From NCBI GenBank assembly GCA_963845565.1, contig CAWJSJ010000005.1, positions 952,818 through 1,016,817 on the forward strand: a stretch of 64,000 nucleotides of DNA, read 5' to 3'. The notes below the pieces were generated by a model, which worked only from the letters and a program-made list of their open reading frames with translations, was not told the DNA's origin and did no database searches. This document shows positions 1 to 64,000 of this stretch, one piece after another. How positions within the stretch are numbered: the first letter of the stretch is position 1; each line of letters starts with the position of its first letter. The stretch comes from an uncultured Methylomirabilota bacterium. Its GTDB lineage: Bacteria; Methylomirabilota; Methylomirabilia; Methylomirabilales; 2-02-FULL-66-22. Both the position numbers and the translations under genes were made by a program.

Positions 1-568
1 GCTCCTCGAACGCTGCGCCGCGACCGAGTTCCGTCCGGGCGGCCTCGGCCGCCTGCTGCGCTTCTTTGCGGTTGCAGCCCAGGTTGACCAGGGCCGACAC
101 CACGTCGTCCATCGCCCGATCCAGCGTGGCCGGGGCCGCCGCCACGGCCTTGGGGGAGAGCGAGGCGCCCGCCGCTTTGTCGCGCAACTCCACTACCAAC
201 CGCTCGGCCAGTTTCTTGCCCACGCCGGGTACGGCCCGAAGCCGAGTGACATCTCCCTGGGAGAGGGCGGCCACCAGGTCCTCCACCGAGATGCCGGAGA
301 GGATGTTGGTTGCCAGGCGCGGTCCGATTCCGCTGACCCCCTGGAGCAACTCGAAGAGCGTCTGCTCATCCCGCGTGTGGAAGCCGAAGAGCTGGATGGC
401 GTCCTCGCGCACGTGGGTGAAGGTATGGAGCATGACCTCGCCCGGGATCTCGGGGAGCCGATAGAAGGTCGAGAGTGGAATGAGCACCAGATAGCCGACC
501 CCCCCGACGTCCACCACGACGCGGTGCGGTTCTTTGCTGGCCAGGTGGCCGCGGAGCTGGGCGATCAT
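1..568 (-). CDS. ruvA: Holliday junction branch migration protein RuvA (3' end runs off window)
   Basis: Manual translation from ATG at 568: MIAQLRGHLASKEPHRVVVDVGGVGY...THVREDAIQLFGF...GVSGIGPRLA...VPGVGKKLAERLVVELRDK; directly downstream of ruvC; absent from ORF track because it is open at the edge. Confidence 0.95.
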   Translation of the reverse strand, partial: MIAQLRGHLASKEPHRVVVDVGGVGYLVLIPLSTFYRLPEIPGEVMLHTFTHVREDAIQLFGFHTRDEQTLFELLQGVSGIGPRLATNILSGISVEDLVAALSQGDVTRLRAVPGVGKKLAERLVVELRDKAAGASLSPKAVAAAPATLDRAMDDVVSALVNLGCNRKEAQQAAEAARTELGRGAAFEE

Positions 569-569
569 C

Positions 570-1064
570 TCACGACGTCCTCAACCGAGCGTGCATGCGC
601 GCAGCGTGCTGGTGGCAGATGGCGATTGCCAGAGCATCTGCGGCGTCGGCCGGCTGCGGGGGCTCGGGCAGCCGGAGGAACATCTGGACCATGCGCTGGA
701 CCTGATCCTTCTGGGCCTGCCCGAAACTCGTCACGGCTTTCTTGACCTCCAGGGCCGAGTACTCGTGGATCTCGACCCCCGCTTCGGCCAGAGCCAGCAG
801 CGCAACACCCCGCGCCTGCCCCAGCCGCAGCGCGCTCTGAACGTTCCGGGCGAAAAACACCGCCTCGACGGCGGCGCAGTCGGGGCGGAGGTCCGTCAAC
901 AGGATCCGGAGATCGCGGTAAATGCGGAGCAGGCGCTGGGCGAAAGGGAGACTTGCCGGAGACGTGATGGCCCCGAAGCGAACCGCGTGAAGGCCGCCTT
1001 CCCGCTCCTCGACAACGCCGTAACCGGTGGCCGCCGTTCCCGGGTCGATGCCTAAGACGCGCAT
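570..1064 (-). CDS. ruvC: Crossover junction endodeoxyribonuclease RuvC
   Basis: MRVLGIDPG...AVEAVFF...LGQARGV...DAADALAIAICH catalytic motifs; yebC-ruvC-ruvA synteny. Confidence 0.97.
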   Translation of the reverse strand: MRVLGIDPGTAATGYGVVEEREGGLHAVRFGAITSPASLPFAQRLLRIYRDLRILLTDLRPDCAAVEAVFFARNVQSALRLGQARGVALLALAEAGVEIHEYSALEVKKAVTSFGQAQKDQVQRMVQMFLRLPEPPQPADAADALAIAICHQHAARMHARLRTS

Positions 1065-1140
1065 GCGACCGCGCTGTTGACAGGTGTCGGTCGCCAGAGG
1101 ACGCCGCGGAGACCCGGCCGTCGGGGGGACCTGGTCTCAG

Positions 1141-1310
1141 CAGGATGCTGAAAAACCCAATTTCGCCCAGGCTGCTTAAAACGGCCCAGATGCAAGGCGG
1201 TTCGCAAAGGGCGGGGTACCCACCGAAGGTGGGTCAAGGCGTACTTCCGGTACGCCGCAGCGAGTGCCCGAGCAGACCAACGCCGCAGATGGGCCTTTTT
1301 CAGCGGCCTG
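1141..1310 (+). mobile_element. Palindromic MITE/REP-like element, family A copy 1
   Basis: CAGGATGCTGAAAAA...CAGGCTGCTTAAAA...CCAGATGCAAGGCG...GGCGTAC-N5-GTACGCC...GCAGATGGGCCTTTTTCAGCGGCCTG; 8 similar copies in window. Confidence 0.85.
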
Positions 1311-1329
1311 TTAGGCATGGCAGGGGCCC

Positions 1330-2079
1330 TCAGGCGGTCAGGGCCGCCATGATCTCGTCGGGGATGTCGAAGTTCGCGTACGCGTGCTGGACGTCGTCGT
1401 GCTCTTCCAGTTCTTCCATCAGTCTGAGCATCTGTTCGGCCGGCTTGCCCTCCAGCTTTACCGTGGTCTTGGGAAGCTTGGTGATCTCGGCGGAGAGGGG
1501 CTGGATGCCCGCCCTGACGATGGCTTCGCGCACCTTCTCGAAATCCCGCGGCACCGTGGTGATGGCGAAGGCCCCCTCTTCCTGCTGCATGTCCTCGGCG
1601 CCCGCGTCCAGGGCCACGGACATCAACTTGTCCTCGTCCACCTTGGCAGCGTCCACCACGATATGTCCCTTCTTCTCGAACAGGAAGGCGACGCAGCCGG
1701 CCTCGCCCATGTTCCCTCCGTGCCGGGAGAACACCTTGCGGATCTCGCCCACGGTCCGGTTCTTGTTGTCGGTCATCACCTCGGCGAGAATCGCCGCGCC
1801 ACCGGGGCCGTAGCCCTCGTAGATGATCTCTTCGTAGGTGACCCCTTCCAGTTCGCCCGTGCCCTTCTTGATGGCGCGATCGATGTTGTCGGCGGGCATG
1901 TTGACGCTCTTGGCCGTCAACACGGCGCTTCGCAGCCGCGGGTTGCCCGTCTGATCGCCGCCCCCCACGCGAGCGGCCACCGTGATCTCACGGATGAGCT
2001 TGGTGAAGGCGCGCCCGCGCTGGGCGTCCACCTTGGCCTTCTTGTGCTTGATGCTCGCCCACTTGCTGTGTCCGGACAT
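1330..2079 (-). CDS. yebC: YebC/PmpR family regulator
   Basis: [14 protein letters not shown]...YEGYGPGG...DNKNRT...[14 protein letters not shown]. Confidence 0.97.
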
Positions 2080-2172
2080 AATGCACCCCCTGAGTTGAGA
2101 GAAAGCTACCATAGGCCCGCGAAGCTTGCCAAGCGAAAAGTCCCGGCATGTCTGGCCACTCGGGGAATCGCC

Positions 2173-2201
2173 TTGACAGCCCGGAGGGCCTGGGCTAGAG
2201 T
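2173..2201 (+). promoter_or_regulatory. sigma70-type promoter of glp operon
   Basis: TTGACA (2173-2178), 17 nt spacer, TAGAGT (2196-2201). Confidence 0.7.
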
Positions 2202-2238
2202 GCCCGCAATGTTACGGGGTTGCTGAGACAAGTCGAAA

Positions 2239-2319
2239 TCCTCGCCGGGGCGGAGAAAAGAGAAAGTCCTAACGAGGGGCGATTCGTGGGATCGCCTTTT
2301 GTTAGGACTTCGTGTTTCC
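2239..2319 (+). promoter_or_regulatory. Putative GlpP-responsive attenuator leader
   Basis: GAGA-rich motif followed by inverted repeat AAGTCCTAAC(2264-2273)...GTTAGGACTT(2301-2310) with inner GGCGAT/ATCGCC stem, between the promoter and glpP; same layout at 17373-17452. Confidence 0.65.
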
Positions 2320-2328
2320 GGGGGATGT

Positions 2329-2934
2329 ATGACGAACGCGCGCGAGCGGTTTTTCCAGGCCCTCAAAACCAAACCCGTCGTCGCCGGGCTGCGGCGCTCG
2401 GCGGACGTGGACGGGGCGATCCGGCACGGGATCGGGGTCCTCTTCATCCTGGGCGAGGACATCTTCGCGCTGCAGGAGAGCGTGGCCAAGGCCCACGGAG
2501 GGGACCGGCTGATCCTGGCGCACGTGGACCTGATCAAGGGCATCGGGCGAGACGAGGCCGGCGTCCGGTTCCTGGCGCGGGACCTTCACGTGGATGGGAT
2601 TTTGACCACCCGCGCGAACCTGATCGGTCCCGCCAAGCGGGAAGGCCTGATCGCCGTGCAACGGCTCTTCGTGCTGGACTCGGAATCGCTGGAAGCGGGC
2701 GTGCCCGCCGTGGAGCGGGCGGCCCCCGATGCGGTGGAGGTGCTGCCGGGGGTGATCCTTCCGCTGATCGCGCCGCGCCTCAAGGCGGCCAATCTTCCAC
2801 CCCTGATCGCCGGGGGACTGATCCGCACCCGTGCCCAGGTGGAGGAGATCCTCGCGGCGGGAGCGATCGGGGTGTCAACGGGCGAAGCGGCCCTGTGGGG
2901 CTTCCGTGCAAACAAGGAGCAGACGAATCGATGA
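2329..2934 (+). CDS. glpP: Glycerol-3-phosphate responsive antiterminator GlpP
   Basis: HVDLIKG...DGILTTR...QRLFVLDS...PDAVEVLPG...PLIAGGLI motifs; upstream of glpD. Confidence 0.92.
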   Translation: MTNARERFFQALKTKPVVAGLRRSADVDGAIRHGIGVLFILGEDIFALQESVAKAHGGDRLILAHVDLIKGIGRDEAGVRFLARDLHVDGILTTRANLIGPAKREGLIAVQRLFVLDSESLEAGVPAVERAAPDAVEVLPGVILPLIAPRLKAANLPPLIAGGLIRTRAQVEEILAAGAIGVSTGEAALWGFRANKEQTNR

Positions 2935-4623
2935 AAGGCGGACTGGCGGACATCAACGGACGGATCTTCGACCTGGTCGTGATCGGCGGCGGCATGGCCG
3001 GGGCCGGGATCGCTCGGGACGCCGCGCTGCGCGGCTATCGGACCCTGCTGTTGGAGCGGAAGGATTTCGCGTTCGGGACAACCAGCCGCTCCTCGAAGCT
3101 CATTCATGGCGGTCTTCGCTACCTGGAGCTGTTCGATGTCGGCCTGGTACGGGAGTCGCTCCGCGAGCGCGAACGCCTGGCGCGCCTGGCGCCGCACCTG
3201 GTGCGTCCGCTGCCGTTCTTGGTGCCGGTGTATCGCGGGGCCAAGCGCGGTATGCTCATGATTCGTATGGGCATGAAATTCTATGACCTGCTGACGCCGG
3301 GGAAGCGCACGGAACACTACCGGACCATCTCCCGGGACAAGACCCTGAGCCTTGAGCGCTTTCTGGAGCCGCGGGACCTCCAGGGCGCGGGTTACTACTT
3401 TGACGACCTCCTCCTCCTGCCCGAGCGGTTGTGCCTCGAAAACGTCCTTTCGGCCCAACGATGGGGCGCCTCGATCCACAATTACGCGGAGGTGCGTGGG
3501 CATTGCGAGCCGCGAGCCGCGAGCCGCGAGCCACGAGTGGGAGATCGAGGTGCGTGGAGCCGTGGACGGAAGCATCGCGCGGGTCACGGCGCGCGTGGTG
3601 GTGAACGCCGCGGGGCCCTGGGCCGACCAGGTGCGCCGGCTGGCGGGCGTGGACGGGGGAAAGCGGTGCGTGCGGACGACGAAGGGGATCCACCTGCTCC
3701 TGCCGCGCATCACGGACCACGCGGTGTACATCGCGGCGAAACGGGACGATCGGATGTTCTTCGTCATCCCCTGGCAGCAGTTCACGCTGGTCGGCACCAC
3801 GGACACTGACTTCAGCGGCGACCTGGACCGCCTGGCGGCGACTCGCGAGGAAGTGCACTACCTCATGGATGAGACGCGACGGGTATTTCCGGCGGCTCGC
3901 ATGCGGGATGAGGACGTCTATTACACGTACGCCGGGGTCCGTCCGCTGAGCTTCGAGGAGGGAAAATCCGCCTCCGCCGTCTCGCGGGCCCACAAAGTGA
4001 TCGCCGAGGGCCCGGCCGGGAATTTTCTGTCCATCACCGGGACGAAGTTGACGTGCTTCCGCAGCCTGGCGGAGGAAGCGGTGGATCAGGTGGGGCGTCT
4101 GCTGAACCGCGTCGAGCCTTGCCGCACGCACCGGCTGGCCCTCGACGGGTCGGATGGGGACGAGACGATCGCGGTGCGCCTCTGGGCGGACATCCCGGAC
4201 CTCGGCCATCGGAGCGGCCTCGAGCCCGCCCAGGTGCAGAACCTCTTGGACACCTACGGACGGCGTTACCCGACCGTCCTGACGGTGGCCGGCCGCTCTC
4301 CCGAGATGAAAGAGCGCCTCTGCCCGCAGAACCCCGACATTCGCGCCCAGCTGGCGTATGCCGTGGAGCACGAGTGCACCGAAACGCTCGCCGACTTCCT
4401 GCTGCGGCGGACGGGGATCGGAACCAGCCCGTGCCTGGGGAAGGACTGCTGCGAGCCGATCGCCCGGTGGATGGCAGACCTCAAGGGCTGGGATCGCCAG
4501 CGGGTCGACCGGGAGATTCACCAGTACCTGGAAGAGATCGCCCTGGGGCAGCAGTTCCGGGAGTCCGGGCCGGAAGGCGCCCCGCCCTCGGGCGGTCATA
4601 TTTCTGTAACGGACGCCCGGTAA
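2931..4623 (+). CDS. glpD: FAD-dependent glycerol-3-phosphate dehydrogenase (apparent +1 frameshift near 3495-3532)
   Basis: DLVVIGGGMAGAGIARDAALRG, GTTSRSSKLIHGGLRYLE in first frame; VVNAAGPWAD, VGTTD, YAGVRPL, GTKLT, RRT in second frame. Confidence 0.9.
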
Positions 4624-4714
4624 GCTCCTCCGGCGAGGTGACTTTGGGCGCCGGGCGGGCACCCGAGTCGGCAAGCCTGTTTTCCGCGGCCGCGGCCGGC
4701 GGGCGTGTGGTATA

Positions 4715-5614
4715 GTGCCACGCATGGGATCGACCGGCCGTCGCCTGCAGATCGGCGCGGGATGCGCGGCTGCGCTCTGGGTACTGACGCTGAGCCCGCT
4801 CGCGAGGAGTGCCATGACAGCCGAGACGACCCAGGGATTCCCGCCGCACCTGTCGCTCCAGGCCCACCGGGGCGCTGCGGGCCTGGCGCCCGAGAATACG
4901 CTGGCGGCCTTCCGGATGGCCCTCGACCTGGGTGCCGACGGCACCGAGATGGACCTGCAGGTCACCAAAGACGGCATCGTGGTCGTGATCCACGACGATA
5001 CCGTGGACCGGACGACCGACGGTCGCGGCCGGATCGGGGATCTGACGCTGACCGAGATCAAGCGTCTGGACGCCGGCGCGAAGTTCGGGCCGGCGTTCCG
5101 CGGCGAGCGTATTCCGACGCTCCGGGAACTCATCGACCTGGTCAAGACCAGCGGGAAGGACCGGTTCCGCCTGAACCTGGAGATCAAGTTCGCCGAAGGG
5201 CGAGAGGGGCAACCCGCGGATCTCGAGGAGCGGGTGCTGGCGGACCTCACCGAAACGAACTTCCTGGGTCGGGTGATCACCCAGTCGTTCTACCACCCCT
5301 CCGCAGCCAAGATGAAGCGTCTGGCGCCCGGGGTGCCCGCCGGCCTCCTGGTCGGGCAGAAGCGGCAGCCGGGCGACCCGGTGGCGGCGGTCCGCGACCA
5401 CCGCGTGGACTACTATGCACCGCACTACTCGCTGGTGACGCCCGAACTCCTGCGGACCCTCCATCAGGCGGGCATCCCGGTAGTCACCTGGACGGTGAAC
5501 GACCCGGCGGACATGCGCCGCCTGATGAGCATGGGGCTGGGCTCCCTGCCGGGGGACGGGATGATCTCGGATTACCCGGATCGGTTGGTGAACCTGCGGA
5601 AGACTCGTCAGTAG
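4715..5614 (+). CDS. glpQ: Glycerophosphodiester phosphodiesterase (exported)
   Basis: AHRG...PENTLAAF...EMDLQVTKDG...HD...DRTT motifs; N-terminal signal-like segment. Confidence 0.9.
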   Translation: MPRMGSTGRRLQIGAGCAAALWVLTLSPLARSAMTAETTQGFPPHLSLQAHRGAAGLAPENTLAAFRMALDLGADGTEMDLQVTKDGIVVVIHDDTVDRTTDGRGRIGDLTLTEIKRLDAGAKFGPAFRGERIPTLRELIDLVKTSGKDRFRLNLEIKFAEGREGQPADLEERVLADLTETNFLGRVITQSFYHPSAAKMKRLAPGVPAGLLVGQKRQPGDPVAAVRDHRVDYYAPHYSLVTPELLRTLHQAGIPVVTWTVNDPADMRRLMSMGLGSLPGDGMISDYPDRLVNLRKTRQ

Positions 5615-5663
5615 TCGTGCGGACGTCTCCGACAACACGCGTCAGTCAGGGAGGAGCCAAGCC

Positions 5664-7016
5664 ATGAAAAGGATGTCTCGTTTCCGAGTAGTGGCCGTAC
5701 TGGTGATCGGGCTCGGCATTGCCGCGGCGCTGGTCCCAGCGTTCGCGCAGGCCCAGCAGAAGGTTCAGGTGGACTTCTGGCACGGTCTCACCCAGCCCCT
5801 GGGCGGCATCCTGGAAGATGTCGCCGCCGGTTTCAACGCCTCACAGGGCAAGTATCAGGTCAACGCCACCTTCAAGGGGAGCTACCCCGAGACCATGGTG
5901 GCGGCCATCGCCGCCTTCCGGGCCGGCAACGCCCCGCACATCGTGCAAATGTTCGAGGTGGGTACCGCCACCATGATGGCGGCGCGCACGGCCATCAAGC
6001 CGGTGTACGAGCTGTCGAAGGAGACCGGCGTCAATATCGATCCGAAGAACTACGTCGGCGGGGTGCGCGGCTACTACAGCACGACCGACGGCCGGCTGGT
6101 CTCGATGCCGTTCAACAGCTCGACCCCTATCACCTGGTATAACAAGGACGTCTTCAAGAAGGCGGGCCTCGACCCCGAGAAGCCGCCCCGGACCTGGGAG
6201 GAGACCTGGGCCGCCGCCAGGAAGATCGTGACATCCAAGGCGGCCACCTGCGGGTACACCATGGCGTGGCCCACCTGGACGCAGTACGAGAACTTCAGCG
6301 CCATCCATAACGTGCCGCTTGCCACCAAGGCCAACGGTATGGAGGGGATGGATGCCGAGATGAAGATCGACAGCCCGCTGCACGTCAAGCACTTGCAGAA
6401 CATGATGGACGCGCAAAAGGAAGGCGTCTTTAAGTACGGCGGGCGAGATGGACGGGCCGATGCCCTCTTCCCGTCCGGTGAGTGCGCCATCTTCCACGGC
6501 TCCTCCGGCATGCGCGCCCGTGTTATTCGCGAGGCGAAGTTCCAGTGGGGCGTGGCCATGCTGCCGTATTACAAAGGTGTGCCGGGTGCCCCGAAGAACG
6601 GCATCATCGGGGGCGCCAGCCTCTGGGTGATGACCTCCCCGAAGCGCACGACCGAGGAGTACAAGGCCGTGGCGGAGTTCTTCCAGTACATCTCCCGCCC
6701 GGAAGTGGACGCCAAGTGGCACATGGATACCGGTTACGTGCCCATCACGTTGGCGGGAATCAGCCTCGCCTCCGGGCAGGGCTACTACATCAAGAACCCC
6801 GGCGCGGACGTCCCCTTCCGCCAGCTCACGCTGACCGAGCCCACCAAGAATTCCATGGGGCTGCGGCTGGGTAACATGCCGGAGATCCGGGTGATCATCC
6901 AGGAGGAGATGGAGAAGTCGTTCCAGGGCCAGCAGACCGCCAAGGCCGCCCTGGACAGCGCCGTCAAGCGCAGCAACGTGGTCCTGCGGAACTTCGAGCG
7001 GACGAACAAGCAGTAG
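5664..7016 (+). CDS. ugpB: sn-glycerol-3-phosphate ABC transporter substrate-binding protein
   Basis: FWHG...FKGSYPET...AAFRAGNAPHIVQMFEVGTATMMAA...SMPFNSST...IIGGASLWV; signal peptide. Confidence 0.93.
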   Translation: MKRMSRFRVVAVLVIGLGIAAALVPAFAQAQQKVQVDFWHGLTQPLGGILEDVAAGFNASQGKYQVNATFKGSYPETMVAAIAAFRAGNAPHIVQMFEVGTATMMAARTAIKPVYELSKETGVNIDPKNYVGGVRGYYSTTDGRLVSMPFNSSTPITWYNKDVFKKAGLDPEKPPRTWEETWAAARKIVTSKAATCGYTMAWPTWTQYENFSAIHNVPLATKANGMEGMDAEMKIDSPLHVKHLQNMMDAQKEGVFKYGGRDGRADALFPSGECAIFHGSSGMRARVIREAKFQWGVAMLPYYKGVPGAPKNGIIGGASLWVMTSPKRTTEEYKAVAEFFQYISRPEVDAKWHMDTGYVPITLAGISLASGQGYYIKNPGADVPFRQLTLTEPTKNSMGLRLGNMPEIRVIIQEEMEKSFQGQQTAKAALDSAVKRSNVVLRNFERTNKQ

Positions 7017-7050
7017 CAACGCCCGAAAGGCCTCCCGCCAAGAGGAGAAC

Positions 7051-7144
7051 GAAACCACAGATTACGCAGATTGCACAGATTCTTCCGTGGCCTGTATCCC
7101 ACAGACTCAGTCTTATTCGTGAAATCTGTGCAATCTGTGGTTTC
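7051..7144. repeat. Inverted pair of 9-mer tandem repeats (CACAGATT-type palindrome)
   Basis: GAAACCACAGATTACGCAGATTGCACAGATT ... GAAATCTGTGCAATCTGTGGTTTC between ugpB and ugpA. Confidence 0.8.
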
Positions 7145-7203
7145 TGCCTTGCTCTGAGCCTTGGCGGTGGCTTTCTGAAACTCCGGATGCCCGGGAGCCG
7201 CCG

Positions 7204-8082
7204 ATGCGCCGGCGCGTCATCTTTCCGAACAAGGTCCTTCCGTACGTGCTCCTCGCCCCCCAGTTGGTCATCACCATCATCTTCTTCTATTGGCCCGCCA
7301 TGCAGGCGATTTATTATTCGGTCCTGCTGCAGGATCCGTTCGGGCTGCGCACCCAGTTCGTCTGGCTGGAGAACTTCCAGACCATATTGAGCGACGCGCT
7401 GTATCTCGGGTCCGTACAGGTGACCGTGGTGTTTTCCTCCGCCGTGGCCGCCCTCTCGATGGGGGTGGCGCTTCTGTTCGCGGTGATGGCGGACCGGAAG
7501 ATCCACGGGAAACACGTGTACCGGACGTTGCTCATGTGGCCCTACGCGGTCGCGCCCGCGGTGGCCGCCAGCCTCTGGCTGTTCATCTTCCACCCCGAGA
7601 TCGGATTCCTGGGCCGCTGGCTGAACGAGATCGGGATGCGCTGGGACTACAAGCTGAACGGGAACCAGGCGCTGCTTCTGGTCATCCTGGCTGCGTCATG
7701 GAAGCAGGTGAGCTACAACTTCCTGTTCTTTCTGGCCGGCCTGCAGGCCATCCCGAAATCGGTGGTCGAGGCGGCCTCCATGGACGCGGGGCCGGGACGG
7801 ACGTTCTGGAACATCATCTTTCCCCTGCTCTCGCCGACCACCTTCTTTCTCCTCGTCGTGAACGTGGTCTACGCCTTCTTCGATACCTTCGGCGTCATCC
7901 ATGCCATCACCGGAGGCGGACCGGCCAAGGCGACGGAGACGCTGATCTACAAGGTGTACGTGGACGGCGTGATGAATCTGGATCTTGGGGGGTCCTCGGC
8001 GCAGTCGGTGATCCTCATGGTGGTGGTCATCGCCTTGACCGCCGTGCAGTTCCGCTTCATCGAGCGCAAGGTGCACTATTGA
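7204..8082 (+). CDS. ugpA: G3P ABC transporter permease
   Basis: PYVLLAPQL...FFYWPA...[19 protein letters not shown]...EAA loop...FFDTFG. Confidence 0.93.
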
Positions 8083-8933
8083 TGGGCTCACGCAACGGCC
8101 CGGTGAACTGGCTTCCCCATTTCGTCCTGAGCGTCGGCGTGGTGGTGTTCGCCTTCCCGATCTATTTCGCGCTGATCGGCTCCACCCACGAGGCTGCCAC
8201 CATCGCGACCGGTCGGATGCCGCTCCTGCCGGGCGGTCACCTGCTCGACAACTACTGGCACGCCTTGACCAGCGGGACAGGGTTCCGCGTCTCCGGGACG
8301 CCGGTGGGCACCCTGCTGCTCAACAGCCTGGTGATGGCGCTGGTCATCGCCGTGGGGAAGATCGCCATCTCCATCATCTCGGCGTACGCCGTGGCCTTCT
8401 TCAGCTTTCCGGGCCGCATGTTCTTCTTCTGGATGATCTTTGTCACCCTGATGCTCCCCGTCGAGGTCCGGATCATCCCGACCTACAAGGTGGTGACCGA
8501 TCTTCACATCGTCAACACCTTCACCGGACTCACCGTGCCGCTGATTGCCTCGGCCACGGCGACACTGCTCTTCCGCCAGGTGTTCCTGACCATCCCCGAC
8601 GAGCTGGCGGAAGCGGCCAAGATCGATGGGGCCGGCGCCCTCCGGTTCTTCTGGCAGATCGTATTACCGCTCTCCCGGACGAACATCGCCGCGCTGTTCG
8701 TGATCCTCTTCATCTACGGCTGGAACCAGTACCTGTGGCCGCTCCTCGTCACCACCGACCGTAGCATGGAGACCATCGTCATCGGCATCGTCAAGATGAT
8801 CGGCACCAGCGAGGCGCAGACCGACTGGAACCTGATCATGGCGACCGCCGTCCTGGCGATGATCCCCCCGGTGGCCGTGGTCGTCTTTCTGCAGCACTGG
8901 TTCGTGAAGGGACTGGTCGAGACGGAGAAGTAG
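8082..8933 (+). CDS. ugpE: G3P ABC transporter permease
   Basis: ATG overlaps ugpA stop; GKIAISIISAYA...TLMLPVEVRIIPTY...PLIASATAT...WNQYLWPL...WFVKGLVETEK. Confidence 0.93.
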   Translation: MGSRNGPVNWLPHFVLSVGVVVFAFPIYFALIGSTHEAATIATGRMPLLPGGHLLDNYWHALTSGTGFRVSGTPVGTLLLNSLVMALVIAVGKIAISIISAYAVAFFSFPGRMFFFWMIFVTLMLPVEVRIIPTYKVVTDLHIVNTFTGLTVPLIASATATLLFRQVFLTIPDELAEAAKIDGAGALRFFWQIVLPLSRTNIAALFVILFIYGWNQYLWPLLVTTDRSMETIVIGIVKMIGTSEAQTDWNLIMATAVLAMIPPVAVVVFLQHWFVKGLVETEK

Positions 8934-8937
8934 GCGT

Positions 8938-9912
8938 TTGGGATATTGGGCGACTGGGCAACGAGGCAATTGGGTTAGGCACAGACAGGCCGGCAAGAGG
9001 ACGTTGTGTCTGGCCGCGCTGATCGTCCTTCTGGCCGGGGCTGGCTGCACCCCGACCTTTGCCTCGGACGAACGGACCCACCATGTGGTCGTCCTGGGGG
9101 ACCCGCACCTTCCGGGACGACACCTGCCGGCCAAGCAGGCGGTCCTCCGGACCATCAACGGGTGGGCCGATGTCGATCGCGTCGTGGTCCTGGGCGATAT
9201 CTGCGAGGACCGGGGGACGGCAGAGGAGTACGCGTTCGCCAGGCAATTCTTCGCCACGTTGACCGCGCCGACCCACTTTCTCGTCGGCAACCACGACTAT
9301 ATCTACGAAGACGGGCCGAATGCCCGCGGAGGTCGGACCAGGGGCAGCCCGGACAGCCGCGCGGCGAAGCTCCGGCGATTCCGGGAGGCCTTCGGCCTGG
9401 ACGAGGTGTATTCCAGTCGGCGGGTCGGGAATTATCTGCTCGTCTTCCTGTCCACCGATCACCTGCTGTCGCCGCACCTTGCGCAGATCTCCGGGCGCCA
9501 ACTGGACTGGTTGCGCGCGGAGCTCCGCCGGCACAGCACCACGCCAACAGTCATCTTCTTCCACGCTCCCCTCCGCGGCACGCTCCTCGACTTCAACGAC
9601 CGTGTCAACAAGGACGACTACGTCGCGCAGCCGCATGCGGAGCTGCGCGAGCTGCTCCTGCGGAACCGCCAGGTGTTCCTGTGGGTCGCCGGGCACCTGC
9701 ACGTGTCCGCCACCAACGAGAGCTACCGGTCGGCGATCAACCTGTTCGAGGGGCAGGTGACGACCGTCCACGTCACCGACATGCAGCGGGAGCGGATCTG
9801 GACCACGTCGCTGTTCCTCCATTCCGACCGGGTCGTCGTGAAGACCTTCGATCACCAGCAGGGCGCCTGGGTCGAGGAGGTGGAGCGGACGGTGAAACCG
9901 GGACGATACTAA
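8938..9912 (+). CDS. Calcineurin-like metallophosphoesterase, probable lipoprotein (start uncertain)
   Basis: GDPH, LGD, GNHD, FH, GHLH metal-binding motifs; LLAGAGC lipobox-like segment. Confidence 0.82.
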
Positions 9913-9929
9913 CCAGGGGGCTGAACACG

Positions 9930-11432
9930 ATGGACACCTACGTATTGGCCCTGGATCAGGGCACGACCAGCTCCCGCGCGATCCTGTTCGACCGACAGGC
10001 CCGGGTGAAGGCGGTGGCCCAGCGGGAGTTCCGGCAGATCTACCCGCAGCCGGGTTGGGTGGAACACGACCCGCTGGAGATCTGGGAGAGCCAGCTCGCC
10101 GTGGCGCGGGAGGCCATCGCCTCGGCCGGGGTGACGGCGGCGCAGATCGCGGCCATCGGGATCACCAACCAGCGCGAGACGACCGTCGTCTGGGATCGGC
10201 GCACCGGCACGCCTGTGCATAACGCCATCGTGTGGCAGTGCCGACGGTCGGCCGCGATCTGCGACGCGCTGAAGGCCGGCGGCTGGGAATCGGCGGTGCG
10301 GCAGCGCACGGGTCTCGTGATCGACGCGTACTTCTCGGGCACCAAGATCCAGTGGCTCCTGGAGCACGTGCCGGGCCTCCGCGCCCGGGCGGACGCCGGC
10401 GAGGTCTGCTTCGGCACGGTGGATACATGGCTCGGCTGGAAGCTCTCGGGGGGGCGGACCTGGGTGACGGACTACAGCAACGCCTCCCGGACGATGCTCT
10501 TCAACATCCACCAGCTCGCCTGGGATGCCAATCTGTGCGGCGCCCTGGGCGTGCCCGTGCGGATGCTGCCGGAGGTGCGACCGTCCAGCTTTCGGTACGG
10601 GCACACGACCCCGGATCTCTTCGGGGCCGAGATCCCCATCGCCGGTATCGCTGGGGACCAGCAGGCCTCCTTGTTCGGCCAGGCCTGCTTCGCGCCCGGA
10701 ATGGCGAAGAACACCTACGGGACCGGCTGCTTCCTCTTGATCCACACGGGGGATCGGCCGGTGGCATCGCAGGCGGGCCTGCTCACGACGATCGCGGCCA
10801 GCCCCGTCGAGGGACGGGCCGAGTATGCCCTGGAGGGCAGTATCTTCATCGCGGGCGCGGCCATCCAGTGGTTGCGGGACGGGCTCCGGGTCATCGCCGA
10901 CTCGGCGGAATCGGAAGCCCTGGCCGCCTCCGTGCCGGACACCGACGGCGTGTACTTCGTGCCGGCGTTCGTGGGCCTGGGTGCGCCGCACTGGGACATG
11001 TACGCGCGCGGCACCATCCTGGGCCTGACGCGCGGGACGACCCGCGCCCACCTGGTCCGCGCCGCGCTGGAGGCGATCGCGTATCAGAGCCGCGAGGTGC
11101 TGGGGGCGGCGCTCTCCGACGCCGGCTTGACGCTGGCGGAGTTGCGGGTGGACGGCGGGGCCACGGCCAACAACCTGCTGATGCAGTTCCAGGCCGACAT
11201 CCTGGCGACGCCGGTGGTCCGGCCGGTCGTCCGGGAGACGACGGCCCTGGGCGCGGCCTACCTCGCCGGCCTGGCCGTCGGCTACTGGGCAAGCCGCGAG
11301 GAGATCGCGCAGAACTGGGCCGCCGACCGGCGGTTCCTGCCCCGGATGGAGCCGACGCGGCGGGAAGAGTTGTTCGCCGGCTGGCGCCGCGCCGTGGCCC
11401 GGGCGGCGGGGTGGGCCCAGCCGACGGGCTGA
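9930..11432 (+). CDS. glpK: Glycerol kinase
   Basis: [45 protein letters not shown] motifs. Confidence 0.97.
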
Positions 11433-12049
11433 TATGCCCGGAGGTGCGAGAAGCAACGCCGAGGCGGCGCACGGGATCAGGGCACACGGATGCGTCGTGC
11501 GACGCGGAAACGAATTGGCCCCGTGCGATCAGTGGTGTCGCACGGGGCCGGTATTTTTGGAGGACGCCTTCCGGCGTCTGGCATGCGCACGGTGTGACCC
11601 CGGATGTCACAGTGGTCGGATAGGCTGGAGCACGCGGGGACCAGGGTTGTCCTCGAAACCTGCTTGGCGCCAACAGTGGCTTGACGGCCATGACGGCTGG
11701 CGGTAGCGTGGCCCGACAATCAGCAGCGGTCAGCCACGCCGGGAGGGGGGAAACGGGGGCGGCCGGTGTGCCTTCTGGTGTCGGACCATCACGGCCCTGC
11801 GCGACACGTGCGTCGCCCAGGGCCGTTTTGCGTTGTGGCGAACGCGCGTCGGGCGGTTTCCAGTGAGTTTGCGGTTTTGATATCGCAATATGCGACATCA
11901 AACGAACAGGCCGGCCGGCGGAAGCTCTTGAATGCTTTCACGGAGCCCGGTGCGATCGTGACCGCCGACGTCCGCAACAGCGACTGGGCCATCGAGGTCG
12001 GCGCGTATCCAGAGGCACCAGAGGGGCGCCTGGTAGAGTGGAGATTTCG

Positions 12050-12352
12050 ATGTCTGAGCGGAGTCTGATTCCGGTGGAGCGGATCGAAGGGGCAATCCTC
12101 ATGCTTAGAGGCCATAAGGTCCTCCTTGACACCGATCTTGCGGCCATGTACGGGGTTGAAACCAAAGCCCTGGTACGTGCGGTCAAGCGCAACCAAGAGC
12201 GCTTTCCGAGCGACTTCATGTTTCAGCTATTGCCCGACGAGTTTGAGGGTTTGAGGTACCATTTTGGCACCTCGAAGTCCCGGGGCGGCCGGCGGTACCT
12301 TCCCTACGCCTTCACCGAACAAGGCGTTGGGATGCTCTCCAGTGTCCTCTAG
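12050..12352 (+). CDS. ORF6N domain protein (short; lacks the C-terminal helix of its neighbour)
   Basis: [22 protein letters not shown]...[16 protein letters not shown]...[17 protein letters not shown] then TAG. Confidence 0.85.
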
Positions 12353-12365
12353 AGCGGGAGGGAAG

Positions 12366-12983
12366 GTGTCCACACGTGAGCAAGGTCTACCATCTGCCGC
12401 GGTGCGCGTCGAAGACATGATCGTGGCCGTTCGAGGTGAACGGGTAATCTTGGACCACGATTTGGCACGGCTCTATGATGTCACGACCAAAGCGTTGAAC
12501 CAGGCAGTGAAGCGGAACCCCGGACGCTTTCCTTCCGAGTTTATGTTTCGGCTCACTTTTCAAGAGGTTGCGGACTTGAAATCAGAATCTGTGACGTCAA
12601 GAACCAGGACGAACCGGTCACAAGTTGTGACCGGTTCCAAGAAGCACCGAAATCCCCGGTTCCCTCCGTATGCGTTCACGGAACACGGCGCCCTCATGGC
12701 CGCGAACGTTCTGCGCAGCCCCCAAGCGGTGGACGTGAGCGTGTTTGTGGTTCGTGCGTTTGTCCGGCTTCGCCGGTCCCTGACCCACCACGCCGATCTT
12801 GCCTACCGCCTTGACAATCTCGAGAAGAAATACGACGCCCAGTTCAAGGTCGTCTTCGACGCCATCCGCCAACTCATGGCCCCGCCGCCGAAACCAAGGC
12901 GCTCCATTGGGTTCAAGGTCGAGGAGGGCCGGCCCGTATACCGGCGACGTCGTCGGCATCGGAGTAACGGCGTAACGGAGTGA
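12366..12983 (+). CDS. ORF6N domain protein
   Basis: RGERVILDHDLARLY...LNQAVKRNPGRFPSEFMFRLT...PYAFTEHGALMAANVL...VRAFVRLR...RRSIGF. Confidence 0.88.
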   Translation: MSTREQGLPSAAVRVEDMIVAVRGERVILDHDLARLYDVTTKALNQAVKRNPGRFPSEFMFRLTFQEVADLKSESVTSRTRTNRSQVVTGSKKHRNPRFPPYAFTEHGALMAANVLRSPQAVDVSVFVVRAFVRLRRSLTHHADLAYRLDNLEKKYDAQFKVVFDAIRQLMAPPPKPRRSIGFKVEEGRPVYRRRRRHRSNGVTE

Positions 12984-13210
12984 CCCGCGCCACTGTCCCT
13001 GTCGAATATCCCTGTCGCCCGCCGGCTTTCGCGTCGAGCAAGGCGGACGGATGTATCCGCGTAGCCCTCGGCAGCGGAAGAGCACGATAAAGATTTGACC
13101 TCCACCGCTGTCGCTGCCGGCCATCCCTGTCGCCCCGTCGGTACCGCACGCGGCGGCCGAGCGGCCGGCGGGGGCAGTGAGTGCGGACGCGGCACACTCG
13201 GCCGCAGAGC

Positions 13211-13303
13211 GTCGCCCCCCGCGCGGGGGCGCGGATTGAAACTGAATCATCAGGTCATGGCAGATCGTGCAGAACGGTCGCCCCCCGCGGGGCGTGAGGA
13301 TTT
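13211..13303 (+). CRISPR. Orphan type I-C-like mini-array 1 (repeat, 34-nt spacer, degenerate repeat)
   Basis: GTCGCCCCCCGCGCGGGGGCGCGGATTGAAAC (13211-13242, 32 nt), spacer 13243-13276, then GTCGCCCCCCGCGGGGCGTGAGGATTT. Confidence 0.8.
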
Positions 13304-13508
13304 GGCCCTGGTCCGACTCGCGGCAGATGCCGGCGACGGAGGCAATCGGGAGAGTGCGGCCGGATCTATAAGCCGAGCGTGGAGAAAAGCCGGGTGGCGG
13401 CTTCAGGGAGCGGGTAGGTCTCGACGTCCTTGAGAGCGGCAGTGATCTGCTGGTGAAAGTCGGTCAGGCGTCTGTCTTACCGATTAAATTACCTATTACC
13501 ATTACTTA

Positions 13509-14551
13509 TTACCCAATACGCCGCCATTTGGCCTGCTTTCCGCGACCAAGGCACTCGACGGACTTCTCCGAGGCCATGTCCTTCAATACCTTCCGAATCA
13601 TGTCCAGGCTGACCTCCGGGCACCTCTTGTGCAGTTCGTTTACATGAAACGCCCCGACGAAACCCGCTACGGCTTGCCGGACGGCCTCGGTCTTTTCTCC
13701 GAGTGGCGGGGGGTGTTTTCATAGCGTGCTTCGAATTCCTGGTACACCTGTTTCAACGTGTAGAGAAGGTAGTTCACATACGGCCAGGGATCGTGCCTTC
13801 CGTCATGCCACCCCTGTGAACTCGCCTGAAGAGTCTCGTAGTAGCGATCCTTGCTCTGCTCAATGAGGCGTTCCAGGCTGATGTAGCGACCGGCGGTGAA
13901 ACCGAGATGGTAAAGCGACTGCAGGAGCAGCAAACGCGACACACGGCCATTGCCGTCACGGAACGGGTGAATGCACAAGAAATCGAGGTTCTGGGCGGCC
14001 CAGATGACGAGCGGAGGGACCTGTTTGTCTTGAATGGTTTGGTCCGAGAGTCTGCAAAGCTGCTCCATGGCAGCGGGGGTCTCCTTGGCGGAAAGGGGGC
14101 GGAAGCGGACTGTGACGCGGCCATCCTGGTGTTTTTCGATTATCTCGCCGTCCGCTATTTTGAAGCACCCACGGTCCCAGATCTGCGGGCGGATCAGAGC
14201 ATGGAGTCGCAGGATAGTCTCCGGCGACACCGAGAGCGTGGCGTGCTGTTCATGGATCAGAGACAGCGCTGTTTGGTACCCGCGTACCTCCTGTTCGTTG
14301 CGGTCCTGTAAATGGCTCTTGCCGAAGATCACGGTGCCGACCCGTCGTTGATCGATCTCTACTCCCTCGATCCGATTAGAGGCGACCGCACTTTCGATCA
14401 GGGCGTGTTCGCGCAGCACCTTCAGTCTTTGAGGCGATTGTCTTGTAAACAGTTCCTGCTTGCCGCGGTATTCGGCGAGATCGTTCAACAGCCAGACAGT
14501 GGCCGTAGGGATCTGGGGCAGTTGACGGAAGAACTGTTCCAGTGTTCTCAT
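13509..14551 (-). CDS. Fic domain protein with C-terminal winged-helix-like segment (apparent -1 frameshift at G6 run 13708-13713)
   Basis: Canonical HPFRDGNGRVSR motif, N-terminal ASNRIEG; adding one base to the run extends the frame through GEKTEAVRQAV...CPEVSLDMIRKVL...GRGKQAKWRRIG* to stop at 13509. Confidence 0.88.
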
Positions 14552-14872
14552 GTTCGTTCTTAATTCTCGATTGTTGATTTTCAGGGGCACGGTACGATGG
14601 CGCCCTGTTTCTGGACCGCAAGCCCGCCAGGGGTGGGCCCACCGGACCGACCACGGGGTGCCGGGCTCGCGGCTTGCGTCCTCGTGGGTCAGGGGGAAGT
14701 ATCTGGCGGACCAGAGACGAACGTCAAGGGGAAAGACGGACCCTCGAAAGCCGGGTCATGAGGGGACGTGATCCCGGACAGCGTACAGACGCTGCGGACG
14801 GCCCGCTCGGCGCGCTACGCCCGTTCCGCGGACCGAGCCGACTTCGTCTCCTTCGATCCATCAAACTTTGCG

Positions 14873-14951
14873 AGCCTCCCCCGCACGTGGGCGTGGATTG
14901 AAACTCACCCCTGACGCCTCCCGCCTCACGATGCTGTTATCGCCCCCCGCA
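14873..14951 (+). CRISPR. Orphan type I-C-like mini-array 2 (5'-degenerate repeat, 34-nt spacer, partial repeat)
   Basis: AGCCTCCCCCGCACGTGGGCGTGGATTGAAAC (14873-14904), spacer 14905-14938, then ATCGCCCCCCGCA. Confidence 0.68.
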
Positions 14952-15043
14952 TCGCTGCAACTTGATCTGGATCAAGGCGGGCGGCGGGGCAGTGGGGCAT
15001 GATGGGGTCAGGTTTTCGGCCGATCTGCTGGAGGGCACACATC

Positions 15044-15655
15044 ATGGACGCACACGCGCCGGGTCCGGTTCCGACTTCCTCGAGCGACGACTCGCCCATC
15101 GCGATTCTCGCGGAGGAGCACGCGCTGATCCTCCGGGCCGTGGAACTCTTGGAGCGCGGCCTGGCCCGGCTGGAAGCGGGAACGTCCATGGGCGGGCCGT
15201 TCTTCGCGGCGTTGGTGGAGTTCTTCCAGGTCTTCGCGGATCGGTACCATCACGGCAAGGAGGAGGGTATTTTGTTCCCGTTCATGGTGGCGGAGATGGA
15301 CTACCCCCAGAAGAGCGGCCCGGTCGGGGTGCTGTCCTCGGACCACACGGCTGGCCGGGCCCATGTCCGGGCCATGGCCGATGCGGCGGCCCGGCTGGAG
15401 GCGGAGCCTGCGGTAGCGTCGGAACTCCTGGAGCACGGCCAGGCGTATGCGGTGCTCCTTCGTGCGCACATTGACCGCGAGGATCACAAGGTGTTCCCGA
15501 CGGTCGAAGACTTCCTCGGGTCGGACGAGCGCGCCGGTCTCTGCGCGGCGTTCGCTCGATTCGAGTCGGCGGAAGGGGGACAGCGCACCGCGGCGCACTA
15601 CGCGGACGTGGTCGGGGTGCTGGAACGTGACATGGGATGGCCGGATCGCTCGTGA
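15044..15655 (+). CDS. Hemerythrin-like (HHE cation-binding) protein
   Basis: EEHALI...HHGKEEGILFP...DH...HIDREDHKVFP. Confidence 0.88.
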   Translation: MDAHAPGPVPTSSSDDSPIAILAEEHALILRAVELLERGLARLEAGTSMGGPFFAALVEFFQVFADRYHHGKEEGILFPFMVAEMDYPQKSGPVGVLSSDHTAGRAHVRAMADAAARLEAEPAVASELLEHGQAYAVLLRAHIDREDHKVFPTVEDFLGSDERAGLCAAFARFESAEGGQRTAAHYADVVGVLERDMGWPDRS

Positions 15656-15733
15656 GGCTGCGGGCGACCGCGCGGCGACGGCCAGGACCGCAACCACATT
15701 TGGAGACGGGTGAGAGCAGAAAGGGATAGCGTC

Positions 15734-16327
15734 ATGTCGAATCACGAGCATGGACATCACCATGGCGAGGAGGGGGCGACCCCCACGCAGATCCTGATGG
15801 CGGAGCACGAACTGATCCTCCAGGCGCTCGAGGCGCTGGGGAAGCGGCTGGATCGGATGGGTGACGACCCGACGCCGGCGGATCGGGTCTACTTCGAGAA
15901 GGCCGTCGAATTCCTGCGAGGGTTCGCCGACAAGTGCCACCACGGGAAGGAAGAGGATCTCCTGTTCAAGCGGTTGGGCGAGCAGGGCTTCCCCACCCAG
16001 GGTGGGCCGATCGCGGTGATGTTGTCGGAGCACCAGGCCGGCCGGGCCTTCATCCGCGGGATCGCGGAGGGGGCGGCCAAGATCGGGTCGGACCCCCGGG
16101 CCGCGGAGACGATCCGGCACAACGGCTGGGGGTACATCGAGTTGCTCCGCAATCACATCGCCAAGGAGAACCAGGTCCTATTCCCGATGGCGGATCGGGC
16201 TTTGTCGGCCGAGGATCAGCACGATCTCGCGCACGCCTTTGAGCGGTTCGAAGCGCAGGAGACGGGGGCCGGCGTCCACGAGCGGATGGTCGGGCTGCTC
16301 CAGGAGCTGCGCGCTGGCGCCGGGTAG
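15734..16327 (+). CDS. Hemerythrin-like protein with His-rich N-terminus
   Basis: HEHGHHH; AEHELI...CHHGKEEDLLF...GPIAVMLSEH...HIAKENQVLFP. Confidence 0.9.
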   Translation: MSNHEHGHHHGEEGATPTQILMAEHELILQALEALGKRLDRMGDDPTPADRVYFEKAVEFLRGFADKCHHGKEEDLLFKRLGEQGFPTQGGPIAVMLSEHQAGRAFIRGIAEGAAKIGSDPRAAETIRHNGWGYIELLRNHIAKENQVLFPMADRALSAEDQHDLAHAFERFEAQETGAGVHERMVGLLQELRAGAG

Positions 16328-16403
16328 CCCAACGCGAACTGTTTGAACCGCCAAGGCGCCAAGGACGCCAAGACGATTAGGGTTGAGAGCGGATTCAGGA
16401 TGG

Positions 16404-16556
16404 CAAGCTGCTGAAGAAACTCACTCTCGTGCAGGCTGTTCAAAAAGGTCCAGATGCAAGGCGGTGTGCGGATGCCCGAGTGAGGCGTACTGGAGGTACG
16501 CCGCAGCGAGTGGCGAGGCGCGCCAACGCCGCAGATGGGCGTTTTTCAACGGCCTG
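16404..16556 (+). mobile_element. Family A palindromic element copy 2
   Basis: CAGGCTGTTCAAAAAGGTCCAGATGCAAGGCG...GGCGTACTGGAGGTACGCC...GCAGATGGGCGTTTTTCAACGGCCTG. Confidence 0.85.
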
Positions 16557-16568
16557 CGAGGAGGGGCC

Positions 16569-17051
16569 ATGGAGACGATGCTGATCCAAGAATTTCGGGC
16601 CGACCACCAGCGGATCCGCGGGGCCCTGTTGCGACTCCACCGGGCCATCGAGGATGGCGACGTTCCCCTCGTGCGGACGATCCTGGGAGGCGCCGATACC
16701 TTGCTGGGAGCGCACTTCAAGTTCGAGGAGCTGCACTTGTACCCGGCCCTCTCCGGATTTCTCGGCGACGACGGCGTCCGGCAGATGTTTCACGAGCACG
16801 ACAGCATCTTCCAGGGCGTCGGCGACCTCATCGGGCTGGCCCAGCAAGCCACCTGGGCCGATCCGGAACGGGATGCGGCGCTGGAACATCTCGGGCTCGT
16901 TGGCGACCACCCCGAGAACTGCGACGACCTCTGCCGCTACATCGAGCGCCTCCCGACCGCCCAGCAGGAATCGCTGCTGGCGGAGATGCACGCGATCCGG
17001 CGGGAACGTCCCGCGTTCACCGCCTACGCGACCGAACGACGAATCGCCTAA
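16569..17051 (+). CDS. Divergent hemerythrin-like protein
   Basis: RBS GGAGG; DHQRIR...HFKFEELHLYP...HEHD...DH. Confidence 0.72.
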   Translation: METMLIQEFRADHQRIRGALLRLHRAIEDGDVPLVRTILGGADTLLGAHFKFEELHLYPALSGFLGDDGVRQMFHEHDSIFQGVGDLIGLAQQATWADPERDAALEHLGLVGDHPENCDDLCRYIERLPTAQQESLLAEMHAIRRERPAFTAYATERRIA

Positions 17052-17203
17052 CAGGCCGCTGAAAACGGCCCATCTGCGGCGTTGGGCTGCTTAGGCACTC
17101 GTTGCGGCGTACGCGCAGTACGCCTCACTCGGCCTTGCGCATCCCGCCTGGCATCTGGACCGTTTTGAGCGGCCTGGGGAGAAGCGAGTTTTTCCGCATC
17201 CTG
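17052..17203 (-). mobile_element. Family A palindromic element copy 3
   Basis: Reverse-oriented copy starting right after the TAA stop: CAGGCCGCTGAAAA...CCATCTGCGGCGTTGG...TTTTGAGCGGCCTG...TTTTTCCGCATCCTG. Confidence 0.85.
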
Positions 17204-17316
17204 CTGGTCATTCGGTCCGCATCCTCCGATCCGCATCCTTACGGCACCACCGCCACGAAGATTTGATGGTTCCGCTCGGCGTCCGTGCGGTATTGACGCG
17301 ACACGAGACGCGGGGC

Positions 17317-17345
17317 TTGACACTCCCTGGGGTTCCACATAGACT
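17317..17345 (+). promoter_or_regulatory. sigma70-type promoter of ABC transporter operon
   Basis: TTGACA-17nt-TAGACT. Confidence 0.7.
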
Positions 17346-17372
17346 GCCATCGAACTGATCGCCGTTCCCCCG

Positions 17373-17452
17373 TCCTCGTCGCGGAGGGCAGAGACCAGGA
17401 GAAAGCCCCAGCGGTCGGCGGGTCGTCGTCCTGCGCTGGGGTTTGGTGTTTC
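17373..17452 (+). promoter_or_regulatory. Putative GlpP-type attenuator leader
   Basis: TCCTCG...GGGCAGAGACCAGGAGAAAG, stem CCCCAGCG/CGCTGGGG, TTTGGTGTTTC; mirrors the glpP leader. Confidence 0.55.
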
Positions 17453-17488
17453 TGAATGGGCAGATCGCAACAGACAAGGAGGGAACCA

Positions 17489-18613
17489 ATGAAGAATCTC
17501 TGGAGGCTCCTCGGAGTGGCGGTTGTCGCGGTTCTGCTGCTGGGGGCGCCGGCGGCGGCCCAGCAGATCGAAAATGAATTCTATCTCATCACCCCGGTCT
17601 CCAAGGATGTCCATGATCCGGCCCTGAAGGCCTTCGCGGCGTATGTGAAGAAGAAGTATGACGTGAATCTCAAGACCAGCGCCATGCCGCAGGGTACACC
17701 GGTCGCGTATGGCCAGATCGTCGAGTGGAAGGGGAAGCCTCAGGCGGACGTTTTCTGGGGCGGAGAGGGGACGCTGTTCGACCTGCTGGCCGACCAGGGC
17801 CTCCTGGACAAGGTGACCATCCCCAAGGCGATGTGGGATGAGATCCCGGCCACGATCGGCAAACCCGTCGGGCTTCCCCTGAAAGACCCCAAAGGGTTCT
17901 GGGTGGGGACGACGCTGGAACCGTACGGCCTCATCTACCAGCCGACGCTGCTCAAGCGCATGGGCGTGGAGATCAAGGACTGGGACGATTTGCTCAATCC
18001 CAAACTGAAGGGTCATATTGCCCAGTGCACGCCGGACCGGTCGAGCTCGAGCCATGCGAGCTACGAAGTCATCCTGGCCATGCACGGCTGGGAAAAGGGA
18101 TGGGATTGGCTGACCAAGCTGGCGGCCAACACGGGAATCTTCACGGCCCGTTCCCGTGACGTGCCGAGCGTGGTGGCCAAAGGCGAGTTTGCCGTCGGTG
18201 TGGCAGTCCCCAGTTATATGGCCTTCGCCGAAGTTCTCGGCGGTTATGACGTGATGTTCGTTTACCCCAAGAACGCCTACGTGACCCCCGAACCGATGGC
18301 GGTGCTCAAGGGCGCCCCCCACCCCAAGGCTGCCCACGCCTTCATCGAGTTCCTGCTGACCGAGGAAGGTCAGCGAGTCTTCATGGAGCGCGGCCTCTAC
18401 CCCATCACCTCCAAGTACAAGGTGCAGGGCGCCCCCGGCTCTGCCGCGGAGAAGGCGGTCCAGTTCACCGCCGGCATCCGCTCCTTCTATGACATCCAGG
18501 TCGGCAACGTCTACGACCCGAAGATCGCCGGCGAGAAGAAGCGGAACGAGGACGTGAACGCCTACTTCCGGAAGGAGATCGCCGAGAAGCACAAGGAAAT
18601 CATCAAGAAGTAA
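17489..18613 (+). CDS. ABC transporter substrate-binding protein, Fe3+/AfuA/thiamine-like family
   Basis: Signal peptide; PQADVFWGG, WDDLLNPKLKG, VAKGEFAVG, KGAPHPKAAHAFIEFLLTEEGQ. Confidence 0.85.
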   Translation: MKNLWRLLGVAVVAVLLLGAPAAAQQIENEFYLITPVSKDVHDPALKAFAAYVKKKYDVNLKTSAMPQGTPVAYGQIVEWKGKPQADVFWGGEGTLFDLLADQGLLDKVTIPKAMWDEIPATIGKPVGLPLKDPKGFWVGTTLEPYGLIYQPTLLKRMGVEIKDWDDLLNPKLKGHIAQCTPDRSSSSHASYEVILAMHGWEKGWDWLTKLAANTGIFTARSRDVPSVVAKGEFAVGVAVPSYMAFAEVLGGYDVMFVYPKNAYVTPEPMAVLKGAPHPKAAHAFIEFLLTEEGQRVFMERGLYPITSKYKVQGAPGSAAEKAVQFTAGIRSFYDIQVGNVYDPKIAGEKKRNEDVNAYFRKEIAEKHKEIIKK

Positions 18614-18626
18614 TATCCGGTTGCCT

Positions 18627-18768
18627 CAGGTTGCTCAAAGAGGTCCAGATGCAAGGCGGTTAGCCGCAGGCGGGGTACCCAGGCCGCTGGGTCCAGACGT
18701 ACTGGAGGTACGTCGCAGCGAGTGCCGAGGCAAACCAACGCTGCAGATGGGCCTTTTTGAGCAGCCTG
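18627..18768 (+). mobile_element. Family A palindromic element copy 4
   Basis: CAGGTTGCTCAAAGAGGTCCAGATGCAAGGCG...GACGTACTGGAGGTACGTC...CCTTTTTGAGCAGCCTG, inside the operon. Confidence 0.85.
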
Positions 18769-18782
18769 ACATGGGTCGAGCG

Positions 18783-19862
18783 ATGAATATCCGATTGAAG
18801 GACATGGTGAAAAGGTTCGGAACCCTGGAGGCGGTGAGCCACGTGTCCCTGGATATACGGGACGGCGAACTTTTCACCCTGCTGGGGCCTTCCGGGTGCG
18901 GTAAGACGACGATCCTCCGGCTCATCGGCGGTTTTCACAAGCCCGATTCCGGGGAGATTTACTTCGGCGACCGAGAGGTTTCGGCCATCCCTCCCTATGA
19001 GCGGAACATCGGCATGGTCTTTCAGAACTATGCCCTCTGGCCACACATGACCATCTTCGACAATGTGGCCTACGGCCTCAAGATCAAGAAAACGGCCCAC
19101 GCGGAAATGGAGAAGAAGGTAAACCGCGCCCTCTCGCTGGTCAATCTGACGGGCCTCGAAAAGCGATATCCCGGTCAGCTCTCGGGCGGTCAGCAGCAGC
19201 GCGTGGCCTTGGCGCGCGCCCTGGTTCTCAATCCGGACGTGCTGCTGCTCGACGAGCCCCTCTCCAACCTGGATGCCAAGATCCGCCAGCAGGTGCGCGC
19301 CGAAATCCGGAAGCTCCAGAAGGATCTGGCCATCACCGCCATCTACGTGACCCATGATCAGGAAGAGGCCCTGACCCTCTCGGACCGCATCGCGGTCCTC
19401 GATCACGGGAAGCTTCAGCAGCTCGGATCTCCCCGGGATCTCTATCAAAGACCGGCAAACCCCTTTGTTGCCGATTTCATCGGCATCAACAATCTGATCG
19501 CCGGCGAGGTGAAGGAGATCCAGGAGGCGAAGGGCTGGATGGCCGTGCAGACCCGCTTCGGTCTGCTCAAATGCGTCTATGAGGGCCGCTTCAAGACCGG
19601 GGAGGCCTGCAAGGTCACCGTCCGTCCCGAGGTTGCTACCATCTGCAACACCGACGAAAAGAACGACGAGATGAACCTGATCGCCGGGAAGGTCAACTTT
19701 GCTTCCTATATCGGCAACACCATCCGCTACGACATCGCGCTGGATCCGGAGACCCTCTTCAAGGTGGACGTGCAGAATCCCTGGAACCAGAGACCTTTCC
19801 CCATTGACGAGAAGGTGAATGTGCGCTTTCCCATCCAGATCACCCTGGGGATTCCCGCCTGA
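18783..19862 (+). CDS. ABC transporter ATP-binding protein (PotA/AfuC-like, TOBE domain)
   Basis: GPSGCGKT, LSGGQQQR, LLLDEP, YVTHDQ. Confidence 0.95.
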   Translation: MNIRLKDMVKRFGTLEAVSHVSLDIRDGELFTLLGPSGCGKTTILRLIGGFHKPDSGEIYFGDREVSAIPPYERNIGMVFQNYALWPHMTIFDNVAYGLKIKKTAHAEMEKKVNRALSLVNLTGLEKRYPGQLSGGQQQRVALARALVLNPDVLLLDEPLSNLDAKIRQQVRAEIRKLQKDLAITAIYVTHDQEEALTLSDRIAVLDHGKLQQLGSPRDLYQRPANPFVADFIGINNLIAGEVKEIQEAKGWMAVQTRFGLLKCVYEGRFKTGEACKVTVRPEVATICNTDEKNDEMNLIAGKVNFASYIGNTIRYDIALDPETLFKVDVQNPWNQRPFPIDEKVNVRFPIQITLGIPA

Positions 19863-19890
19863 GACGACCTGAGAAGAGAGGGCCCTGAGT

Positions 19891-21603
19891 GTGAAAACAG
19901 AAACCACCATTGCCCTGCGCAAGTCTAGCGTCTGGTCTGAGATGAAAATCAGCGGCCTGCTGGCGTATGGCGCCGTCTGGGCATTTTTCGTCGTTTTTCT
20001 CATCTATCCTCTGATCCGTCTGTTCTACGACAGCTTCACGACCGAGGCGGGGGCCTTTACTTTTTCGAATTTCCAGGATTTCTTCACAGACGCCTTCTAT
20101 CTGAAATCCCTGTTGAACTCCATGATCCTGGGCGTGGCCACCGTGATCACGACCTCCATCATCGGCATCGCGATCGCGTTTCTTCTGCTGCGGTACGATT
20201 TTCCCGGGCGGGGGCTCTTCTCGTACCTGACGATCGTCCCCATGATCATGCCCCCCCTGGTCGGCGTCATGGGTTTCGTCTTCATCCTGGGCCGCGCCGG
20301 AACCGTCAACATCATTCTCCAGGATTATCTCGGCTTTCAGAAGCCGGTCAACTTCATGTACGGACTCCACGGGATTCTCCTGGTGGAGACGCTGCATCTT
20401 TTTCCGCTGATGACGCTTTCCATCGTCGACGCCATGGGAAAGATATCGCCCTCCCTGGACGAGGCGGCTGAGAGCGTCGGGTCCCGGGGGATCCGCAAAT
20501 TCTGGGACATCACGTTCCCGCTGACCACTCCGGGTTATGTTTCCGGGGCGCTCCTGGTCTTCATCTGGACCTTCGCCGACTTTGCCACACCGCTGGTGGT
20601 CGGAATCTCCGACCTGCTCGCCTCCCAGGCCTACCTGAACATCGTTCAGTTCGTGGACCGGCGTCTCTTCAAGATGGGGATCGTCATTTCGGCCATCATG
20701 GTGATCCTGGCCATCCTGTTTCTGATCATTGCCAAGAAGTACGTGTCGATCAAGGATTACAGCTCTCTCTCCTATTCGGTGATCGAGCGGAAGAAGCTCT
20801 CCCCCCTGGCGCAGGTGGGGGCGATCGCCTTCCTGGGGTTCATCCTGATTTTGGCTTTCATTCCCTATCTGGGCCTCGCGCTGGATTCCTTCGGCAAGGG
20901 GTGGGCGCTGACCCCCTTTCCGGTGAAGTACACGCTCCAGTATTTCGAACGGGTGGCCTTCGAGACGCCCAAGTTCATCCTCAACAGTCTGCTCTTTTCG
21001 GGGATATCGGTCGTGATCTGTATCGCCGTGGGGGTGCCGGTGGCCTGGGTGATGTCCCGGACCAAACTTCCGGGGCGCGACGTCCTCGACTCGCTGACCA
21101 CGCTGATCCTGGCCCTGCCGGGGACCGGCATCGGCATCGCTTATATGCGGGCCTTCCGGGACCCCTTCCCCTTCATGGCCACCGCCCTGATCGGCATGTG
21201 GATCATCATTCCCATCGTCCTGGCGGTCCGGCGGCTCCCCTATACGGTGCGGGGGACCTTCGCCTCGCTCTTGATCGTCCACCGCTCCTTCGAGGAGGCG
21301 GCCGAGAGCGTCGGCGCCACCAAGCCCAGGACCTTCAAGGACGTCACGCTCCCCCTCATCTGGAAGGGGGTCCTGGTGGGGTCCCTCTACTCCTTCATCC
21401 TGGCCCTCCAGGAGGCGTCGGCCACGTTGCTGCTGGTCATCCCCGGCCATGAGATGATGACGGTGGGCATCTTCAACTTCTACATCGGCGGCTCCGTCAA
21501 CGAGGCGGCCGCCCTTGGGTTCATCCTGATCATCCTCGGCGCCGCCTGCCTCTTCATCATCAACCGGATGGCTGGCTCCAAGATGGGGGGCGTCTTCGGC
21601 TAG
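19891..21603 (+). CDS. ABC transporter permease, Fe3+/AfuB-like (duplicated domain)
   Basis: Many TM helices; two EAA loops (LDEAAESVG, FEEAAESVGA). Confidence 0.9.
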   Translation: MKTETTIALRKSSVWSEMKISGLLAYGAVWAFFVVFLIYPLIRLFYDSFTTEAGAFTFSNFQDFFTDAFYLKSLLNSMILGVATVITTSIIGIAIAFLLLRYDFPGRGLFSYLTIVPMIMPPLVGVMGFVFILGRAGTVNIILQDYLGFQKPVNFMYGLHGILLVETLHLFPLMTLSIVDAMGKISPSLDEAAESVGSRGIRKFWDITFPLTTPGYVSGALLVFIWTFADFATPLVVGISDLLASQAYLNIVQFVDRRLFKMGIVISAIMVILAILFLIIAKKYVSIKDYSSLSYSVIERKKLSPLAQVGAIAFLGFILILAFIPYLGLALDSFGKGWALTPFPVKYTLQYFERVAFETPKFILNSLLFSGISVVICIAVGVPVAWVMSRTKLPGRDVLDSLTTLILALPGTGIGIAYMRAFRDPFPFMATALIGMWIIIPIVLAVRRLPYTVRGTFASLLIVHRSFEEAAESVGATKPRTFKDVTLPLIWKGVLVGSLYSFILALQEASATLLLVIPGHEMMTVGIFNFYIGGSVNEAAALGFILIILGAACLFIINRMAGSKMGGVFG

Positions 21604-21609
21604 ACCCGA

Positions 21610-21800
21610 CAGGCTGCTGAAAAAGGCCCATCTGCGGGGACCCATCCTCCGGATGGGTACCCCGCCGGCCTCGGCACTCGCTGCGGCGTACCTCCAGTAC
21701 GCCTGGACCCAGCTGCGCTGGGTACCCCGGCCTCCGGCGTGCCGCCTGGCATCTGGGCCTTTTTGAGCAGCCTGAGTGAGACGAGTTCTTCAGCAGCCTG
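21610..21800 (-). mobile_element. Family A palindromic element copy 5 (two nested hairpin modules)
   Basis: CAGGCTGCTGAAAAAGGCCCATCTGCG...TTTTTGAGCAGCCTG...TTCAGCAGCCTG. Confidence 0.85.
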
Positions 21801-21941
21801 CTGATTCCCGGGGAACCCCCCAGGCGGGCTCTACCCCCGTTCCCGCCGGCTCTCCTTGCCCGCCCCCTGACTGGCGCCTTTCCAACTTCCTATGGGTCAG
21901 ACCGTGGCGCAGTGGGCCAGGGAAGGCGGGCCAAGGAAGGC

Positions 21942-21970
21942 TTGACACCTTCCGGGGTTGCACTTAGACT
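21942..21970 (+). promoter_or_regulatory. sigma70-type promoter of methyltransferase gene
   Basis: TTGACA-17nt-TAGACT; near-duplicate of the promoter at 17317. Confidence 0.65.
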
Positions 21971-22107
21971 GCCGGCAATTCCGGGTGGCGGGGACGCGGA
22001 TGGGGGAAATGCTCGGGTAGAGCAGCGCTCGGCCGTCAGCATTCAGCGTTCAGCCACGAGACTGACCGCTGTTCGCTGATCGCTGACTGCTCGAATAAGG
22101 ACACGCC

Positions 22108-22707
22108 ATGCACCATAAAGGGAAACCGGTCGACCGGCCCAAGTCGGGGCCCGGCGGCGGAAAGCACGATTTCTTCGGTCACGGGGACGAGATCCGGGCG
22201 GCACTGCTGACGCGGCTGCCCACGCAGGCCATCCGGGCGCTGGACGTCGGCACGGGGTTCGGGCGGAACGCCGTCTTTCTCGCGCGCCATCTGGCGCCGG
22301 GGAGCCACGTCTGGTCGGTGGATCCGTCGGAGGAATCCCTCAAGCAGGGCGCCGCGGCGGTCCAGGAGGCGGAGTTGACGGCGACCGTCACGCTGGGGCC
22401 GGGATCAGCGGAGCGACTGCCGTTCCGGGACGACGAATTCGACCTGACCGTCGGGGTCATGCTGTTCCATCACCTGGTGGAGGTCCCGGCGGCCCTGCGG
22501 GAGATGGGGCGCGTCACCAAGCCAGACGGGAAGTTGCTGATCGTGGACTGGGGGCCGACCGCGCACTTGCTTCCGTTTGCGATCGAGCACCGCCCCGAGG
22601 ATTTCTTTACGCCCCGTGCGGTGGAGAAGATGCTGATGGAGTCCGGGTTCGGGGCCTCGGTGGAACAGCATCCGATGTGGTATGTCGCCGAGGGGATGAA
22701 GGTCTAA
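22108..22707 (+). CDS. Class I SAM-dependent methyltransferase
   Basis: ALDVGTGFG, AERLPFRDDEFD, EMGRVTKPDG. Confidence 0.88.
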   Translation: MHHKGKPVDRPKSGPGGGKHDFFGHGDEIRAALLTRLPTQAIRALDVGTGFGRNAVFLARHLAPGSHVWSVDPSEESLKQGAAAVQEAELTATVTLGPGSAERLPFRDDEFDLTVGVMLFHHLVEVPAALREMGRVTKPDGKLLIVDWGPTAHLLPFAIEHRPEDFFTPRAVEKMLMESGFGASVEQHPMWYVAEGMKV

Positions 22708-22858
22708 CAGGCTGCTGAAAACGACCCATCTGCGGCGTTGGACCGCTTAGGCACTCGTTGCGGCGTACCTGGAGTACGCTCACTCGGCCTTTCGCGTTCC
22801 GCCTTGCATATGGACCGTTTTGAGCAGCCTGGGCGAAGGTGGGTTGTTCAGCAGCCTG
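22708..22858 (-). mobile_element. Family A palindromic element copy 6
   Basis: Starts right after TAA; fills the gap between convergent genes. Confidence 0.85.
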
Positions 22859-22863
22859 CTGAT

Positions 22864-23664
22864 TCACTCGGGCGCGGCCCCGAGCAGGGTGCGGATGTCG
22901 CGCCGCAGTTGCCGCATGCTCGAGTCGTCCTCGGTCCGGTAATACCCGCGGATGCGTGCCTTCCGGTCGCCCAAGACGAACCAGGAGCTGTGCAGGAACG
23001 GCGGGGCGAGAAACTCCGAATCGGAGTGCGCCCGCGCCAGGTCCGGCTCCAGCAGGTGCCGGAGTGCGCGATCGACGCCCTTCGCGCGCGGGAGCGTCCA
23101 CCATCCTGTCGAGCGCTCGGTCTGGTTTCCCCGCGGCGACGAGACCGGGGCGGGCGCGGCCGTTTCCGTCGGGTCCTCCACGCTGAGCCGGAATCCCTCC
23201 TGAATCAGGGCGTAGATCGCCTGCTTGTCCCCGGTGAGAAACCACCACTGGCTGCGGTCGGCCTCGTAGCGGGCGGCGTACTTGGCGAGGACGGCGGGGG
23301 TATCGCGCTTCGGATCCACCGTGATCGAGAGGAATCGCAGCCCCGATTCTCCGGCAAAGTCCCGCTGCAAGACGGCCATGCGGGCGCTCTGGAGCGGGCA
23401 GGTATCGGTGCACTGGGTGTAGATGAAGTTGGCGACCCACACTGTGCCGACGAGGTCGGACCGGGTCACCGTCCGGCGGTCGCGCTCGGTCAGGGAGAAA
23501 TCGGGGAGGGTTCCGAAGAGCTGTAGTCCCCCAAGCATGGCACTCACCGGCGGTCGGCCCGGTCGCAGGAGGTACCACGCCCAGCCGCCCGCGATGGCCG
23601 CCAGCGCGACGGTGAGGGCCAGGACCAGAACCAGCGTGTGACGCGGAGGGGACGTCTTGGGCAT
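22864..23664 (-). CDS. SCO1/SenC family copper chaperone
   Basis: N-terminal TM; FIYTQCTDTCP (CxxxC), SITVDPKRDT, conserved His in FLHSSWFVL; ~45 aa insertion before the His. Confidence 0.88.
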   Translation of the reverse strand: MPKTSPPRHTLVLVLALTVALAAIAGGWAWYLLRPGRPPVSAMLGGLQLFGTLPDFSLTERDRRTVTRSDLVGTVWVANFIYTQCTDTCPLQSARMAVLQRDFAGESGLRFLSITVDPKRDTPAVLAKYAARYEADRSQWWFLTGDKQAIYALIQEGFRLSVEDPTETAAPAPVSSPRGNQTERSTGWWTLPRAKGVDRALRHLLEPDLARAHSDSEFLAPPFLHSSWFVLGDRKARIRGYYRTEDDSSMRQLRRDIRTLLGAAPE

Positions 23665-23897
23665 GGGCGCAATCCTTCGCCCGGGCAGTGAGGGCGAGCG
23701 TGCGAACTCCGTCGGAATGGCGACGACTTGCTGCCCACCGGCCGACGGATCATCCGGTCAGAAAAGCCAGCGATACACCACCACGCCTGCTCCTACCAGG
23801 AGCAGCAGCCACGCGGACGGTCAGAGGCGAAACCGCATCGCGACACCCTCCGAGATTCACGCGCCAGGCGCAAGACGTCGTTCTGGACGAGGCCTGA

Positions 23898-24088
23898 CAC
23901 GATGCTGAAAAACCCGCTGGCACACAGGCTGCTCAAAAAGGTCCAGATGCCAGGCGGCGGGCAAAGGGCGGGGTACCCGCCGCAGGTGGGTCAAGGCGTA
24001 CTCCAGGTACGCCGCAACGAGCGCCCGAGCACGCGGGGTACCCGTCCGGAGGATGGGTCCCCGCAGATGGGCCTGTTTCAGCAGCCTG
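23898..24088 (+). mobile_element. Family A palindromic element copy 7 (two nested hairpin modules)
   Basis: GATGCTGAAAAA...CAGGCTGCTCAAAAAGGTCCAGATG...GCAGATGGGCCTGTTTCAGCAGCCTG. Confidence 0.85.
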
Positions 24089-24101
24089 CTCCCCGAGCGG
24101 C

Positions 24102-26000
24102 TTACCGGCGCCGATCCGATAAGAAATCGAACAGGGTCGCCACGCTCTCGTCGAGGCCGGACGCCCCCGTGTCGATCGTCAGTTCCGGCGTCAGGGGCGG
24201 CTCGTACGGCGCAGAGACCCCGGTGAACTCCGCGATCTGTCCGGCCCGCGCCTTGGCGTACAGACCCTTCGGATCGCGCCGTTCGCACACGTCAACGCTG
24301 GCGCTCAGATACACCTCGACGAACCTCGCGCTGCCGATGATCTCCCGCGCGGCGTTGCGGTCCTCCCGGTAGGGGGAGATGAACGCCGTGATCACGAACA
24401 GCCCCGCGTCGTTGAAGAGCTTCGCCACCTCGGCGATCCGCCGGATGTTTTCCTTGCGGTCGCTCGGCGAGAAGCCCAGATCCCGGTTCAGGCCGTGCCG
24501 GATGTTGTCCCCATCGAGCACGAAGCACGCGTGCCCCGCCTCGATCAGCCGTTGTTCCAGCTCCATGGCGATGGCCGATTTACCCGAGCCGCTCAGCCCG
24601 GTGAGCCAGATGGTGGCCGCCTGCTGTCGGAGCAGGCGCGCCCGGTCGTCGGGGGTGACCTTGCTGCGCTGCCAGGCGATGTCGCGGCTGACAGTCTCCT
24701 GCGCGCCCTGGCGCGAGACCTGGTCGGCGCCCGCCCGGGCGATCACCATCGCCGCCCCCACGGTGACGTTGGTGAGCGGATCGATCACGATGAAGCTGCC
24801 CGTCTGCCGGCTGCGCTGGTACTCGTCGACGAAGAGGGGCTTGAAGAAGCTGAAGCGCGCCCGGCCGATGTCGTTCAGGCCCAGCTGCGGGCCCTCGTCG
24901 CGGCGGAGCGTGTTGGGGTCGACGCGGTACTGGATCTCCGCGCAGCTGCCTTTCACGACGGCGGAGCCGTGCTTGACCAGATACGTCTTCCCAACCGCCA
25001 GCGGCTGATCGCTCATCCACACCACCATCGCCTCGACCGACCGCTCGACGCGGGGCAGATTCTTGGGGTGGGCGATCATGTCCCCGCGGCTGATGTCCAT
25101 GTCGTCCGCGATGCATAGCGTCACGCAGAGCGGCGCGAAGGCGTAGGCGAGATCGCCGTCGTAGGTCACGATGCGGGTGATCTGCGAGCGCTTACCCGAT
25201 GGGAGCACCACGATCTCGTCCCCCGGGCGCACCACCCCCGCCGCGATCTGCCCGCTGTACCCCCGGAACGTCTGGTCGGGCCGCACCACGCGCTGGACCG
25301 AAAAACGGAAATCGATCAGGTTCCGGTCGCCCCCGACGTAGACATTCTCCAGATGGGTCAAGAGCGGGATGCCGTCGAACCACGGCATCCGGCGGCTCTT
25401 GTGCACGACGTTATCGCCCCGCAGCGCGCTGACCGGGATAAATGTGAGGTCGCCGAAGCCCAGCCGGGTGGCGAAGTCCGTGTACTCGTCCTTGATCCGC
25501 TCGAAGACCTCCTGGTTGTACCCCACCAGGTCCATCTTGTTGACCGCCACCACGAGCCGCGGCACGCCCAGGAGGGACGAGATGAACCCGTGGCGCTTCG
25601 ATTGGGTGAGCACACCGAGCCGGGCGTCGATCAGGATCACGGCGAGGTCGGCGGTCGAGGCGCCGGTGGCCATGTTGCGGGTGTACTGCTCGTGGCCGGG
25701 CGTGTCGGCGATGATGAACCGTCGTTTCGCCGTGGCGAAGTAGCGGTAGGCCACGTCGATGGTGATTCCCTGCTCGCGTTCGGCTTTGAGGCCGTCGGTG
25801 ATGAACGAGAAATCGATCTCGTCGCCCCGGCCCCCGGCGGCCTTCTTCAGCGCCTCGATGTGGTCCTCGTAGAGGGCGTCGGCGTCGTGCAGCAGCCGGC
25901 CGATCAGCGTGGATTTTCCGTCGTCGACGCTCCCGGCCGTGGTGAATCTGAGCAGATCGGGGTCGCCGTCACGGTGGAGCAAGGCATGCTGGGCGTTCAT
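24102..26000 (-). CDS. cysNC: Bifunctional sulfate adenylyltransferase large subunit / APS kinase
   Basis: TAGSVDDGKSTLIGRLL, EREQGITIDVAY, DTPGHEQY, NKMD; C-terminal WLTGLSGSGKS, LDGDNIRHGL, RDPKGLY. Confidence 0.96.
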   Translation of the reverse strand: MNAQHALLHRDGDPDLLRFTTAGSVDDGKSTLIGRLLHDADALYEDHIEALKKAAGGRGDEIDFSFITDGLKAEREQGITIDVAYRYFATAKRRFIIADTPGHEQYTRNMATGASTADLAVILIDARLGVLTQSKRHGFISSLLGVPRLVVAVNKMDLVGYNQEVFERIKDEYTDFATRLGFGDLTFIPVSALRGDNVVHKSRRMPWFDGIPLLTHLENVYVGGDRNLIDFRFSVQRVVRPDQTFRGYSGQIAAGVVRPGDEIVVLPSGKRSQITRIVTYDGDLAYAFAPLCVTLCIADDMDISRGDMIAHPKNLPRVERSVEAMVVWMSDQPLAVGKTYLVKHGSAVVKGSCAEIQYRVDPNTLRRDEGPQLGLNDIGRARFSFFKPLFVDEYQRSRQTGSFIVIDPLTNVTVGAAMVIARAGADQVSRQGAQETVSRDIAWQRSKVTPDDRARLLRQQAATIWLTGLSGSGKSAIAMELEQRLIEAGHACFVLDGDNIRHGLNRDLGFSPSDRKENIRRIAEVAKLFNDAGLFVITAFISPYREDRNAAREIIGSARFVEVYLSASVDVCERRDPKGLYAKARAGQIAEFTGVSAPYEPPLTPELTIDTGASGLDESVATLFDFLSDRRR

Positions 26001-26002
26001 GG

Positions 26003-26917
26003 TCAGAAGTATCCCTCGCGCTTCTTCTGCTCCATCGACCCGTCCTGGTCGTGGTCGATGATCCGGGTGATGCGCTCCGAGTGCTTGGCCGTTTTCAGCT
26101 CCTCGATGATCGCGCCGACCGTCCGGGCCGTGGAGCGAACCGCCCCGGTGCACGGGTAGCATCCGAGCGTGCGGTAGCGGCACATGACGCGCTGCGGGGT
26201 CTCGCCCGGCATCATCCGGGTGGCGTCCCCGACCGGGATCAGATGGCGACCCCGCACCACGACCTCGCGCTCCCGGGCGAAGTAGAGGGGCACGACGGGG
26301 ATGTCCTCCAGCGCGATGTACTGCCAGATGTCGAGCTCGGTCCAATTGGAGAGCGGGAAGATGCGAATGCTCTCGCCGGGGCCCACCCGGCCGTTATACA
26401 GGTTCCACAGTTCCGGGCGCTGGTTCTTCGGGTCCCACTGGCCGTGCTCGTCGCGAAACGAATAAATGCGCTCCTTGGCGCGGGAGCGCTCCTCTTCGCG
26501 GCGCGCGCCACCCATGACGCCGTCGTACTCCCCGAGCCGGAGGGCGTTGAGCAACCCCTGAGTCTTGAGCAGGCCGCAGCACTTCACGGTCCCCAGATCC
26601 CACGGATTGGTGTTGGCCTGCAGCGCCTCCTGGTGCATGTACACCCGCAGCTCGGCGCCGATCTCGCGGCAGAAGCGGTCGCGGAACTCGTACATCTCGG
26701 GGAACTTGTACGAGGTGTCGACATGGAGCAGCGGAAAGGGAATCTTCCCCGGGAAGAAGGCCTTCCGGGCGAGGCGCACCATGCACGAGGAATCCTTCCC
26801 CACCGAATACAGCATCACCGGCCGCTCGCATTCGGCGACCACCTCGCGCATGATGTGGATGCTCTCGGCTTCCAGTCGCCGTATCACGGAAAGCGAATAA
26901 CTCTCGCCAGTACTCAT
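26003..26917 (-). CDS. cysD: Sulfate adenylyltransferase small subunit
   Basis: [66 protein letters not shown]. Confidence 0.97.
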
Positions 26918-26982
26918 GAGGTGCCTTTCCAGTCTCGAACCACCGATGTGCCCCTCGCGCCCCGCTCGTGCGCCGCACCGGG

Positions 26983-28266
26983 TTACAGCCGGAAGCGCTC
27001 CCGGTAGGCCGCATACCGCTGCGTCTCTTCCGCGACGTTCATGCCGAACTGCTCCAGGCTGTAGCGGTGCGCCCCGAACCGATCCTTCGGGTTCCGCTGG
27101 AGGAACGCGCGGACCGCCTCCTCCAGTCCCGGCGGGAAGGGGAGGTCGAAGTGGGCGTACACCGTCCGGACGGCGCGGATCGGATCCGCCACCAGGTCGA
27201 GGTAGAGCAGGTCCAGGAAACGCTCGGCGGGCACGCCGCCCTGGTCGCGGAAGCGCATGGCTCTGGTAATAGCCTCCGCCCACCGGCGGCTGCATTCCGG
27301 TCCGACCTCGAGCGGATCGATCTCATCGCTGAAGGCGCCCCGGAGCGTCGCCGTCAAGGACGCGTTCGACGCCGTCACCTGGTTGGGATCCCGGTGGGTC
27401 ATGACGACGCAGGCGTCCGGGTAGGTCGAGAACATCGCCCCGAAGTCGAACATGTGGGCGGGCGCCTTGAGGACCCAGCGTGCGCCCGGGCACCGCCACT
27501 GGAGGTGCTGCAGGAATCGCCGATGCGCCTGGTAGGCCGGGCGGAGGTCCTGCCCCTCGAGCCAATCCAGATAGGACGGCAGGCGGTGGGTGGTCTCGAA
27601 CTGATAGCTCAGGAAGGAGTGGCTGAAGATGACCAAGCACTCCTCGGGCAACTGGGGGTCGACGGGGTGGATCCGGTTGAAGCCCTTCACCAGGCGATGG
27701 AACCAGCGAATCTGGCCGTTGACCACGCCGATGCGGCGGTCCGTGCGATACGTCGCGGCGTCGGGAGGTGGCGAGGGGTAGACGGTTTCCCACGTCAGGG
27801 GAACCCGGTTGGCCGGGTCGAGGGCAAGGAGGGCGTGCAGGAGGGTGGTTCCGGTCCGGGGCAGCCCGGTGATGATGATCGGCCGTCGCGTCTCCTGCGC
27901 CGCGATCCCGGGGTTCCGCTTCCGGTCCTCCTCCATGCGGAGCCGGTTGACGAGGAGGCGGATCAGGTCATGCCGCGTGGCCAAGCGCCCCATGGGATTC
28001 AGCCGCGCCTCGCTCTTCACGGATGCCAGAAGCCGGCGGAAGGGCTCGCGGAACGACGGGTCGCCGAAGTCCTCGAGCGCCGCCTGCCGGCGCGCCGCGC
28101 GGAGGAGCCCCTCCTCCTGGAGTCCATCCGGCATGACGTGTTCGAACAGCCGGCCACCGGCATTGACGGCGCGGATCAAGGCGGAACGTTCCACCTTCCA
28201 GCGCTTCGGGTCTTCTACGGTCACGGTAGCTCCTTGGGCTGCGGGGGCGACTGGCGGGTCCGGCAT
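26983..28266 (-). CDS. PAPS-dependent sulfotransferase family protein (start may be GTG 28224)
   Basis: 5'-[26 protein letters not shown], 3'-PB MTHRDP. Confidence 0.88.
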
Positions 28267-29336
28267 GAACCGTCCGTCACGACGCCCCCGGGGGTCTTAC
28301 GGAACGCGCGGCGGATCGCCGAGGCCTGCCACGAGGCCAGCCCGGGGAGGCCAAGGAGCAGTTCCCGCACCCGCCGGACCAGGGAGAGGCCGAGCGCGAC
28401 GCCGGGCTCGATGCCGAGGGCGCCTCCCACCAGGACGTAGCCCCCTTCCTGGATGCCGAGGGCGCCGGGCACCGCGAAGGCCCCGGTCCGGATGGCCTGG
28501 CCGAGGCTCTCGAACAGCAACGCCGTCCGGAGGTCCACGGGATGGCCGAGCAGGTGCAAGGCGTACCAGACCTCGGCAATGCCGACGAACCAGGCCAGCA
28601 TGTGCCAGCACCCCGACGCGAGCACCACCCGGCGCTCGCCATAGAGCCGGAGCACCTCGCCATCCATGGTGGTGGCGCCGTCGGAGAAGGGGACCCATTC
28701 CGGACCCCCCAGGATCCGCTTCGATAACCGCACGAGCAGGCCGAAGAGTCCCCGCCGCTGGACCGCATAGAACCCCGCCAACAGGATCGCCATGATGCCG
28801 GAGCCGACCAGCACCACCAGCAGCGCCCGTCCCAGGCCGAGGCTCGGAACCAGCACGCTGACGCCGAAGAGCGTGAAGAGGATCTGCGTCAGCACGACGA
28901 GGGTGATGTCGACGACGACGCTGGCGCCGGCCGGTCCGACCCGGACCCCACGGTCCGCGAGGAGCCAGGCCTTCACCACGTTGCCACCCATCTGGAGGAC
29001 GGGGAGCAGGTCGTTGATCGACTCCCCGATCCAGCGGGCCCAGATCATCGTCCGCCGTTTCGGCTGCTGCCCCGACGGGAACAGGGCCCGCCAGCCCATG
29101 GCGTCCGCCCACACCTGCGGAAGATGGAGGAGCGCGACGGCGAGAATTCCCCATCCTGCCTGCCGGAGGGCTGCCGCCACGTCGTCTATCCCCTGCCAGG
29201 CGATGACGGCAACGAACAGCACGACGCCGACTGCAAGGCCGCCGTACGCGGCGCGGGAGCCGAGGAACCCACGGAGCAGCGTCATCGGAGTCGGAGGCAG
29301 AGACGGGCTCCGCTCCGGATTGGCGTCGGGATTCAT
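28221..29336 (-). CDS. Flippase-like (LPG synthase TM) membrane protein, HpnL-like
   Basis: Multi-TM; RWIGESINDLLP, ESLGQAIRTGAFAVPGALGIQEGG, LSLVRRVRELLLGLPGL; adjacent to hpnO-like gene. Confidence 0.75.
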   Translation of the reverse strand: MNPDANPERSPSLPPTPMTLLRGFLGSRAAYGGLAVGVVLFVAVIAWQGIDDVAAALRQAGWGILAVALLHLPQVWADAMGWRALFPSGQQPKRRTMIWARWIGESINDLLPVLQMGGNVVKAWLLADRGVRVGPAGASVVVDITLVVLTQILFTLFGVSVLVPSLGLGRALLVVLVGSGIMAILLAGFYAVQRRGLFGLLVRLSKRILGGPEWVPFSDGATTMDGEVLRLYGERRVVLASGCWHMLAWFVGIAEVWYALHLLGHPVDLRTALLFESLGQAIRTGAFAVPGALGIQEGGYVLVGGALGIEPGVALGLSLVRRVRELLLGLPGLASWQASAIRRAFRKTPGGVVTDGSCRTRQSPPQPKELP

Positions 29337-29365
29337 GATTCGAGCATGCCGCGAACCCGCCCCAC

Positions 29366-30745
29366 CTATCGGAGGGCCGCCTTCGCCAGGCGGGAGCCGA
29401 CCTCCCAGATCGGTCCCGGCAGCCGGTGCGCCGCAGCGAGGACCTGATCGAAGGCCTCGACAAATCGGTCGGCATCGGCCTGGTTGAAGACCAGGGGCGG
29501 GATCAGCTTGATGATATCCCTGCCGTGGCCGGACACCTGGGCCAGGACGTGGTGGTCCATGATCAGGGGCACCAGAATCGACTGGCAGAAGAGATCCTGA
29601 TTGATCCCATGGATCATCTTCCAGCCGGTCTTCAGGGCGAGCGATCGGGGCTGCCCGAACTCGATGGCGATCATCAGACCCCGGCCCCGCACCTCCCGGA
29701 TGAGCTCGTACTTGGCCGCGAGGCCGCGCAGTCGGTCCACCAGGTACGCCCCCATCCGCGCGCTGTTCTCGACGAGACCCTCCTCCCGGAGCACCTCGAG
29801 GGTGGCCAGGCCGCAGACCGCGGCCAAGTCATTCTGCCCGAAGGTGGTGGAGTGGACCATGCACCGATCCAGGGAGGAAAAGACCTTGTCGTAGACCTTC
29901 CGCGGGTACAGGATGGCCCCGATCGGGCAGTAGCCGCCGGAGAGGGACTTCGAGAGCGCCATGATGTCGGGCACCACATTCCAGTGCTCGCAGGCGAAGA
30001 GCTTTCCCGTGCGGCCGAAACCGGTCTGGACCTCATCGGCGATCAGCAGGGTGCCATAGCGGGTACAGAGTTCCCGCGCTCGCGGCAGGAAGTCGTCCGG
30101 GGGGATAAACACCCCGTGGCCGATGACAGGCTCCACCACCAGCGCGGCCACATCGCCCCGCGACAGCTCAGCCTCCAGTCGCGTCGCATCGCCGAAGGGA
30201 ATCTCCGTCCCACCGGCGAGGATCGCCTCGTAATCCGACCGGAACTCCCGGCAGCCGTTGACGGCAAGGGTTCCGAGCGTCAGGCCGTGGTATCCATGGT
30301 CGCAGAAGAGATTCTTCCGTCTCCCGGTATAGGCGTGGGCGAACTTGAGTGCGCCGTCGACGGCCTCCGCCCCGGAGTTGCAGAAGAAGACCGTGTCGAG
30401 GCCCGGCGGGGCAAACTCGTCGACCAATTTCTTGGCGAGGAGGCCGGCTAGGAGCTGCGTTCCCATCTTCACCAGGTTGGGGCTGTCCAGGTCCAGGTAC
30501 TGGTGGATGGCCGCCTTGACCTTGGGATGGGACCGGCCCACGGCGAACACGCCGAAGCCCGAAAGCATATCCAGATAGTCGTTGCCCCGGTCGTCCCAGA
30601 GGTGGGACCCCTGCCCCCGCACATACACCGGGTCGAACCCGAGAATCTTCAGGACCTTGGCCATCTGGGGGTTGATATACCCGGAGAGCAACGAGAACTG
30701 CTCCCCCTGATGGCGCTGAATGATTTCGTGCAGGTCGAAGGACAT
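29366..30745 (-). CDS. hpnO: Class III aminotransferase, HpnO-like (aminobacteriohopanetriol synthase family)
   Basis: INPQMAKVLKILGFD, YLDMLSGFGVFAVGRSHP, FCNSGAEAV, DEVQTGFGRTG, SKSLSGG, VHSTTFG, IEFGQPRSL. Confidence 0.75.
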   Translation of the reverse strand: MSFDLHEIIQRHQGEQFSLLSGYINPQMAKVLKILGFDPVYVRGQGSHLWDDRGNDYLDMLSGFGVFAVGRSHPKVKAAIHQYLDLDSPNLVKMGTQLLAGLLAKKLVDEFAPPGLDTVFFCNSGAEAVDGALKFAHAYTGRRKNLFCDHGYHGLTLGTLAVNGCREFRSDYEAILAGGTEIPFGDATRLEAELSRGDVAALVVEPVIGHGVFIPPDDFLPRARELCTRYGTLLIADEVQTGFGRTGKLFACEHWNVVPDIMALSKSLSGGYCPIGAILYPRKVYDKVFSSLDRCMVHSTTFGQNDLAAVCGLATLEVLREEGLVENSARMGAYLVDRLRGLAAKYELIREVRGRGLMIAIEFGQPRSLALKTGWKMIHGINQDLFCQSILVPLIMDHHVLAQVSGHGRDIIKLIPPLVFNQADADRFVEAFDQVLAAAHRLPGPIWEVGSRLAKAALR

Positions 30746-31085
30746 GGAGACTCCGGCGAGTACTGCCGAGCACGCAAAAAACGAAAAAAAATCATAGCGG
30801 TCCGCCAAGACTCTGCCCGTTCCGGCAGGACGAGAGGTCCTGGCAAACCTCGCTCTAACCAAGCGCCGGTGATTATCGGCGGCCGAGCGAAGACCTGTCA
30901 AGCGGAAAGGAGGCTCACCGTATCGTGCCGACGCACTGGGGACGACGTCCGGTAGCGACGGCGGTGCGCGCGCCGTTCTCGAAACCATGCGTTGACACCT
31001 CTCCGTTGCCTCCAGTATAAGGGGTCGTGTCCGGCGCGCTCCACCGACCGGGACACGCGATTGAGAGCTCGCGCGAAGGCGTCTG

Positions 31086-31255
31086 CAGGCTGCTGAAAAA
31101 GGCCCATCTGCGGCGTTGGTTTGCCTCGGCACTCGCTGCGACGTACTTCCAGTACGCCTGGACCCAGCTGCGCTGGGTACCCCGGCCTCCGGCAAACCGC
31201 CTTGCATCCGGACCATTTTGAGCAGCCCGAGCGGAACGGATTTTTCAGCAGCCTG
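31086..31255 (-). mobile_element. Family A palindromic element copy 8
   Basis: CAGGCTGCTGAAAAAGGCCCATCTGCGGCGTTGG...TTTTTCAGCAGCCTG. Confidence 0.85.
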
Positions 31256-31309
31256 TTAGCGATGGATACGACCAATCTGGACCGGCACGACGCCTGATGA
31301 CGACTTGGG

Positions 31310-32465
31310 GTGACGGGTATGCTTGCAGTGATCGGCCACGTAGCCAAGAAGGAGTTCCGGCAGCTCCTGCGGGATCGCCGGAGCCTCGTCCTCATCCTGG
31401 TGATGCCGATCCTCCTCACGGTCCTCTTCGGCAAGGCGCTGGAGACCGGCGAACTCCGCAACATTTCTTCGGCGATCCTGAATCTGGACGGATCGCCGGA
31501 ATCCAACGTCATCGCCACCGCGTTCAGCACCTACGACGAGGTCCAGATCCGGCACGAGTTGACCTCCCTCGAGGAGGCCCAGGCCCTCCTGGCGCGGGGG
31601 AAGATCAAGGCGGCCATCGTCATTCCCCAAGGGATTCATGCGCCAGATCGAGTCGGGCGGGGAGGCACAGCTTCAATTGCTCCTGGATGGAACGGACAAC
31701 GCCTCGGCGCCGATCGTCGAGGGCGTGGCGAAGCGCGTCATCCAGCGCTACAACACCGAGCGGGCGGTCCGGGGTTTGTGGGCCCAGGGGGTCAAGCCCG
31801 CCCAGAGCCTGCGGTTGATCCAGCCCGTCTACGTGCAGACCGAGATTCGCTACAATCCGGGGCTACAGTTTCTCAGTTATGTCATGCCCGGCGTCATCGG
31901 CCTGACCCTGCAGCTCCTGACCGTGATGCTCATGGCCATCAGCATCACGCGAGAGCGGGAGCGGGGGACACTGGACCAGCTCATGGCGTCTCCCATCAGA
32001 CGGGCGGAGCTGATCCTGGGGAAGGTCCTTCCCTATTTCGGCATCTCGCTGGTCAACGTGGTCACCATCCTGTTCGTCGCCGATCGCTGGTTCAACGTGC
32101 CCGCAGGGGAGAACCTGCCACTCCTGCTCGCCCTGTGCTGCCTGTTCGTGCTGACCTCCTTGGCGACGGGACTGCTCATCTCGGCCGTGTCCCGTTCCCA
32201 GTTCCAGGCGGTCCAGATCGCCGTGTTCTACGTGTTGCCGGTTTTCTTGCTCTCCGGGGCCTTTGGCCATCTCGAGGCCATCCCGGCGTATATCCGACCC
32301 ATCTCTTACTTCTTTCCGCTGATGTATTTCTCCCGTTCCGTCCGGGCCGTCACCCTGCGCGCGGCCGACTTCGCCCAGGTGTCGAATGACCTGGCCGTCC
32401 TCTCGGGATTCGTCGTGATCCTCTTGTTCGGGGCCGTCCTGAGCTTCCGCAAACGCACCGCCTGA
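31310..32465 (+). CDS. ABC-2 type (YbhR/YbhS-like) exporter permease; apparent +1 frameshift in C4 run 31625-31628
   Basis: KEFRQLLRDRR in first frame; LLDGTD, RYNP, AISITRERERGTLDQL, GKVLPY in second; removing one C gives IPKGFMRQ. Confidence 0.85.
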
Positions 32466-32987
32466 GCAGAGACCGCATTCGCGCGACGGTCGTCTGTTAT
32501 GCAAGCAGAGTGGCGAGGGACACCCGCGTCCGCCACCCCGCACGCCGCATCCGCCATTTCGAATCGTCCGATTCACTGGGTGATTCGCCGGTCGTTGTTT
32601 GGAAACGCCAATCGAGTGGCGACGAGTTCGAGTCCTGAGTAGGGAACCGGTCAGGACTCGAACCGCGCCATCGCCACGGATCATGGACCGGCCGCCCCCG
32701 AAAGGTCGCCGTGGGCGAAGCCATCCCCTGGTGCGCCACAAGGGGAGCGGCTGTCACCACCGCCATGGATATGGTATATACGGCGGGAAGATTGGTCTCC
32801 AGACGAACGAGGTCGCGCCCAGCGCAGCATGCCGAAACGACGGACGAACGCACCAGCAGCTGGGACCAAGGCGGCGCGAGCCCGGTCCCGCGTCTCCCAA
32901 CACTCGACCCGCCGACCGCGCCGCCGGGCGGGCCGGGTCTCTGCGCTGCGGCGATTCACTCGGGCGTGCCGGCGGACGCTCAGCGCC

Positions 32988-33725
32988 ATGGGCACTCTGC
33001 CCTTGCCCCTCCGCGTGCTCGTCGGGGTAGTTGGCCTTCTGGCGGTGGGGGCGGTGATCAATGGGGGTTACCAGGTGCTCCGCAAGCCCGCCGAGTTGTT
33101 GTTTCCGGTCAGCGGCGTGCTTGCCAAACGCCCGCCCGAGACCTGGCGGACCTACGGTTCGCTCTTCCGCGCGCATGCGACCGCCGCCATCCCTCCAGAA
33201 CTGCTGGCCGCGCTTGCCCAGGTCGAAAGCAGCGGGGACCCCGTGGCGCGGCCCCCCTGGCGGTGGCGCCCGACGGCGCACCCCCTGGACTGGTACCGCC
33301 CGGCGTCGAGCGCGGTGGGCATGTACCAGATTACCGATGGGACGTTCGAGGCGGCGACGCGGTACTGCATCCACGACCACGTGGTGGTCGAGGACGGCCC
33401 CTGGGACGACCCGCGGTCGTGTTGGTTCAACCGGCTGTACACGCGCATCGTGCCGACCCATGCCATCGAGTTGACCGCCGCCTGGCTGGATCTGGGCGTC
33501 GCCCGAGCGTTAGCGGGTGCGCGCGGCGCGCGGGCCAGCCTCCAACAGCAACAGGATCTCGCCGCCGTGATCCATCTGTGCGGCGCCGGCGCAGGGGCCG
33601 CCTATGCGGCCCGGGGCTTCCGCCTGACACCCGGCCAGCAGTGCGGCGCGCACGACGTCCGTGCCTACCTCGTCCAGGTCGCCGCGTTGACGCGGCAGTT
33701 CGCACGTCTGGCGGCCGCCGGCTAA
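32988..33725 (+). CDS. Lytic transglycosylase (SLT-like) domain protein (start uncertain)
   Basis: TM anchor; LLAALAQVESSG catalytic ES motif, AVGMYQI. Confidence 0.75.
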   Translation: MGTLPLPLRVLVGVVGLLAVGAVINGGYQVLRKPAELLFPVSGVLAKRPPETWRTYGSLFRAHATAAIPPELLAALAQVESSGDPVARPPWRWRPTAHPLDWYRPASSAVGMYQITDGTFEAATRYCIHDHVVVEDGPWDDPRSCWFNRLYTRIVPTHAIELTAAWLDLGVARALAGARGARASLQQQQDLAAVIHLCGAGAGAAYAARGFRLTPGQQCGAHDVRAYLVQVAALTRQFARLAAAG

Positions 33726-33767
33726 CGGCGGGGTGCGCGGGGCCGTCCCGGCACGGAGGGACTCCTG

Positions 33768-34000
33768 ATGGCCGGACACGTCATCGGCCTCATCGCCGAT
33801 ACCCACGGTCTCCTGCGCCCCGAAGCGGTCCAGGCCCTCCGACGGGCCGAGCGGATCATACACGCGGGGGACATCGACACGCCCAACGTCCTCCACGCCC
33901 TCCAGGTCCTGGCCCGAGTCACGGCCGTCCGCGGCAACGCGGATACAGGGGGCTGGATGACGGGCCTCCCCCAGACGGCAACCCTGGCGATTGACTTGGT
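33768..34000 (+). pseudogene. Truncated YfcE-like metallophosphoesterase
   Basis: IGLIADTHG...IIHAGD...VRGNAD then similarity breaks where lower-GC sequence begins (~33990). Confidence 0.6.
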
Positions 34001-34356
34001 TCAAATTCCCAGCTCCCATGGTACCCGCTGGCCGTTCACCACAAGTGTTGATGGAGTGACGATACCTGGTGTGATTCCAACAAGTGGAGTAGTCTGAGGG
34101 TCGAGAAGAAACTTTCCACACTCAGTGCCGATCCATCGATGAACGGAACTTTCGAAACCAACCGGTGCATTTACGACTGCTCGCGCTCCGTCCCCGGCAA
34201 TTTTCGACACCTTTAATAGACGGCTGATATGGAAACCCGGCTGCCAAGGGGTGCATTTCAATGAGGGTCCTCTCTGCGACTGCCCCGCTAAGTCCGCGAG
34301 AGTGCGCAGCGCGTTCAAGGGTGTTAGGCCGACCTGGCATGGGCAGTGCCAATCGA

Positions 34357-35181
34357 ATGTACATACGACCGCTTCTGGCGTTAGCGTGCGCGCTAATCAC
34401 GCTTTGCATACCAGACGCAATTCAGGCCCAGGTTTCCGTGCGGGAGTTCTCACCAGCGCGAGCCACTATTGACGCCACTGGATTTGCGGGGACCGTCCTC
34501 GTCTACGATGCAAACCAGAACTCGTACGCGGCTGGGCACGCCGAGCGCATCGATCGCCGACTGATTCCGGCGTCGACGTTCAAGATTCTCAATTCCCTCG
34601 TGGCACTTGAGGCCGGCGTTATCGCCGACCAGCGCACAGTAATCAAGTGGGATGGAGTCGCCCGAGAGCGGACCGAGGTGAATCGGGACTTGGATCTCCA
34701 GGCGGCGTTTCGGTTGTCGGCGGTGCCGCACTACCAGGCGCTAGCCAGGCGTATTGGTCCCGAGCGGATGCAGCAGTTCATCGACGCGGTCGGTTACGGT
34801 AATCGAGACACCTCCGGTGGGATCGACACCTTCTGGTTGACCGGTGGGCTACGCATCTCAGCCCGAGAGCAGGTCGATTTCCTCCTCCGCCTGTGCCGAG
34901 GAAGTCTGCCGTTTTCGGCGGCGACGATGGCAATAGTCAAAGAGATGATGGTGACCGAACAAACGGCCGAGCACACCATCCGTGCGAAAACAGGATGGAC
35001 CACGCTACCGGAGGCCGCACATGTAGGCTGGTGGGTGGGATGGGTAGCGCGCAAGGCCGGAGTGCACATGTTTGCGACAGCCCTGGAAGCCACGGCGCCC
35101 GGTCCGACGTTTGGCCCCGCACGGCAAGCCGTGACTCGAAGAGTGCTCGAACAGCTTGCCGTTCTGAAATCCGCCCAATAG
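34357..35181 (+). CDS. Class D beta-lactamase / penicillin-binding serine hydrolase (OXA-like)
   Basis: Signal peptide; PASTFK, SAV, YGN, FWL, KTG, GWWVGW motifs. Confidence 0.88.
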   Translation: MYIRPLLALACALITLCIPDAIQAQVSVREFSPARATIDATGFAGTVLVYDANQNSYAAGHAERIDRRLIPASTFKILNSLVALEAGVIADQRTVIKWDGVARERTEVNRDLDLQAAFRLSAVPHYQALARRIGPERMQQFIDAVGYGNRDTSGGIDTFWLTGGLRISAREQVDFLLRLCRGSLPFSAATMAIVKEMMVTEQTAEHTIRAKTGWTTLPEAAHVGWWVGWVARKAGVHMFATALEATAPGPTFGPARQAVTRRVLEQLAVLKSAQ

Positions 35182-35244
35182 GACGGCTGCCAAGCCACTG
35201 CCGCCGATGGACGCCGCTCGCGGCTGAGCGGCGGGGGGTTCGCC
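35173..35244 (+). other. Degenerate attC-like recombination site
   Basis: GCCCAAT overlapping the stop...GCTGCCAAGC...GGCTGAGC...GTTCGCC; GTTAGGC core at 34323-34329 before the gene. Confidence 0.4.
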
Positions 35245-35351
35245 ATCACACCAGCGGTACCCTCTCCTCCCGGGGACCAGATCGTCCCCGCGTGTCGCGC
35301 ATATCGTTTGTTCGGTCCCGCGTCCGTTTCGTGGTGAGGGGATCGTCTCGC

Positions 35352-35386
35352 TTGACATCTGGACTCATGGTCTGATAGTAAGACCA
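35352..35386 (+). promoter_or_regulatory. Promoter with FadR-type operator-like palindrome
   Basis: TTGACA at 35352; TGGTCT-N7-AGACCA (35368-35386) overlapping the -10 region just before the regulator ATG. Confidence 0.55.
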
Positions 35387-35393
35387 ACAGCAT

Positions 35394-36200
35394 ATGTTCA
35401 CTCCAGTGAAAGCACGCAGCGTATCGGATGAGATCGTCGAACAGATGATCTCGGTCATCTGCAGCGGAAAGCTGGCCGCCGGGGCCAAGCTGCCCGCCGA
35501 GCGCGCGCTGTCCCAGGCGTTCGGTGTCGGCCGTCAGGCGCTACGCGAAGCCATCCAGAAGCTCCAGGGAATGGGGTTATTGGAGGTGCGAAAGCCCCAA
35601 GGAACCTTCGTGAAGGTCCTGACGACCGAGGCGCTCCATCAGTTCTTGACCCGAATCCTCAAGGGGGACGTGGGGAGCTTCCTGCACTTCCTGGACATCC
35701 GGAAGTGGATGGAGGCGATGACCGCCGCCGAGGCGGCGGAGCGGGCGACCGACGAGGATATCCGGCAGATCGAGGCCACGCTTCCCAGGCTGCGGCTGGC
35801 GGCGGCCCAGAACGATCGGGAATCCCTGGACGAGGCGGATGTCTCTTTCCACATGGCCATCGTCACGGCGACCCACAATAACCTCATGGCCCACCTGGTG
35901 GGGACCTTCGGGAGTCTGATGTGGTCGTCCCACGGCTTGCGGCTGGCCGTACTGCGGGCCCAGAATCTGGAGACGATCTATGAGGAGCACGCCGCGGTGT
36001 CCGCGGCGATCCAGCGGCGTACGCCGGCTCGTGCCCGAGATGCGATGCTGCACCACATCGAGATGATCCGCAGCCGGGTGGAGGGCATGTTCGGGCAGGG
36101 GGACACCGACGTTCCGGCGAACCGGATCCCGACCGTCGAGGGCGCAGGCGAACGGGGCGTCGCCACGTGGCGGGCCGTCGCGCCTCGTCCGGGCGGTTGA
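35394..36200 (+). CDS. FadR/GntR family transcriptional regulator (PdhR/LutR-like)
   Basis: KLPAERALSQAFGVGRQALREA wHTH; FCD domain D..FH..I..ATHN...EH. Confidence 0.92.
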   Translation: MFTPVKARSVSDEIVEQMISVICSGKLAAGAKLPAERALSQAFGVGRQALREAIQKLQGMGLLEVRKPQGTFVKVLTTEALHQFLTRILKGDVGSFLHFLDIRKWMEAMTAAEAAERATDEDIRQIEATLPRLRLAAAQNDRESLDEADVSFHMAIVTATHNNLMAHLVGTFGSLMWSSHGLRLAVLRAQNLETIYEEHAAVSAAIQRRTPARARDAMLHHIEMIRSRVEGMFGQGDTDVPANRIPTVEGAGERGVATWRAVAPRPGG

Positions 36201-36302
36201 GCCGTTGTCAAAGAATAACTTGACCAGAGAGATTCTGGAAACGGCATAAGGAGCCGTAACGAAATTATAACGATGGTCAAATTATTTCGTAACGGCTCCT
36301 AA
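36201..36302 (+). repeat. Family B double-hairpin element copy 1
   Basis: GCCGTTGTCAAAGAATAACTTGACC...AAACGGCA TAAGGAGCCGTAACGAAAT...ATTTCGTAACGGCTCCTAA. Confidence 0.82.
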
Positions 36303-36401
36303 GCCGACCCGTACCCGAAACCGCGATCGGACGCGGTCTGGTGTGAGGTGGGGCCGATGGACCCCACTCATCTTTCCTTTCTTAACCCGTCGAGGTGACC
36401 C

Positions 36402-37367
36402 ATGAAACCTTTGGACAAACCGTTGCTGTTGGAGATCTACCGCAAGATGGTGTCGGTGCGGACGTTCGAGGAGACCGCGGCAGACCTGTTCCTGAAGGGA
36501 CAGATCCCCGGCTTCCTCCATGTCTATGTCGGCGAGGAGGCGGTCGCCGCGGGCGTCATGGCGCACCTGACGGATCAGGATTTCATCTCCAGCACCCACC
36601 GCGGTCACGGCCACGCCGTGGCCAAGGGCGCGCGCCTCGACATGATGATGGCGGAGCTCTACGGCAAGAAGACCGGGTATTGCCACGGCAAGGGCGGCTC
36701 GATGCACATCGCCGACCTGGACCTCGGGATTCTGGGGGCGAACGGGATCGTCGGCGGCGGCATCCCGATCGCCACGGGCGCCGGCCTGGCGCTGAAGATG
36801 AAGGGCACGGACCGGGTCTGCGTCTGCTTCTTCGGCGACGGCGCGAGCAACACCGGCGCCTTTTACGAGGGGGTCAACCTGGCGGCGGTGTGGGGCTTGC
36901 CCGTGGTCTTCCTCTGCGAGAACAACCAGTACGCCGAGTCCACGCCGCGCGCCACCCACCAGAAAGTGAAGTACGTCTCCGATCGGGCCGCCGCCTTCAA
37001 CATCCCGGGCGTGTCCATGGATGGGATGGACGTCTTCGACGTCTACCAGAAGACCGGCGAGGCGATCGACCAGTGCCGCAAGGGCCAGGGGCCGATCCTC
37101 TTGGAGGCCCGCACCTACCGGTTCCTGGGCCACTTCGTGGGCGATCCGCAGCCCTACCGCACCAAGGACGAGGTGGAGGAGTGGAAGAAGCGGGACCCGA
37201 TCAAGATGTTCCGGGCGCGCGTGATCACGGAGGGGAAGATCACCGCCGCGGAGATGGATGCCATCGATGCCAAGATCACGACCGACATGGCCGCCGCCGT
37301 GGAGTTCGGCCGCACCAGCCCGGAGCCCGGGGTGGAGGTGGCGCTGCAGGACATCTTCACGCAATGA
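36402..37367 (+). CDS. TPP-dependent 2-oxoacid/acetoin dehydrogenase E1 alpha
   Basis: HVYVGEEA, STHRGHGH, GKGGSMH, FFGDGA...ENNQY, TYRFLGH. Confidence 0.93.
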   Translation: MKPLDKPLLLEIYRKMVSVRTFEETAADLFLKGQIPGFLHVYVGEEAVAAGVMAHLTDQDFISSTHRGHGHAVAKGARLDMMMAELYGKKTGYCHGKGGSMHIADLDLGILGANGIVGGGIPIATGAGLALKMKGTDRVCVCFFGDGASNTGAFYEGVNLAAVWGLPVVFLCENNQYAESTPRATHQKVKYVSDRAAAFNIPGVSMDGMDVFDVYQKTGEAIDQCRKGQGPILLEARTYRFLGHFVGDPQPYRTKDEVEEWKKRDPIKMFRARVITEGKITAAEMDAIDAKITTDMAAAVEFGRTSPEPGVEVALQDIFTQ

Positions 37368-37421
37368 CCGCTGACTATTAACCGATGACCATTGCCATTC
37401 AGTGGTCAATTGGAGGATGCC

Positions 37422-38396
37422 ATGCGCAAGATCACCTATCGTGAAGCAGTCATTGAGGCGTTGCGGGAAGAGTTGCAGCGCGACCCGTCGGTGTACCTGC
37501 TCGGTGAGGACATCGCGGAGTTCGGCGGCAGCTACAAGACCACCGTGGGGCTCCTGCAGGAGTTCGGCAAGGAGCGGGTGCGGAACACGCCCATCTCCGA
37601 GGCGGCGATCATCGGCTGCGCCCTGGGCTCCGCCCTGTTGGGGATGCGGCCGGTCGCGGAGTTGATGTACGTCGACTTCGCCGGAATCGCCATGGACCAG
37701 ATCGCCAACCAGACGGCGAAGGTCAAGTACATGTTCGGCGGAAAAGCCAAGGTGCCGGTCACGATCCGGACCCAGGGCGGCACCGGCCGTTCGTCCGCGG
37801 CTCAGCACGCGCAGAGCCTGGAGGCCTGGTTCCTTCACGTGCCCGGCTTGAAGGTCGTCATGCCATCGAACGCCTACGACCTGAAGGGCCTCCTCAAGGC
37901 GTCCATCCGGGACGACAATCCCGTCCTCTTCATCGAACACAAGCTGCTCTACGCGACCAGCTGCGAAATCCCCGAGGAGGAGTACGTTCTGCCCCTCGGC
38001 AAGGCGGATGTCAAGCGCCAAGGGAAGGACGTGACGATTGTCGCGAACTCACGGATGGTGCAGCTCTCTCTGGCGGCGGCGGATCGGCTGGCGGCGGAGG
38101 GGATCGAGTGCGAGGTGATCGACCCCATGACGCTGGCCCCCCTGGATGAGGAGACGATCCTGAACTCCGTGGGGAAGACCAACAAGCTGGTGGTGGTCTG
38201 CGAGGCGGCGCCCCACTGCAGCTTTGCCTCCGAGGTGGCGGCGATCGTGGCCGAGAAGGGCTTCGACCTGCTGGACGCGCCGATCATCCGGGTCACCTCC
38301 ATGCACACCCCGATCCCGTTCGCGCCCAAGCTGGAGAAGTTCGTGACCGTGAGCGAGGAGAAGATCATGGCGGGCGTCAAGACCGTCTTGGGATAG
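37422..38396 (+). CDS. 2-oxoacid/acetoin dehydrogenase E1 beta
   Basis: LGEDI, RVRNTPISE, DQIANQ, AAQHAQS, DDNPVLFIEHK. Confidence 0.93.
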   Translation: MRKITYREAVIEALREELQRDPSVYLLGEDIAEFGGSYKTTVGLLQEFGKERVRNTPISEAAIIGCALGSALLGMRPVAELMYVDFAGIAMDQIANQTAKVKYMFGGKAKVPVTIRTQGGTGRSSAAQHAQSLEAWFLHVPGLKVVMPSNAYDLKGLLKASIRDDNPVLFIEHKLLYATSCEIPEEEYVLPLGKADVKRQGKDVTIVANSRMVQLSLAAADRLAAEGIECEVIDPMTLAPLDEETILNSVGKTNKLVVVCEAAPHCSFASEVAAIVAEKGFDLLDAPIIRVTSMHTPIPFAPKLEKFVTVSEEKIMAGVKTVLG

Positions 38397-38594
38397 GCCG
38401 TTCGCCGGATGCTGCAGCCGCCGGCCCCGACCCAGGGGCCGGCCGGTCTGTACGGTCCCCCGAACTTCTGCGGGGGGCCTTGACAGTCTGTGGCGGCGGG
38501 GGCAATAATCCTCGGACAGTCTGGGCCAGGGGTCCGGCGGTCCTGCACCGAGCAATGTGCCTGCCGACGCACGGAATTTTCACGAGGAGCCTAC

Positions 38595-39845
38595 ATGGCA
38601 ACGCGCGTGGATGTGCCGCAGCTTGGACTGACAATGGAGACGGGTACCATCCTGCAGTGGGTGAAGGCCGAGGGCGAGACGGTCGAGAAAGGGCAGCCGG
38701 TTGTCGTGATTCAAACCGACAAGGTGGAGTACGAGGTGGAAGCGCCCGTGGCGGGGACGGTCCTGAAGATCGCTGCCCGAGAGGGGGAGGAGCTTCCGGT
38801 CGGGAGCCTGATGTGCGTCATCGGGGCTCCCGGCGAGGATCTCACGGAGCTGCTCGGGGCAGGGGTAGCGGCGAAGCCTGGAGCCCAAGCTCCGGTCGGC
38901 GAGGCGCCTCGGTCAGGCTCTTCCCAGTTGACCAATCAACCGGTTGACCAGTCGACTCCTCAGGCGCCGGTGCGTGCGCCGGGAGAGCGCGTGAAGGTGT
39001 CGCCGGTGGCCAAGAAGCTGGCCCAGGAGCACGGGATCGACGTCGGGACGCTGCGCGGCACCGGCCCCGAGGGCCGCATCGTGCGCGAGGATGTGGAGCG
39101 GGCGATTGCCGCGATGAGCCGCGAGCCGCGAGCAGCGAGCGGCGAGGGGAAGACGGCGACGCCGGAAAGTATTCCGCTGAGCGGTATGCGCAAGGCGATC
39201 TTCGACCGGATGGGGCAGTCATGGCGGGAGGCGGCGCGAGTGACCATGTTCGCCGACGCCGACATGACAGAGTTGGTGCGCCTGCGGCAGGCGAAGGCCG
39301 CGGAGTGGGAGCGACGCTTCGGCATCAAGCCCAGCTATAGCGATCTGATCCATCTGGCCGTGGCCCGGGCATTGCGCGAGGAGCCCCGCATCAACTGCCG
39401 GCTGGACGGGCAGGTGGTCCGCATCCGCCGCGAGGTGAATCTCAGCTTCGCCGTGGACCTGGGGGAAGGTTTGGTTGCCGTGGTGATCAAAGGCGCCGAC
39501 AAGAAACCCTTGGGGGATCTCGCCAAGGCGGCGCGGGACCTGGCGGAGCGGGCGCGGGCCAACAAGCTTTCGCAGGACGACATGGCGGACGGGACGTTCA
39601 CCGTCACGAATCTCGGCGGTCTCGGGGTGGAGTCCTTCACGCCTATCATCAATCAACCCCAGGCGGGCATTCTGGGGATCGGCAAGATCCTGGAGAAGCC
39701 GGTGGTTATCGCGGGCGGGATCCACGTCCGGTCGATGATGACCCTGTCCATCGTGTTTGACCACCGACTGCTGGATGGCGCGCCCGCTGCGAAGTTCCTG
39801 GCGAAGGTCAAGGCGCTGCTGGAGGATCCGGCGTGGATCGGCTGA
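38595..39845 (+). CDS. Dihydrolipoamide acyltransferase E2
   Basis: Lipoyl domain QTDKV, E3-binding SPVAKKLA...GTGPEGRI, catalytic FDHRLLDGA. Confidence 0.93.
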   Translation: MATRVDVPQLGLTMETGTILQWVKAEGETVEKGQPVVVIQTDKVEYEVEAPVAGTVLKIAAREGEELPVGSLMCVIGAPGEDLTELLGAGVAAKPGAQAPVGEAPRSGSSQLTNQPVDQSTPQAPVRAPGERVKVSPVAKKLAQEHGIDVGTLRGTGPEGRIVREDVERAIAAMSREPRAASGEGKTATPESIPLSGMRKAIFDRMGQSWREAARVTMFADADMTELVRLRQAKAAEWERRFGIKPSYSDLIHLAVARALREEPRINCRLDGQVVRIRREVNLSFAVDLGEGLVAVVIKGADKKPLGDLAKAARDLAERARANKLSQDDMADGTFTVTNLGGLGVESFTPIINQPQAGILGIGKILEKPVVIAGGIHVRSMMTLSIVFDHRLLDGAPAAKFLAKVKALLEDPAWIG

Positions 39846-39863
39846 ACCGATCGGCGGCCTAGC

Positions 39864-40587
39864 GTGTCGGACGTCGGGCTGGGGTCAGACGCCGACGTGG
39901 CAACGGCGACCCCGGAGGGGTTGACCCGGTTGCCGTGGCAGCGTGCTGGATCTTGGCCTTTTGGCGTACGGCGCCGCGCTGGATCGCCAGATGGACCTCG
40001 TCGACCAACGCCTGCGGGACCGCGTCCCGGACACGCTCCTCCTGCTCGAACATCCGGCGGTCGTGACGCTGGGTCGGGCCAAGACCACGGCGAATCTCCG
40101 GCTGACGCCGGAGGAACTGCGCGCGCGCGGTATCGAGTTTTTCGAGATCAGCCGCGGCGGGGATGCGACGTATCATGGCCCAGGGCAGTTGGTCGGGTAT
40201 CCGATCTTCGATCTCCGGCATCATGGCCGTGATGTCCTGCACTACTGTCGCCGGGTCGAAACGGCGCTGATCCGGACCCTGGCAGGGTTCGACCTCGCCG
40301 GCCGGGCCGTCCCCGGTAAGGCGGGTGTCTGGGTGGGGGAGCGGAAGATTGCGTCGCTGGGGATCTCGCTGCGGCGCTGGGTGACGTTTCACGGGTTTGC
40401 CCTGAACGTCGGGGTAGACCTGGCCGACTTTCAGGTGATCCGGCCCTGTGGGGAGGAGCCGGAGATCATGACCACCATGGCGGCGCTGCTGGGGCGCCCA
40501 GTGGCCATGGACGCGGTGCGGGACCGGGTGGCCGCGGAATTCGCCCGAGTGTTTGGCTTTGGCGAGTCGCGTGCCTTTTTGAGTTGA
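39864..40587 (+). CDS. lipB: Lipoyl(octanoyl) transferase (start 39864 with +1 slip near 39942, or 39943)
   Basis: LLLEHPAVVTLG, RGGDATYHGPGQLVGYPI, KIASLG, HGFALN, PCG. Confidence 0.92.
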
Positions 40588-40613
40588 TCGGCTGGGACGA
40601 TAGGAGGTCTGTC

Positions 40614-41858
40614 ATGGCGTTTCCGAAGATGTTCCGCGTGAAGCAGGAGTTGCAGGGGCCGATGCTGGCCGACATCCCGGCGGCAGTCCGCGAGACGATG
40701 CGGAGCCTCAAGCTTGCGGATCGGGTGAAGCCGGGCCAGACGGTGGCCATCACCTCGGGGAGCCGGGGGGTCGCCAACATCGACCGGATCACCAAGGCCG
40801 TGGTGGACGAACTGAAGACGCTGGGTCTCAAGCCGTTCATCTGTCCGACCATGGGCAGCCACGGCGAGGCGACGGCGGAAGGCCAGCTTAAAATCCTGGA
40901 ACACTACGGGATCACCGAGGCCACCATGGGCTGCCCCATGAAGTCCAGCATGGAGGTGGTCGAGATCGGGAAAGTCAAGGGCACCACCGTGTTCTGCGAC
41001 AAGAACGCCTGGGGGGCCGATCACATCGTCGTGATCGGACGAGTCAAGACCCACACCGACTTCGACGGCGAGATCGAGAGCGGCCTCTACAAGATGATGG
41101 CGATCGGGCTGGGGAAGCAGCACGGGGCGGAGAATTACCATCGCGCCGGCCACCACTACAGCTATGCCGAGATCTTCCCGCTGGTCGGCCAGGCCGTCCT
41201 GGATAGCGGGCATGTGCTGTTCGGGCTCGGGATCGTGGAAAACGGTCACGACCAGACGGCGAAGGTGCAGGCGATCCCGCCCAAGGACTTCGCGCCCGCA
41301 GAGAAGGCGCTCCTCAAGGAGGCCAAGGCCTGGATGGCGCGGCTGCCGTTCGAAAAGCTGGACGTCCTGATCGTGGACGAGCTGGGCAAGAACATCAGCG
41401 GCGCGGGGATGGATCCGAACGTGATCGGGCGCGCCTCGGTGCAGAAGCCCGCCGGGAAGCCCCACGTCCGGATACTCTTCGTGCGCGACATCACCCCCGA
41501 GGCGGAAGGGAACGCCATCGGTGTCGGCTTTGCCGAGATGACCACCAAGCGGCTGGTCCGGAAGATCAACTACGCCGCCATGCACATGAATGCCATCACG
41601 TCCGGCGTGGCCGAGGCGGCCAAGGTGCCCATGGCGTTCGATACGGACCGCCAGGCCATCGAGACTGCGCTCGGCATGATCGGCCTGACCCCGCCGGAGC
41701 AGGCCCGGGTGGTCCGGATCAAGAACACGCTCCACCTGACCGAGATCGACTGCTCGGAGGCCCTCCTGGCTGAGGTGAAGGGCCACAAGCGGCTCACCCC
41801 CGCGACGGCACCGGCAGCGATGACCTTCGACGCGCAGGGAAATCTGACGGCGTTTTGA
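40614..41858 (+). CDS. LarA-like (lactate racemase N-terminal domain) protein, paralog 1
   Basis: VAITSGSRG, MGSHG, RVKTHTDF, SGLYKMMAIGLGK, GKNISGAGMDPNVIG. Confidence 0.75.
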   Translation: MAFPKMFRVKQELQGPMLADIPAAVRETMRSLKLADRVKPGQTVAITSGSRGVANIDRITKAVVDELKTLGLKPFICPTMGSHGEATAEGQLKILEHYGITEATMGCPMKSSMEVVEIGKVKGTTVFCDKNAWGADHIVVIGRVKTHTDFDGEIESGLYKMMAIGLGKQHGAENYHRAGHHYSYAEIFPLVGQAVLDSGHVLFGLGIVENGHDQTAKVQAIPPKDFAPAEKALLKEAKAWMARLPFEKLDVLIVDELGKNISGAGMDPNVIGRASVQKPAGKPHVRILFVRDITPEAEGNAIGVGFAEMTTKRLVRKINYAAMHMNAITSGVAEAAKVPMAFDTDRQAIETALGMIGLTPPEQARVVRIKNTLHLTEIDCSEALLAEVKGHKRLTPATAPAAMTFDAQGNLTAF

Positions 41859-41870
41859 ACGACGCCGATC

Positions 41871-42000
41871 GGGCAATTTTCGGCAATCAGGGTCTTGGCA
41901 AACAGGCGATTGGGTAACTTGGCAATTGGGCAATTTGGAATCGACTGAATCGGCGTCCGTACATTCCTAGTTGCCAGATTGCCGAATTGCCCAATTGCCA
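41871..42000. repeat. Inverted pair of octamer tandem repeats (GGCAATTG / TTGCCxAA type)
   Basis: GGGTAACT TGGCAATT GGGCAATT ... TTGCCAGA TTGCCGAA TTGCCCAA TTGCCA. Confidence 0.7.
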
Positions 42001-42017
42001 TATCTGGAGAACGAATC

Positions 42018-42347
42018 ATGGCGCAGTACTTCATCGATCCGGAGAAGCTGCCGGGGAAGACGCTGGCGCCGGGCGTCCAGCTTCGGGTGGCCTGGGGCCA
42101 GCATCTCATGTTCTCGTTCGTGCGGTTGGAGGCCGGCGGTGTGGTTCCGCTTCACAGCCACCCGCACGAGCAGGGCGGCGTCTGCCTGGAAGGGGCCATG
42201 GAGTTCACCATCGGCGACCAGACCCGCATCGTACGGCGCGGGGAGGGGTGGATGATCCCGGGTGGCGTCACGCACGCGGTCCGCGCGCTCGAAGAGGGTG
42301 CTCAGGCGCTGGACGTCTTTTATCCTCATCGAGAAGACTACAAATAG
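42018..42347 (+). CDS. Cupin domain protein
   Basis: HSHPHEQ...IPGGVTH...DVFYPHREDY. Confidence 0.88.
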   Translation: MAQYFIDPEKLPGKTLAPGVQLRVAWGQHLMFSFVRLEAGGVVPLHSHPHEQGGVCLEGAMEFTIGDQTRIVRRGEGWMIPGGVTHAVRALEEGAQALDVFYPHREDYK

Positions 42348-42482
42348 GCGTCAATCGGTCGAATAGTCAACTGGTCAACTCGGCCTCCCGTTTTCGCCAA
42401 TTGACTCATTGACGAGTCGACCATCTGCTGATGGAGCGTAGCCGCCAGGTTCTGGCGGAGCTGCGCGCAAAGGAGAAATCGC

Positions 42483-43496
42483 GTGTCCGGTAATCGCGGG
42501 AAATTCAAGGTGGTCGCCACCGATACCCATCTCTTTCCCTTGCGGGAGGAGCTGGAGGTCCTGGGGACGCTCGACTGTACGGTCGTCAGCGCGGTCTGCA
42601 AGAGCGAGGACGAGACGATTGCGGCCTGCCGTGACGCCCACGTGGTCCTCGACACCTCGGCCAAGATCACCCGAAAGGTGATCGGGGAGCTCGCGAACGC
42701 GCTGGCGATCTGCCGGTACGGCGTGGGTGTGGACACGGTCGATATCCCGGCCGCCACGGAGCACGGAATCATCGTGGCCAACGTCCCCGACTTTTGCTTC
42801 GACGAAGTGGCGGACACCGCCATGAGCCTGATCCTATCCGTGCCGCGCAAGGTGCACCGACTGAACGCCTTGGTCCACCAGGGGGTATGGAACAAGGAGG
42901 TGGCCCGGCCGGTCCACAAGTTCCGTGGGGCCACGCTGGGGCTGTTCGCCTTCGGCAATATCGCGCGGAACGTCTGCCGCAAGGCGGCGGCCTTCGGGTT
43001 CCGGATCCTGGCCTGCGACCCGTATCTCACGGCAGAGCGCGTTCGGGAGTATCCGGTCACGCTGGTGGATTTCGAGACGCTGCTCCGGGAATCGGACCTG
43101 ATCTCGGTGCATGCTCCGCTGACCGACGAGACACGCCATCAGTTCAACGAGGCGGCGTTTCGGCGGATGAAGACGTCCGCCTTTTTCTTCAATCTCGGTC
43201 GGGGGCCCATCCACGACCAGCCGGCCCTGACCCGGGCGCTGGCCGAGGGCTGGATCGCCGGCGCCGGGCTGGACGTGCTGGAGAAGGAGCCTCCGGATCC
43301 CGCGGACCCGATCTTGAAACTGGACAACGTGGTCTTCACGCCGCATTATGCCTCGTACACGGAGGAAGCCTACCAAGAGCTGCAGCGCAAGACCGGCGAG
43401 AACGCCGCCGCCGTCCTTCGCGGACAGTTCCCCAAGTACCTCGTCAACCCCGAGGTCAAGGCGACGGCACGGCTCTTGGCGCGCAACCCGCGGTAA
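42483..43496 (+). CDS. D-isomer-specific 2-hydroxyacid dehydrogenase (CtBP/SerA-like)
   Basis: RYGVGVDTVD, FGNIAR, SVHAPLT, NLGRG, GAGLDVLEKEP, TPHYA. Confidence 0.9.
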   Translation: MSGNRGKFKVVATDTHLFPLREELEVLGTLDCTVVSAVCKSEDETIAACRDAHVVLDTSAKITRKVIGELANALAICRYGVGVDTVDIPAATEHGIIVANVPDFCFDEVADTAMSLILSVPRKVHRLNALVHQGVWNKEVARPVHKFRGATLGLFAFGNIARNVCRKAAAFGFRILACDPYLTAERVREYPVTLVDFETLLRESDLISVHAPLTDETRHQFNEAAFRRMKTSAFFFNLGRGPIHDQPALTRALAEGWIAGAGLDVLEKEPPDPADPILKLDNVVFTPHYASYTEEAYQELQRKTGENAAAVLRGQFPKYLVNPEVKATARLLARNPR

Positions 43497-43599
43497 GCCG
43501 CCGCCACAGAATAACTTGACCGGAGAAATTTCGTGGACGGCATAAGGGGCCGTAACGAAATTACAGGAACCGGCCAAGTTATTTCGTAACGGCTCCTAA
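43497..43599 (+). repeat. Family B double-hairpin element copy 2
   Basis: AGAATAACTTGACC...ACGGCATAAGGGGCCGTAACGAAAT...ATTTCGTAACGGCTCCTAA right after TAA stop. Confidence 0.82.
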
Positions 43600-43633
43600 C
43601 GAACACGCCCGGACACCGGGAGGAGGATCGGCC

Positions 43634-44152
43634 ATGCGTTTGAAGGGTAAGAAGGTGGCAGTGTTGGCGGAGGAGATCTACCAGGAGATGGAGCTGTGGG
43701 TGCCCTACTATCGGCTCAAGGAAGAGGGGGCCGAGGTGAAGATCGTGGCGCCCGAGAAGAAGACCTACAAGAGCAAGCTCGGGTATCCGGTGAACGCCGA
43801 CGTGGCCGCGGCCGACGTGTCGGCCAAGGACTTCGACGGCGTGGTGATCCCCGGTGGGTACGCGCCGGACATGATGCGCCGCTACCCCGCCATACTCAGC
43901 CTGGTGCGCGACTGCTTCAACCAGGGCAAGCCGGTGGCCGCCATCTGTCACGCGGGCTGGGTGCCGGCCTCGGCGGGGATCCTGAAGGGGAAGACGGCGA
44001 CGTGCTTCTTCGCCATCAAGGACGACCTGATCAACGCCGGCGCCAAGTACGTGGACGAGGAAGTGGTGGTGGACGGCAACCTGATCACCTCCCGGACGCC
44101 CGGCGACCTGCCCGCCTTCTGCCGCGAGCTGGTCAAGGCGCTGGCGAAGTGA
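43634..44152 (+). CDS. pfpI: DJ-1/PfpI family (type 1 glutamine amidotransferase-like) protein
   Basis: QEMELWVP, IPGGYAPD, AAICHAG, VVDGNLITSR. Confidence 0.88.
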   Translation: MRLKGKKVAVLAEEIYQEMELWVPYYRLKEEGAEVKIVAPEKKTYKSKLGYPVNADVAAADVSAKDFDGVVIPGGYAPDMMRRYPAILSLVRDCFNQGKPVAAICHAGWVPASAGILKGKTATCFFAIKDDLINAGAKYVDEEVVVDGNLITSRTPGDLPAFCRELVKALAK

Positions 44153-44325
44153 GTCGAGGCACTGCGGTGCGGCGGTTCACGGTGCTGCGGTTCGCGGGAC
44201 CCAGCCTTGAACCGCCGCACGTGGCGCCGTAACCCTCGAATCCGCCATAGACGGATCTCAGCCGCCCCCGGCGAATCCGACCCCGAACCTCGAACCTCGA
44301 ACCGCAGCACCCACTTGGAGCGCTC

Positions 44326-45585
44326 ATGACTCTGCCTCAGATGTTTCGTATCCGACAGAAGGTTGATCCGCCGGTAGTGGCCGACGTGGCGGCGGCGGTT
44401 CGCGCCGAGATTGGCAAGCTGCCCCTGGCCGGCCGGTTCGCGCCGGGGGCCCGGGTCGCCGTGACCGGCGGTAGCCGGGGCGTGGCGAATATCGCCATCA
44501 TCCTTCGGACGACCTGCGATTGCCTGAAGGCGCTCGGGACCCGACCGTTCATCGTCCCGGCCATGGGAAGCCACGGTGGCGCCACGGCGGAGGGCCAACT
44601 CAAAGTGCTGGCGCGCTACGGGATCACGCCGGAGAGCATGGACGTCCCGATCCTCTCGTCCATGGAAACGGTGGAAATCGGCCAAATGCCCTGGGGATTT
44701 CCGGTGCATGTGGACAAGCACGCGTACGAGGCGGACCACATCGTCCTGGTGAACCGGATCAAGCCGCACACCAACTTCCGGGCCCACGTGGAGAGCGGCC
44801 TGATGAAGATGCTGGTCATCGGGCTGGGCAAGCACCAGGGGGCGATCCTAGCCCACCGCGCCTCGGTGGACGTCGGCTTGCCCCGGGCGATCCCCGAGGT
44901 GGCACGCTTCTCCCTGTCGAAGCTTCCCATTCTCTTCGGGGTGGGGACGCTCGAGAACGTGCGGCACCAGACCGCCAAGGTCGAGGCCACGCTGCCGGAG
45001 GTGTTGGAGGGCACCGAGACTCGGCTGCTCCAGGAAGCCTGGGCGCTCTTCGCCCGGATCCCCTTCGAGTTTCTCCACCTTCTGATCGTGGACGAGATGG
45101 GGAAGGAGATCAGCGGCACCGGAATGGACCCCAACGTGCTGGGCCGACTCTACTTTGCGCCCAACGAGGAGCCGAAAAGCCCGCGCTACATCCGGATCCT
45201 GGTCCGCGACCTCACCGAGAAGACGGCCGGGAACGCCGTCGGCATGGGCCTGGCCGACTTCGCCACACGGCGGCTGGCCAACAAAGTGAACTTCCAGTAC
45301 ACGTACACCAACGCCCTGACCGGCCTGTCCCCGATGCGCAGCAAGCTGCCGATCATCTTCGAGACGGATCAGGATGCCATCGAGGGGGCGCTGAAGACCA
45401 TCGGTCTTACCGAGCCGCCGGACGCCAAGGTCGCCCGGATCAAGAACACCTTGGACCTGGAATACCTCTACGCCTCGGACGCGCTGCTCGCGGAGATCAA
45501 GGAGCGGAACGACCTGGAGGTGTTGAGCGGGCCGCACCCCTTCGCGTTCAGCGACCAGGGCGACCTGGTGGACGCCGGGAATTGA
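44326..45585 (+). CDS. LarA-like protein, paralog 2
   Basis: VAVTGGSRG, PAMGSHGGATAEGQ, RIKPHTNF, SGLMKMLVIGLGK, GKEISGTGMDPNV. Confidence 0.75.
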   Translation: MTLPQMFRIRQKVDPPVVADVAAAVRAEIGKLPLAGRFAPGARVAVTGGSRGVANIAIILRTTCDCLKALGTRPFIVPAMGSHGGATAEGQLKVLARYGITPESMDVPILSSMETVEIGQMPWGFPVHVDKHAYEADHIVLVNRIKPHTNFRAHVESGLMKMLVIGLGKHQGAILAHRASVDVGLPRAIPEVARFSLSKLPILFGVGTLENVRHQTAKVEATLPEVLEGTETRLLQEAWALFARIPFEFLHLLIVDEMGKEISGTGMDPNVLGRLYFAPNEEPKSPRYIRILVRDLTEKTAGNAVGMGLADFATRRLANKVNFQYTYTNALTGLSPMRSKLPIIFETDQDAIEGALKTIGLTEPPDAKVARIKNTLDLEYLYASDALLAEIKERNDLEVLSGPHPFAFSDQGDLVDAGN

Positions 45586-46769
45586 GTCCCACACCCAGCG
45601 CGGCGGCCGGATCGGTACCCGGACCCATTCCGGCCGCCGCCCCACTTTTCACCCGGCCGTTTCTTTTTATCTGTCTCGCCACCGGCTGCTTTTATCTCAG
45701 TTTCTACTTCATCCTCCCGGTCATGCCGCTCTATGTGGCCAGTCTGGGCGGCACTTCGTCGCAGATCGGGCTCATCATCGGGCTCTTTGCCACGATGGCG
45801 ATGCTGATGCGGCCTCCGTCCGGCTGGCTGATCGACAGCCGGGGGACCCGACCGATCTTGCTCATCGGGATGGCGGTGTTCTTGCTCGCGTCGCTGGGAT
45901 ACATCGCCGCGCGCACCGTGGAGCCCATCCTGGCGCTGCGGCTCTTTCATGGAATCGGCATGGGACTCTTTCCGACGGCTGCCACGGTCGTCATCGCGGA
46001 ACTGGCGCCCCCGACACGCCGTGGCGAGGCCATGGGCTGGTTCGGCATCACGAACAGCATCGGCCTGGTCGTCGGTCCGGTGCTGGGGCCGTGGATCGCG
46101 GCGCAATTAGGGTTCCCGGTCCTCTTCCTGCTGGCGGCGGGTGTGGCCGGGCTCGGCTTCGCGTGCATCTTCCTGGTGCCGGCCGGGCCGCGGCCGATGC
46201 GCGCGTCCCGCCCGCCGCGCCCCGGGGATTTCTTCAGCCGGGCCGCCGTCCTTCCCTCGTTCATCCTGCTGCTCCTCTACATCCCCTACGGGACGGTGGT
46301 CGCTTTCATCCCCCTGGTGGCCAAGATGCGTGGGCTGGAAAACCCCGGCCTCTTCTACATGGTCTTTGCGGTGGCCATGCTGCTGGTGCGGGCCAAGGCC
46401 GGGGAGATATCGGACCGGCGCGGTCGGGCGACGGTGATCCTGCCGGGGATGATCCTGACCGGCGTCTCGTTCCTGGTGCTGGGTGTGACATCGGGGCCGG
46501 CCGGCATGCTGACGGGCGCGGCGATCCTGGGCCTGGGGTTCGGCAGCGCGCAACCCGCGCTCATGGCATTCACCACCGATCGGGTGGCGCCCGAGGAGCG
46601 GGGCAAGGCCATGGGGACGTTTTATACCGCCTGGGAACTCGGGATTGCCTCCGGGGCGGCGGGCGCGGGCTGGCTCCTGAACGTGACCGGGTTCGAAACG
46701 CTCTTCCTCGTCGGCTCCGCCATCCCCATCGTCGGCGCCGGTCTCGCCCTGCGCGCGCGCACAAGGTAA
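45582..46769 (+). CDS. MFS transporter
   Basis: ~12 TM segments; GWLIDSRG and GEISDRRGR motif A; TTG start overlapping upstream stop. Confidence 0.88.
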   Translation: MSPTPSAAAGSVPGPIPAAAPLFTRPFLFICLATGCFYLSFYFILPVMPLYVASLGGTSSQIGLIIGLFATMAMLMRPPSGWLIDSRGTRPILLIGMAVFLLASLGYIAARTVEPILALRLFHGIGMGLFPTAATVVIAELAPPTRRGEAMGWFGITNSIGLVVGPVLGPWIAAQLGFPVLFLLAAGVAGLGFACIFLVPAGPRPMRASRPPRPGDFFSRAAVLPSFILLLLYIPYGTVVAFIPLVAKMRGLENPGLFYMVFAVAMLLVRAKAGEISDRRGRATVILPGMILTGVSFLVLGVTSGPAGMLTGAAILGLGFGSAQPALMAFTTDRVAPEERGKAMGTFYTAWELGIASGAAGAGWLLNVTGFETLFLVGSAIPIVGAGLALRARTR

Positions 46770-46824
46770 CGGAGGGTCGCGTCCTGACACGGTGCGTAAC
46801 AACGCGACCATCAATAGACGTCAC

Positions 46825-46906
46825 CGGGGGACGTCCATAAAAGTATAAAACATATCTCCATGAAAAATGGTAAGGGAGACTTTTATGGATTTATGGACGT
46901 CCCCCG
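46825..46906. repeat. AT-rich element with perfect 17-bp inverted repeats
   Basis: CGGGGGACGTCCATAAA (46825-46841) / TTTATGGACGTCCCCCG (46890-46906). Confidence 0.8.
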
Positions 46907-47099
46907 TCCTGTCTCGCTCCCTTCCTGACGACAGATCGAATCCATTGGGTGCGCGCCTTTTCATCCAGCATAGCCCTTGACAGCCTGATCCGGTTCGCGG
47001 GACACTCCACCCGAGGTAGTGGTGCGCGGACGTTTTGGCGGCCCAAGTCCCCGATGGATGCGCGCCGCCGGGGCGCCACTCGCGCGGAAGGAGACGACG

Positions 47100-49121
47100 A
47101 TGAGGATCGTGCCGCGGTGTCGACCATGGCTCGTGCTCTTCGCTCTCCTGGTACTGCCGTCCGTGTCGTCTGCGCAGGGCCCCACGCGGGATCTCGTCAA
47201 CAACAACACGCTCAACCACGGCTCGACCATTCGCGACCTGCTGGCGACGCTTGACAAGGTCGGAGCAGACCACGAGGGCGTGGCGACCGAACTGGCCAGA
47301 TTGCGCGCCTCCTTCGGGATCGTTTTCGTGCCCGGCATTCTCGGCTCGACGCTCGAATCCGCGAGCAGGGGCAAGCTCTGGGGATTCGGGATCCCGGATC
47401 AGGACGCCCTGCGCCTCGACCCCGCGCTCATCGAGGAGACCGCGCCGTCGGATGTGACCACCGGCCTCGCCCTCTCCCTCGGCCCCGTGGACCTGTACCG
47501 CGAGGCGTTTCGTCTCCTCCGTCAGAGCGCCGGCAAGCTCGGCATCCCGGACAAGCGGGTGGTCGCGTGCGGGTACGACTGGCGACGGGACATCCGCTGG
47601 GGCGCGCGGGAACTGCACACGTGCATCACGACCCATCCGGACCTCAAGGATGCGACCGCACTGATCGTCGTCGCCCACAGCATGGGCGGGCTTGTGACGT
47701 GGAGCTGGCACCAGGACTACACGCGTGACGGCTGGTTGGGCGACACGCGGGTGATCGCCCTCGCCGTGCTCGGCTCTCCCCTGGAAGGCAGCTGCGAGAT
47801 GCTGCGCATGATTCAGGCCGGCTACGTCCAGCCGACACAGAACACCACGCTTCGCAACGACCAGGTGTGGCGGCGGTGGTGGAGCAAGATCGAGGGGATG
47901 AAGGATCGCTTCGTCAACGTCGTGACCTCGACGCTCTCCCAGGACCTGAGGGCGGTCATCCTCACCTGGCCGGGGGCGTTCGAGCTGATGCCCCGCCCGG
48001 CGCAGTCCGTCAACGACGATGCCCATCTGTGCGCGCGAGTCCCCGTCGATCCCACGGACCCCGACAACCGTCGCCCCCTCACCCCGTTCGATCCGACGTT
48101 CTGGAGCAGCACGCTCGGTGAAGATCTGCTGCGCCCGTACGCGCCGCCGCCGGATCTGGATGCCGTGCTTGCGAAGGCCGCCGAATTCCGGACGGGCTTC
48201 TCCGCGACCACACTGCGCTCGCCGACGTACCTGTTCGCCACGTTCGTGTGGGTGACGCCCACGCTGGTGCCCCTGACGGGAGACTACCGGCTTGCTGCGA
48301 GCGATTGGTACAGCAAGGACGGTGATGGGCGGGTTCTCGTGACCTCCGCGAGACCCGACGCGGTCGACGCGGCGGCAACGTTTTTCGTGTACAGCGTCCA
48401 CGGCAACCTGCCCGAGGACGAGATCTTCCACGCCGAGTTCTTCGGCGAACGGCTACCGCGCGTGCTCGCGGGGTACGTGGCCGCCCGGATACTCCAGATG
48501 TTCGGCGCCAACGACGGATTCCTCAAGGCGTATGCTGCCGCCGGCGGCCTGCTCGTCAACCCCCAGGACTTTCGTGTCGCGTTCGAGCGCGTCTCCAGCC
48601 CGGCCATCATCTATCCGCTGACACGCGAGGCCTGGGACAGCGCCGTGGACTTCAACAAGGCGCTGTGCGACGGGCCGATCGCCTGCGACGGCGGCTACCG
48701 GAACGCCGTGCTGGCCGCCTCCCGTGCGCGGACGGAGACGGCCCGGGCGGCGGCGTTCACCTCTGTCATCATCATGTCGCCAGAGGGCTCTCGCGAGGAA
48801 ACATTCGCCCGGGCGCAACGCGGGTTGGCCATGGCTCGCTCCCTGAACTGGGCGGCCGCGATCGACGACCTGCGCATCGCGGTACCGCGGCTCGAACAGA
48901 TGCGCGCCACAGCCGGTGGCCGCGAAGCGCAAAACGTTCGGGACCTGCGGGTCAACGCCACGGCCATGCTGGCGCGGGCGCTGGTCATTCGCGGCTATTG
49001 CGTCGAGGCACGGGAGCCGATGAGGAAGGCCGCCCAGGAGGGACAACCCTTTGCGATGCGCGATCTGCGCGCGCCCTGCTACGATCGCGGCTCAGGCAAG
49101 TACATCGCGCTGAATCGCTAA
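47100..49121 (+). CDS. Secreted alpha/beta-hydrolase (LCAT/phospholipase-like) with helical C-terminal domain
   Basis: Signal peptide; FVPGILGS, GYDWR, AHSMGG, LGSP, DGDGRV, H. Confidence 0.75.
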   Translation: MRIVPRCRPWLVLFALLVLPSVSSAQGPTRDLVNNNTLNHGSTIRDLLATLDKVGADHEGVATELARLRASFGIVFVPGILGSTLESASRGKLWGFGIPDQDALRLDPALIEETAPSDVTTGLALSLGPVDLYREAFRLLRQSAGKLGIPDKRVVACGYDWRRDIRWGARELHTCITTHPDLKDATALIVVAHSMGGLVTWSWHQDYTRDGWLGDTRVIALAVLGSPLEGSCEMLRMIQAGYVQPTQNTTLRNDQVWRRWWSKIEGMKDRFVNVVTSTLSQDLRAVILTWPGAFELMPRPAQSVNDDAHLCARVPVDPTDPDNRRPLTPFDPTFWSSTLGEDLLRPYAPPPDLDAVLAKAAEFRTGFSATTLRSPTYLFATFVWVTPTLVPLTGDYRLAASDWYSKDGDGRVLVTSARPDAVDAAATFFVYSVHGNLPEDEIFHAEFFGERLPRVLAGYVAARILQMFGANDGFLKAYAAAGGLLVNPQDFRVAFERVSSPAIIYPLTREAWDSAVDFNKALCDGPIACDGGYRNAVLAASRARTETARAAAFTSVIIMSPEGSREETFARAQRGLAMARSLNWAAAIDDLRIAVPRLEQMRATAGGREAQNVRDLRVNATAMLARALVIRGYCVEAREPMRKAAQEGQPFAMRDLRAPCYDRGSGKYIALNR

Positions 49122-49219
49122 GATGATATGTAGGCGGGGAGGTGTTGTCATCCTTAAACCGTCCGTCAATCTACCGTCCCGCAATCTGCAGGCGAGAATC
49201 GCGAGGCTGCGAGGTTGGC

Positions 49220-49780
49220 TTAGCGCGTCGGCCCCTTGGGTCGCGGTGGACGCGGGGGCGGGACAAGCAGGGGTTGCGCAGGGATGACGTCCGGTGAAAA
49301 ATAGGAGGCGAGACCCACGAAGTCCCAGAGGTTCACGGTCCACCGGCCGTCCTCGAACCGGAGAAAAAACGGCCGGTCGGTACTCTCCGCCCATGGTCGG
49401 CGTCTGTCCTCCAGGCCGAACCGGACATAGACGATGGCAAGGTCGGGAGATTGTGGGGTCACCCGGATGGCCTCGACCTGCTTCCCCGCCGCAGGTCGGG
49501 TCGTCCCGGCCCGCATCCGATCTGTAAAGTCCCCTTGCGACAGGGCCCGGCGGCTCGCGCTCGATCCCATATCCCACAAACGCCAGAACTCGTCGTAGGC
49601 CCAGGCTTCCATGGCGGATCGAAACGCCGCTTCGGCCTCCTGGGCCACCGCGTCCGGCGTCGCGGGTGTCCCTTCCATCGTGGCCGGCAAAACCAGGCCT
49701 CCACCCACAAGTGTCCAGAAGAGCAGTACGCCGGCGAACCGCCCTGCGCGGGACACGACCGAGTCCGGAGCGCCTCTCAT
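49220..49780 (-). CDS. Hypothetical exported/membrane-anchored protein
   Basis: Plausible ORF with N-terminal hydrophobic segment; fills the gap; no motif recognised. Confidence 0.55.
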   Translation of the reverse strand: MRGAPDSVVSRAGRFAGVLLFWTLVGGGLVLPATMEGTPATPDAVAQEAEAAFRSAMEAWAYDEFWRLWDMGSSASRRALSQGDFTDRMRAGTTRPAAGKQVEAIRVTPQSPDLAIVYVRFGLEDRRRPWAESTDRPFFLRFEDGRWTVNLWDFVGLASYFSPDVIPAQPLLVPPPRPPRPKGPTR

Positions 49781-50050
49781 GGGCCGAGGATAACTCGGTA
49801 AGGGACAGACGCACAGGAGGAATGGGAGACGGGTATTTTAAGACACATCCCTCAAACCGGTTTGTGCGTCGTAGAAGTCTGAGTAACTCCGACAGGTCAT
49901 GTCTCTGACGAGGGTCCGCCGTGTGACTATGGGATTCGCTGCCCTGCATTCCGCTTGACACTCGGGAGTCGGCTCAGGCAAATTGAAAATCCGTGCGGCC
50001 CCGTTTAGTGGGGCGGAAGTCGGGCAGTATCACCGGAAAAGGGAGCCGCT

Positions 50051-51622
50051 ATGTGGGCGGATGTGATCGTGATCGGGGCGGGGCTTGCCGGGATGACGGC
50101 GGCCCTGGCGGCGAAGCAAAACGGAGCCGAGGTAATTCTGGTGGATCGCGGCCCGATCGGGACTGGGACCAACTCCGCGCTGTCGAACGGGGTGTTCTCG
50201 GGGCCGGTATCGCCGGAACGGGCCGAGGAGTACGTGGAGTTGGTGGTCCGAATCGGCAGGGGGCTTAACCGTCCCGGCTACGTGCGACAGATCGCGCGCG
50301 ACGCGCCTGCCGCCGTCGAATTCCTGTGCTCTTTGGGTGTGGAGATCGCGAAGACGCCCGGCCAGTGGGCGGTGCGGTCGCCGAAGCCAGAGACGATCCC
50401 CGGGGTGACGCTGGTGCAGGGGGTGGTCCGGCAGGTGCTGGCCCGGAATCGGATCCGGGTGGAGCGGGGCGTCTACGTCTCGACACTCCTGCAGGCTTCC
50501 GGTCGAATCGTGGGTGTGTGCGGGCACGATCTTTGCGGCGAGGCGCGCGAGATTCGCGGCAGCTCGACGATCCTGGCCTGCGGCGGGGCGGGCGCCATCT
50601 ACGCGAAGCATGACAACCAGGCATCCATCATGGGGCAGGGGTATTACCTGGCCGCATGCGCCGGGCTCGATCTGTGGGACATGGAGTTCGTCCAGTGCTA
50701 TCCCATCGTCCTCGACGAGCCCGACATGCCGATGATGATGATCTACCCCCCGTATCCGCAGGAGGCGACCCTGATCGGTCCGGCGGGAGAGGATCTCCTC
50801 CAGAAGCACGACCTGGGCAATATCAATCAGGCTATCATCCGGAAACGTGATGTCTTCTCCGCCATGCTGATGACGGAAGGAAAGGCCGGGCCAATCTGCA
50901 TGGATCTTCGGGCAGTGCCTGATGAGAAGTGGGAAGTCCATCCACTGAGCCTCCTCAAGCGTTTCAGGGCCGAGTGTCGGCAACGGCCCATCCGCATTTC
51001 GCCTGCCGTCCATTTCTTCATGGGAGGGGTGCGGACCGACGAGGAAGGGCAGACCGACTTGAGCGGGCTCTTTGCATGCGGCGAGATGGTGTGGGGGCTG
51101 CACGGCGCAAACCGGATGGGAGGAAACGCATTGATGGAATGCCTGGTGTCGGGACGCCTGGCCGGTCTGGGTGCGGCACGATTGGCAAGCGCTCATCCGG
51201 ATCTCCCAGCCGCACCGATCTCGCCAGTGGCCAGCGAGGGGCCGGCCGGGTCCGAGCGGGTGGATCTCCGGGACCTTCGGCGACGCCTCCAGGACGCCGC
51301 GTGGGAGCACGCCGGTGTGGTGCGATCACGCGAGGGGATGGTCGCCGGACTCCGCAAGGCCGAGCATATGTGGCGGGCGTTGCGTGCCGCACGGTTTGAT
51401 ACGCCGAAGGAACGAGTTCTCCAGGAGGACCTTCTCGGCGGGACCTTCACCCTCCGAGCGGTCCTGACGGCGGGACTCGGCCGGCTCGAAAGCCGAGGCG
51501 GTTTCCTGCGCGAGGATTATCCCGCACAGGACGACGCGCAGTGGCTTCGGAATTCACGTGTGAGTTGGGACCCCGCCAGCGACCGATTCCGTGTGGAGTA
51601 CGTCCCGGTCGAAGTCGGATGA
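50051..51622 (+). CDS. FAD-dependent oxidoreductase, SdhA/FrdA/NadB family
   Basis: VIGAGLAG, DMEFVQ, VHFFMGG, LFACGE, LHGANRMGGNAL, RLESRGG, REDYP. Confidence 0.88.
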   Translation: MWADVIVIGAGLAGMTAALAAKQNGAEVILVDRGPIGTGTNSALSNGVFSGPVSPERAEEYVELVVRIGRGLNRPGYVRQIARDAPAAVEFLCSLGVEIAKTPGQWAVRSPKPETIPGVTLVQGVVRQVLARNRIRVERGVYVSTLLQASGRIVGVCGHDLCGEAREIRGSSTILACGGAGAIYAKHDNQASIMGQGYYLAACAGLDLWDMEFVQCYPIVLDEPDMPMMMIYPPYPQEATLIGPAGEDLLQKHDLGNINQAIIRKRDVFSAMLMTEGKAGPICMDLRAVPDEKWEVHPLSLLKRFRAECRQRPIRISPAVHFFMGGVRTDEEGQTDLSGLFACGEMVWGLHGANRMGGNALMECLVSGRLAGLGAARLASAHPDLPAAPISPVASEGPAGSERVDLRDLRRRLQDAAWEHAGVVRSREGMVAGLRKAEHMWRALRAARFDTPKERVLQEDLLGGTFTLRAVLTAGLGRLESRGGFLREDYPAQDDAQWLRNSRVSWDPASDRFRVEYVPVEVG

Positions 51623-51731
51623 GCGCGTCGGGGGACATGCAAAGAATTCCGAACGACTCCATCGGGTAGTTCGAGAAAAGACCTGCCAGTCAACAACCTT
51701 CCTGGCCCCAACGCTCCGGAATGTCGAAAAG

Positions 51732-51768
51732 AAAAGCGGGACGACGCCTTGCCGTCGTCCCGCTTTTT
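51732..51768. terminator. Bidirectional intrinsic terminator
   Basis: AAAAGCGGGACGACG-loop-CGTCGTCCCGCTTTTT between convergent genes. Confidence 0.8.
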
Positions 51769-51789
51769 GTGCTTCCAAAACTCCCCGGC

Positions 51790-53106
51790 CTACCCGAAAA
51801 GCCAGCGCGGGAACCAGAGGGCGATCTCGGGGAAAAGCATGAGGAGGATCAGCGCGATGACCTGCAGGACCATGAAATCCGCCATGCCTTTGTAGATCGT
51901 CCCCAGGTCCCAGTCGGGAACTACCGCTTTCAGATAGTAGGCCGACATGGCCACCGGCGGCGAGAGGAAGGCCGTCTGGAGGTTCACCGCCACCAGGGCC
52001 CCGAACCAGATCAAGTCGTACTTCAATGCCACGATGAGCGGCATCACGATAGGCAGGAACAGGTAGATGATGGCCGGCCACTCGAAGGGCCAGCCCAGGA
52101 CGAAGATCAGCGCCATCACGATCAGGAGCATCACGAAGGGGGGGAACTGAAGGGAGAGGAGGGTTCTGGTCATCAGATCGGCCGAACCAAGGCGGGCGAA
52201 GACCGCCCCAAAGACGTTGGAGGCCACCCCGAGGAAGAGCACCATGCTGGTCGTCTGGATGGTGTTGTAGGCCGCCTGGTACAACATCTTGAAGGACAGC
52301 TTTCGGTATCCCAGGGCGAGGATCACCGACCCGCTCGCGCCCATGGCGGCCGCCTCGGTGGGGGTCGCCATCCCGATCAGGATACTGCCCATGGTTCCAC
52401 CGATGAGCACGCCCAGAGGCACCATGCCGATCGCGAACTCCTTGAGAAGGAGTAGCCACGAATCGAGCCGTTCCTCCTTGGGGACCGGGGGGCCCAGCTC
52501 CGGGTTGATGTAGCAGCGAATCAAGAGGTAGGCCACATAGAGGCTGGCCAGGAGAAAGCCCGGGCCAAAGGCGGCAGCGTATAGCTTGGCCACCGAGACG
52601 TTCATCACCGGTCCCATCACCACCAGCATGACGCTAGGGGGGATCAGGATCCCCAGGGTCCCTCCGGCGGCGATGGCCCCGGCCGCCATGCGGGGGTTGT
52701 AATTGCATTTCATCATGATGGGGGCCGCCATGATCCCGAGCACCGTCACGGCGGCGCCAACGATCCCGGTGGCCATGGCGAAGATGGTGGCCGTAAAGAC
52801 CACCCCCAAGTAGAGTGAGCCCTTGAGGGGAGCCAGCAGGAACCGGAATGCCCGAAACAGCCGCTCCATCAGGTCCGCCCGTTCCACGATGTAGCCCATG
52901 AAGATGAAGAGCGGGACGGCGGCCAGGACCTCCTCCTGCATCATTCCATAGGTCTGGATCACCATCAGGTCGAAGACCATCTGCCCCAGGCCGACATAGC
53001 CGAACACGACTGCCACCACGATCAACGTGAAGGAGATGGGAAAGCCCACGAAGATCACGGCGAGGAGCGCCACCAGCATCACGATGCCGAGCAGTTCCGG
53101 GTTCAT
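51790..53106 (-). CDS. dctM: TRAP transporter large permease
   Basis: LAAVPLFIFMG, GTLGILIPPS, ATPTEAA, NLQTAFLSPP. Confidence 0.92.
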   Translation of the reverse strand: MNPELLGIVMLVALLAVIFVGFPISFTLIVVAVVFGYVGLGQMVFDLMVIQTYGMMQEEVLAAVPLFIFMGYIVERADLMERLFRAFRFLLAPLKGSLYLGVVFTATIFAMATGIVGAAVTVLGIMAAPIMMKCNYNPRMAAGAIAAGGTLGILIPPSVMLVVMGPVMNVSVAKLYAAAFGPGFLLASLYVAYLLIRCYINPELGPPVPKEERLDSWLLLLKEFAIGMVPLGVLIGGTMGSILIGMATPTEAAAMGASGSVILALGYRKLSFKMLYQAAYNTIQTTSMVLFLGVASNVFGAVFARLGSADLMTRTLLSLQFPPFVMLLIVMALIFVLGWPFEWPAIIYLFLPIVMPLIVALKYDLIWFGALVAVNLQTAFLSPPVAMSAYYLKAVVPDWDLGTIYKGMADFMVLQVIALILLMLFPEIALWFPRWLFG

Positions 53107-53609
53107 AGCCACTCCCCCCGCTTGGCGGCGTAAACGCTCTTTAGGAGTTCGGACACGCCCTGGATCAGCAGGAGGCAGGCGGTCACGGGGATCACGGTCT
53201 TGAACGGATAGATGATGGGCCGCCAGGGACTCAAAGCCGCACGTTCCGCCGTCGCCCAAGAATGGGCGGCGTAGTCCCAGCCGGCCACCAGAAAGAAGAT
53301 GATCCCGGGGAAGTAGAACAGGATATACATGACGGCGTCAATCGTGCCCTGTTTTTTTGGTGGCCAATTGTTGTAGAAGAGGTCGGTCCGGATGTGGCCC
53401 TTTTTCAGCAGCGTGAAGGCCGCCGCCAGCATGAAGATGGTCCCGTAGAGGATGTAGGTGACGTCATAGGCCCACTCGGTGGGCGCGTGGAAGACGTACC
53501 GGGCGAAGACTTCGTAGGTCAGCGCAAGAACCAGGGGAAAACAGAGAAAGGCGATGACCTTCCCAGACCACTCCGCAAACCAGTCGATCCCGTGTATGAT
53601 CTTCACCAT
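53103..53609 (-). CDS. dctQ: TRAP transporter small permease
   Basis: EVFARYVFHAPTEW, GHIRTD; 4 TM. Confidence 0.9.
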   Translation of the reverse strand: MVKIIHGIDWFAEWSGKVIAFLCFPLVLALTYEVFARYVFHAPTEWAYDVTYILYGTIFMLAAAFTLLKKGHIRTDLFYNNWPPKKQGTIDAVMYILFYFPGIIFFLVAGWDYAAHSWATAERAALSPWRPIIYPFKTVIPVTACLLLIQGVSELLKSVYAAKRGEWL

Positions 53610-53718
53610 GGAATCCAAGAGCCTTGCCCTCCCGGTCAGAGGTGCCTCCCGACTCCTGCGACCGTACGATGTGGACACGGCCCCGTGGGGCGCGTGCTCT
53701 CGGTGATATACACAGCTA

Positions 53719-53750
53719 CGGGGTCGGGGGCCGTCCGGCCCCCGACCCCG
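53719..53750. terminator. GC-rich hairpin after dctP (mRNA stabiliser or partial terminator)
   Basis: CGGGGTCGGGGGCC-GTCC-GGCCCCCGACCCCG. Confidence 0.6.
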
Positions 53751-53782
53751 CAATCGTCATCCAAAATGACGACGGCAGTCCG

Positions 53783-54901
53783 CTAGGGCTTCTGCACCTT
53801 GTAGGGGTTAGCCTTGCCCCAGTAGTGCTCGGCCGCCAGGTCATACGGCGGATGCGCGATAGTCCGGTAGGGCACCACCCGCTCGGCCCACGCCTTCTGG
53901 GAGGCGTACACTTTGGCGAAGAAGGGGTTCTCCTTCACGTACTTTTCGGCCACCTTGTCCCAGGCGACCAGGATCTCCTTCATGATCTCGCGCGGGGTCT
54001 CGATGAGCTTGACATTCTTCTGCTCGACCAGCGTCTTGAGGTCCTTGCTGTTCTGATCCACCATCATCAAGGTGAAGTTGATGGCCTGGGCCTGACAGGC
54101 GTTCTCGATGATGGCCTTCAGGTCCGCCGGCAGGGCGTCCCATTTCGTCTTGTTGATCAGAAGCTCCATGATGCCGGTGGGCTGATGGACGCTAGGCATG
54201 TGGTAGAACTTGCGCACGTCCGCGAAGCCCACGGCCATGTCGGAGCTGGGATCGCTATACTCGGCGGCGTCGATCACCCCTCGCTCCAGGGCCGGCACGA
54301 TCTCGCCGCCCGGCAGGGAGACCACGCTCATGCCCATGGCCTTGAAGACCTCGGCCGACATCCCGCCGGCCCGGAACTTCAGCCCCCTGAAGGCCTTCAT
54401 GTCCTTCACGGGCCCCTTGAACCAGCCCAGTGGCTCGGGGGTCTCGCCATAGGTCGGGAAGGCCACCAGGTTCAGCTTCATCTCTTTCTGCAGCAGCTCG
54501 TTGTAGAGCTGGACACCGCCCGCCAGGTACATCCAGCCAAGGAAGTCCTCGGCATTCATGCCGAAGGGGCCACCGGGTATGCTGGCGAAGAGGGTCGCCG
54601 CGGGGTGCTTGCCGTACCAGTAGCCGGGCCAACCGTTGCCGACGTCCAGGATCCCCTTGTGGGTGGCGTCCAGGACATCGAAGGCTGGGACGATGGCACC
54701 CGCCGCCTGCATGTTGATCTTGAGTCGGCCGCCCGCCATGGCCTCGATCTTGTCCACCACCCCCTTGGGGTTATTCTGGTGGAAGTCGGCGGCCGTCCAG
54801 GTGCTCTGCCCCTTCCAGTTGATGGTCGCGGCCCAGCCGGGTGTCGCGCACAGGGTAAACGCTGCTGCCAACACGATTGAAGCAACCAACCATTTACGCA
54901 T
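53783..54901 (-). CDS. dctP: TRAP substrate-binding protein (TakP-like, keto acid/monocarboxylate group)
   Basis: Signal peptide; WKGQSTW, YWYGK, GWF, GLKFR, PALERGVIDAAEY. Confidence 0.9.
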   Translation of the reverse strand: MRKWLVASIVLAAAFTLCATPGWAATINWKGQSTWTAADFHQNNPKGVVDKIEAMAGGRLKINMQAAGAIVPAFDVLDATHKGILDVGNGWPGYWYGKHPAATLFASIPGGPFGMNAEDFLGWMYLAGGVQLYNELLQKEMKLNLVAFPTYGETPEPLGWFKGPVKDMKAFRGLKFRAGGMSAEVFKAMGMSVVSLPGGEIVPALERGVIDAAEYSDPSSDMAVGFADVRKFYHMPSVHQPTGIMELLINKTKWDALPADLKAIIENACQAQAINFTLMMVDQNSKDLKTLVEQKNVKLIETPREIMKEILVAWDKVAEKYVKENPFFAKVYASQKAWAERVVPYRTIAHPPYDLAAEHYWGKANPYKVQKP

Positions 54902-55459
54902 CGTCGTGCCTCCTTGTTGGAAGATGGATGGGACGACATGGGGCCAAATGGCCCGGGAACAACCCGACGTCGGAGGATTCAGTGTGGAGTAAACGAACGG
55001 GAGGTCCTGCTGAGCTCGTTGCGCACATTCCCGCATGGCATACTCGCGTGAGCCGAGTGGCTCATGGTTGGGCTGCGCAGGAAACACAACCCGTCGTTGG
55101 GAGGGCCCCCGCGCCAGGTTCGGATGGTCAGACGTCCAAGAGACAGCCAATCACCCTACGTTACGGGAATACCATCTGGGCAAAAAGCCCGGCGACCACT
55201 GAAGGATCGCCCGTGAAGTGCCCCGAAAATCCCTCGGATGCCGGCGTGTTGTCAAGCGAAAGATGTGAAGTGCCTGTCCGGGGCGCCGAACGGCGGCAAG
55301 CCCAGACAACCTTCGCGCCGTCAACGGTGGCCGCCGTTTCCTGTGTTCCGTGGGTTGGTCTTTCCTGCTGGCTTTCTGCCGGTGTAGAATAGGCGCACTC
55401 GGACGCGTGGGCGCCGCGCGGGTCTTCCGGTATCCGCGCGTTTTGGAGAAGGTCCGCAG

Positions 55460-55969
55460 ATGCGTAATCGGTGGGTCGGGCTCGTCGCGGCGGCGCTGGC
55501 AGCGGCGGGGTGCGCAGCGGATGGCGGGTCGCTTGCCCGACAGGCGATCCCGGATTACAGCCGTTTTGCGCATTCCTCGACGGGACGGCACCTCACGCTT
55601 TATTGGGATTGCGTCCGGACAGAATCCGGCTCTCTTCGCCTGGAAGGTGTGGGTGTAAACACCTGGGAGCCCATCCCGCCCCGATTCCTGGAATTCACCC
55701 TTTCCGGGGTTGACGCGCAGGGCCGAGTGCTCTCGCGGATGCGAGGGGCCGCACAGGGCATGGACCTCTTGCAGGGTTTCCCGGCGCCTTTCCGTTTGGA
55801 GCTCAAAGAGCAGGGAGGAGAGGTTCGGGTCGATCTTCTCTATCAATACCAGTATGTGGACGACAGCTTCGACAGGCTCTCCCGTATGCTCCCTTCCTAT
55901 ATGACCCAACAGGTTCGCGACGCGTGCGGCATTGGCGCGCACCGACATCGTTCGTCAACCTCGCCCTGA
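55460..55969 (+). CDS. Hypothetical lipoprotein
   Basis: MRNRW...LAAAGC lipobox. Confidence 0.65.
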   Translation: MRNRWVGLVAAALAAAGCAADGGSLARQAIPDYSRFAHSSTGRHLTLYWDCVRTESGSLRLEGVGVNTWEPIPPRFLEFTLSGVDAQGRVLSRMRGAAQGMDLLQGFPAPFRLELKEQGGEVRVDLLYQYQYVDDSFDRLSRMLPSYMTQQVRDACGIGAHRHRSSTSP

Positions 55970-56165
55970 ATCTCCGGCGATCCTTCTTGGCATACAATCT
56001 GACCTGTTGGCGAAGCGGCGTATTGACCGTCGAAGGCGGACGGTGCATGATGATCGCCACCCGCACGGCCGTCGTGCGAGAGGCGTGAGAAGGCGCGCTA
56101 CTGGCTTCGCTATTCACCCCATGCCTCGTGACAGGATGAGGACGCTCACACCGGAGGACCACACC

Positions 56166-57383
56166 ATGCCAAGAGCCCTGGAAGGTATTCGCGTTGTGGA
56201 TCTCAGCCACGTCTTGGCGGCCCCGACCACCAGCATGATCCTGGCGGACCTGGGCGCCGAGGTGATCCACGTCGAAAAAGAAGACGGAGACGATTCGCGG
56301 GAGTTCGGCCCGTTCGTCGGAGGACACGACAAGAATCGCAGCGGATATTTCATCAGCCTGAACCGGAACAAGAAGAGCTTGGTGCTGAATCTCAAGAGTG
56401 AAAAGGGGAAAGAGATTCTGCGCGAGTTGATTCGGGTGTCCGACGTGGTACTCGAGAACTTCCGGCCGGATACCATGCAGAAGCTTGGATTCGGCTGGGA
56501 AGAGATCCAGAAGATCAATCCTCGCGCCGTCTATTGCTCCATCTGCGGCTTTGGGCATGACACCCTCCCACAATACGGCAGTCGCCCCGCCTACGACATG
56601 GTCGCCCAAGCGTACAGCGGCCTCATGAGCATCACCGGCCCCGAGGGGGGGCCGCCGTGTCGGGTCGGTTCCTCGGTTGGCGACATCATCGCGGGGATGC
56701 AAGGCGTTATTGGGATTCTGGCCGCCCTCCGGTATCGGGAACGAAGCGGCCGAGGGCAGTACGTCGACATCGCCATGGTGGACAGCCTGTTCTCGGTGCT
56801 CGAGAACGCCGTCGCCCGCTACGTGAATACCGGAGAGACGCCCGGGCCGCTCGGCGGCGCCCACCCGTCCATCGCGCCGTTTCAGGGCTTCCAGGGTAAA
56901 GACGGCCAATGGGTGATCGCCGCCATCGGGAACGATAAGCTGTGGACGGAGTACTGCAAGGTCTTGGGACGAGAAGACCTGATCGAGCATCCGAAGTTCA
57001 AGACCAATCCCCTGCGCTGCGACCACCGAAAGGAAATGATTGCGATCCTCGAGAAAGAGATGGTGAAGAAGACGGCCGCGGAGTGGTGCGAGATCTTCGA
57101 GCAGCGGCGCATTCCGTATTCGCCGATCAACAACCTGAAGCAGATCTGCGAGGACGCCCACATCCGGCACCGGAAGATGCTGGTGGAAATCGATCAGCCG
57201 GTGGTCGGGAAGATGCGCGTGTCCGCCTCGCCGTTCAAGCTGTCCGAAACCCCGGGTGAGGTGTATGCGCCGGCGCCTATGTTGGGCCAACATTCTGACG
57301 AGGTCCTGCAACGACTCCTGGGATACTCGCCGGAGCAGGTGGCGCAACTCAAGGCCGCGGGCGTCATCAACGCGACGGTCTAA
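56166..57383 (+). CDS. Family III CoA transferase (CaiB/BaiF/Frc)
   Basis: LEGIRVVDLS, LADLGAEVI, NRNKKS, ENFRP, YDMVAQAYSGLM, APMLGQH. Confidence 0.93.
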   Translation: MPRALEGIRVVDLSHVLAAPTTSMILADLGAEVIHVEKEDGDDSREFGPFVGGHDKNRSGYFISLNRNKKSLVLNLKSEKGKEILRELIRVSDVVLENFRPDTMQKLGFGWEEIQKINPRAVYCSICGFGHDTLPQYGSRPAYDMVAQAYSGLMSITGPEGGPPCRVGSSVGDIIAGMQGVIGILAALRYRERSGRGQYVDIAMVDSLFSVLENAVARYVNTGETPGPLGGAHPSIAPFQGFQGKDGQWVIAAIGNDKLWTEYCKVLGREDLIEHPKFKTNPLRCDHRKEMIAILEKEMVKKTAAEWCEIFEQRRIPYSPINNLKQICEDAHIRHRKMLVEIDQPVVGKMRVSASPFKLSETPGEVYAPAPMLGQHSDEVLQRLLGYSPEQVAQLKAAGVINATV

Positions 57384-57473
57384 TCAAGATCGCCCAACCC
57401 GATCCGACGCGACCGCTCGGCCGACGATCGCCGAGCGGTCGCGTCCCTTTGAGGAAAGAGCACGGCACCGATC

Positions 57474-58676
57474 ATGCCCTCCTGGCAACGCACCCTGGCC
57501 GTGATGGTGGGTGTGCAGTTCTGTTCCGCCGTCGGATTCTCGATCATCTTCCCGTTTCTCCCCCTGTATGTTGCCGAGCTCGACTCGAGGATGGGCTGGA
57601 GCGTCGAGGCGCTGTCGGGGTTGGTTTTCTCGGTCCAGGCGCTGACCATGGCGGTGGCGTCCCCGTTCTGGGGCGTCGTCGCCGATCGGTATGGCCGCAA
57701 GCTGATGGTGTTGCGGGCGACGCTGGGCGGCGCGGTGGTGATCCTGCTGATGGGATTCGTGGCCAACGTGGAGCAGTTGGTAGCCTTGCGGGCCGTGCAG
57801 GGCCTCTTCACTGGTGTCATCGCCGCGGCGAACGCCCTGATCGCCTCGGTGGCGCCTCGGGAGCGAACCGGGTATGCCATGGGGCTCCTGCAGGTCGGGC
57901 TGTGGAGCGGGGTCTCGGCGGGACCGCTGCTGGGCGGCATCCTGTCGGACCTCCTCGGATTTCGGGCGACGTTTGCGGTGACGTCGGCCATTCTCCTTTT
58001 GGCGGGGGTGAGCGTGTGGCTCGGCGTCCAGGACCCGTTCGTCCGGCAGGAGCGCGCGCCCGGCGGCCCGACATTCCTGCGCGATTGGACGCGGGTGCTC
58101 TCGGATGGGCGGCTGGCGTGCGTGCTGGGTTTGCGATTCCTGGTGGCCACGGGCCGGGCCACGCTGGAACCGCTGCTCCCGCTCTTTGTGGCGCAGCTCA
58201 CACTCTCTTCGGCGAAGGTCGGCACGCTCACCGGGCTGATCGTGGGGGCGGCGTCGGTTGCCAGCGTTGCCACGTCCGTGTCGCTCGGCCGCCTCGGCGA
58301 TCGGGTCGGCCATGGTCGCGTGGTTGTCTGGTGTGCGGCCGTGACGGCCGTGGTCGCCGTTCCGCAAGCCTTCGTCACAGGAGTTTGGCAACTGCTGTGG
58401 CTCCAGGCGCTGACCGGTGCGAGCGTCGGCGGACTCATCCCGTCGCTCTCCGCGCTTCTGGCGCGAAACTCCCGGCGGGGGGACGAGGGGTGCGTGTACG
58501 GGATCGACAATTCGATCACCTCGCTCGGTCGGACCGTGGCGCCGCTGTTGGGGGCCGCCTGTGCCGTCTGGTTCTCGCTCCGGGGGGTGTTCCTGCTGAC
58601 CGGCCTGATCTTTGTTGCCGTTGCGATCGTGGCGGCGCTCACCCTCCGTCGAGCGACACCGTCGGAAGCCCGCTGA
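57474..58676 (+). CDS. MFS transporter, DHA1/MdtG-like
   Basis: PFLPLYV, SPFWGVVADRYGRK, GPLLGG, GRLGDRVG. Confidence 0.9.
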   Translation: MPSWQRTLAVMVGVQFCSAVGFSIIFPFLPLYVAELDSRMGWSVEALSGLVFSVQALTMAVASPFWGVVADRYGRKLMVLRATLGGAVVILLMGFVANVEQLVALRAVQGLFTGVIAAANALIASVAPRERTGYAMGLLQVGLWSGVSAGPLLGGILSDLLGFRATFAVTSAILLLAGVSVWLGVQDPFVRQERAPGGPTFLRDWTRVLSDGRLACVLGLRFLVATGRATLEPLLPLFVAQLTLSSAKVGTLTGLIVGAASVASVATSVSLGRLGDRVGHGRVVVWCAAVTAVVAVPQAFVTGVWQLLWLQALTGASVGGLIPSLSALLARNSRRGDEGCVYGIDNSITSLGRTVAPLLGAACAVWFSLRGVFLLTGLIFVAVAIVAALTLRRATPSEAR

Positions 58677-58761
58677 CCCCTTCCCGCTTGCACTTCCCGC
58701 AACAGCGCTATACTGTTCCGTCGAGAGAAATCGTCCTGACCCAGCCACGGGAGTCGGCCCG

Positions 58762-60184
58762 ATGAGGGACGGTCGGAACGGGTTTCGGTTGACGGACGAG
58801 ACGAGCTTCGTCGTCCTCCGCGCGTTGGCGATGCTCGGAGGTTTGACGGCCGTTTTTCTCGTACAGCACCCTCCGGAGCACCAACCGTACCTGGGCGGCT
58901 TGGCCTGGGCGTTTGTGGCGTACAAGCTGCTGCTGTTCTTGGCAATCCGGGCGTGGGTGGCCCGCCTGCGCATTGTCCTCCTGGCCACCACGGTGCTGGA
59001 TCTCTCGTTCGTGGGGCTCTTCGTCTGGCTCGGCGGCGGCCTGGAGAGCCACTTTTATCTCCTGTTCTATCTTCTGGTGGCGCTTGCCGCGGTCCACTTC
59101 GGCCCAGGGGTCGGGATCGCTACCGCCGGTGGCGCGAGCGTTGCGTACGCGGTGGCTTCCGCTGGCGTTTTGCCGCATCATGATTGGGCTCACCTGATCG
59201 TGCGGGTGGCGACATTCTTCCTCTTGGGTGGTGCCTTGGGATATCTGAGCCAACGCGAGCGGCTGGCCCGGACCGAGGCGGAACACTTGAACGAGGAACT
59301 GAAGGCCAATCAGAGCCGCCTGGAAAAGGCGTACCAGGAGTTGCAGGCGGCGCAGGAGAGGCTGGTGCAGTCGGAGCGGTTAGCCACCATCGGACAAATG
59401 TCCGCGAAGGTATCGCACGAGGTGCGGAACCCGCTGAGCTCGATCAGTCTGAACGTGGAGCTCTTGGAGGACGAACTGTCGGCGCTTCCGGCACGAGCGT
59501 CGCGCGGAAGCGAGGCATCTGGTGCGGGCGATCCGCTCGCAGGTCGACACCTTGAGCGCGGTCACCGAGGGGTACCTTCAGTTCGCGCGTTTGCCGAAGC
59601 CCAAGCTCCACGTCGGTCTCGCTGGGGCCCGTCATCGCGGACCTCGCGGATTTCGTTCGGGAGGAGCTGCGCGCGCGAAAGGTGAAGCTTGTCGTGGAAG
59701 CGGAGCCGGGACTGCCGACGGTCCGCGTGGATGTCGGCCAGATCCGTCAGGCGCTCTTGAACCTCATCCGGAACGCCGCCGAGGCCATGCCGGACGGCGG
59801 TACAATCAGTCTCGCCGCGCAACGCGTGCACGGCGATGGTCAACTGGGCAGCTGGGCAGCTGGGCAGCTGGGATCGGAGAAGCAGTCGGAAGTCAGGACT
59901 CGGGTCGTCGGATTGCCAAGCCGCCAAGCCACCAAGTCGCCACGCCGCCGAATGGGTCGAGATAACCGTGACCGATACGGGTGTGGGCATCGCGCCGGAG
60001 GACCAGGAGCGAGTGTTCGAACCATTCTTCACGAGCAAGGAGGGAGGGACGGGCTTGGGGCTGGCCATTTCACGCGAGATCGTTGTGGGGCATGGCGGCT
60101 CGCTCGTCTGCGAGAGTAACCTCGGGAACGGGGCCACCTTCCGGTTGACGCTTCCGGCGGCAGAGGAGGGGCCCGCTGCCATGA
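58762..60184 (+). CDS. Membrane sensor histidine kinase (several apparent +1 frameshifts; repeat insert 59841-59949)
   Basis: N-terminal TMs; SERLATIG...SHEVRNPL H-box; LLNLIRNA N-box; DTGVG, FEPFF, GGTGLGL across successive frames. Confidence 0.85.
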
Positions 60185-61617
60185 GCACCGACCAGACCCG
60201 GCTCCGTGTCCTGGTGGTGGACGACGACCAGGCGATCCGAGAAGCACTCTCCCGGACGCTGGAGAAGCTCGGGATACGACGTGGTGCTGGCCAATGACGG
60301 CCAGGCCGGCCTGGACCGACTCCGGGAGGGGGAGATCCACATTGCTGCTGGCCGACCTCCAGATGCCGAAGCTCGGCGGCCAGGAGCTGCTGAAGGCGGC
60401 CAGGGCCATCGCTCCCGACGTCGAGGTGATCGTTATCACCGGCCACGGGACCGTGGAGGACGCGGTCGAGGCGATGAAGGAGGGAGCCTACGACTTCATC
60501 ACCAAGCCGTTCAAGCGTGTGCAGCTCGAGCGCACGATCCGACGGGCGGCCGAGAAGCAGGCGCTCGCCATGCAAAATCGCCGGCTCCAGAGCCGCTTGG
60601 ACGAGATCCAGGGTGCCGGGAGGATCATCGGCTCGAGCCCTCTCTTCCTCAAGACGTTGGATCTGGTCCGGCAGGTGGCACCGAGTACGGCCACGATCTT
60701 GATCCAGGGGGAAAGCGGTACGGGGAAAGAGTTGATTGCGGACGCCATCCACCACGGCAGTCCGCGGCGGGAACGGGCGTTCATCAAGGTGAATTGTGCG
60801 GCCTTGCCCGAGGCGCTCCTTGAGTCGGAACTCTTCGGACACGAGCGGGGCGCCTTCACCGGTGCGGTGACGCGAAAAGAAGGGCGTTTCGAGTTGGCGG
60901 ATGGCGGCACGCTGTTCATGGACGAGATCGGGGAGATCAGTCCCGCCATGCAGGCCAAGCTGCTCCGCGTCCTGCAATCGGGGGAGTTCGAGCGGGTGGG
61001 CGGCACACGGACGCTCACGGCGGACGTCCGAGTTGATCGCCGCCACCAATTCGGACGTGGCAGTGCTGGTGCGGGAGAAACGGTTTCGCGAGGACCTCTA
61101 CTATCGGTTGAACGTCATCACCATCCAGCTCCCGCCGCTCCGCGCGCGCCAGGATGACATCCCGCTCCTGGCTCACCATTTTCTCCGGAAGTACGCGGCG
61201 AAGAACGCGAAGACGGTCGGCGGATTCGCGGAGGAAGCGTTAGATATCCTCCAGACGTACGCCTGGCCGGGGAATGTCCGGGAACTGGAAAATGTCATCG
61301 AGCGCGCCGTGGTGTTGACGCGCTCCTCGGTGATCTCGCCTGCCGATCTCCCCGAGGCGCTGGTGGGCGCCGACCAGGCGGCGCGACACCTGGTGATTTC
61401 CATCGGGACGCCGCTCGAAGAGGTGGAGGACCGGCTGATCGAGGAGACGCTGCGATACACCAAGGGCGACAAGACGCTCGCCGCCAAGCTGCTCGGCATC
61501 GCCACGCGGACGATCTATCGCCGGGTGAAGGGTGAGGCGGAGCCACTCGCGAACGCTCTGGGGGATGAACAGCCTTCCGGGGAATCACCCGAGACACCCT
61601 CCACCATCCCCGCTTGA
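60181..61617 (+). CDS. sigma-54-dependent response regulator (NtrC/AtoC/ZraR family), 3 apparent +1 frameshifts
   Basis: VLVVDDD receiver; [48 protein letters not shown]; Fis HTH. Confidence 0.9.
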
Positions 61618-61641
61618 CAGCGGTATCAATAGTGGTACTAT
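61614..61641 (+). promoter_or_regulatory. hicAB promoter with operator-like palindrome; probably leaderless
   Basis: TTGACA-16nt-TACTAT with TGn extension; ATAGT-GGT-ACTAT palindrome; ATG follows 5 nt after the -10. Confidence 0.6.
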
Positions 61642-61646
61642 GGACC

Positions 61647-61904
61647 ATGTCTACTATCCATGAGCTTGTCGAGCGGATGCGCGGTGATCCAAAGACCATT
61701 CGGTACGTTGATCTATGCCGCGTGTGCGATTTCTACTTCGGCAAACCGCGACAGAAGGGGAGTAGCCATCGAGTCTACAAGACGCCGTGGCCGGGCGATC
61801 CTCGCGTCAATATCCAGAACGAGCAAGGCCGGGCGAAGGCGTACCAGGTGAGACAGGTTCTGAGAGCTATTGAGAAGCTGGAGGTTGGGCATGACGCTCC
61901 GTAA
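61647..61904 (+). CDS. hicA: HicA-like toxin
   Basis: PRQKGSSHRVYKTPW...RVNIQ...AKAYQVRQV. Confidence 0.88.
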   Translation: MSTIHELVERMRGDPKTIRYVDLCRVCDFYFGKPRQKGSSHRVYKTPWPGDPRVNIQNEQGRAKAYQVRQVLRAIEKLEVGHDAP

Positions 61905-62220
61905 CGATCGCTACACGTACCGTGTGACCTGGTCGGCTGAGGACCGAGAGTACATCGGCCTGTGCGCCGAGTTTCCGAGCCTGAGTTGGCTGGCGCCCAC
62001 GCCCGAGGCCGCATTGAAGGGAATCCGGGAAACCGTGGCTGGCGTGGTGGCAGACCTGAAAACCGCCAAGGAACCAGTCCCCGAACCTCTGGCAAGCAGA
62101 CGATTCAGCGGCAAGTTCGTAGTGCGCGTTCCGCCGGAGGTCCATCGCCATCTCGCCGTGGAAGCTGCGGAGGCCGGGGTGAGTCTGAACCGTCTGACCA
62201 GTGCGAAGCTCTCGCGCTGA
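61891..62220 (+). CDS. hicB: HicB family antitoxin
   Basis: YTYRVTWSAED...EFPSLSW...SGKFVVRVPPEVHRHL...GVSLN. Confidence 0.9.
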   Translation: MTLRNDRYTYRVTWSAEDREYIGLCAEFPSLSWLAPTPEAALKGIRETVAGVVADLKTAKEPVPEPLASRRFSGKFVVRVPPEVHRHLAVEAAEAGVSLNRLTSAKLSR

Positions 62221-62302
62221 CACCTCGGTCTCGGCCGTCATCGGCTGTCTGCGGCTTCTGTTGACGCGGTTGACGACACGATTCATCTCCTACCCGGCCG
62301 CC

Positions 62303-62695
62303 ATGATCTACCGATTGCTCGCTGATTGTCTCGTCCTCGTTCACCTCGCCTTCGTTGTCTTCGTGGTGGCAGGGGGATTCCTTGTCCTCTGGCGGCCATC
62401 CTTTCGTTGGATCCATCTTCCGGCCGCGGTATGGGGAGCGCTCGTCGAGTTCACCGGGTGGATCTGCCCTCTGACCCCCTGGGAGCAGGCGTTGCGGGTC
62501 AAAGCTGGGCTGGTTGGGTATACGGGTGGATTCATCGAGCACTACATTCTTCCGGTACTCTACCCGCAGGGACTCACGCCTGGCGTCCAGGTCGCCCTGG
62601 GCTTCCTGGTGATCGGCGTCAATGTCGCCATCTATGCCTTCGTCGGTTACCGCCAGGCCCGTCTATCTGGCCGTTCGCCAGCCTTTCGCAGGTAA
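62303..62695 (+). CDS. DUF2784-like membrane protein
   Basis: HLAFVVFVVAGG, HLPAAVWG, WICPLTPWE, GFIEHY. Confidence 0.82.
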   Translation: MIYRLLADCLVLVHLAFVVFVVAGGFLVLWRPSFRWIHLPAAVWGALVEFTGWICPLTPWEQALRVKAGLVGYTGGFIEHYILPVLYPQGLTPGVQVALGFLVIGVNVAIYAFVGYRQARLSGRSPAFRR

Positions 62696-62797
62696 GCCGT
62701 TGTCAAAGAATTGGTTGAGCGGAGACATTCCGAAACGGCATAAGGAGCCGTAACGAAATAGAAAGAGATGTATAGGTTATTTCGTAACGGCTCCTAA
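62696..62797 (+). repeat. Family B double-hairpin element copy 3
   Basis: GCCGTTGTCAAAGAAT...AAACGGCATAAGGAGCCGTAACGAAAT...ATTTCGTAACGGCTCCTAA right after TAA. Confidence 0.82.
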
Positions 62798-62817
62798 GCG
62801 CGACCCGCCTCGGGCCG

Positions 62818-62998
62818 TTTGACAAATAGTCCAACGGTCTTATCTCGAAGCCGCGCTTCCTCGACAGAACTGTCGGTTCGGTCTTCCTTATCGAGCCAGG
62901 CGGGACGGCTTCTCTTTTTGTCTCCTTTCCTAAATCAAACAGTTACGGTTGCGCCTCTCGTGAAGCCCGGGCTCCGCGCGTGTTGGCACTCCTCTTGC
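62818..62998 (+). promoter_or_regulatory. sigma-54 promoter with IHF site and candidate enhancer sites
   Basis: TGGCAC-N5-TTGC (62984-62998); IHF consensus AATCAAACAGTTA (62933-62945); TTGACAAATAGTC (~62819) and CGACAGAACTGTCG (62862-62875). Confidence 0.8.
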
Positions 62999-63077
62999 CT
63001 CTCATCATGACGGGTGACGACAGAGCGACTTGACGCTCGCAAATTGCTTTTCAACCACAACATGGAAGGAAGACGAC

Positions 63078-63410
63078 ATGAAGAAGTTCTGGATACTGGC
63101 TGCTGCGTTAGTGTTGGTGTTTGGGGTCGCCAGCTACACGCTGGCCCAATCCGCGGCGCCGCAGGGCGGGATGATGGGGCCCGGGATGGGGATGGGCGGG
63201 GGCACGATGGGCCAGGGCGGAATGATGAACCATGGAGGAATGATGTCCGGCCCCATGATGAGCATGATGTCGGGCCAGCCGCTCACCCAAGAGCAGCTTG
63301 AGCAATTCGCCAAGCAGCATGGCATCACGACGGAACAGGCGAAGCAGATGACGGACACCTGCGGCCAGATCATGAGCAACGCGAAGGCGAACCAGCCGAA
63401 GGCGCAGTAG
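63078..63410 (+). CDS. Small exported Met/Gly-rich protein, putative metal (Cu) binding
   Basis: Signal peptide; GGMMGPGMGMGG...MMNHGGMMSGPMMSMM; single Cys; RBS and sigma-54 promoter. Confidence 0.75.
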   Translation: MKKFWILAAALVLVFGVASYTLAQSAAPQGGMMGPGMGMGGGTMGQGGMMNHGGMMSGPMMSMMSGQPLTQEQLEQFAKQHGITTEQAKQMTDTCGQIMSNAKANQPKAQ

Positions 63411-63589
63411 CATTCGCCATCACATTCCGCCGGCCTTCGGTCGTTCCGCACGATCGAGGGCTGGCGGATGATGCCTCTGTCGTCCATGTCTCTCAGTCGA
63501 AGGGGCTATCTTTTCGATGGCGAGGGACGCCTCAGGTTCCGCAACCATCCCTGGTGGATGATCCTCCCAAGCCCGCGTTCTGCGGTGTC

Positions 63590-63753
63590 TTGACAAAATG
63601 TCTAGGAATTCCCCCTCACAATTCGCTCGATTGACCTTCTGGCAAACGTTATCCACCCACACTGCGAAGGCGATCCCCACACGCCCGCAACTATCTGATT
63701 CTGCGCGATGGAGGCGATCGCCAGAAAAGCGACAAGCGTGGCACGCCGGTTGC
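63590..63753 (+). promoter_or_regulatory. Second sigma-54 promoter with candidate enhancer site
   Basis: TGGCAC-GCCGG-TTGC (63739-63753); TTGACAAAATGTC (63590-63602). Confidence 0.75.
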
Positions 63754-63832
63754 CCTATTTGAAGAGCGCATAACGAATCGAGACTCCCGCTCTTGGAGTT
63801 GAACCGGCGAGTGGTGGGTGGAGGAAGGCGCC

Positions 63833-64000
63833 ATGATCGAATTTATCGTCAACCACGGACTATGGTTTGCGCTTGCTGGCGTATTCCTCGCGATGCATTG
63901 GTTCGGAATGGGTTCCTGTGGTGGGAGACATCGGCACGAATCGGTCAAACGGTCCGAAGGTCTCCCTGATGACCCTCTACGGATCAAGAGCGCTACCGAA
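63833..64000 (+). CDS. Small membrane protein, DUF2933-like (runs off window)
   Basis: RBS GGAGG; MIEFIVNHGLWFALAGVFLAMHWFGMGSCGGRHRH...; not in ORF track. Confidence 0.6.
   Translation, partial: MIEFIVNHGLWFALAGVFLAMHWFGMGSCGGRHRHESVKRSEGLPDDPLRIKSATE

Follow-up and report, generated by a model that had tools for sequence, protein, structure and literature searches.

Orphan CRISPR repeats, cargo hotspots at CRISPR loci and integron-like arrays are already known, and integron cassette arrays and CALINs carry toxin-antitoxin (TA) cassettes. In the part consulted of Shmakov et al. (10.1101/2023.03.03.530964), standalone repeats and mini-arrays are reported together with TA cargo at shuffling hotspots, and their origin is ascribed to recombinogenic repeats or to array truncation. 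According to the same text, these units adjoin cas genes, hit PAM-flanked promoters and hold their position, and genomes that lack CRISPR show no enrichment of them; the portion consulted of its main text does not contain the term "I-C". In addition, the consulted sections of Liu et al. (10.1101/2024.10.29.618823) and Camara-Wilpert et al. (PMC10651486) describe phage-borne guides and decoys.

The stretch of DNA analysed here, hereafter the window, is 64,000 nucleotides long and belongs to a Methylomirabilota genome (G000; 5.36 Mb in 6 contigs, 98.7% complete, 6.4% contamination). Two repeat-spacer units lie on its plus strand, one on either side of a fic gene. The left unit consists of a complete type I-C repeat of 32 nt (R1, 13211..13242), whose hairpin has a folding energy of -16.2 kcal/mol, a 34-nt spacer (S1, 13243..13276) and the 5' half of a second repeat (R2, 13277..13293). 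Similarly, the right unit consists of a repeat with a degenerate 5' end (R3, 14873..14904; 25/32 identical to R1), a 34-nt spacer (S2, 14905..14938) and a terminal repeat stub, the trailer end of an array (R4, 14939..14951). The repeat variants of the two units differ slightly. Under a weight matrix derived from 39 repeats found in relatives, R1 and R3 score 44.2 and 30.9 bits, and no other site in the 5.36 Mb reaches 14; the reversed matrix, which served as control, tops out at 14.5 bits in the same genome. Repeat heads follow exactly 34 nt past both repeat tails, with 12/12 matches for R2 and 11/12 for R4 (0/320 control positions reached 9), and the R4 stub is common to the sister species G009 of the same genus (9/12). 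An Rfam scan of the window returned no match. The coordinates, sequences and shared orientation given for the two units in the original prediction are thereby confirmed.

A single base separates R1 from the repeat of the 44- and 30-copy arrays in G030 and G033, two genomes of a sister Methylomirabilota genus of the same order (here termed g7, which also includes G059, G026 and G036). These arrays adjoin cas3, cas5, cas8c, cas7, cas1 and cas2, and the 31/32 identity of R1 to their repeat therefore assigns the units to type I-C, as had been proposed. Both units have the repeat, spacer and degenerate-repeat form of CreA/CreR mini-arrays, with a fusion as the distal repeat of the left one. Its 5' repeat head is present, as predicted for a decayed repeat, but its 3' part is coding DNA of a truncated restriction-modification (RM) gene. 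Codons 1 to 60 of an Eco57I/TaqI-like type IIG RM gene make up this minus-strand fragment (13287..13467), which is frameshifted and cut in R2. It is 78-79% identical to a protein named adenine-specific DNA methyltransferase (P0004), and a member of the same cluster (P0010) has 1328 aa with Eco57I and TaqI_C domains. Since the RM protein homology reaches 13287, inside R2, R2 is read as a half repeat fused to the RM fragment at a short G+C microhomology. This implies that what looks like a "degenerate repeat" may be a repeat fused to coding DNA of foreign origin.

The absence of cas genes from the window, stated in the original prediction, extends to the whole of G000. A profile search gave no match to Cas1, Cas5d, Cas6, Cas7 or RAMP proteins in this genome; the same profiles matched 7/14, 5/14, 4/14, 2/14 and 5/14 control genomes, respectively, and the Csd1 profile, which gave no match in the controls, was not counted toward the absence. 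A tblastn search of G000 with Cas3, Cas5, Cas7, Cas8c, Cas1 and Cas2 of G030 and G033 was likewise empty, and no multi-spacer CRISPR array, hence no main array, was found in G000. Cas7 was detected in 0/21 genomes of the G000 genus and in 6/66 genomes of the order-level comparison set, all six of them in g7. Cas1 of other CRISPR types occurs in two members of the G000 genus, G002 and G004: locus L334 (G002:C237) carries Csm6, a primase-domain gene and cas1, and locus L335 (G004:C210) a Cas9-like gene and a piece of cas1. Further I-C repeats occur in the Cas7-less genus members G001, G017, G004 and G005 (L023, L024, L033, L245 and L246); several lie at contig ends, and they are mostly located beside housekeeping genes, not TA operons. 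In G026, a cas2 fragment immediately precedes a repeat-spacer-stub unit, and G006, of the G000 genus, carries a WYL gene, ORF6N and one repeat with no cas gene. These two cas-deleted analogues show the route by which units such as those of the window originate.

The PAM expected for type I-C is TTC/TTN. In the spacer-target scans, a TTN PAM was required and every sixth position was ignored. Under these settings, no seed run of 11 next to a TTN was found for S1 anywhere in G000, and the best run of S2 is 13, on another contig, a length equalled by 3/12 shuffles; the corresponding self-target candidate (G000:C2:1463173, with TTC) was rejected as lying at null level. When the two spacers were compared with the local region and with cas loci from relatives, no run exceeded 8. 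In the viral search, the first 21 nt of S1 and the last 18 nt of S2 gave 0 matches, and the last 17 nt of S1 matched 47 contigs, the best at 24/34, with TTC in 0 of the best 6. The first 21 nt of S2 matched one contig (25/34 overall, GAG upstream), which was judged a chance match. The original prediction named no convincing target for either spacer in the window, and the genome, the loci of relatives and the viral contigs yield none above chance. Both spacers are unchanged in near-identical strains (S1 in 3/3 metagenome contigs), which fits inertness and conservation alike. One sequencing run contains a joint of 13246 to 14878 that resembles a fic deletion; 34 other letters lie between the two sides, and the joint was attributed to an ordinary array of another organism.

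These results bear on the proposal that the locus is a Cas-regulated Fic addiction module, in which the units act as CreA/CreR-type guides and Cascade represses fic or another gene, the cas genes having been missed or recently lost. The succession of repeat, 34-nt spacer and degenerate repeat is the published mini-array form (10.1101/2023.03.03.530964, in the part consulted), R1 folds normally, and gaps exist in the assembly, as G000 is in 6 contigs. On the other hand, neither cas genes nor an array were found in G000, Cas7 is lacking in the genus, the target runs of S1 and S2 are absent or at shuffle level both genome-wide and in cis, and the spacer is not retained in G009, where an unrelated 34-nt spacer takes the place of S2. 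Moreover, repeats occur at 0/49 loci of Fic homologues in other taxa and at 0/3 other fic loci of the order (L025-L027). A host with no I-C system and homologous fic loci with no repeats are two of the outcomes that the original prediction had linked with inert array remnants. RNA sequencing runs shared at most 0.06 of the query words. Cas-guided repression is therefore unsupported, and the guide reading, to which we give very little credence, is largely refuted; the window units are most likely not regulators. This implies that a cas-less mini-array beside a toxin-like gene need not regulate it.

The gene between the units was predicted to be an antisense Fic gene, and this holds: fic (13509..14551) lies on the minus strand and matches PF02661 (E 6.7e-13), and its open reading frame, which starts at 14551, carries the HPFRDGNGRVSR motif. 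It has 347 aa in independent assemblies. The copy in the window contains a one-base frameshift near 13707-13716 that is absent from those assemblies: the extra base is present in contigs of 3 runs from 3 studies and in the metagenome contigs L336-L338, and two contigs encode 347 aa. Judging from these sequences, the frameshift probably reflects either a private allele or an error of the assembly, and its reading as a sign of a pseudogene was rejected on the same grounds. A tblastn search of plasmids with a 36-aa fragment returned only matches with E values of at least 6. Upstream of fic, a weak sigma-70-like site (14698..14727, minus strand, 9/12 matches) is not significant, since shuffles yield 0.5 such sites per region. 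An N-terminal SxxxEG motif is present in the protein, and SNRIEG lies ahead of the active site in 5/5 Fic-domain proteins aligned. An (S/T)xxxE(G/N) helix N-terminal to the active site is the signature of class II, self-inhibited Fic proteins. As far as the motif indicates, the window Fic is probably an AMPylase that inhibits itself and not a toxin under Cas repression. The consulted part of 10.1101/323253 deals with class III Fic proteins only.

The left unit, the RM fragment and fic belong to a larger island with two ORF6N genes on the plus strand, a short copy with an early stop (12050..12352; PF10543, E 6.8e-32) and a second copy (12417..12983; PF10543, E 2.5e-28). The island (11540..14887, left edge approximate) was delimited by strain divergence, which is 0.2-0.5% inside it vs 4-6% in the flanks, as measured with 3 metagenome contigs that possibly stem from one site and are 98% identical overall. 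At its right edge, after 760 identical bases, the first difference to L337 and L338 lies at 14888, within R3; the left divergence step, at about 11540, has no repeat. Roughly 130 extra bases separate the fic block from R3. From this pattern, we infer that the island was recently exchanged between strain backgrounds with one crossover at R3. Behind the ORF6N genes lies a non-coding element (13105..13211, plus strand) that is also present in G009 and that follows ORF6N genes elsewhere in G000; it is 81% identical to G000:C2:674435-674541 and loses its homology at 13211, the first base of R1.

In G009, the order glycerol kinase, ORF6N, fic, hemerythrin is the same, and the fic DNA is 90% identical. 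The flanks are a glycerol kinase gene with an FGGY match, which ends at 11432, and a hemerythrin gene (14999..15655, plus strand; PF01814). The left unit is missing from G009, the shared fic block stops 1 nt from a half repeat, and the unrelated 34-nt spacer lies between this half repeat and the shared trailer stub. The two arrangements fit a longer ancestral array that would have collapsed differently in the G000 and G009 lineages. Within the G009 spacer (L016:8101-8134), two perfectly matched 8-bp inverted arms flank a 2-nt centre, an operator-like arrangement located upstream of the hemerythrin genes. In the window, three tandem hemerythrin-like genes occupy 14999-17062; the third passes Pfam only in G009, and of 40 relatives compared, G009 alone gave a long match to the first. 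The intergenic segment 16343-16500 is a very high-copy element (summed depth of hundreds to thousands in 4/4 runs), probably a MITE or REP-like repeat.

The original prediction also considered RNA anti-CRISPR decoys, which here would shield a mobile island from an incoming I-C system. A Racr of type I-C has been published (PMC10651486, consulted in part), and the island does seem to move between strains; nevertheless, its flanks are glycerol kinase and hemerythrin genes, 18 ORFs compared with Pfam include no phage family, no promoter match was found on the plus strand, and the genus has no I-C system to inhibit. The decoy reading is accordingly regarded as highly improbable. It might further be supposed that unrelated debris accumulated in one variable intergenic site and that the repeats play no role in rearrangement here. 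G009 carries other debris downstream of fic, and a cluster of ORF6N, Fic and MNT-HEPN genes exists without repeats on G000:C4. Three junctions fall on repeats, however: one at 13211, one within R2 and one at R3 or the corresponding repeat of G009, and we find a mere coincidence of debris hardly credible. The cluster on G000:C4 (179400-184500, L333) has a make-up like that of the g7 I-C loci in their upstream half: it comprises ORF6N, a second Fic gene, an MNT-HEPN pair and a WYL regulator that shares 64% identity with the WYL regulator ahead of cas3 in G030. In G030, G033 and G059, cas3 of the I-C locus is preceded by ORF6N genes; because ORF6N and Fic occur repeat-free elsewhere in G000, the presence of ORF6N in the window is weak evidence that a cas locus once existed there.

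A pattern search of the order revealed solitary repeats spaced about 1 kb apart in g7. Of 14 g7 genomes with a pattern match, G051 (another repeat, with a 72-nt period) and G054 (an array at a contig end) were left out, and 12 loci were examined. In 11/12, type II TA operons lie between full or partly decayed repeats. The modules include Phd/MazE-Doc, several kinds of VapBC, a Zeta-like ATPase, two MNT-HEPN pairs, TumE with HVO_A0114, and DUF433-DUF5615, and the cassettes are short operons with their own promoter-like sites. Nine of the loci closely precede the same ABC-F gene, and the cassette series of G030, G033 and G059 runs on from the trailer end of a complete array. The internal segments (n=33) measure 197-2693 nt, and 24/33 of them fall between 600 and 1100 nt. 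In G059 (L232:1-4900), the array is built of one repeat variant and the cassette zone of the other, together with one hybrid repeat that joins the 5' half of one variant to the 3' half of the other, a product that a crossover in the repeats would be expected to give. In two further loci (L240:7076-7197 in G061 and L242:5371-5491 in G026), an I-C-like repeat lies between a promoter-like stretch and tRNA-Met and ends about 12 nt before the tRNA, and a repeat-like sequence precedes tRNA-Pro in L048. The repeat before tRNA-Met might serve as a site of processing or be the relic of an insertion.

The neighbours of the g7 cassettes switch at the repeats. The Doc module ends 0-2 nt from a repeat in five genomes, and four different partners lie beyond it. 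A left flank shared up to the repeat is followed by a differing right flank in 25/28 between-genome pairs; the same test at sites 300-400 nt away from the repeats, which lie mostly inside genes, gave 1/25, 0/23, 1/27 and 2/27, that is, 4/102. In the discordant pairs, homology ends within 5 nt of the repeat in 17/31 cases on the left and 11/25 on the right, and more than 5 nt away in 14/31 and 14/25, respectively. Both orders were seen for 10/16 module pairs that occur in two or more genomes, one of the ten conflicts resting on a duplication within G036, and the orientation is constant in 37/37 module copies. The g7 genomes are related drafts, and these counts are accordingly not independent and carry no claim of formal significance. 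Because of the neighbour switching, the reversed orders and the fixed orientation, the pattern does not arise from the deletion of parts of one ancestral order; excision with re-entry, or duplication with loss, can yield it.

A guide function was also considered for the sequences that follow the g7 repeats and was rejected. Among PAM-adjacent sites in cis, 1/40 of these sequences reaches 9 vs 11/400 shuffles, so that the target counts are at shuffle level, and only 7/40 are followed by a repeat head, 3 of these 7 being the sites of G000 and G009. Among the listed loci of other taxa (120/121, with a slightly stricter repeat threshold than in the companion search), those with at least 1.6 kb on the trailer side carry one solitary repeat in 2/46 cases and two in 0/46; the pattern is therefore not general to the repeat family. 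Likewise, 1 of the best 80 loci of Doc homologues has repeats, and since these are the same repeats as in one g7 locus, it is not independent. In the literature covered, with most subscription papers outside its scope, no account of repeat-bounded TA cassette arrays was found.

The g7 junctions might be produced by a dedicated enzyme that uses the repeat as an attachment site, such as Cas1-Cas2, which would insert whole operons in the manner of giant spacers, or an integron integrase or REP-associated Y1 transposase that would act in trans on the hairpin in single-stranded form. The exact junctions at repeat edges, the reordering of cassettes with retained orientation and the rarity of trailer-side solitary repeats elsewhere (2/46 listed loci, none with two) agree with such an activity. 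Integron integrases occur in 19/66 genomes of the order, including G000 (TIGR02249; 16/66 genomes passed the cut-off, and control genomes gave no match), G000 also encodes Y1 transposases, and REP-like hairpins adjoin several g7 repeats. A trans-acting enzyme is thus conceivable, since integrases, Y1 transposases and REP-like hairpins exist, although the integrases lie off the cassette contigs. In fact, the cassette contigs have no integrase match, 7/11 cassette-bearing g7 genomes have none at E<=1e-60, and G036, G052, G057 and G060 carry cassettes with no Cas1 found (drafts, 67-99% complete). Many repeats are, moreover, degenerate at one end, and the R2 junction is a microhomology within the hairpin. 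We therefore consider a dedicated enzyme unlikely. A full-length integron integrase of the host lies at G000:C2:1646488-1647432.

The broader reading, in which the I-C repeat of Methylomirabilota is the attachment site of an integron-like TA/defence cassette array that a dedicated activity loads or shuffles and that outlives cas, with the fic island as a decayed cassette, is likewise unlikely. A dedicated recombinase is less likely than plain recombination between repeats, which is the likeliest mechanism.

Based on the results presented above, the units are probably leftovers of a cas-deleted I-C locus whose repeats serve as handles for ordinary direct-repeat recombination, coupled with TA addiction. 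According to this explanation, fic and the type IIG RM segment would have arrived together at the old end of an array; fic is followed by a homologue of the type IIG RM gene in L191. The cas operon and most of the array would then have been deleted, and the repeats that were left would have acted as recombination handles at the window locus. The idea that fic had split an array fragment is hence kept in part: the units are an array remnant, but a plain split does not hold, as fic came with part of an RM gene and the repeats of the two units are not the same variant. In general, 32-bp direct repeats may recombine by excision and re-entry, by tandem duplication with loss and by exchange between strains; the repeats would be passive handles for homologous or microhomology recombination, and TA addiction would hold the cassettes in place. 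The window is a peripheral, decayed case, tied to g7 by analogy and by the three junctions with no shared module; its fic gene is not among the g7 modules, and the features of a cassette array are only partly found at its locus. If it is true that the repeats are handles for the gain, loss and reordering of TA genes, the old end of an array is at the same time a defence cassette array of variable content, and there is a simple reason why TA genes gather at CRISPR loci without Cas regulation. If, on the other hand, a Cas1-Cas2-like enzyme loads kilobase cassettes at repeats, this would be a new mode of gene capture.

Compared with the units in the consulted text of Shmakov et al. (10.1101/2023.03.03.530964), the window units share the repeat, spacer and degenerate-repeat form, and TA cargo beside CRISPR loci is common to both settings; the window, however, has neither cas genes nor a target, and the g7 cassettes are each delimited by a repeat. 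As in CreTA and crlRNA-regulated toxins (10.1101/2023.03.03.530964 and 10.1101/2024.10.29.618823, each consulted in part), a mini-array adjoins a possible toxin gene, but those systems need Cascade and a spacer that matches the toxin promoter, neither of which was found for the window. RacrIC1 (PMC10651486, in the part consulted) similarly shows copies of an I-C repeat away from cas genes; Racrs are solitary, reside in viruses or plasmids and are often near acr genes, whereas the window is chromosomal in a cas-less host.

Orphan CRISPR arrays likewise consist of repeats and spacers left without cas genes, whereas the window is reduced to single spacers fused to foreign gene fragments. As in integron arrays, the g7 operons are each bounded by a repeated hairpin site and have fixed orientation and variable order; however, the g7 site, a CRISPR repeat of 32 nt, has neither the core motifs nor the length of attC on inspection against the attC consensus, and no integrase is linked to it, the TIGR02249 matches being on other contigs. 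Relative to these known systems, the new element is the string of repeat-bounded, reordering cassettes in g7.

Follow-up and report, generated by a model that had tools for sequence, protein, structure and literature searches.

A predicted GlpP-responsive leader precedes an iron-type ABC transporter that may import a glycerol phosphoester in an uncultured Methylomirabilota bacterium

In Bacillus subtilis, GlpP together with glycerol-3-phosphate (G3P) disrupts leader terminators, namely, those of glpD, glpFK, and glpTQ, and, going by the title of a 1996 paper by Glatz, the protein reportedly acts both in antitermination and on mRNA stability. The window (i.e., the whole 64,000-nucleotide stretch analyzed here, from an uncultured Methylomirabilota bacterium) resembles this system in encoding a GlpP-family protein (PF04309), in combining a promoter and a short leader with tandem GAGA words at the base of a terminator hairpin (PMC9604022, Table S4), and in its targets, which are glycerol/G3P genes and transporters. 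It differs in that the organism belongs to another phylum, glpP is itself the first gene of the operon behind the element (autoregulation is predicted), the transporter belongs to the ABC class and is neither GlpT nor GlpF, and the U-tail of the transporter leader is weak. Our literature search found no paper on GlpP in Methylomirabilota or Acidobacteriota, none on this transporter family, and none on a GAGA-loop hairpin, which the primary GlpP papers may describe.

Four described systems are relevant to the transporter. AfuABC (Actinobacillus AfuA, 4R72-4R75; Vibrio VcA0625, 8X1A), which was also first labeled as an iron system, shares its fold, operon type, and phosphate clamp, but AfuA differs at the sugar-ring positions and lacks several arginines that are invariant here. 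The pyridoxal-5'-phosphate binder P5PA (6WCE) is the best profile match and holds a nonsugar phosphoester on the same scaffold, although the position of its ring-binding His203 is not conserved; its paper restricts P5PA to Pasteurellaceae. The G3P/glycerophosphodiester importer UgpBAEC shares the predicted substrate class and is interchangeable with the transporter behind the same leader in relatives, but it has a binding protein of another cluster and two separate permeases, and both systems occur in the window genome. Finally, the ferric-iron importers FbpABC and HitABC share the fold and the fused permease, but their twin-tyrosine motif is Ser-Tyr here, and no iron-uptake neighborhood was seen. 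The features of the two operons are as follows.

2173 to 2201, forward strand: sigma-70-type promoter of the glp operon, TTGACA-17-TAGAGT (promoter scan)
2231 to 2284, forward strand: extended stem-loop predicted as the antiterminator of the glpP leader (folding), with a core 5-bp hairpin and 14-nt tandem-GAGA loop at 2247 to 2270
2265 to 2318, forward strand: intrinsic terminator of the glpP leader, with a 20-bp stem (2265 to 2309) and U-rich tail (pairing across 25 related leaders)
2329 to 2934, forward strand: glpP, G3P-responsive antiterminator (PF04309, 179.6 bits; cutoff, 27)
2931 to 4623, forward strand: glpD-like G3P dehydrogenase; in this assembly, a frameshift near 3495 interrupts it
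4715 to 5614, forward strand: glpQ/ugpQ-like glycerophosphodiester phosphodiesterase (PF03009)
5664 to 8933, forward strand: ugpB, ugpA, and ugpE, G3P/glycerophosphodiester ABC importer (NCBIfam, over cutoff)
8938 to 9912, forward strand: calcineurin-like metallophosphoesterase in the glp operon (PF00149)
9930 to 11432, forward strand: glpK, glycerol kinase (TIGR01311, over cutoff)
17317 to 17345, forward strand: sigma-70-type promoter of the transporter operon, TTGACA-17-TAGACT (promoter scan; same promoter in relatives)
17369 to 17422, forward strand: predicted antiterminator of the transporter leader (folding), with a core 4-bp hairpin and 15-nt tandem-GAGA loop at 17386 to 17408, the predicted GlpP site
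17405 to 17452, forward strand: competing terminator-like hairpin (17405 to 17442) with a weak U-tail
17489 to 18613, forward strand: solute-binding protein (SBP), AfuA/FbpA fold, cluster D (structure and profile searches, residue mapping)
18783 to 19862, forward strand: ABC ATPase, PhnT2/PotA/FbpC-like (NCBIfam)
19891 to 21603, forward strand: fused double-domain permease, PhnU2/AfuB/FbpB-like (NCBIfam, Pfam-type match)

The glpP gene is present in a single copy in the genome (relatives, 3KTS and 1VKF), ugpB scores 510 against the NF008211 cutoff of 411, and the best UgpC match is on contig C2. The glp operon is the upstream one, and its leader lies ~15 kb from that of the transporter operon. 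The motifs that the first-pass annotation quoted as shared by the two leaders are all in place (TCCTCG at 2239 and 17373, GAGAAAG at 2260 and 17399, and GTGTTTC at 2312 and 17446), as are the TTGACA-17-TAGAsT promoters that it reported before both, which are the sole promoter-like sites in the two scanned regions (0.1 expected from shuffles); the transporter promoter also occurs in G009, G003, and G015 and in a remnant in G005. The flanks TCCTCG and GTGTTTC, although present in both window leaders, fall outside the conserved core. As defining flanks they were rejected: among eight aligned transporter-type leaders, they occur only in the window genome (G000) and its near twin G009. The base pairing of TCCTCG also differs between the two leaders (in the glpP leader, 2239 to 2244 pairs into the 5' arm of the terminator), and the cited 3' and far 5' flanks are mostly incidental. 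The full pattern occurs at only two places in the 5.36-Mb genome, a test that is circular.

Both leaders contain a 4- to 5-bp hairpin with a purine loop carrying two GAGA words, and because the 3' strand of this hairpin is also the foot of a longer downstream hairpin, the two structures are predicted by folding to be mutually exclusive. Of 42 leaders, which are kin falling into about four types, 39 have a helix of at least 4 bp closing the GAGA loop, compared with 107 of 810 background GAGA-GAGA sites. The stem letters of the small hairpin differ among the glpP, transporter, Acidobacteriota, and Bacillota types, with one double change (L230); a fixed-column pair count for this hairpin lacked significance (as high in 33 of 500 shuffles, with the ungapped alignment out of register), and the upstream extension of the antiterminator was no better than shuffles in single leaders. 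The glpP-leader stem (folding z of -4.6) was identified by a terminator scan; the transporter-leader stem is weaker (z of -1.5) and fails the simple scan, and seven transporter-leader relatives have 3 to 5 T of 9 in the U-tail, versus 6 to 8 in glpP leaders. Rfam gave no match at E ≤ 1 near either leader (window positions 1 to 30000). RNA-library contigs, which carry no information on transcription, starts, or ends, overlap the leader and operon in part (X17 starting at 17369 and X10 at 17398).

A weight matrix built from 29 other leaders, none of the transporter type and none from G000 or G009, ranked the glpP leader first (25.9) and the transporter leader second (24.5) over 10.7 million positions of G000; ranks 3 to 10 (24.3 to 21.5) were inside long open reading frames. 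A covariance-model scan of the kind suggested in the first-pass annotation was run with a model (R1) of 25 leaders, again with no transporter type, and returned only the two window loci at E ≤ 10 in the 5.36-Mb genome: the glpP leader at 79.8 bits and, weakly, the transporter leader at 27 bits (E = 0.139), which falls within the R1 range of ordinary terminators in glpP-less genomes (24 to 33 bits behind groEL). Orthologous transporter leaders scored 23 to 48 bits. Occurrence before unrelated genes genome-wide, which the annotation had named as counting against its proposal, was not seen, R1 finding just the glpP and transporter leaders at E ≤ 10 in this genome. Several candidate sites were rejected: window positions 42032 to 42116 (21 bits), considered as a third site, lie within a coding frame; the matches in G029, G060 (behind groEL), and G016 (C74) are ordinary terminators; and L027, a motif-like leader that precedes a distant SBP in G014, received no R1 score at E ≤ 10. 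The short pattern GYRGAGA-N-GAGAR did no better than its reversed control in three Bacillota records, and thus the box by itself is not diagnostic.

Across 61 genomes, R1 matches at E < 0.001 occurred in 17 of the 21 same-genus genomes (glpP is present in 16 of the 17) and in none of 40 genomes of other families, in which glpP likewise was not found. At this threshold the matches are confined to glp genes or transporters adjoining them; weaker matches elsewhere are ordinary terminators or coding DNA. G004 (100% complete) has no glpP match, and its glpD leader is without the second GAGA. The same leader heads the transporter in G000, G009, G003, and G015 and a UgpB-like operon in G001, G011, and G017, is absent from nearly all of 80 distant homologous loci, and is present as a second copy, pointing to mgtC-like-glpP-SBP, in three of eight Acidobacteriota loci; none of five tested Desulfobacterota-like hosts of the transporter has glpP. 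In Acidobacteriota, B. subtilis, and further Bacillota, too, glp genes are preceded by the design. The B. subtilis glpD leader (5' UTR; PMC9604022, Table S4), read by eye, has the same 4-bp/14-nt design, and R1, trained without Bacillota, weakly picks a Bacillus leader behind glpP (22.9 bits) and the Paenibacillus glpP leader (20 bits). The likeness to the glpD leader, the co-occurrence with glpP across the 61 genomes, and the confinement to glp loci support the earlier proposal of a GlpP target element, as a prediction. Since the transporter operon begins with the hairpin design of the glp operon, GlpP-G3P likely acts on its leader, and this GlpP very probably binds it.

The iron ligands of FbpA and HitA are twin tyrosines, plus an N-terminal His and Glu. 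The HitA tyrosine pair aligns with S242-Y243 of the SBP, leaving a single, invariant tyrosine, and the HitA Glu-Glu aligns with G92-E93; the HitA alignment stops short of the His. By sequence alignment, the AfuA clamp (Ser37 and Ser148/Gly149/Thr150) corresponds to T70 and S185/S186/S187, which, with R184, R221, and R223, are invariant in 74 of 74 alignment rows. His205, Asp206, and Glu229 of AfuA, essential for G6P binding, correspond to S242, Y243, and T266, so that the sugar-ring residues are not kept, and AfuA Thr60 corresponds to an invariant Glu93. The top structures are the phosphoester binders AfuA, VcA0625, and P5PA (identity to AfuA/P5PA, 20 to 22%), with a Z of 30.1, an rmsd of 2.9, and 307 aligned positions against VIA. 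The SBP reaches 79 bits against the PhnS/PhnS2 aminoethylphosphonate-binding models, below their curated cutoff of 392.75, and has no match to the UgpB model NF008211.

Genes of the glp or ugp type lie within 8 kb of 28 of 80 homologous loci, in several arrangements: glpABC (Syntrophales-like hosts), glpP with glpD (eight Acidobacteriota loci), a ugpB-like gene downstream, or glpK upstream. No glp gene was found within 8 kb of the other 52, some loci being short. HAD phosphatases are within 8 kb in 49 loci (HAD-IIA, 33; HAD-IIB, 16), and a Pit-family transporter is near 11; none of eight paralogous SBPs of G000 is near glpP, glpD, or glpK. In five Syntrophales/Desulfobacterales-type hosts, GlpK (three) and UgpB (two) passed cutoffs, which does not discriminate G3P from another glycerol phosphate. 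The homologue pool (2,403 of 8,000 scored candidates at E ≤ 1e-30) is a loose bound that includes other subfamilies; the best 120 homologues have 76 to 93% identity. Just upstream of the transporter in the window are three hemerythrin-domain genes. Neighborhoods, closest structures, and residue mapping agree with the earlier prediction of a phosphoester, rather than iron, as the ligand.

The leader could instead be a leaky remnant inherited from the native operon, with a horizontally acquired transporter taking another small organophosphate (e.g., phosphoglycolate or triose phosphate) for its HAD phosphatase, without effective GlpP control. Behind a native leader, the SBP combines a native-like signal peptide with a mature part that resembles Syntrophales copies and, in a quick tree without a rooted test, falls inside a clade rich in Syntrophales (SH-aLRT, 99). 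Of 12 same-genus genomes that have a close ortholog, 8 lack the leader, the U-tail is weak, and HAD phosphatases, whose HAD-IIA members best match broad phosphatase models, are commoner neighbors than glp genes. We nevertheless regard this reading as unlikely: 9 of 9 transporter-type leaders retain an intact GAGA loop and two intact stems; Syntrophales-type copies adjoin glpABC and Acidobacteriota copies adjoin glpP; and the same HAD-IIA sits inside the glpP-glpD operons of G001, G003, and G011. Slightly less likely again, GlpP may bind the leader but mainly stabilize the mRNA or free the ribosome-binding site rather than block termination. This would fit the weak U-tail, the failed terminator scan, the dual role named in the Glatz title, and the full-length G000 fold, in which the Shine-Dalgarno region pairs with 17364 to 17372; that pairing, however, is absent from the consensus fold of eight transporter-type leaders and lacks support as a conserved feature, and the antiterminator/terminator overlap is conserved.

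A reading in which the database label is correct, or close to it, is very improbable; here, the SBP would bind Fe3+ or a tetrahedral oxyanion such as molybdate/tungstate, and the match of the leader would be a coincidence. Homologues are named "iron(III) transport system substrate-binding protein" in their sources, ferric-binding proteins rank closely behind in fold searches, Y243 and E93 are invariant, molybdopterin genes are divergent upstream in about 13 of 80 loci, and the hemerythrin-domain genes are adjacent. Against this, the twin tyrosines are down to one, phosphonate/phosphoester binders top the NCBIfam and structure searches, hemerythrin genes recur in just 1 of 100 related loci (that of the near twin G009), and no iron-uptake gene was found among 31 scanned neighbor proteins, mostly representatives of the commonest clusters.

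We therefore favor, with moderate confidence, a GlpP-controlled leader and a transporter importing G3P or a close glycerol phosphoester, not iron. Because the transporter lies behind the same RNA switch as glycerol-phosphate genes, it is likely GlpP switched and likely imports a glycerol phosphate or close phosphate ester; the ligand is probably a glycerol phosphate, and G3P itself is a tentative candidate. GlpP bound to G3P would grip the tandem-GAGA loop and hold the antiterminator open, letting transcription reach the transporter genes. Folding suggests that the small hairpin would dominate in the glpP leader until the last terminator pairs form and would be only marginally stable in the transporter leader, where it would need the protein. 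The imported ester could feed GlpD directly, or through the HAD phosphatase and GlpK, and import would give positive feedback on GlpP. Several observations count against this explanation: the transporter leader has a low R1 score and a weak U-tail and is missing from most orthologous loci, 52 of the 80 homologous loci show no nearby glp gene, identity to AfuA/P5PA is low and Glu93 stands in place of AfuA Thr60, UgpBAE is already in the genome, and glpD is frameshifted in this assembly.

Somewhat speculatively, these observations may jointly describe a first branch of the AfuA/FbpA family that is specific for G3P (or for glycerol-1/2-phosphate), within a mobile lipid-headgroup salvage module (importer, HAD phosphatase, and often Pit and G3P dehydrogenase) that moves among Syntrophales, Desulfobacterales, Acidobacteriota, and Methylomirabilota and was independently put under GlpP, with the tandem-GAGA hairpin as a cross-phylum GlpP recognition element. 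If so, the hairpin could report on the ligands of orphan transporters. The two-state fold offered for the GlpP target is testable in B. subtilis too, and GlpP antitermination would extend to lineages for which no description was found. A large family of wetland and sediment bacteria now annotated as iron importers would gain a concrete, testable ligand and be relabeled; in these settings, glycerol phosphates from membrane lipids serve as a source of carbon and phosphorus.

The genome under study (G000; 5.36 Mb, 66% GC) carries the glp genes and the ABC transporter operon of the window (contig C5, 952818-1016817) in the following arrangement.

Window features
2239-2319: RNA leader of the glp operon (glpP leader)
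2329-2934: glpP
2931-4623: glpD, frameshifted near 3495
After glpP: the frameshifted glpD, glycerophosphodiesterase, ugpBAE, metallophosphoesterase, and glpK
14999-17094: a tandem trio of hemerythrin-domain genes, inserted downstream of glpK and ahead of the transporter
17373-17452: transporter leader
17489-21603: three-gene ABC operon, including the solute-binding protein (SBP) gene (17489-18613)

Approximately 6 kb of unrelated genes lie between glpK and the ABC operon, and the hemerythrin genes beside this operon recur at 1 of 100 related loci (in G009, a relative). The glpD frameshift involves one extra base relative to G009, just ahead of a 7-nt repeat run whose length varies among relatives, and may be an assembly error or real. 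Downstream (3') of the ABC operon is a SAM methyltransferase gene (22108-22707), which occurs in nine related loci, also behind a UgpB-like operon. A palindromic intergenic repeat (17050-17190, 18620-18770, 21610-21780, and 22707-22830) attracts many contigs from elsewhere, and a class D beta-lactamase gene at 34261-35181 scores 250.6 bits against a cutoff of 250. The only ATPase above the UgpC cutoff is encoded on another contig, apart from ugpBAE (G000:C2:2606738-2607826).

All the motif positions and both promoters listed in the first-pass annotation were recovered in place. To avoid circularity, a weight matrix was trained on 29 other leaders (14 from glpP in other species, 11 from Acidobacteriota, and 4 from Bacillota), leaving out G000, G009, and every transporter-type leader, i.e., the version heading this transporter or a UgpB-like operon in relatives. 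The two window sites ranked first and second among 10.7 million positions, with the third, in coding DNA, trailing by 0.2 bits. A covariance model of GlpP-type leaders (R1) was built from 25 leaders with no transporter type and no Bacillota. In a search of G000 that scored 150 of its 2044 first-look candidates, R1 gave hits at E ≤ 10 in the two window leaders alone; the glpP leader scored 79.8 bits, with a reverse-strand echo, and the transporter leader was a weak match (27 bits, E = 0.139). Rfam contained no match to the leaders (E ≤ 1, window 1-30000). Because weaker R1 matches (24-33 bits) include ordinary terminators, the transporter leader's own score is not decisive; its position and orthologs are what make it a convincing candidate.

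The element is present in 16 glpP leaders seen at full length in same-genus genomes, with one further leader cut by a contig end, and G012, another relative, also has a copy. Among 61 relatives, the 21 same-genus genomes yielded glpP in 17 cases and the 40 others in none, and R1 matches at E < 0.001 gave the same tally (unpublished G028 counts as one negative row in both). These matches sit at glpP, glpD, or a glp-cluster transporter. In G004, the sole R1-positive genome that lacks a glpP match, the leader copy before glpD is decayed. GlpP antitermination is already known: in Bacillus subtilis, operons reported to be activated when GlpP with glycerol-3-phosphate (G3P) disrupts leader terminators include glpD, glpFK, and glpTQ (PMC9604022; PMC10573289). 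The glpD 5' untranslated region listed for that species (PMC9604022, Table S4) has GGTC, then two GAGA words inside a 14-nt loop, and GACC at the terminator foot, which by eye is the design of the window leaders. The same design occurs at glp loci of Bacillus, Paenibacillus, and Acetoanaerobium and upstream of glpD in all eight Acidobacteriota loci. Three of these eight also show a GlpP-type leader followed by an MgtC/SapB-family gene, glpP, and the transporter (e.g., L153:6155-7806).

The conserved core of the element is GGC-R-GAGA-N(3-6)-GAGA, directly followed by a long hairpin. The flanks TCCTCG and GTGTTTC, which had been taken as conserved, proved less general: although TCCTCG typifies glpP leaders, only G000 and G009 have either flank among eight aligned transporter-type leaders. 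In nascent-RNA folding, a 4- to 5-bp helix closes a 13- to 17-nt purine loop containing both GAGA words. The 3' strand of this small helix also forms the base of the long hairpin, which makes the two folds mutually exclusive, and this model shows why the core would be conserved. In the glpP leader, the small fold is extended by TCCTCG pairing with the 5' arm of the terminator; with an assumed start site, its probability is 0.87-0.99 for RNA ends at 2274-2304 and 0.00 from 2307, where the terminator forms. In the transporter leader, under the same assumption, the small fold is level with the best fold at 17424 only (0.56), lies 0-4.4 kcal/mol off the best until 17439, and is then 7-11 kcal/mol above it. 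A helix of ≥4 bp was found in 39 of 42 leaders (about four kin groups) versus 107 of 810 background sites, and a fixed-column count for the small hairpin did not reach significance in an ungapped alignment of 21 rows. In the long hairpin, 95.6% of cells are paired, and 9 of 18 pairs show changes in both partners, for the most part between two lineages.

In relatives, the transporter-type leader lies behind glpK, heading this SBP family in two genomes (G003 and G015) and a UgpB-like operon (367.6 bits; cutoff, 411) in three (G001, G011, and G017). In G005, a deletion remnant whose last part is a permease fragment stands behind it; this segment (L229:8312-8761), with its promoter and intact GlpP-type leader right behind a Syntrophales-type operon, is a remnant of the native copy. 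A leader stands directly 5' of the close ortholog in 4 of 12 same-genus genomes and is absent in 8, where the ortholog follows glpK (six), an incomplete ugpB within the glp operon (one), or yebC (one); the G013 and G018 contexts were read by eye. In G024, from another family and without glpP, the transporter gene comes after glpD. Across 80 GTDB loci (73-95% identity; flanks of ≤8 kb, many shorter; neighbor matches at ≥40% identity), kin-rich counts of neighbors were 28 for glp/ugp, 33 for HAD-IIA, 16 for HAD-IIB, and 11 for Pit-family transporters, in several distinct arrangements across three phyla; about 13 of the loci have molybdopterin genes upstream in divergent orientation. No HAD gene adjoins the G000 operon, the closest HAD-IIA match being 33% identical and on contig C2. 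The glpP-glpD operon of G003 contains a HAD-IIA phosphatase gene and a second, distant (27%) Afu/PhnS2-like ABC transporter (L235:1235-5986), a candidate for another glycerol-phosphate importer.

The first 25 SBP residues, the signal peptide ahead of mature residues 26-374, are 52-56% identical to those of G003, G015, and G002 and 28-32% identical to those of G004 and G013; beyond residue 25, identity to G004 and G013 is 88-100%. A quick tree of 82 mature proteins, excluding fragments and rows of odd length and read without a root test, placed G000 inside a Syntrophales-rich clade, away from G003, G015, and G002. We infer that a transferred SBP copy replaced the native one while the native promoter and leader were retained, which suggests that both copies do the same job. 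Syntrophales-type copies (loci L004, L005, L006, L007, L016, and L021) have a different conserved region upstream of SBP, in which inverted CCGGT arms flank a TTGACA-like box and a small G/C hairpin precedes the ribosome site.

The AlphaFold model of SBP (74 rows; mean pLDDT, 81.4) best matches the structures of AfuA, VcA0625, and P5PA, closely followed by ferric-binding proteins. Phosphate contacts reported for AfuA include Ser37 and Ser148-Gly149-Thr150 (PMC4546632), which align in sequence with T70 and S185-S186-S187, and P5PA Ser183 (PMC8427247) aligns with S222. R184, R221, R223, and E93 are invariant in all 74 rows. The AfuA sugar-ring residues, loss of which abolishes G6P binding, correspond to S242, Y243, and T266, and the twin tyrosines of HitA, its iron ligands, correspond to S242-Y243. 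These residues fit an anionic phosphoester, not a hexose phosphate, as the ligand, and an identity of 20-22% to AfuA and P5PA is too low for naming it. Phosphoester-binding SBPs labeled as iron proteins are already known.

The sequences, gene identities, and co-occurrence with glpP are observed, and the leader RNA is predicted to adopt one or the other of the two folds. The proposed mechanism must still accommodate the weak U-tail of the transporter leader, the redundancy with UgpBAE, and the frameshifted glpD. G3P-loaded GlpP would bind the GAGA loop and thereby favor read-through of both operons, including its own. The importer would take up G3P or a sibling ester, which GlpD may use as such or after a phosphatase and then GlpK have acted on it.
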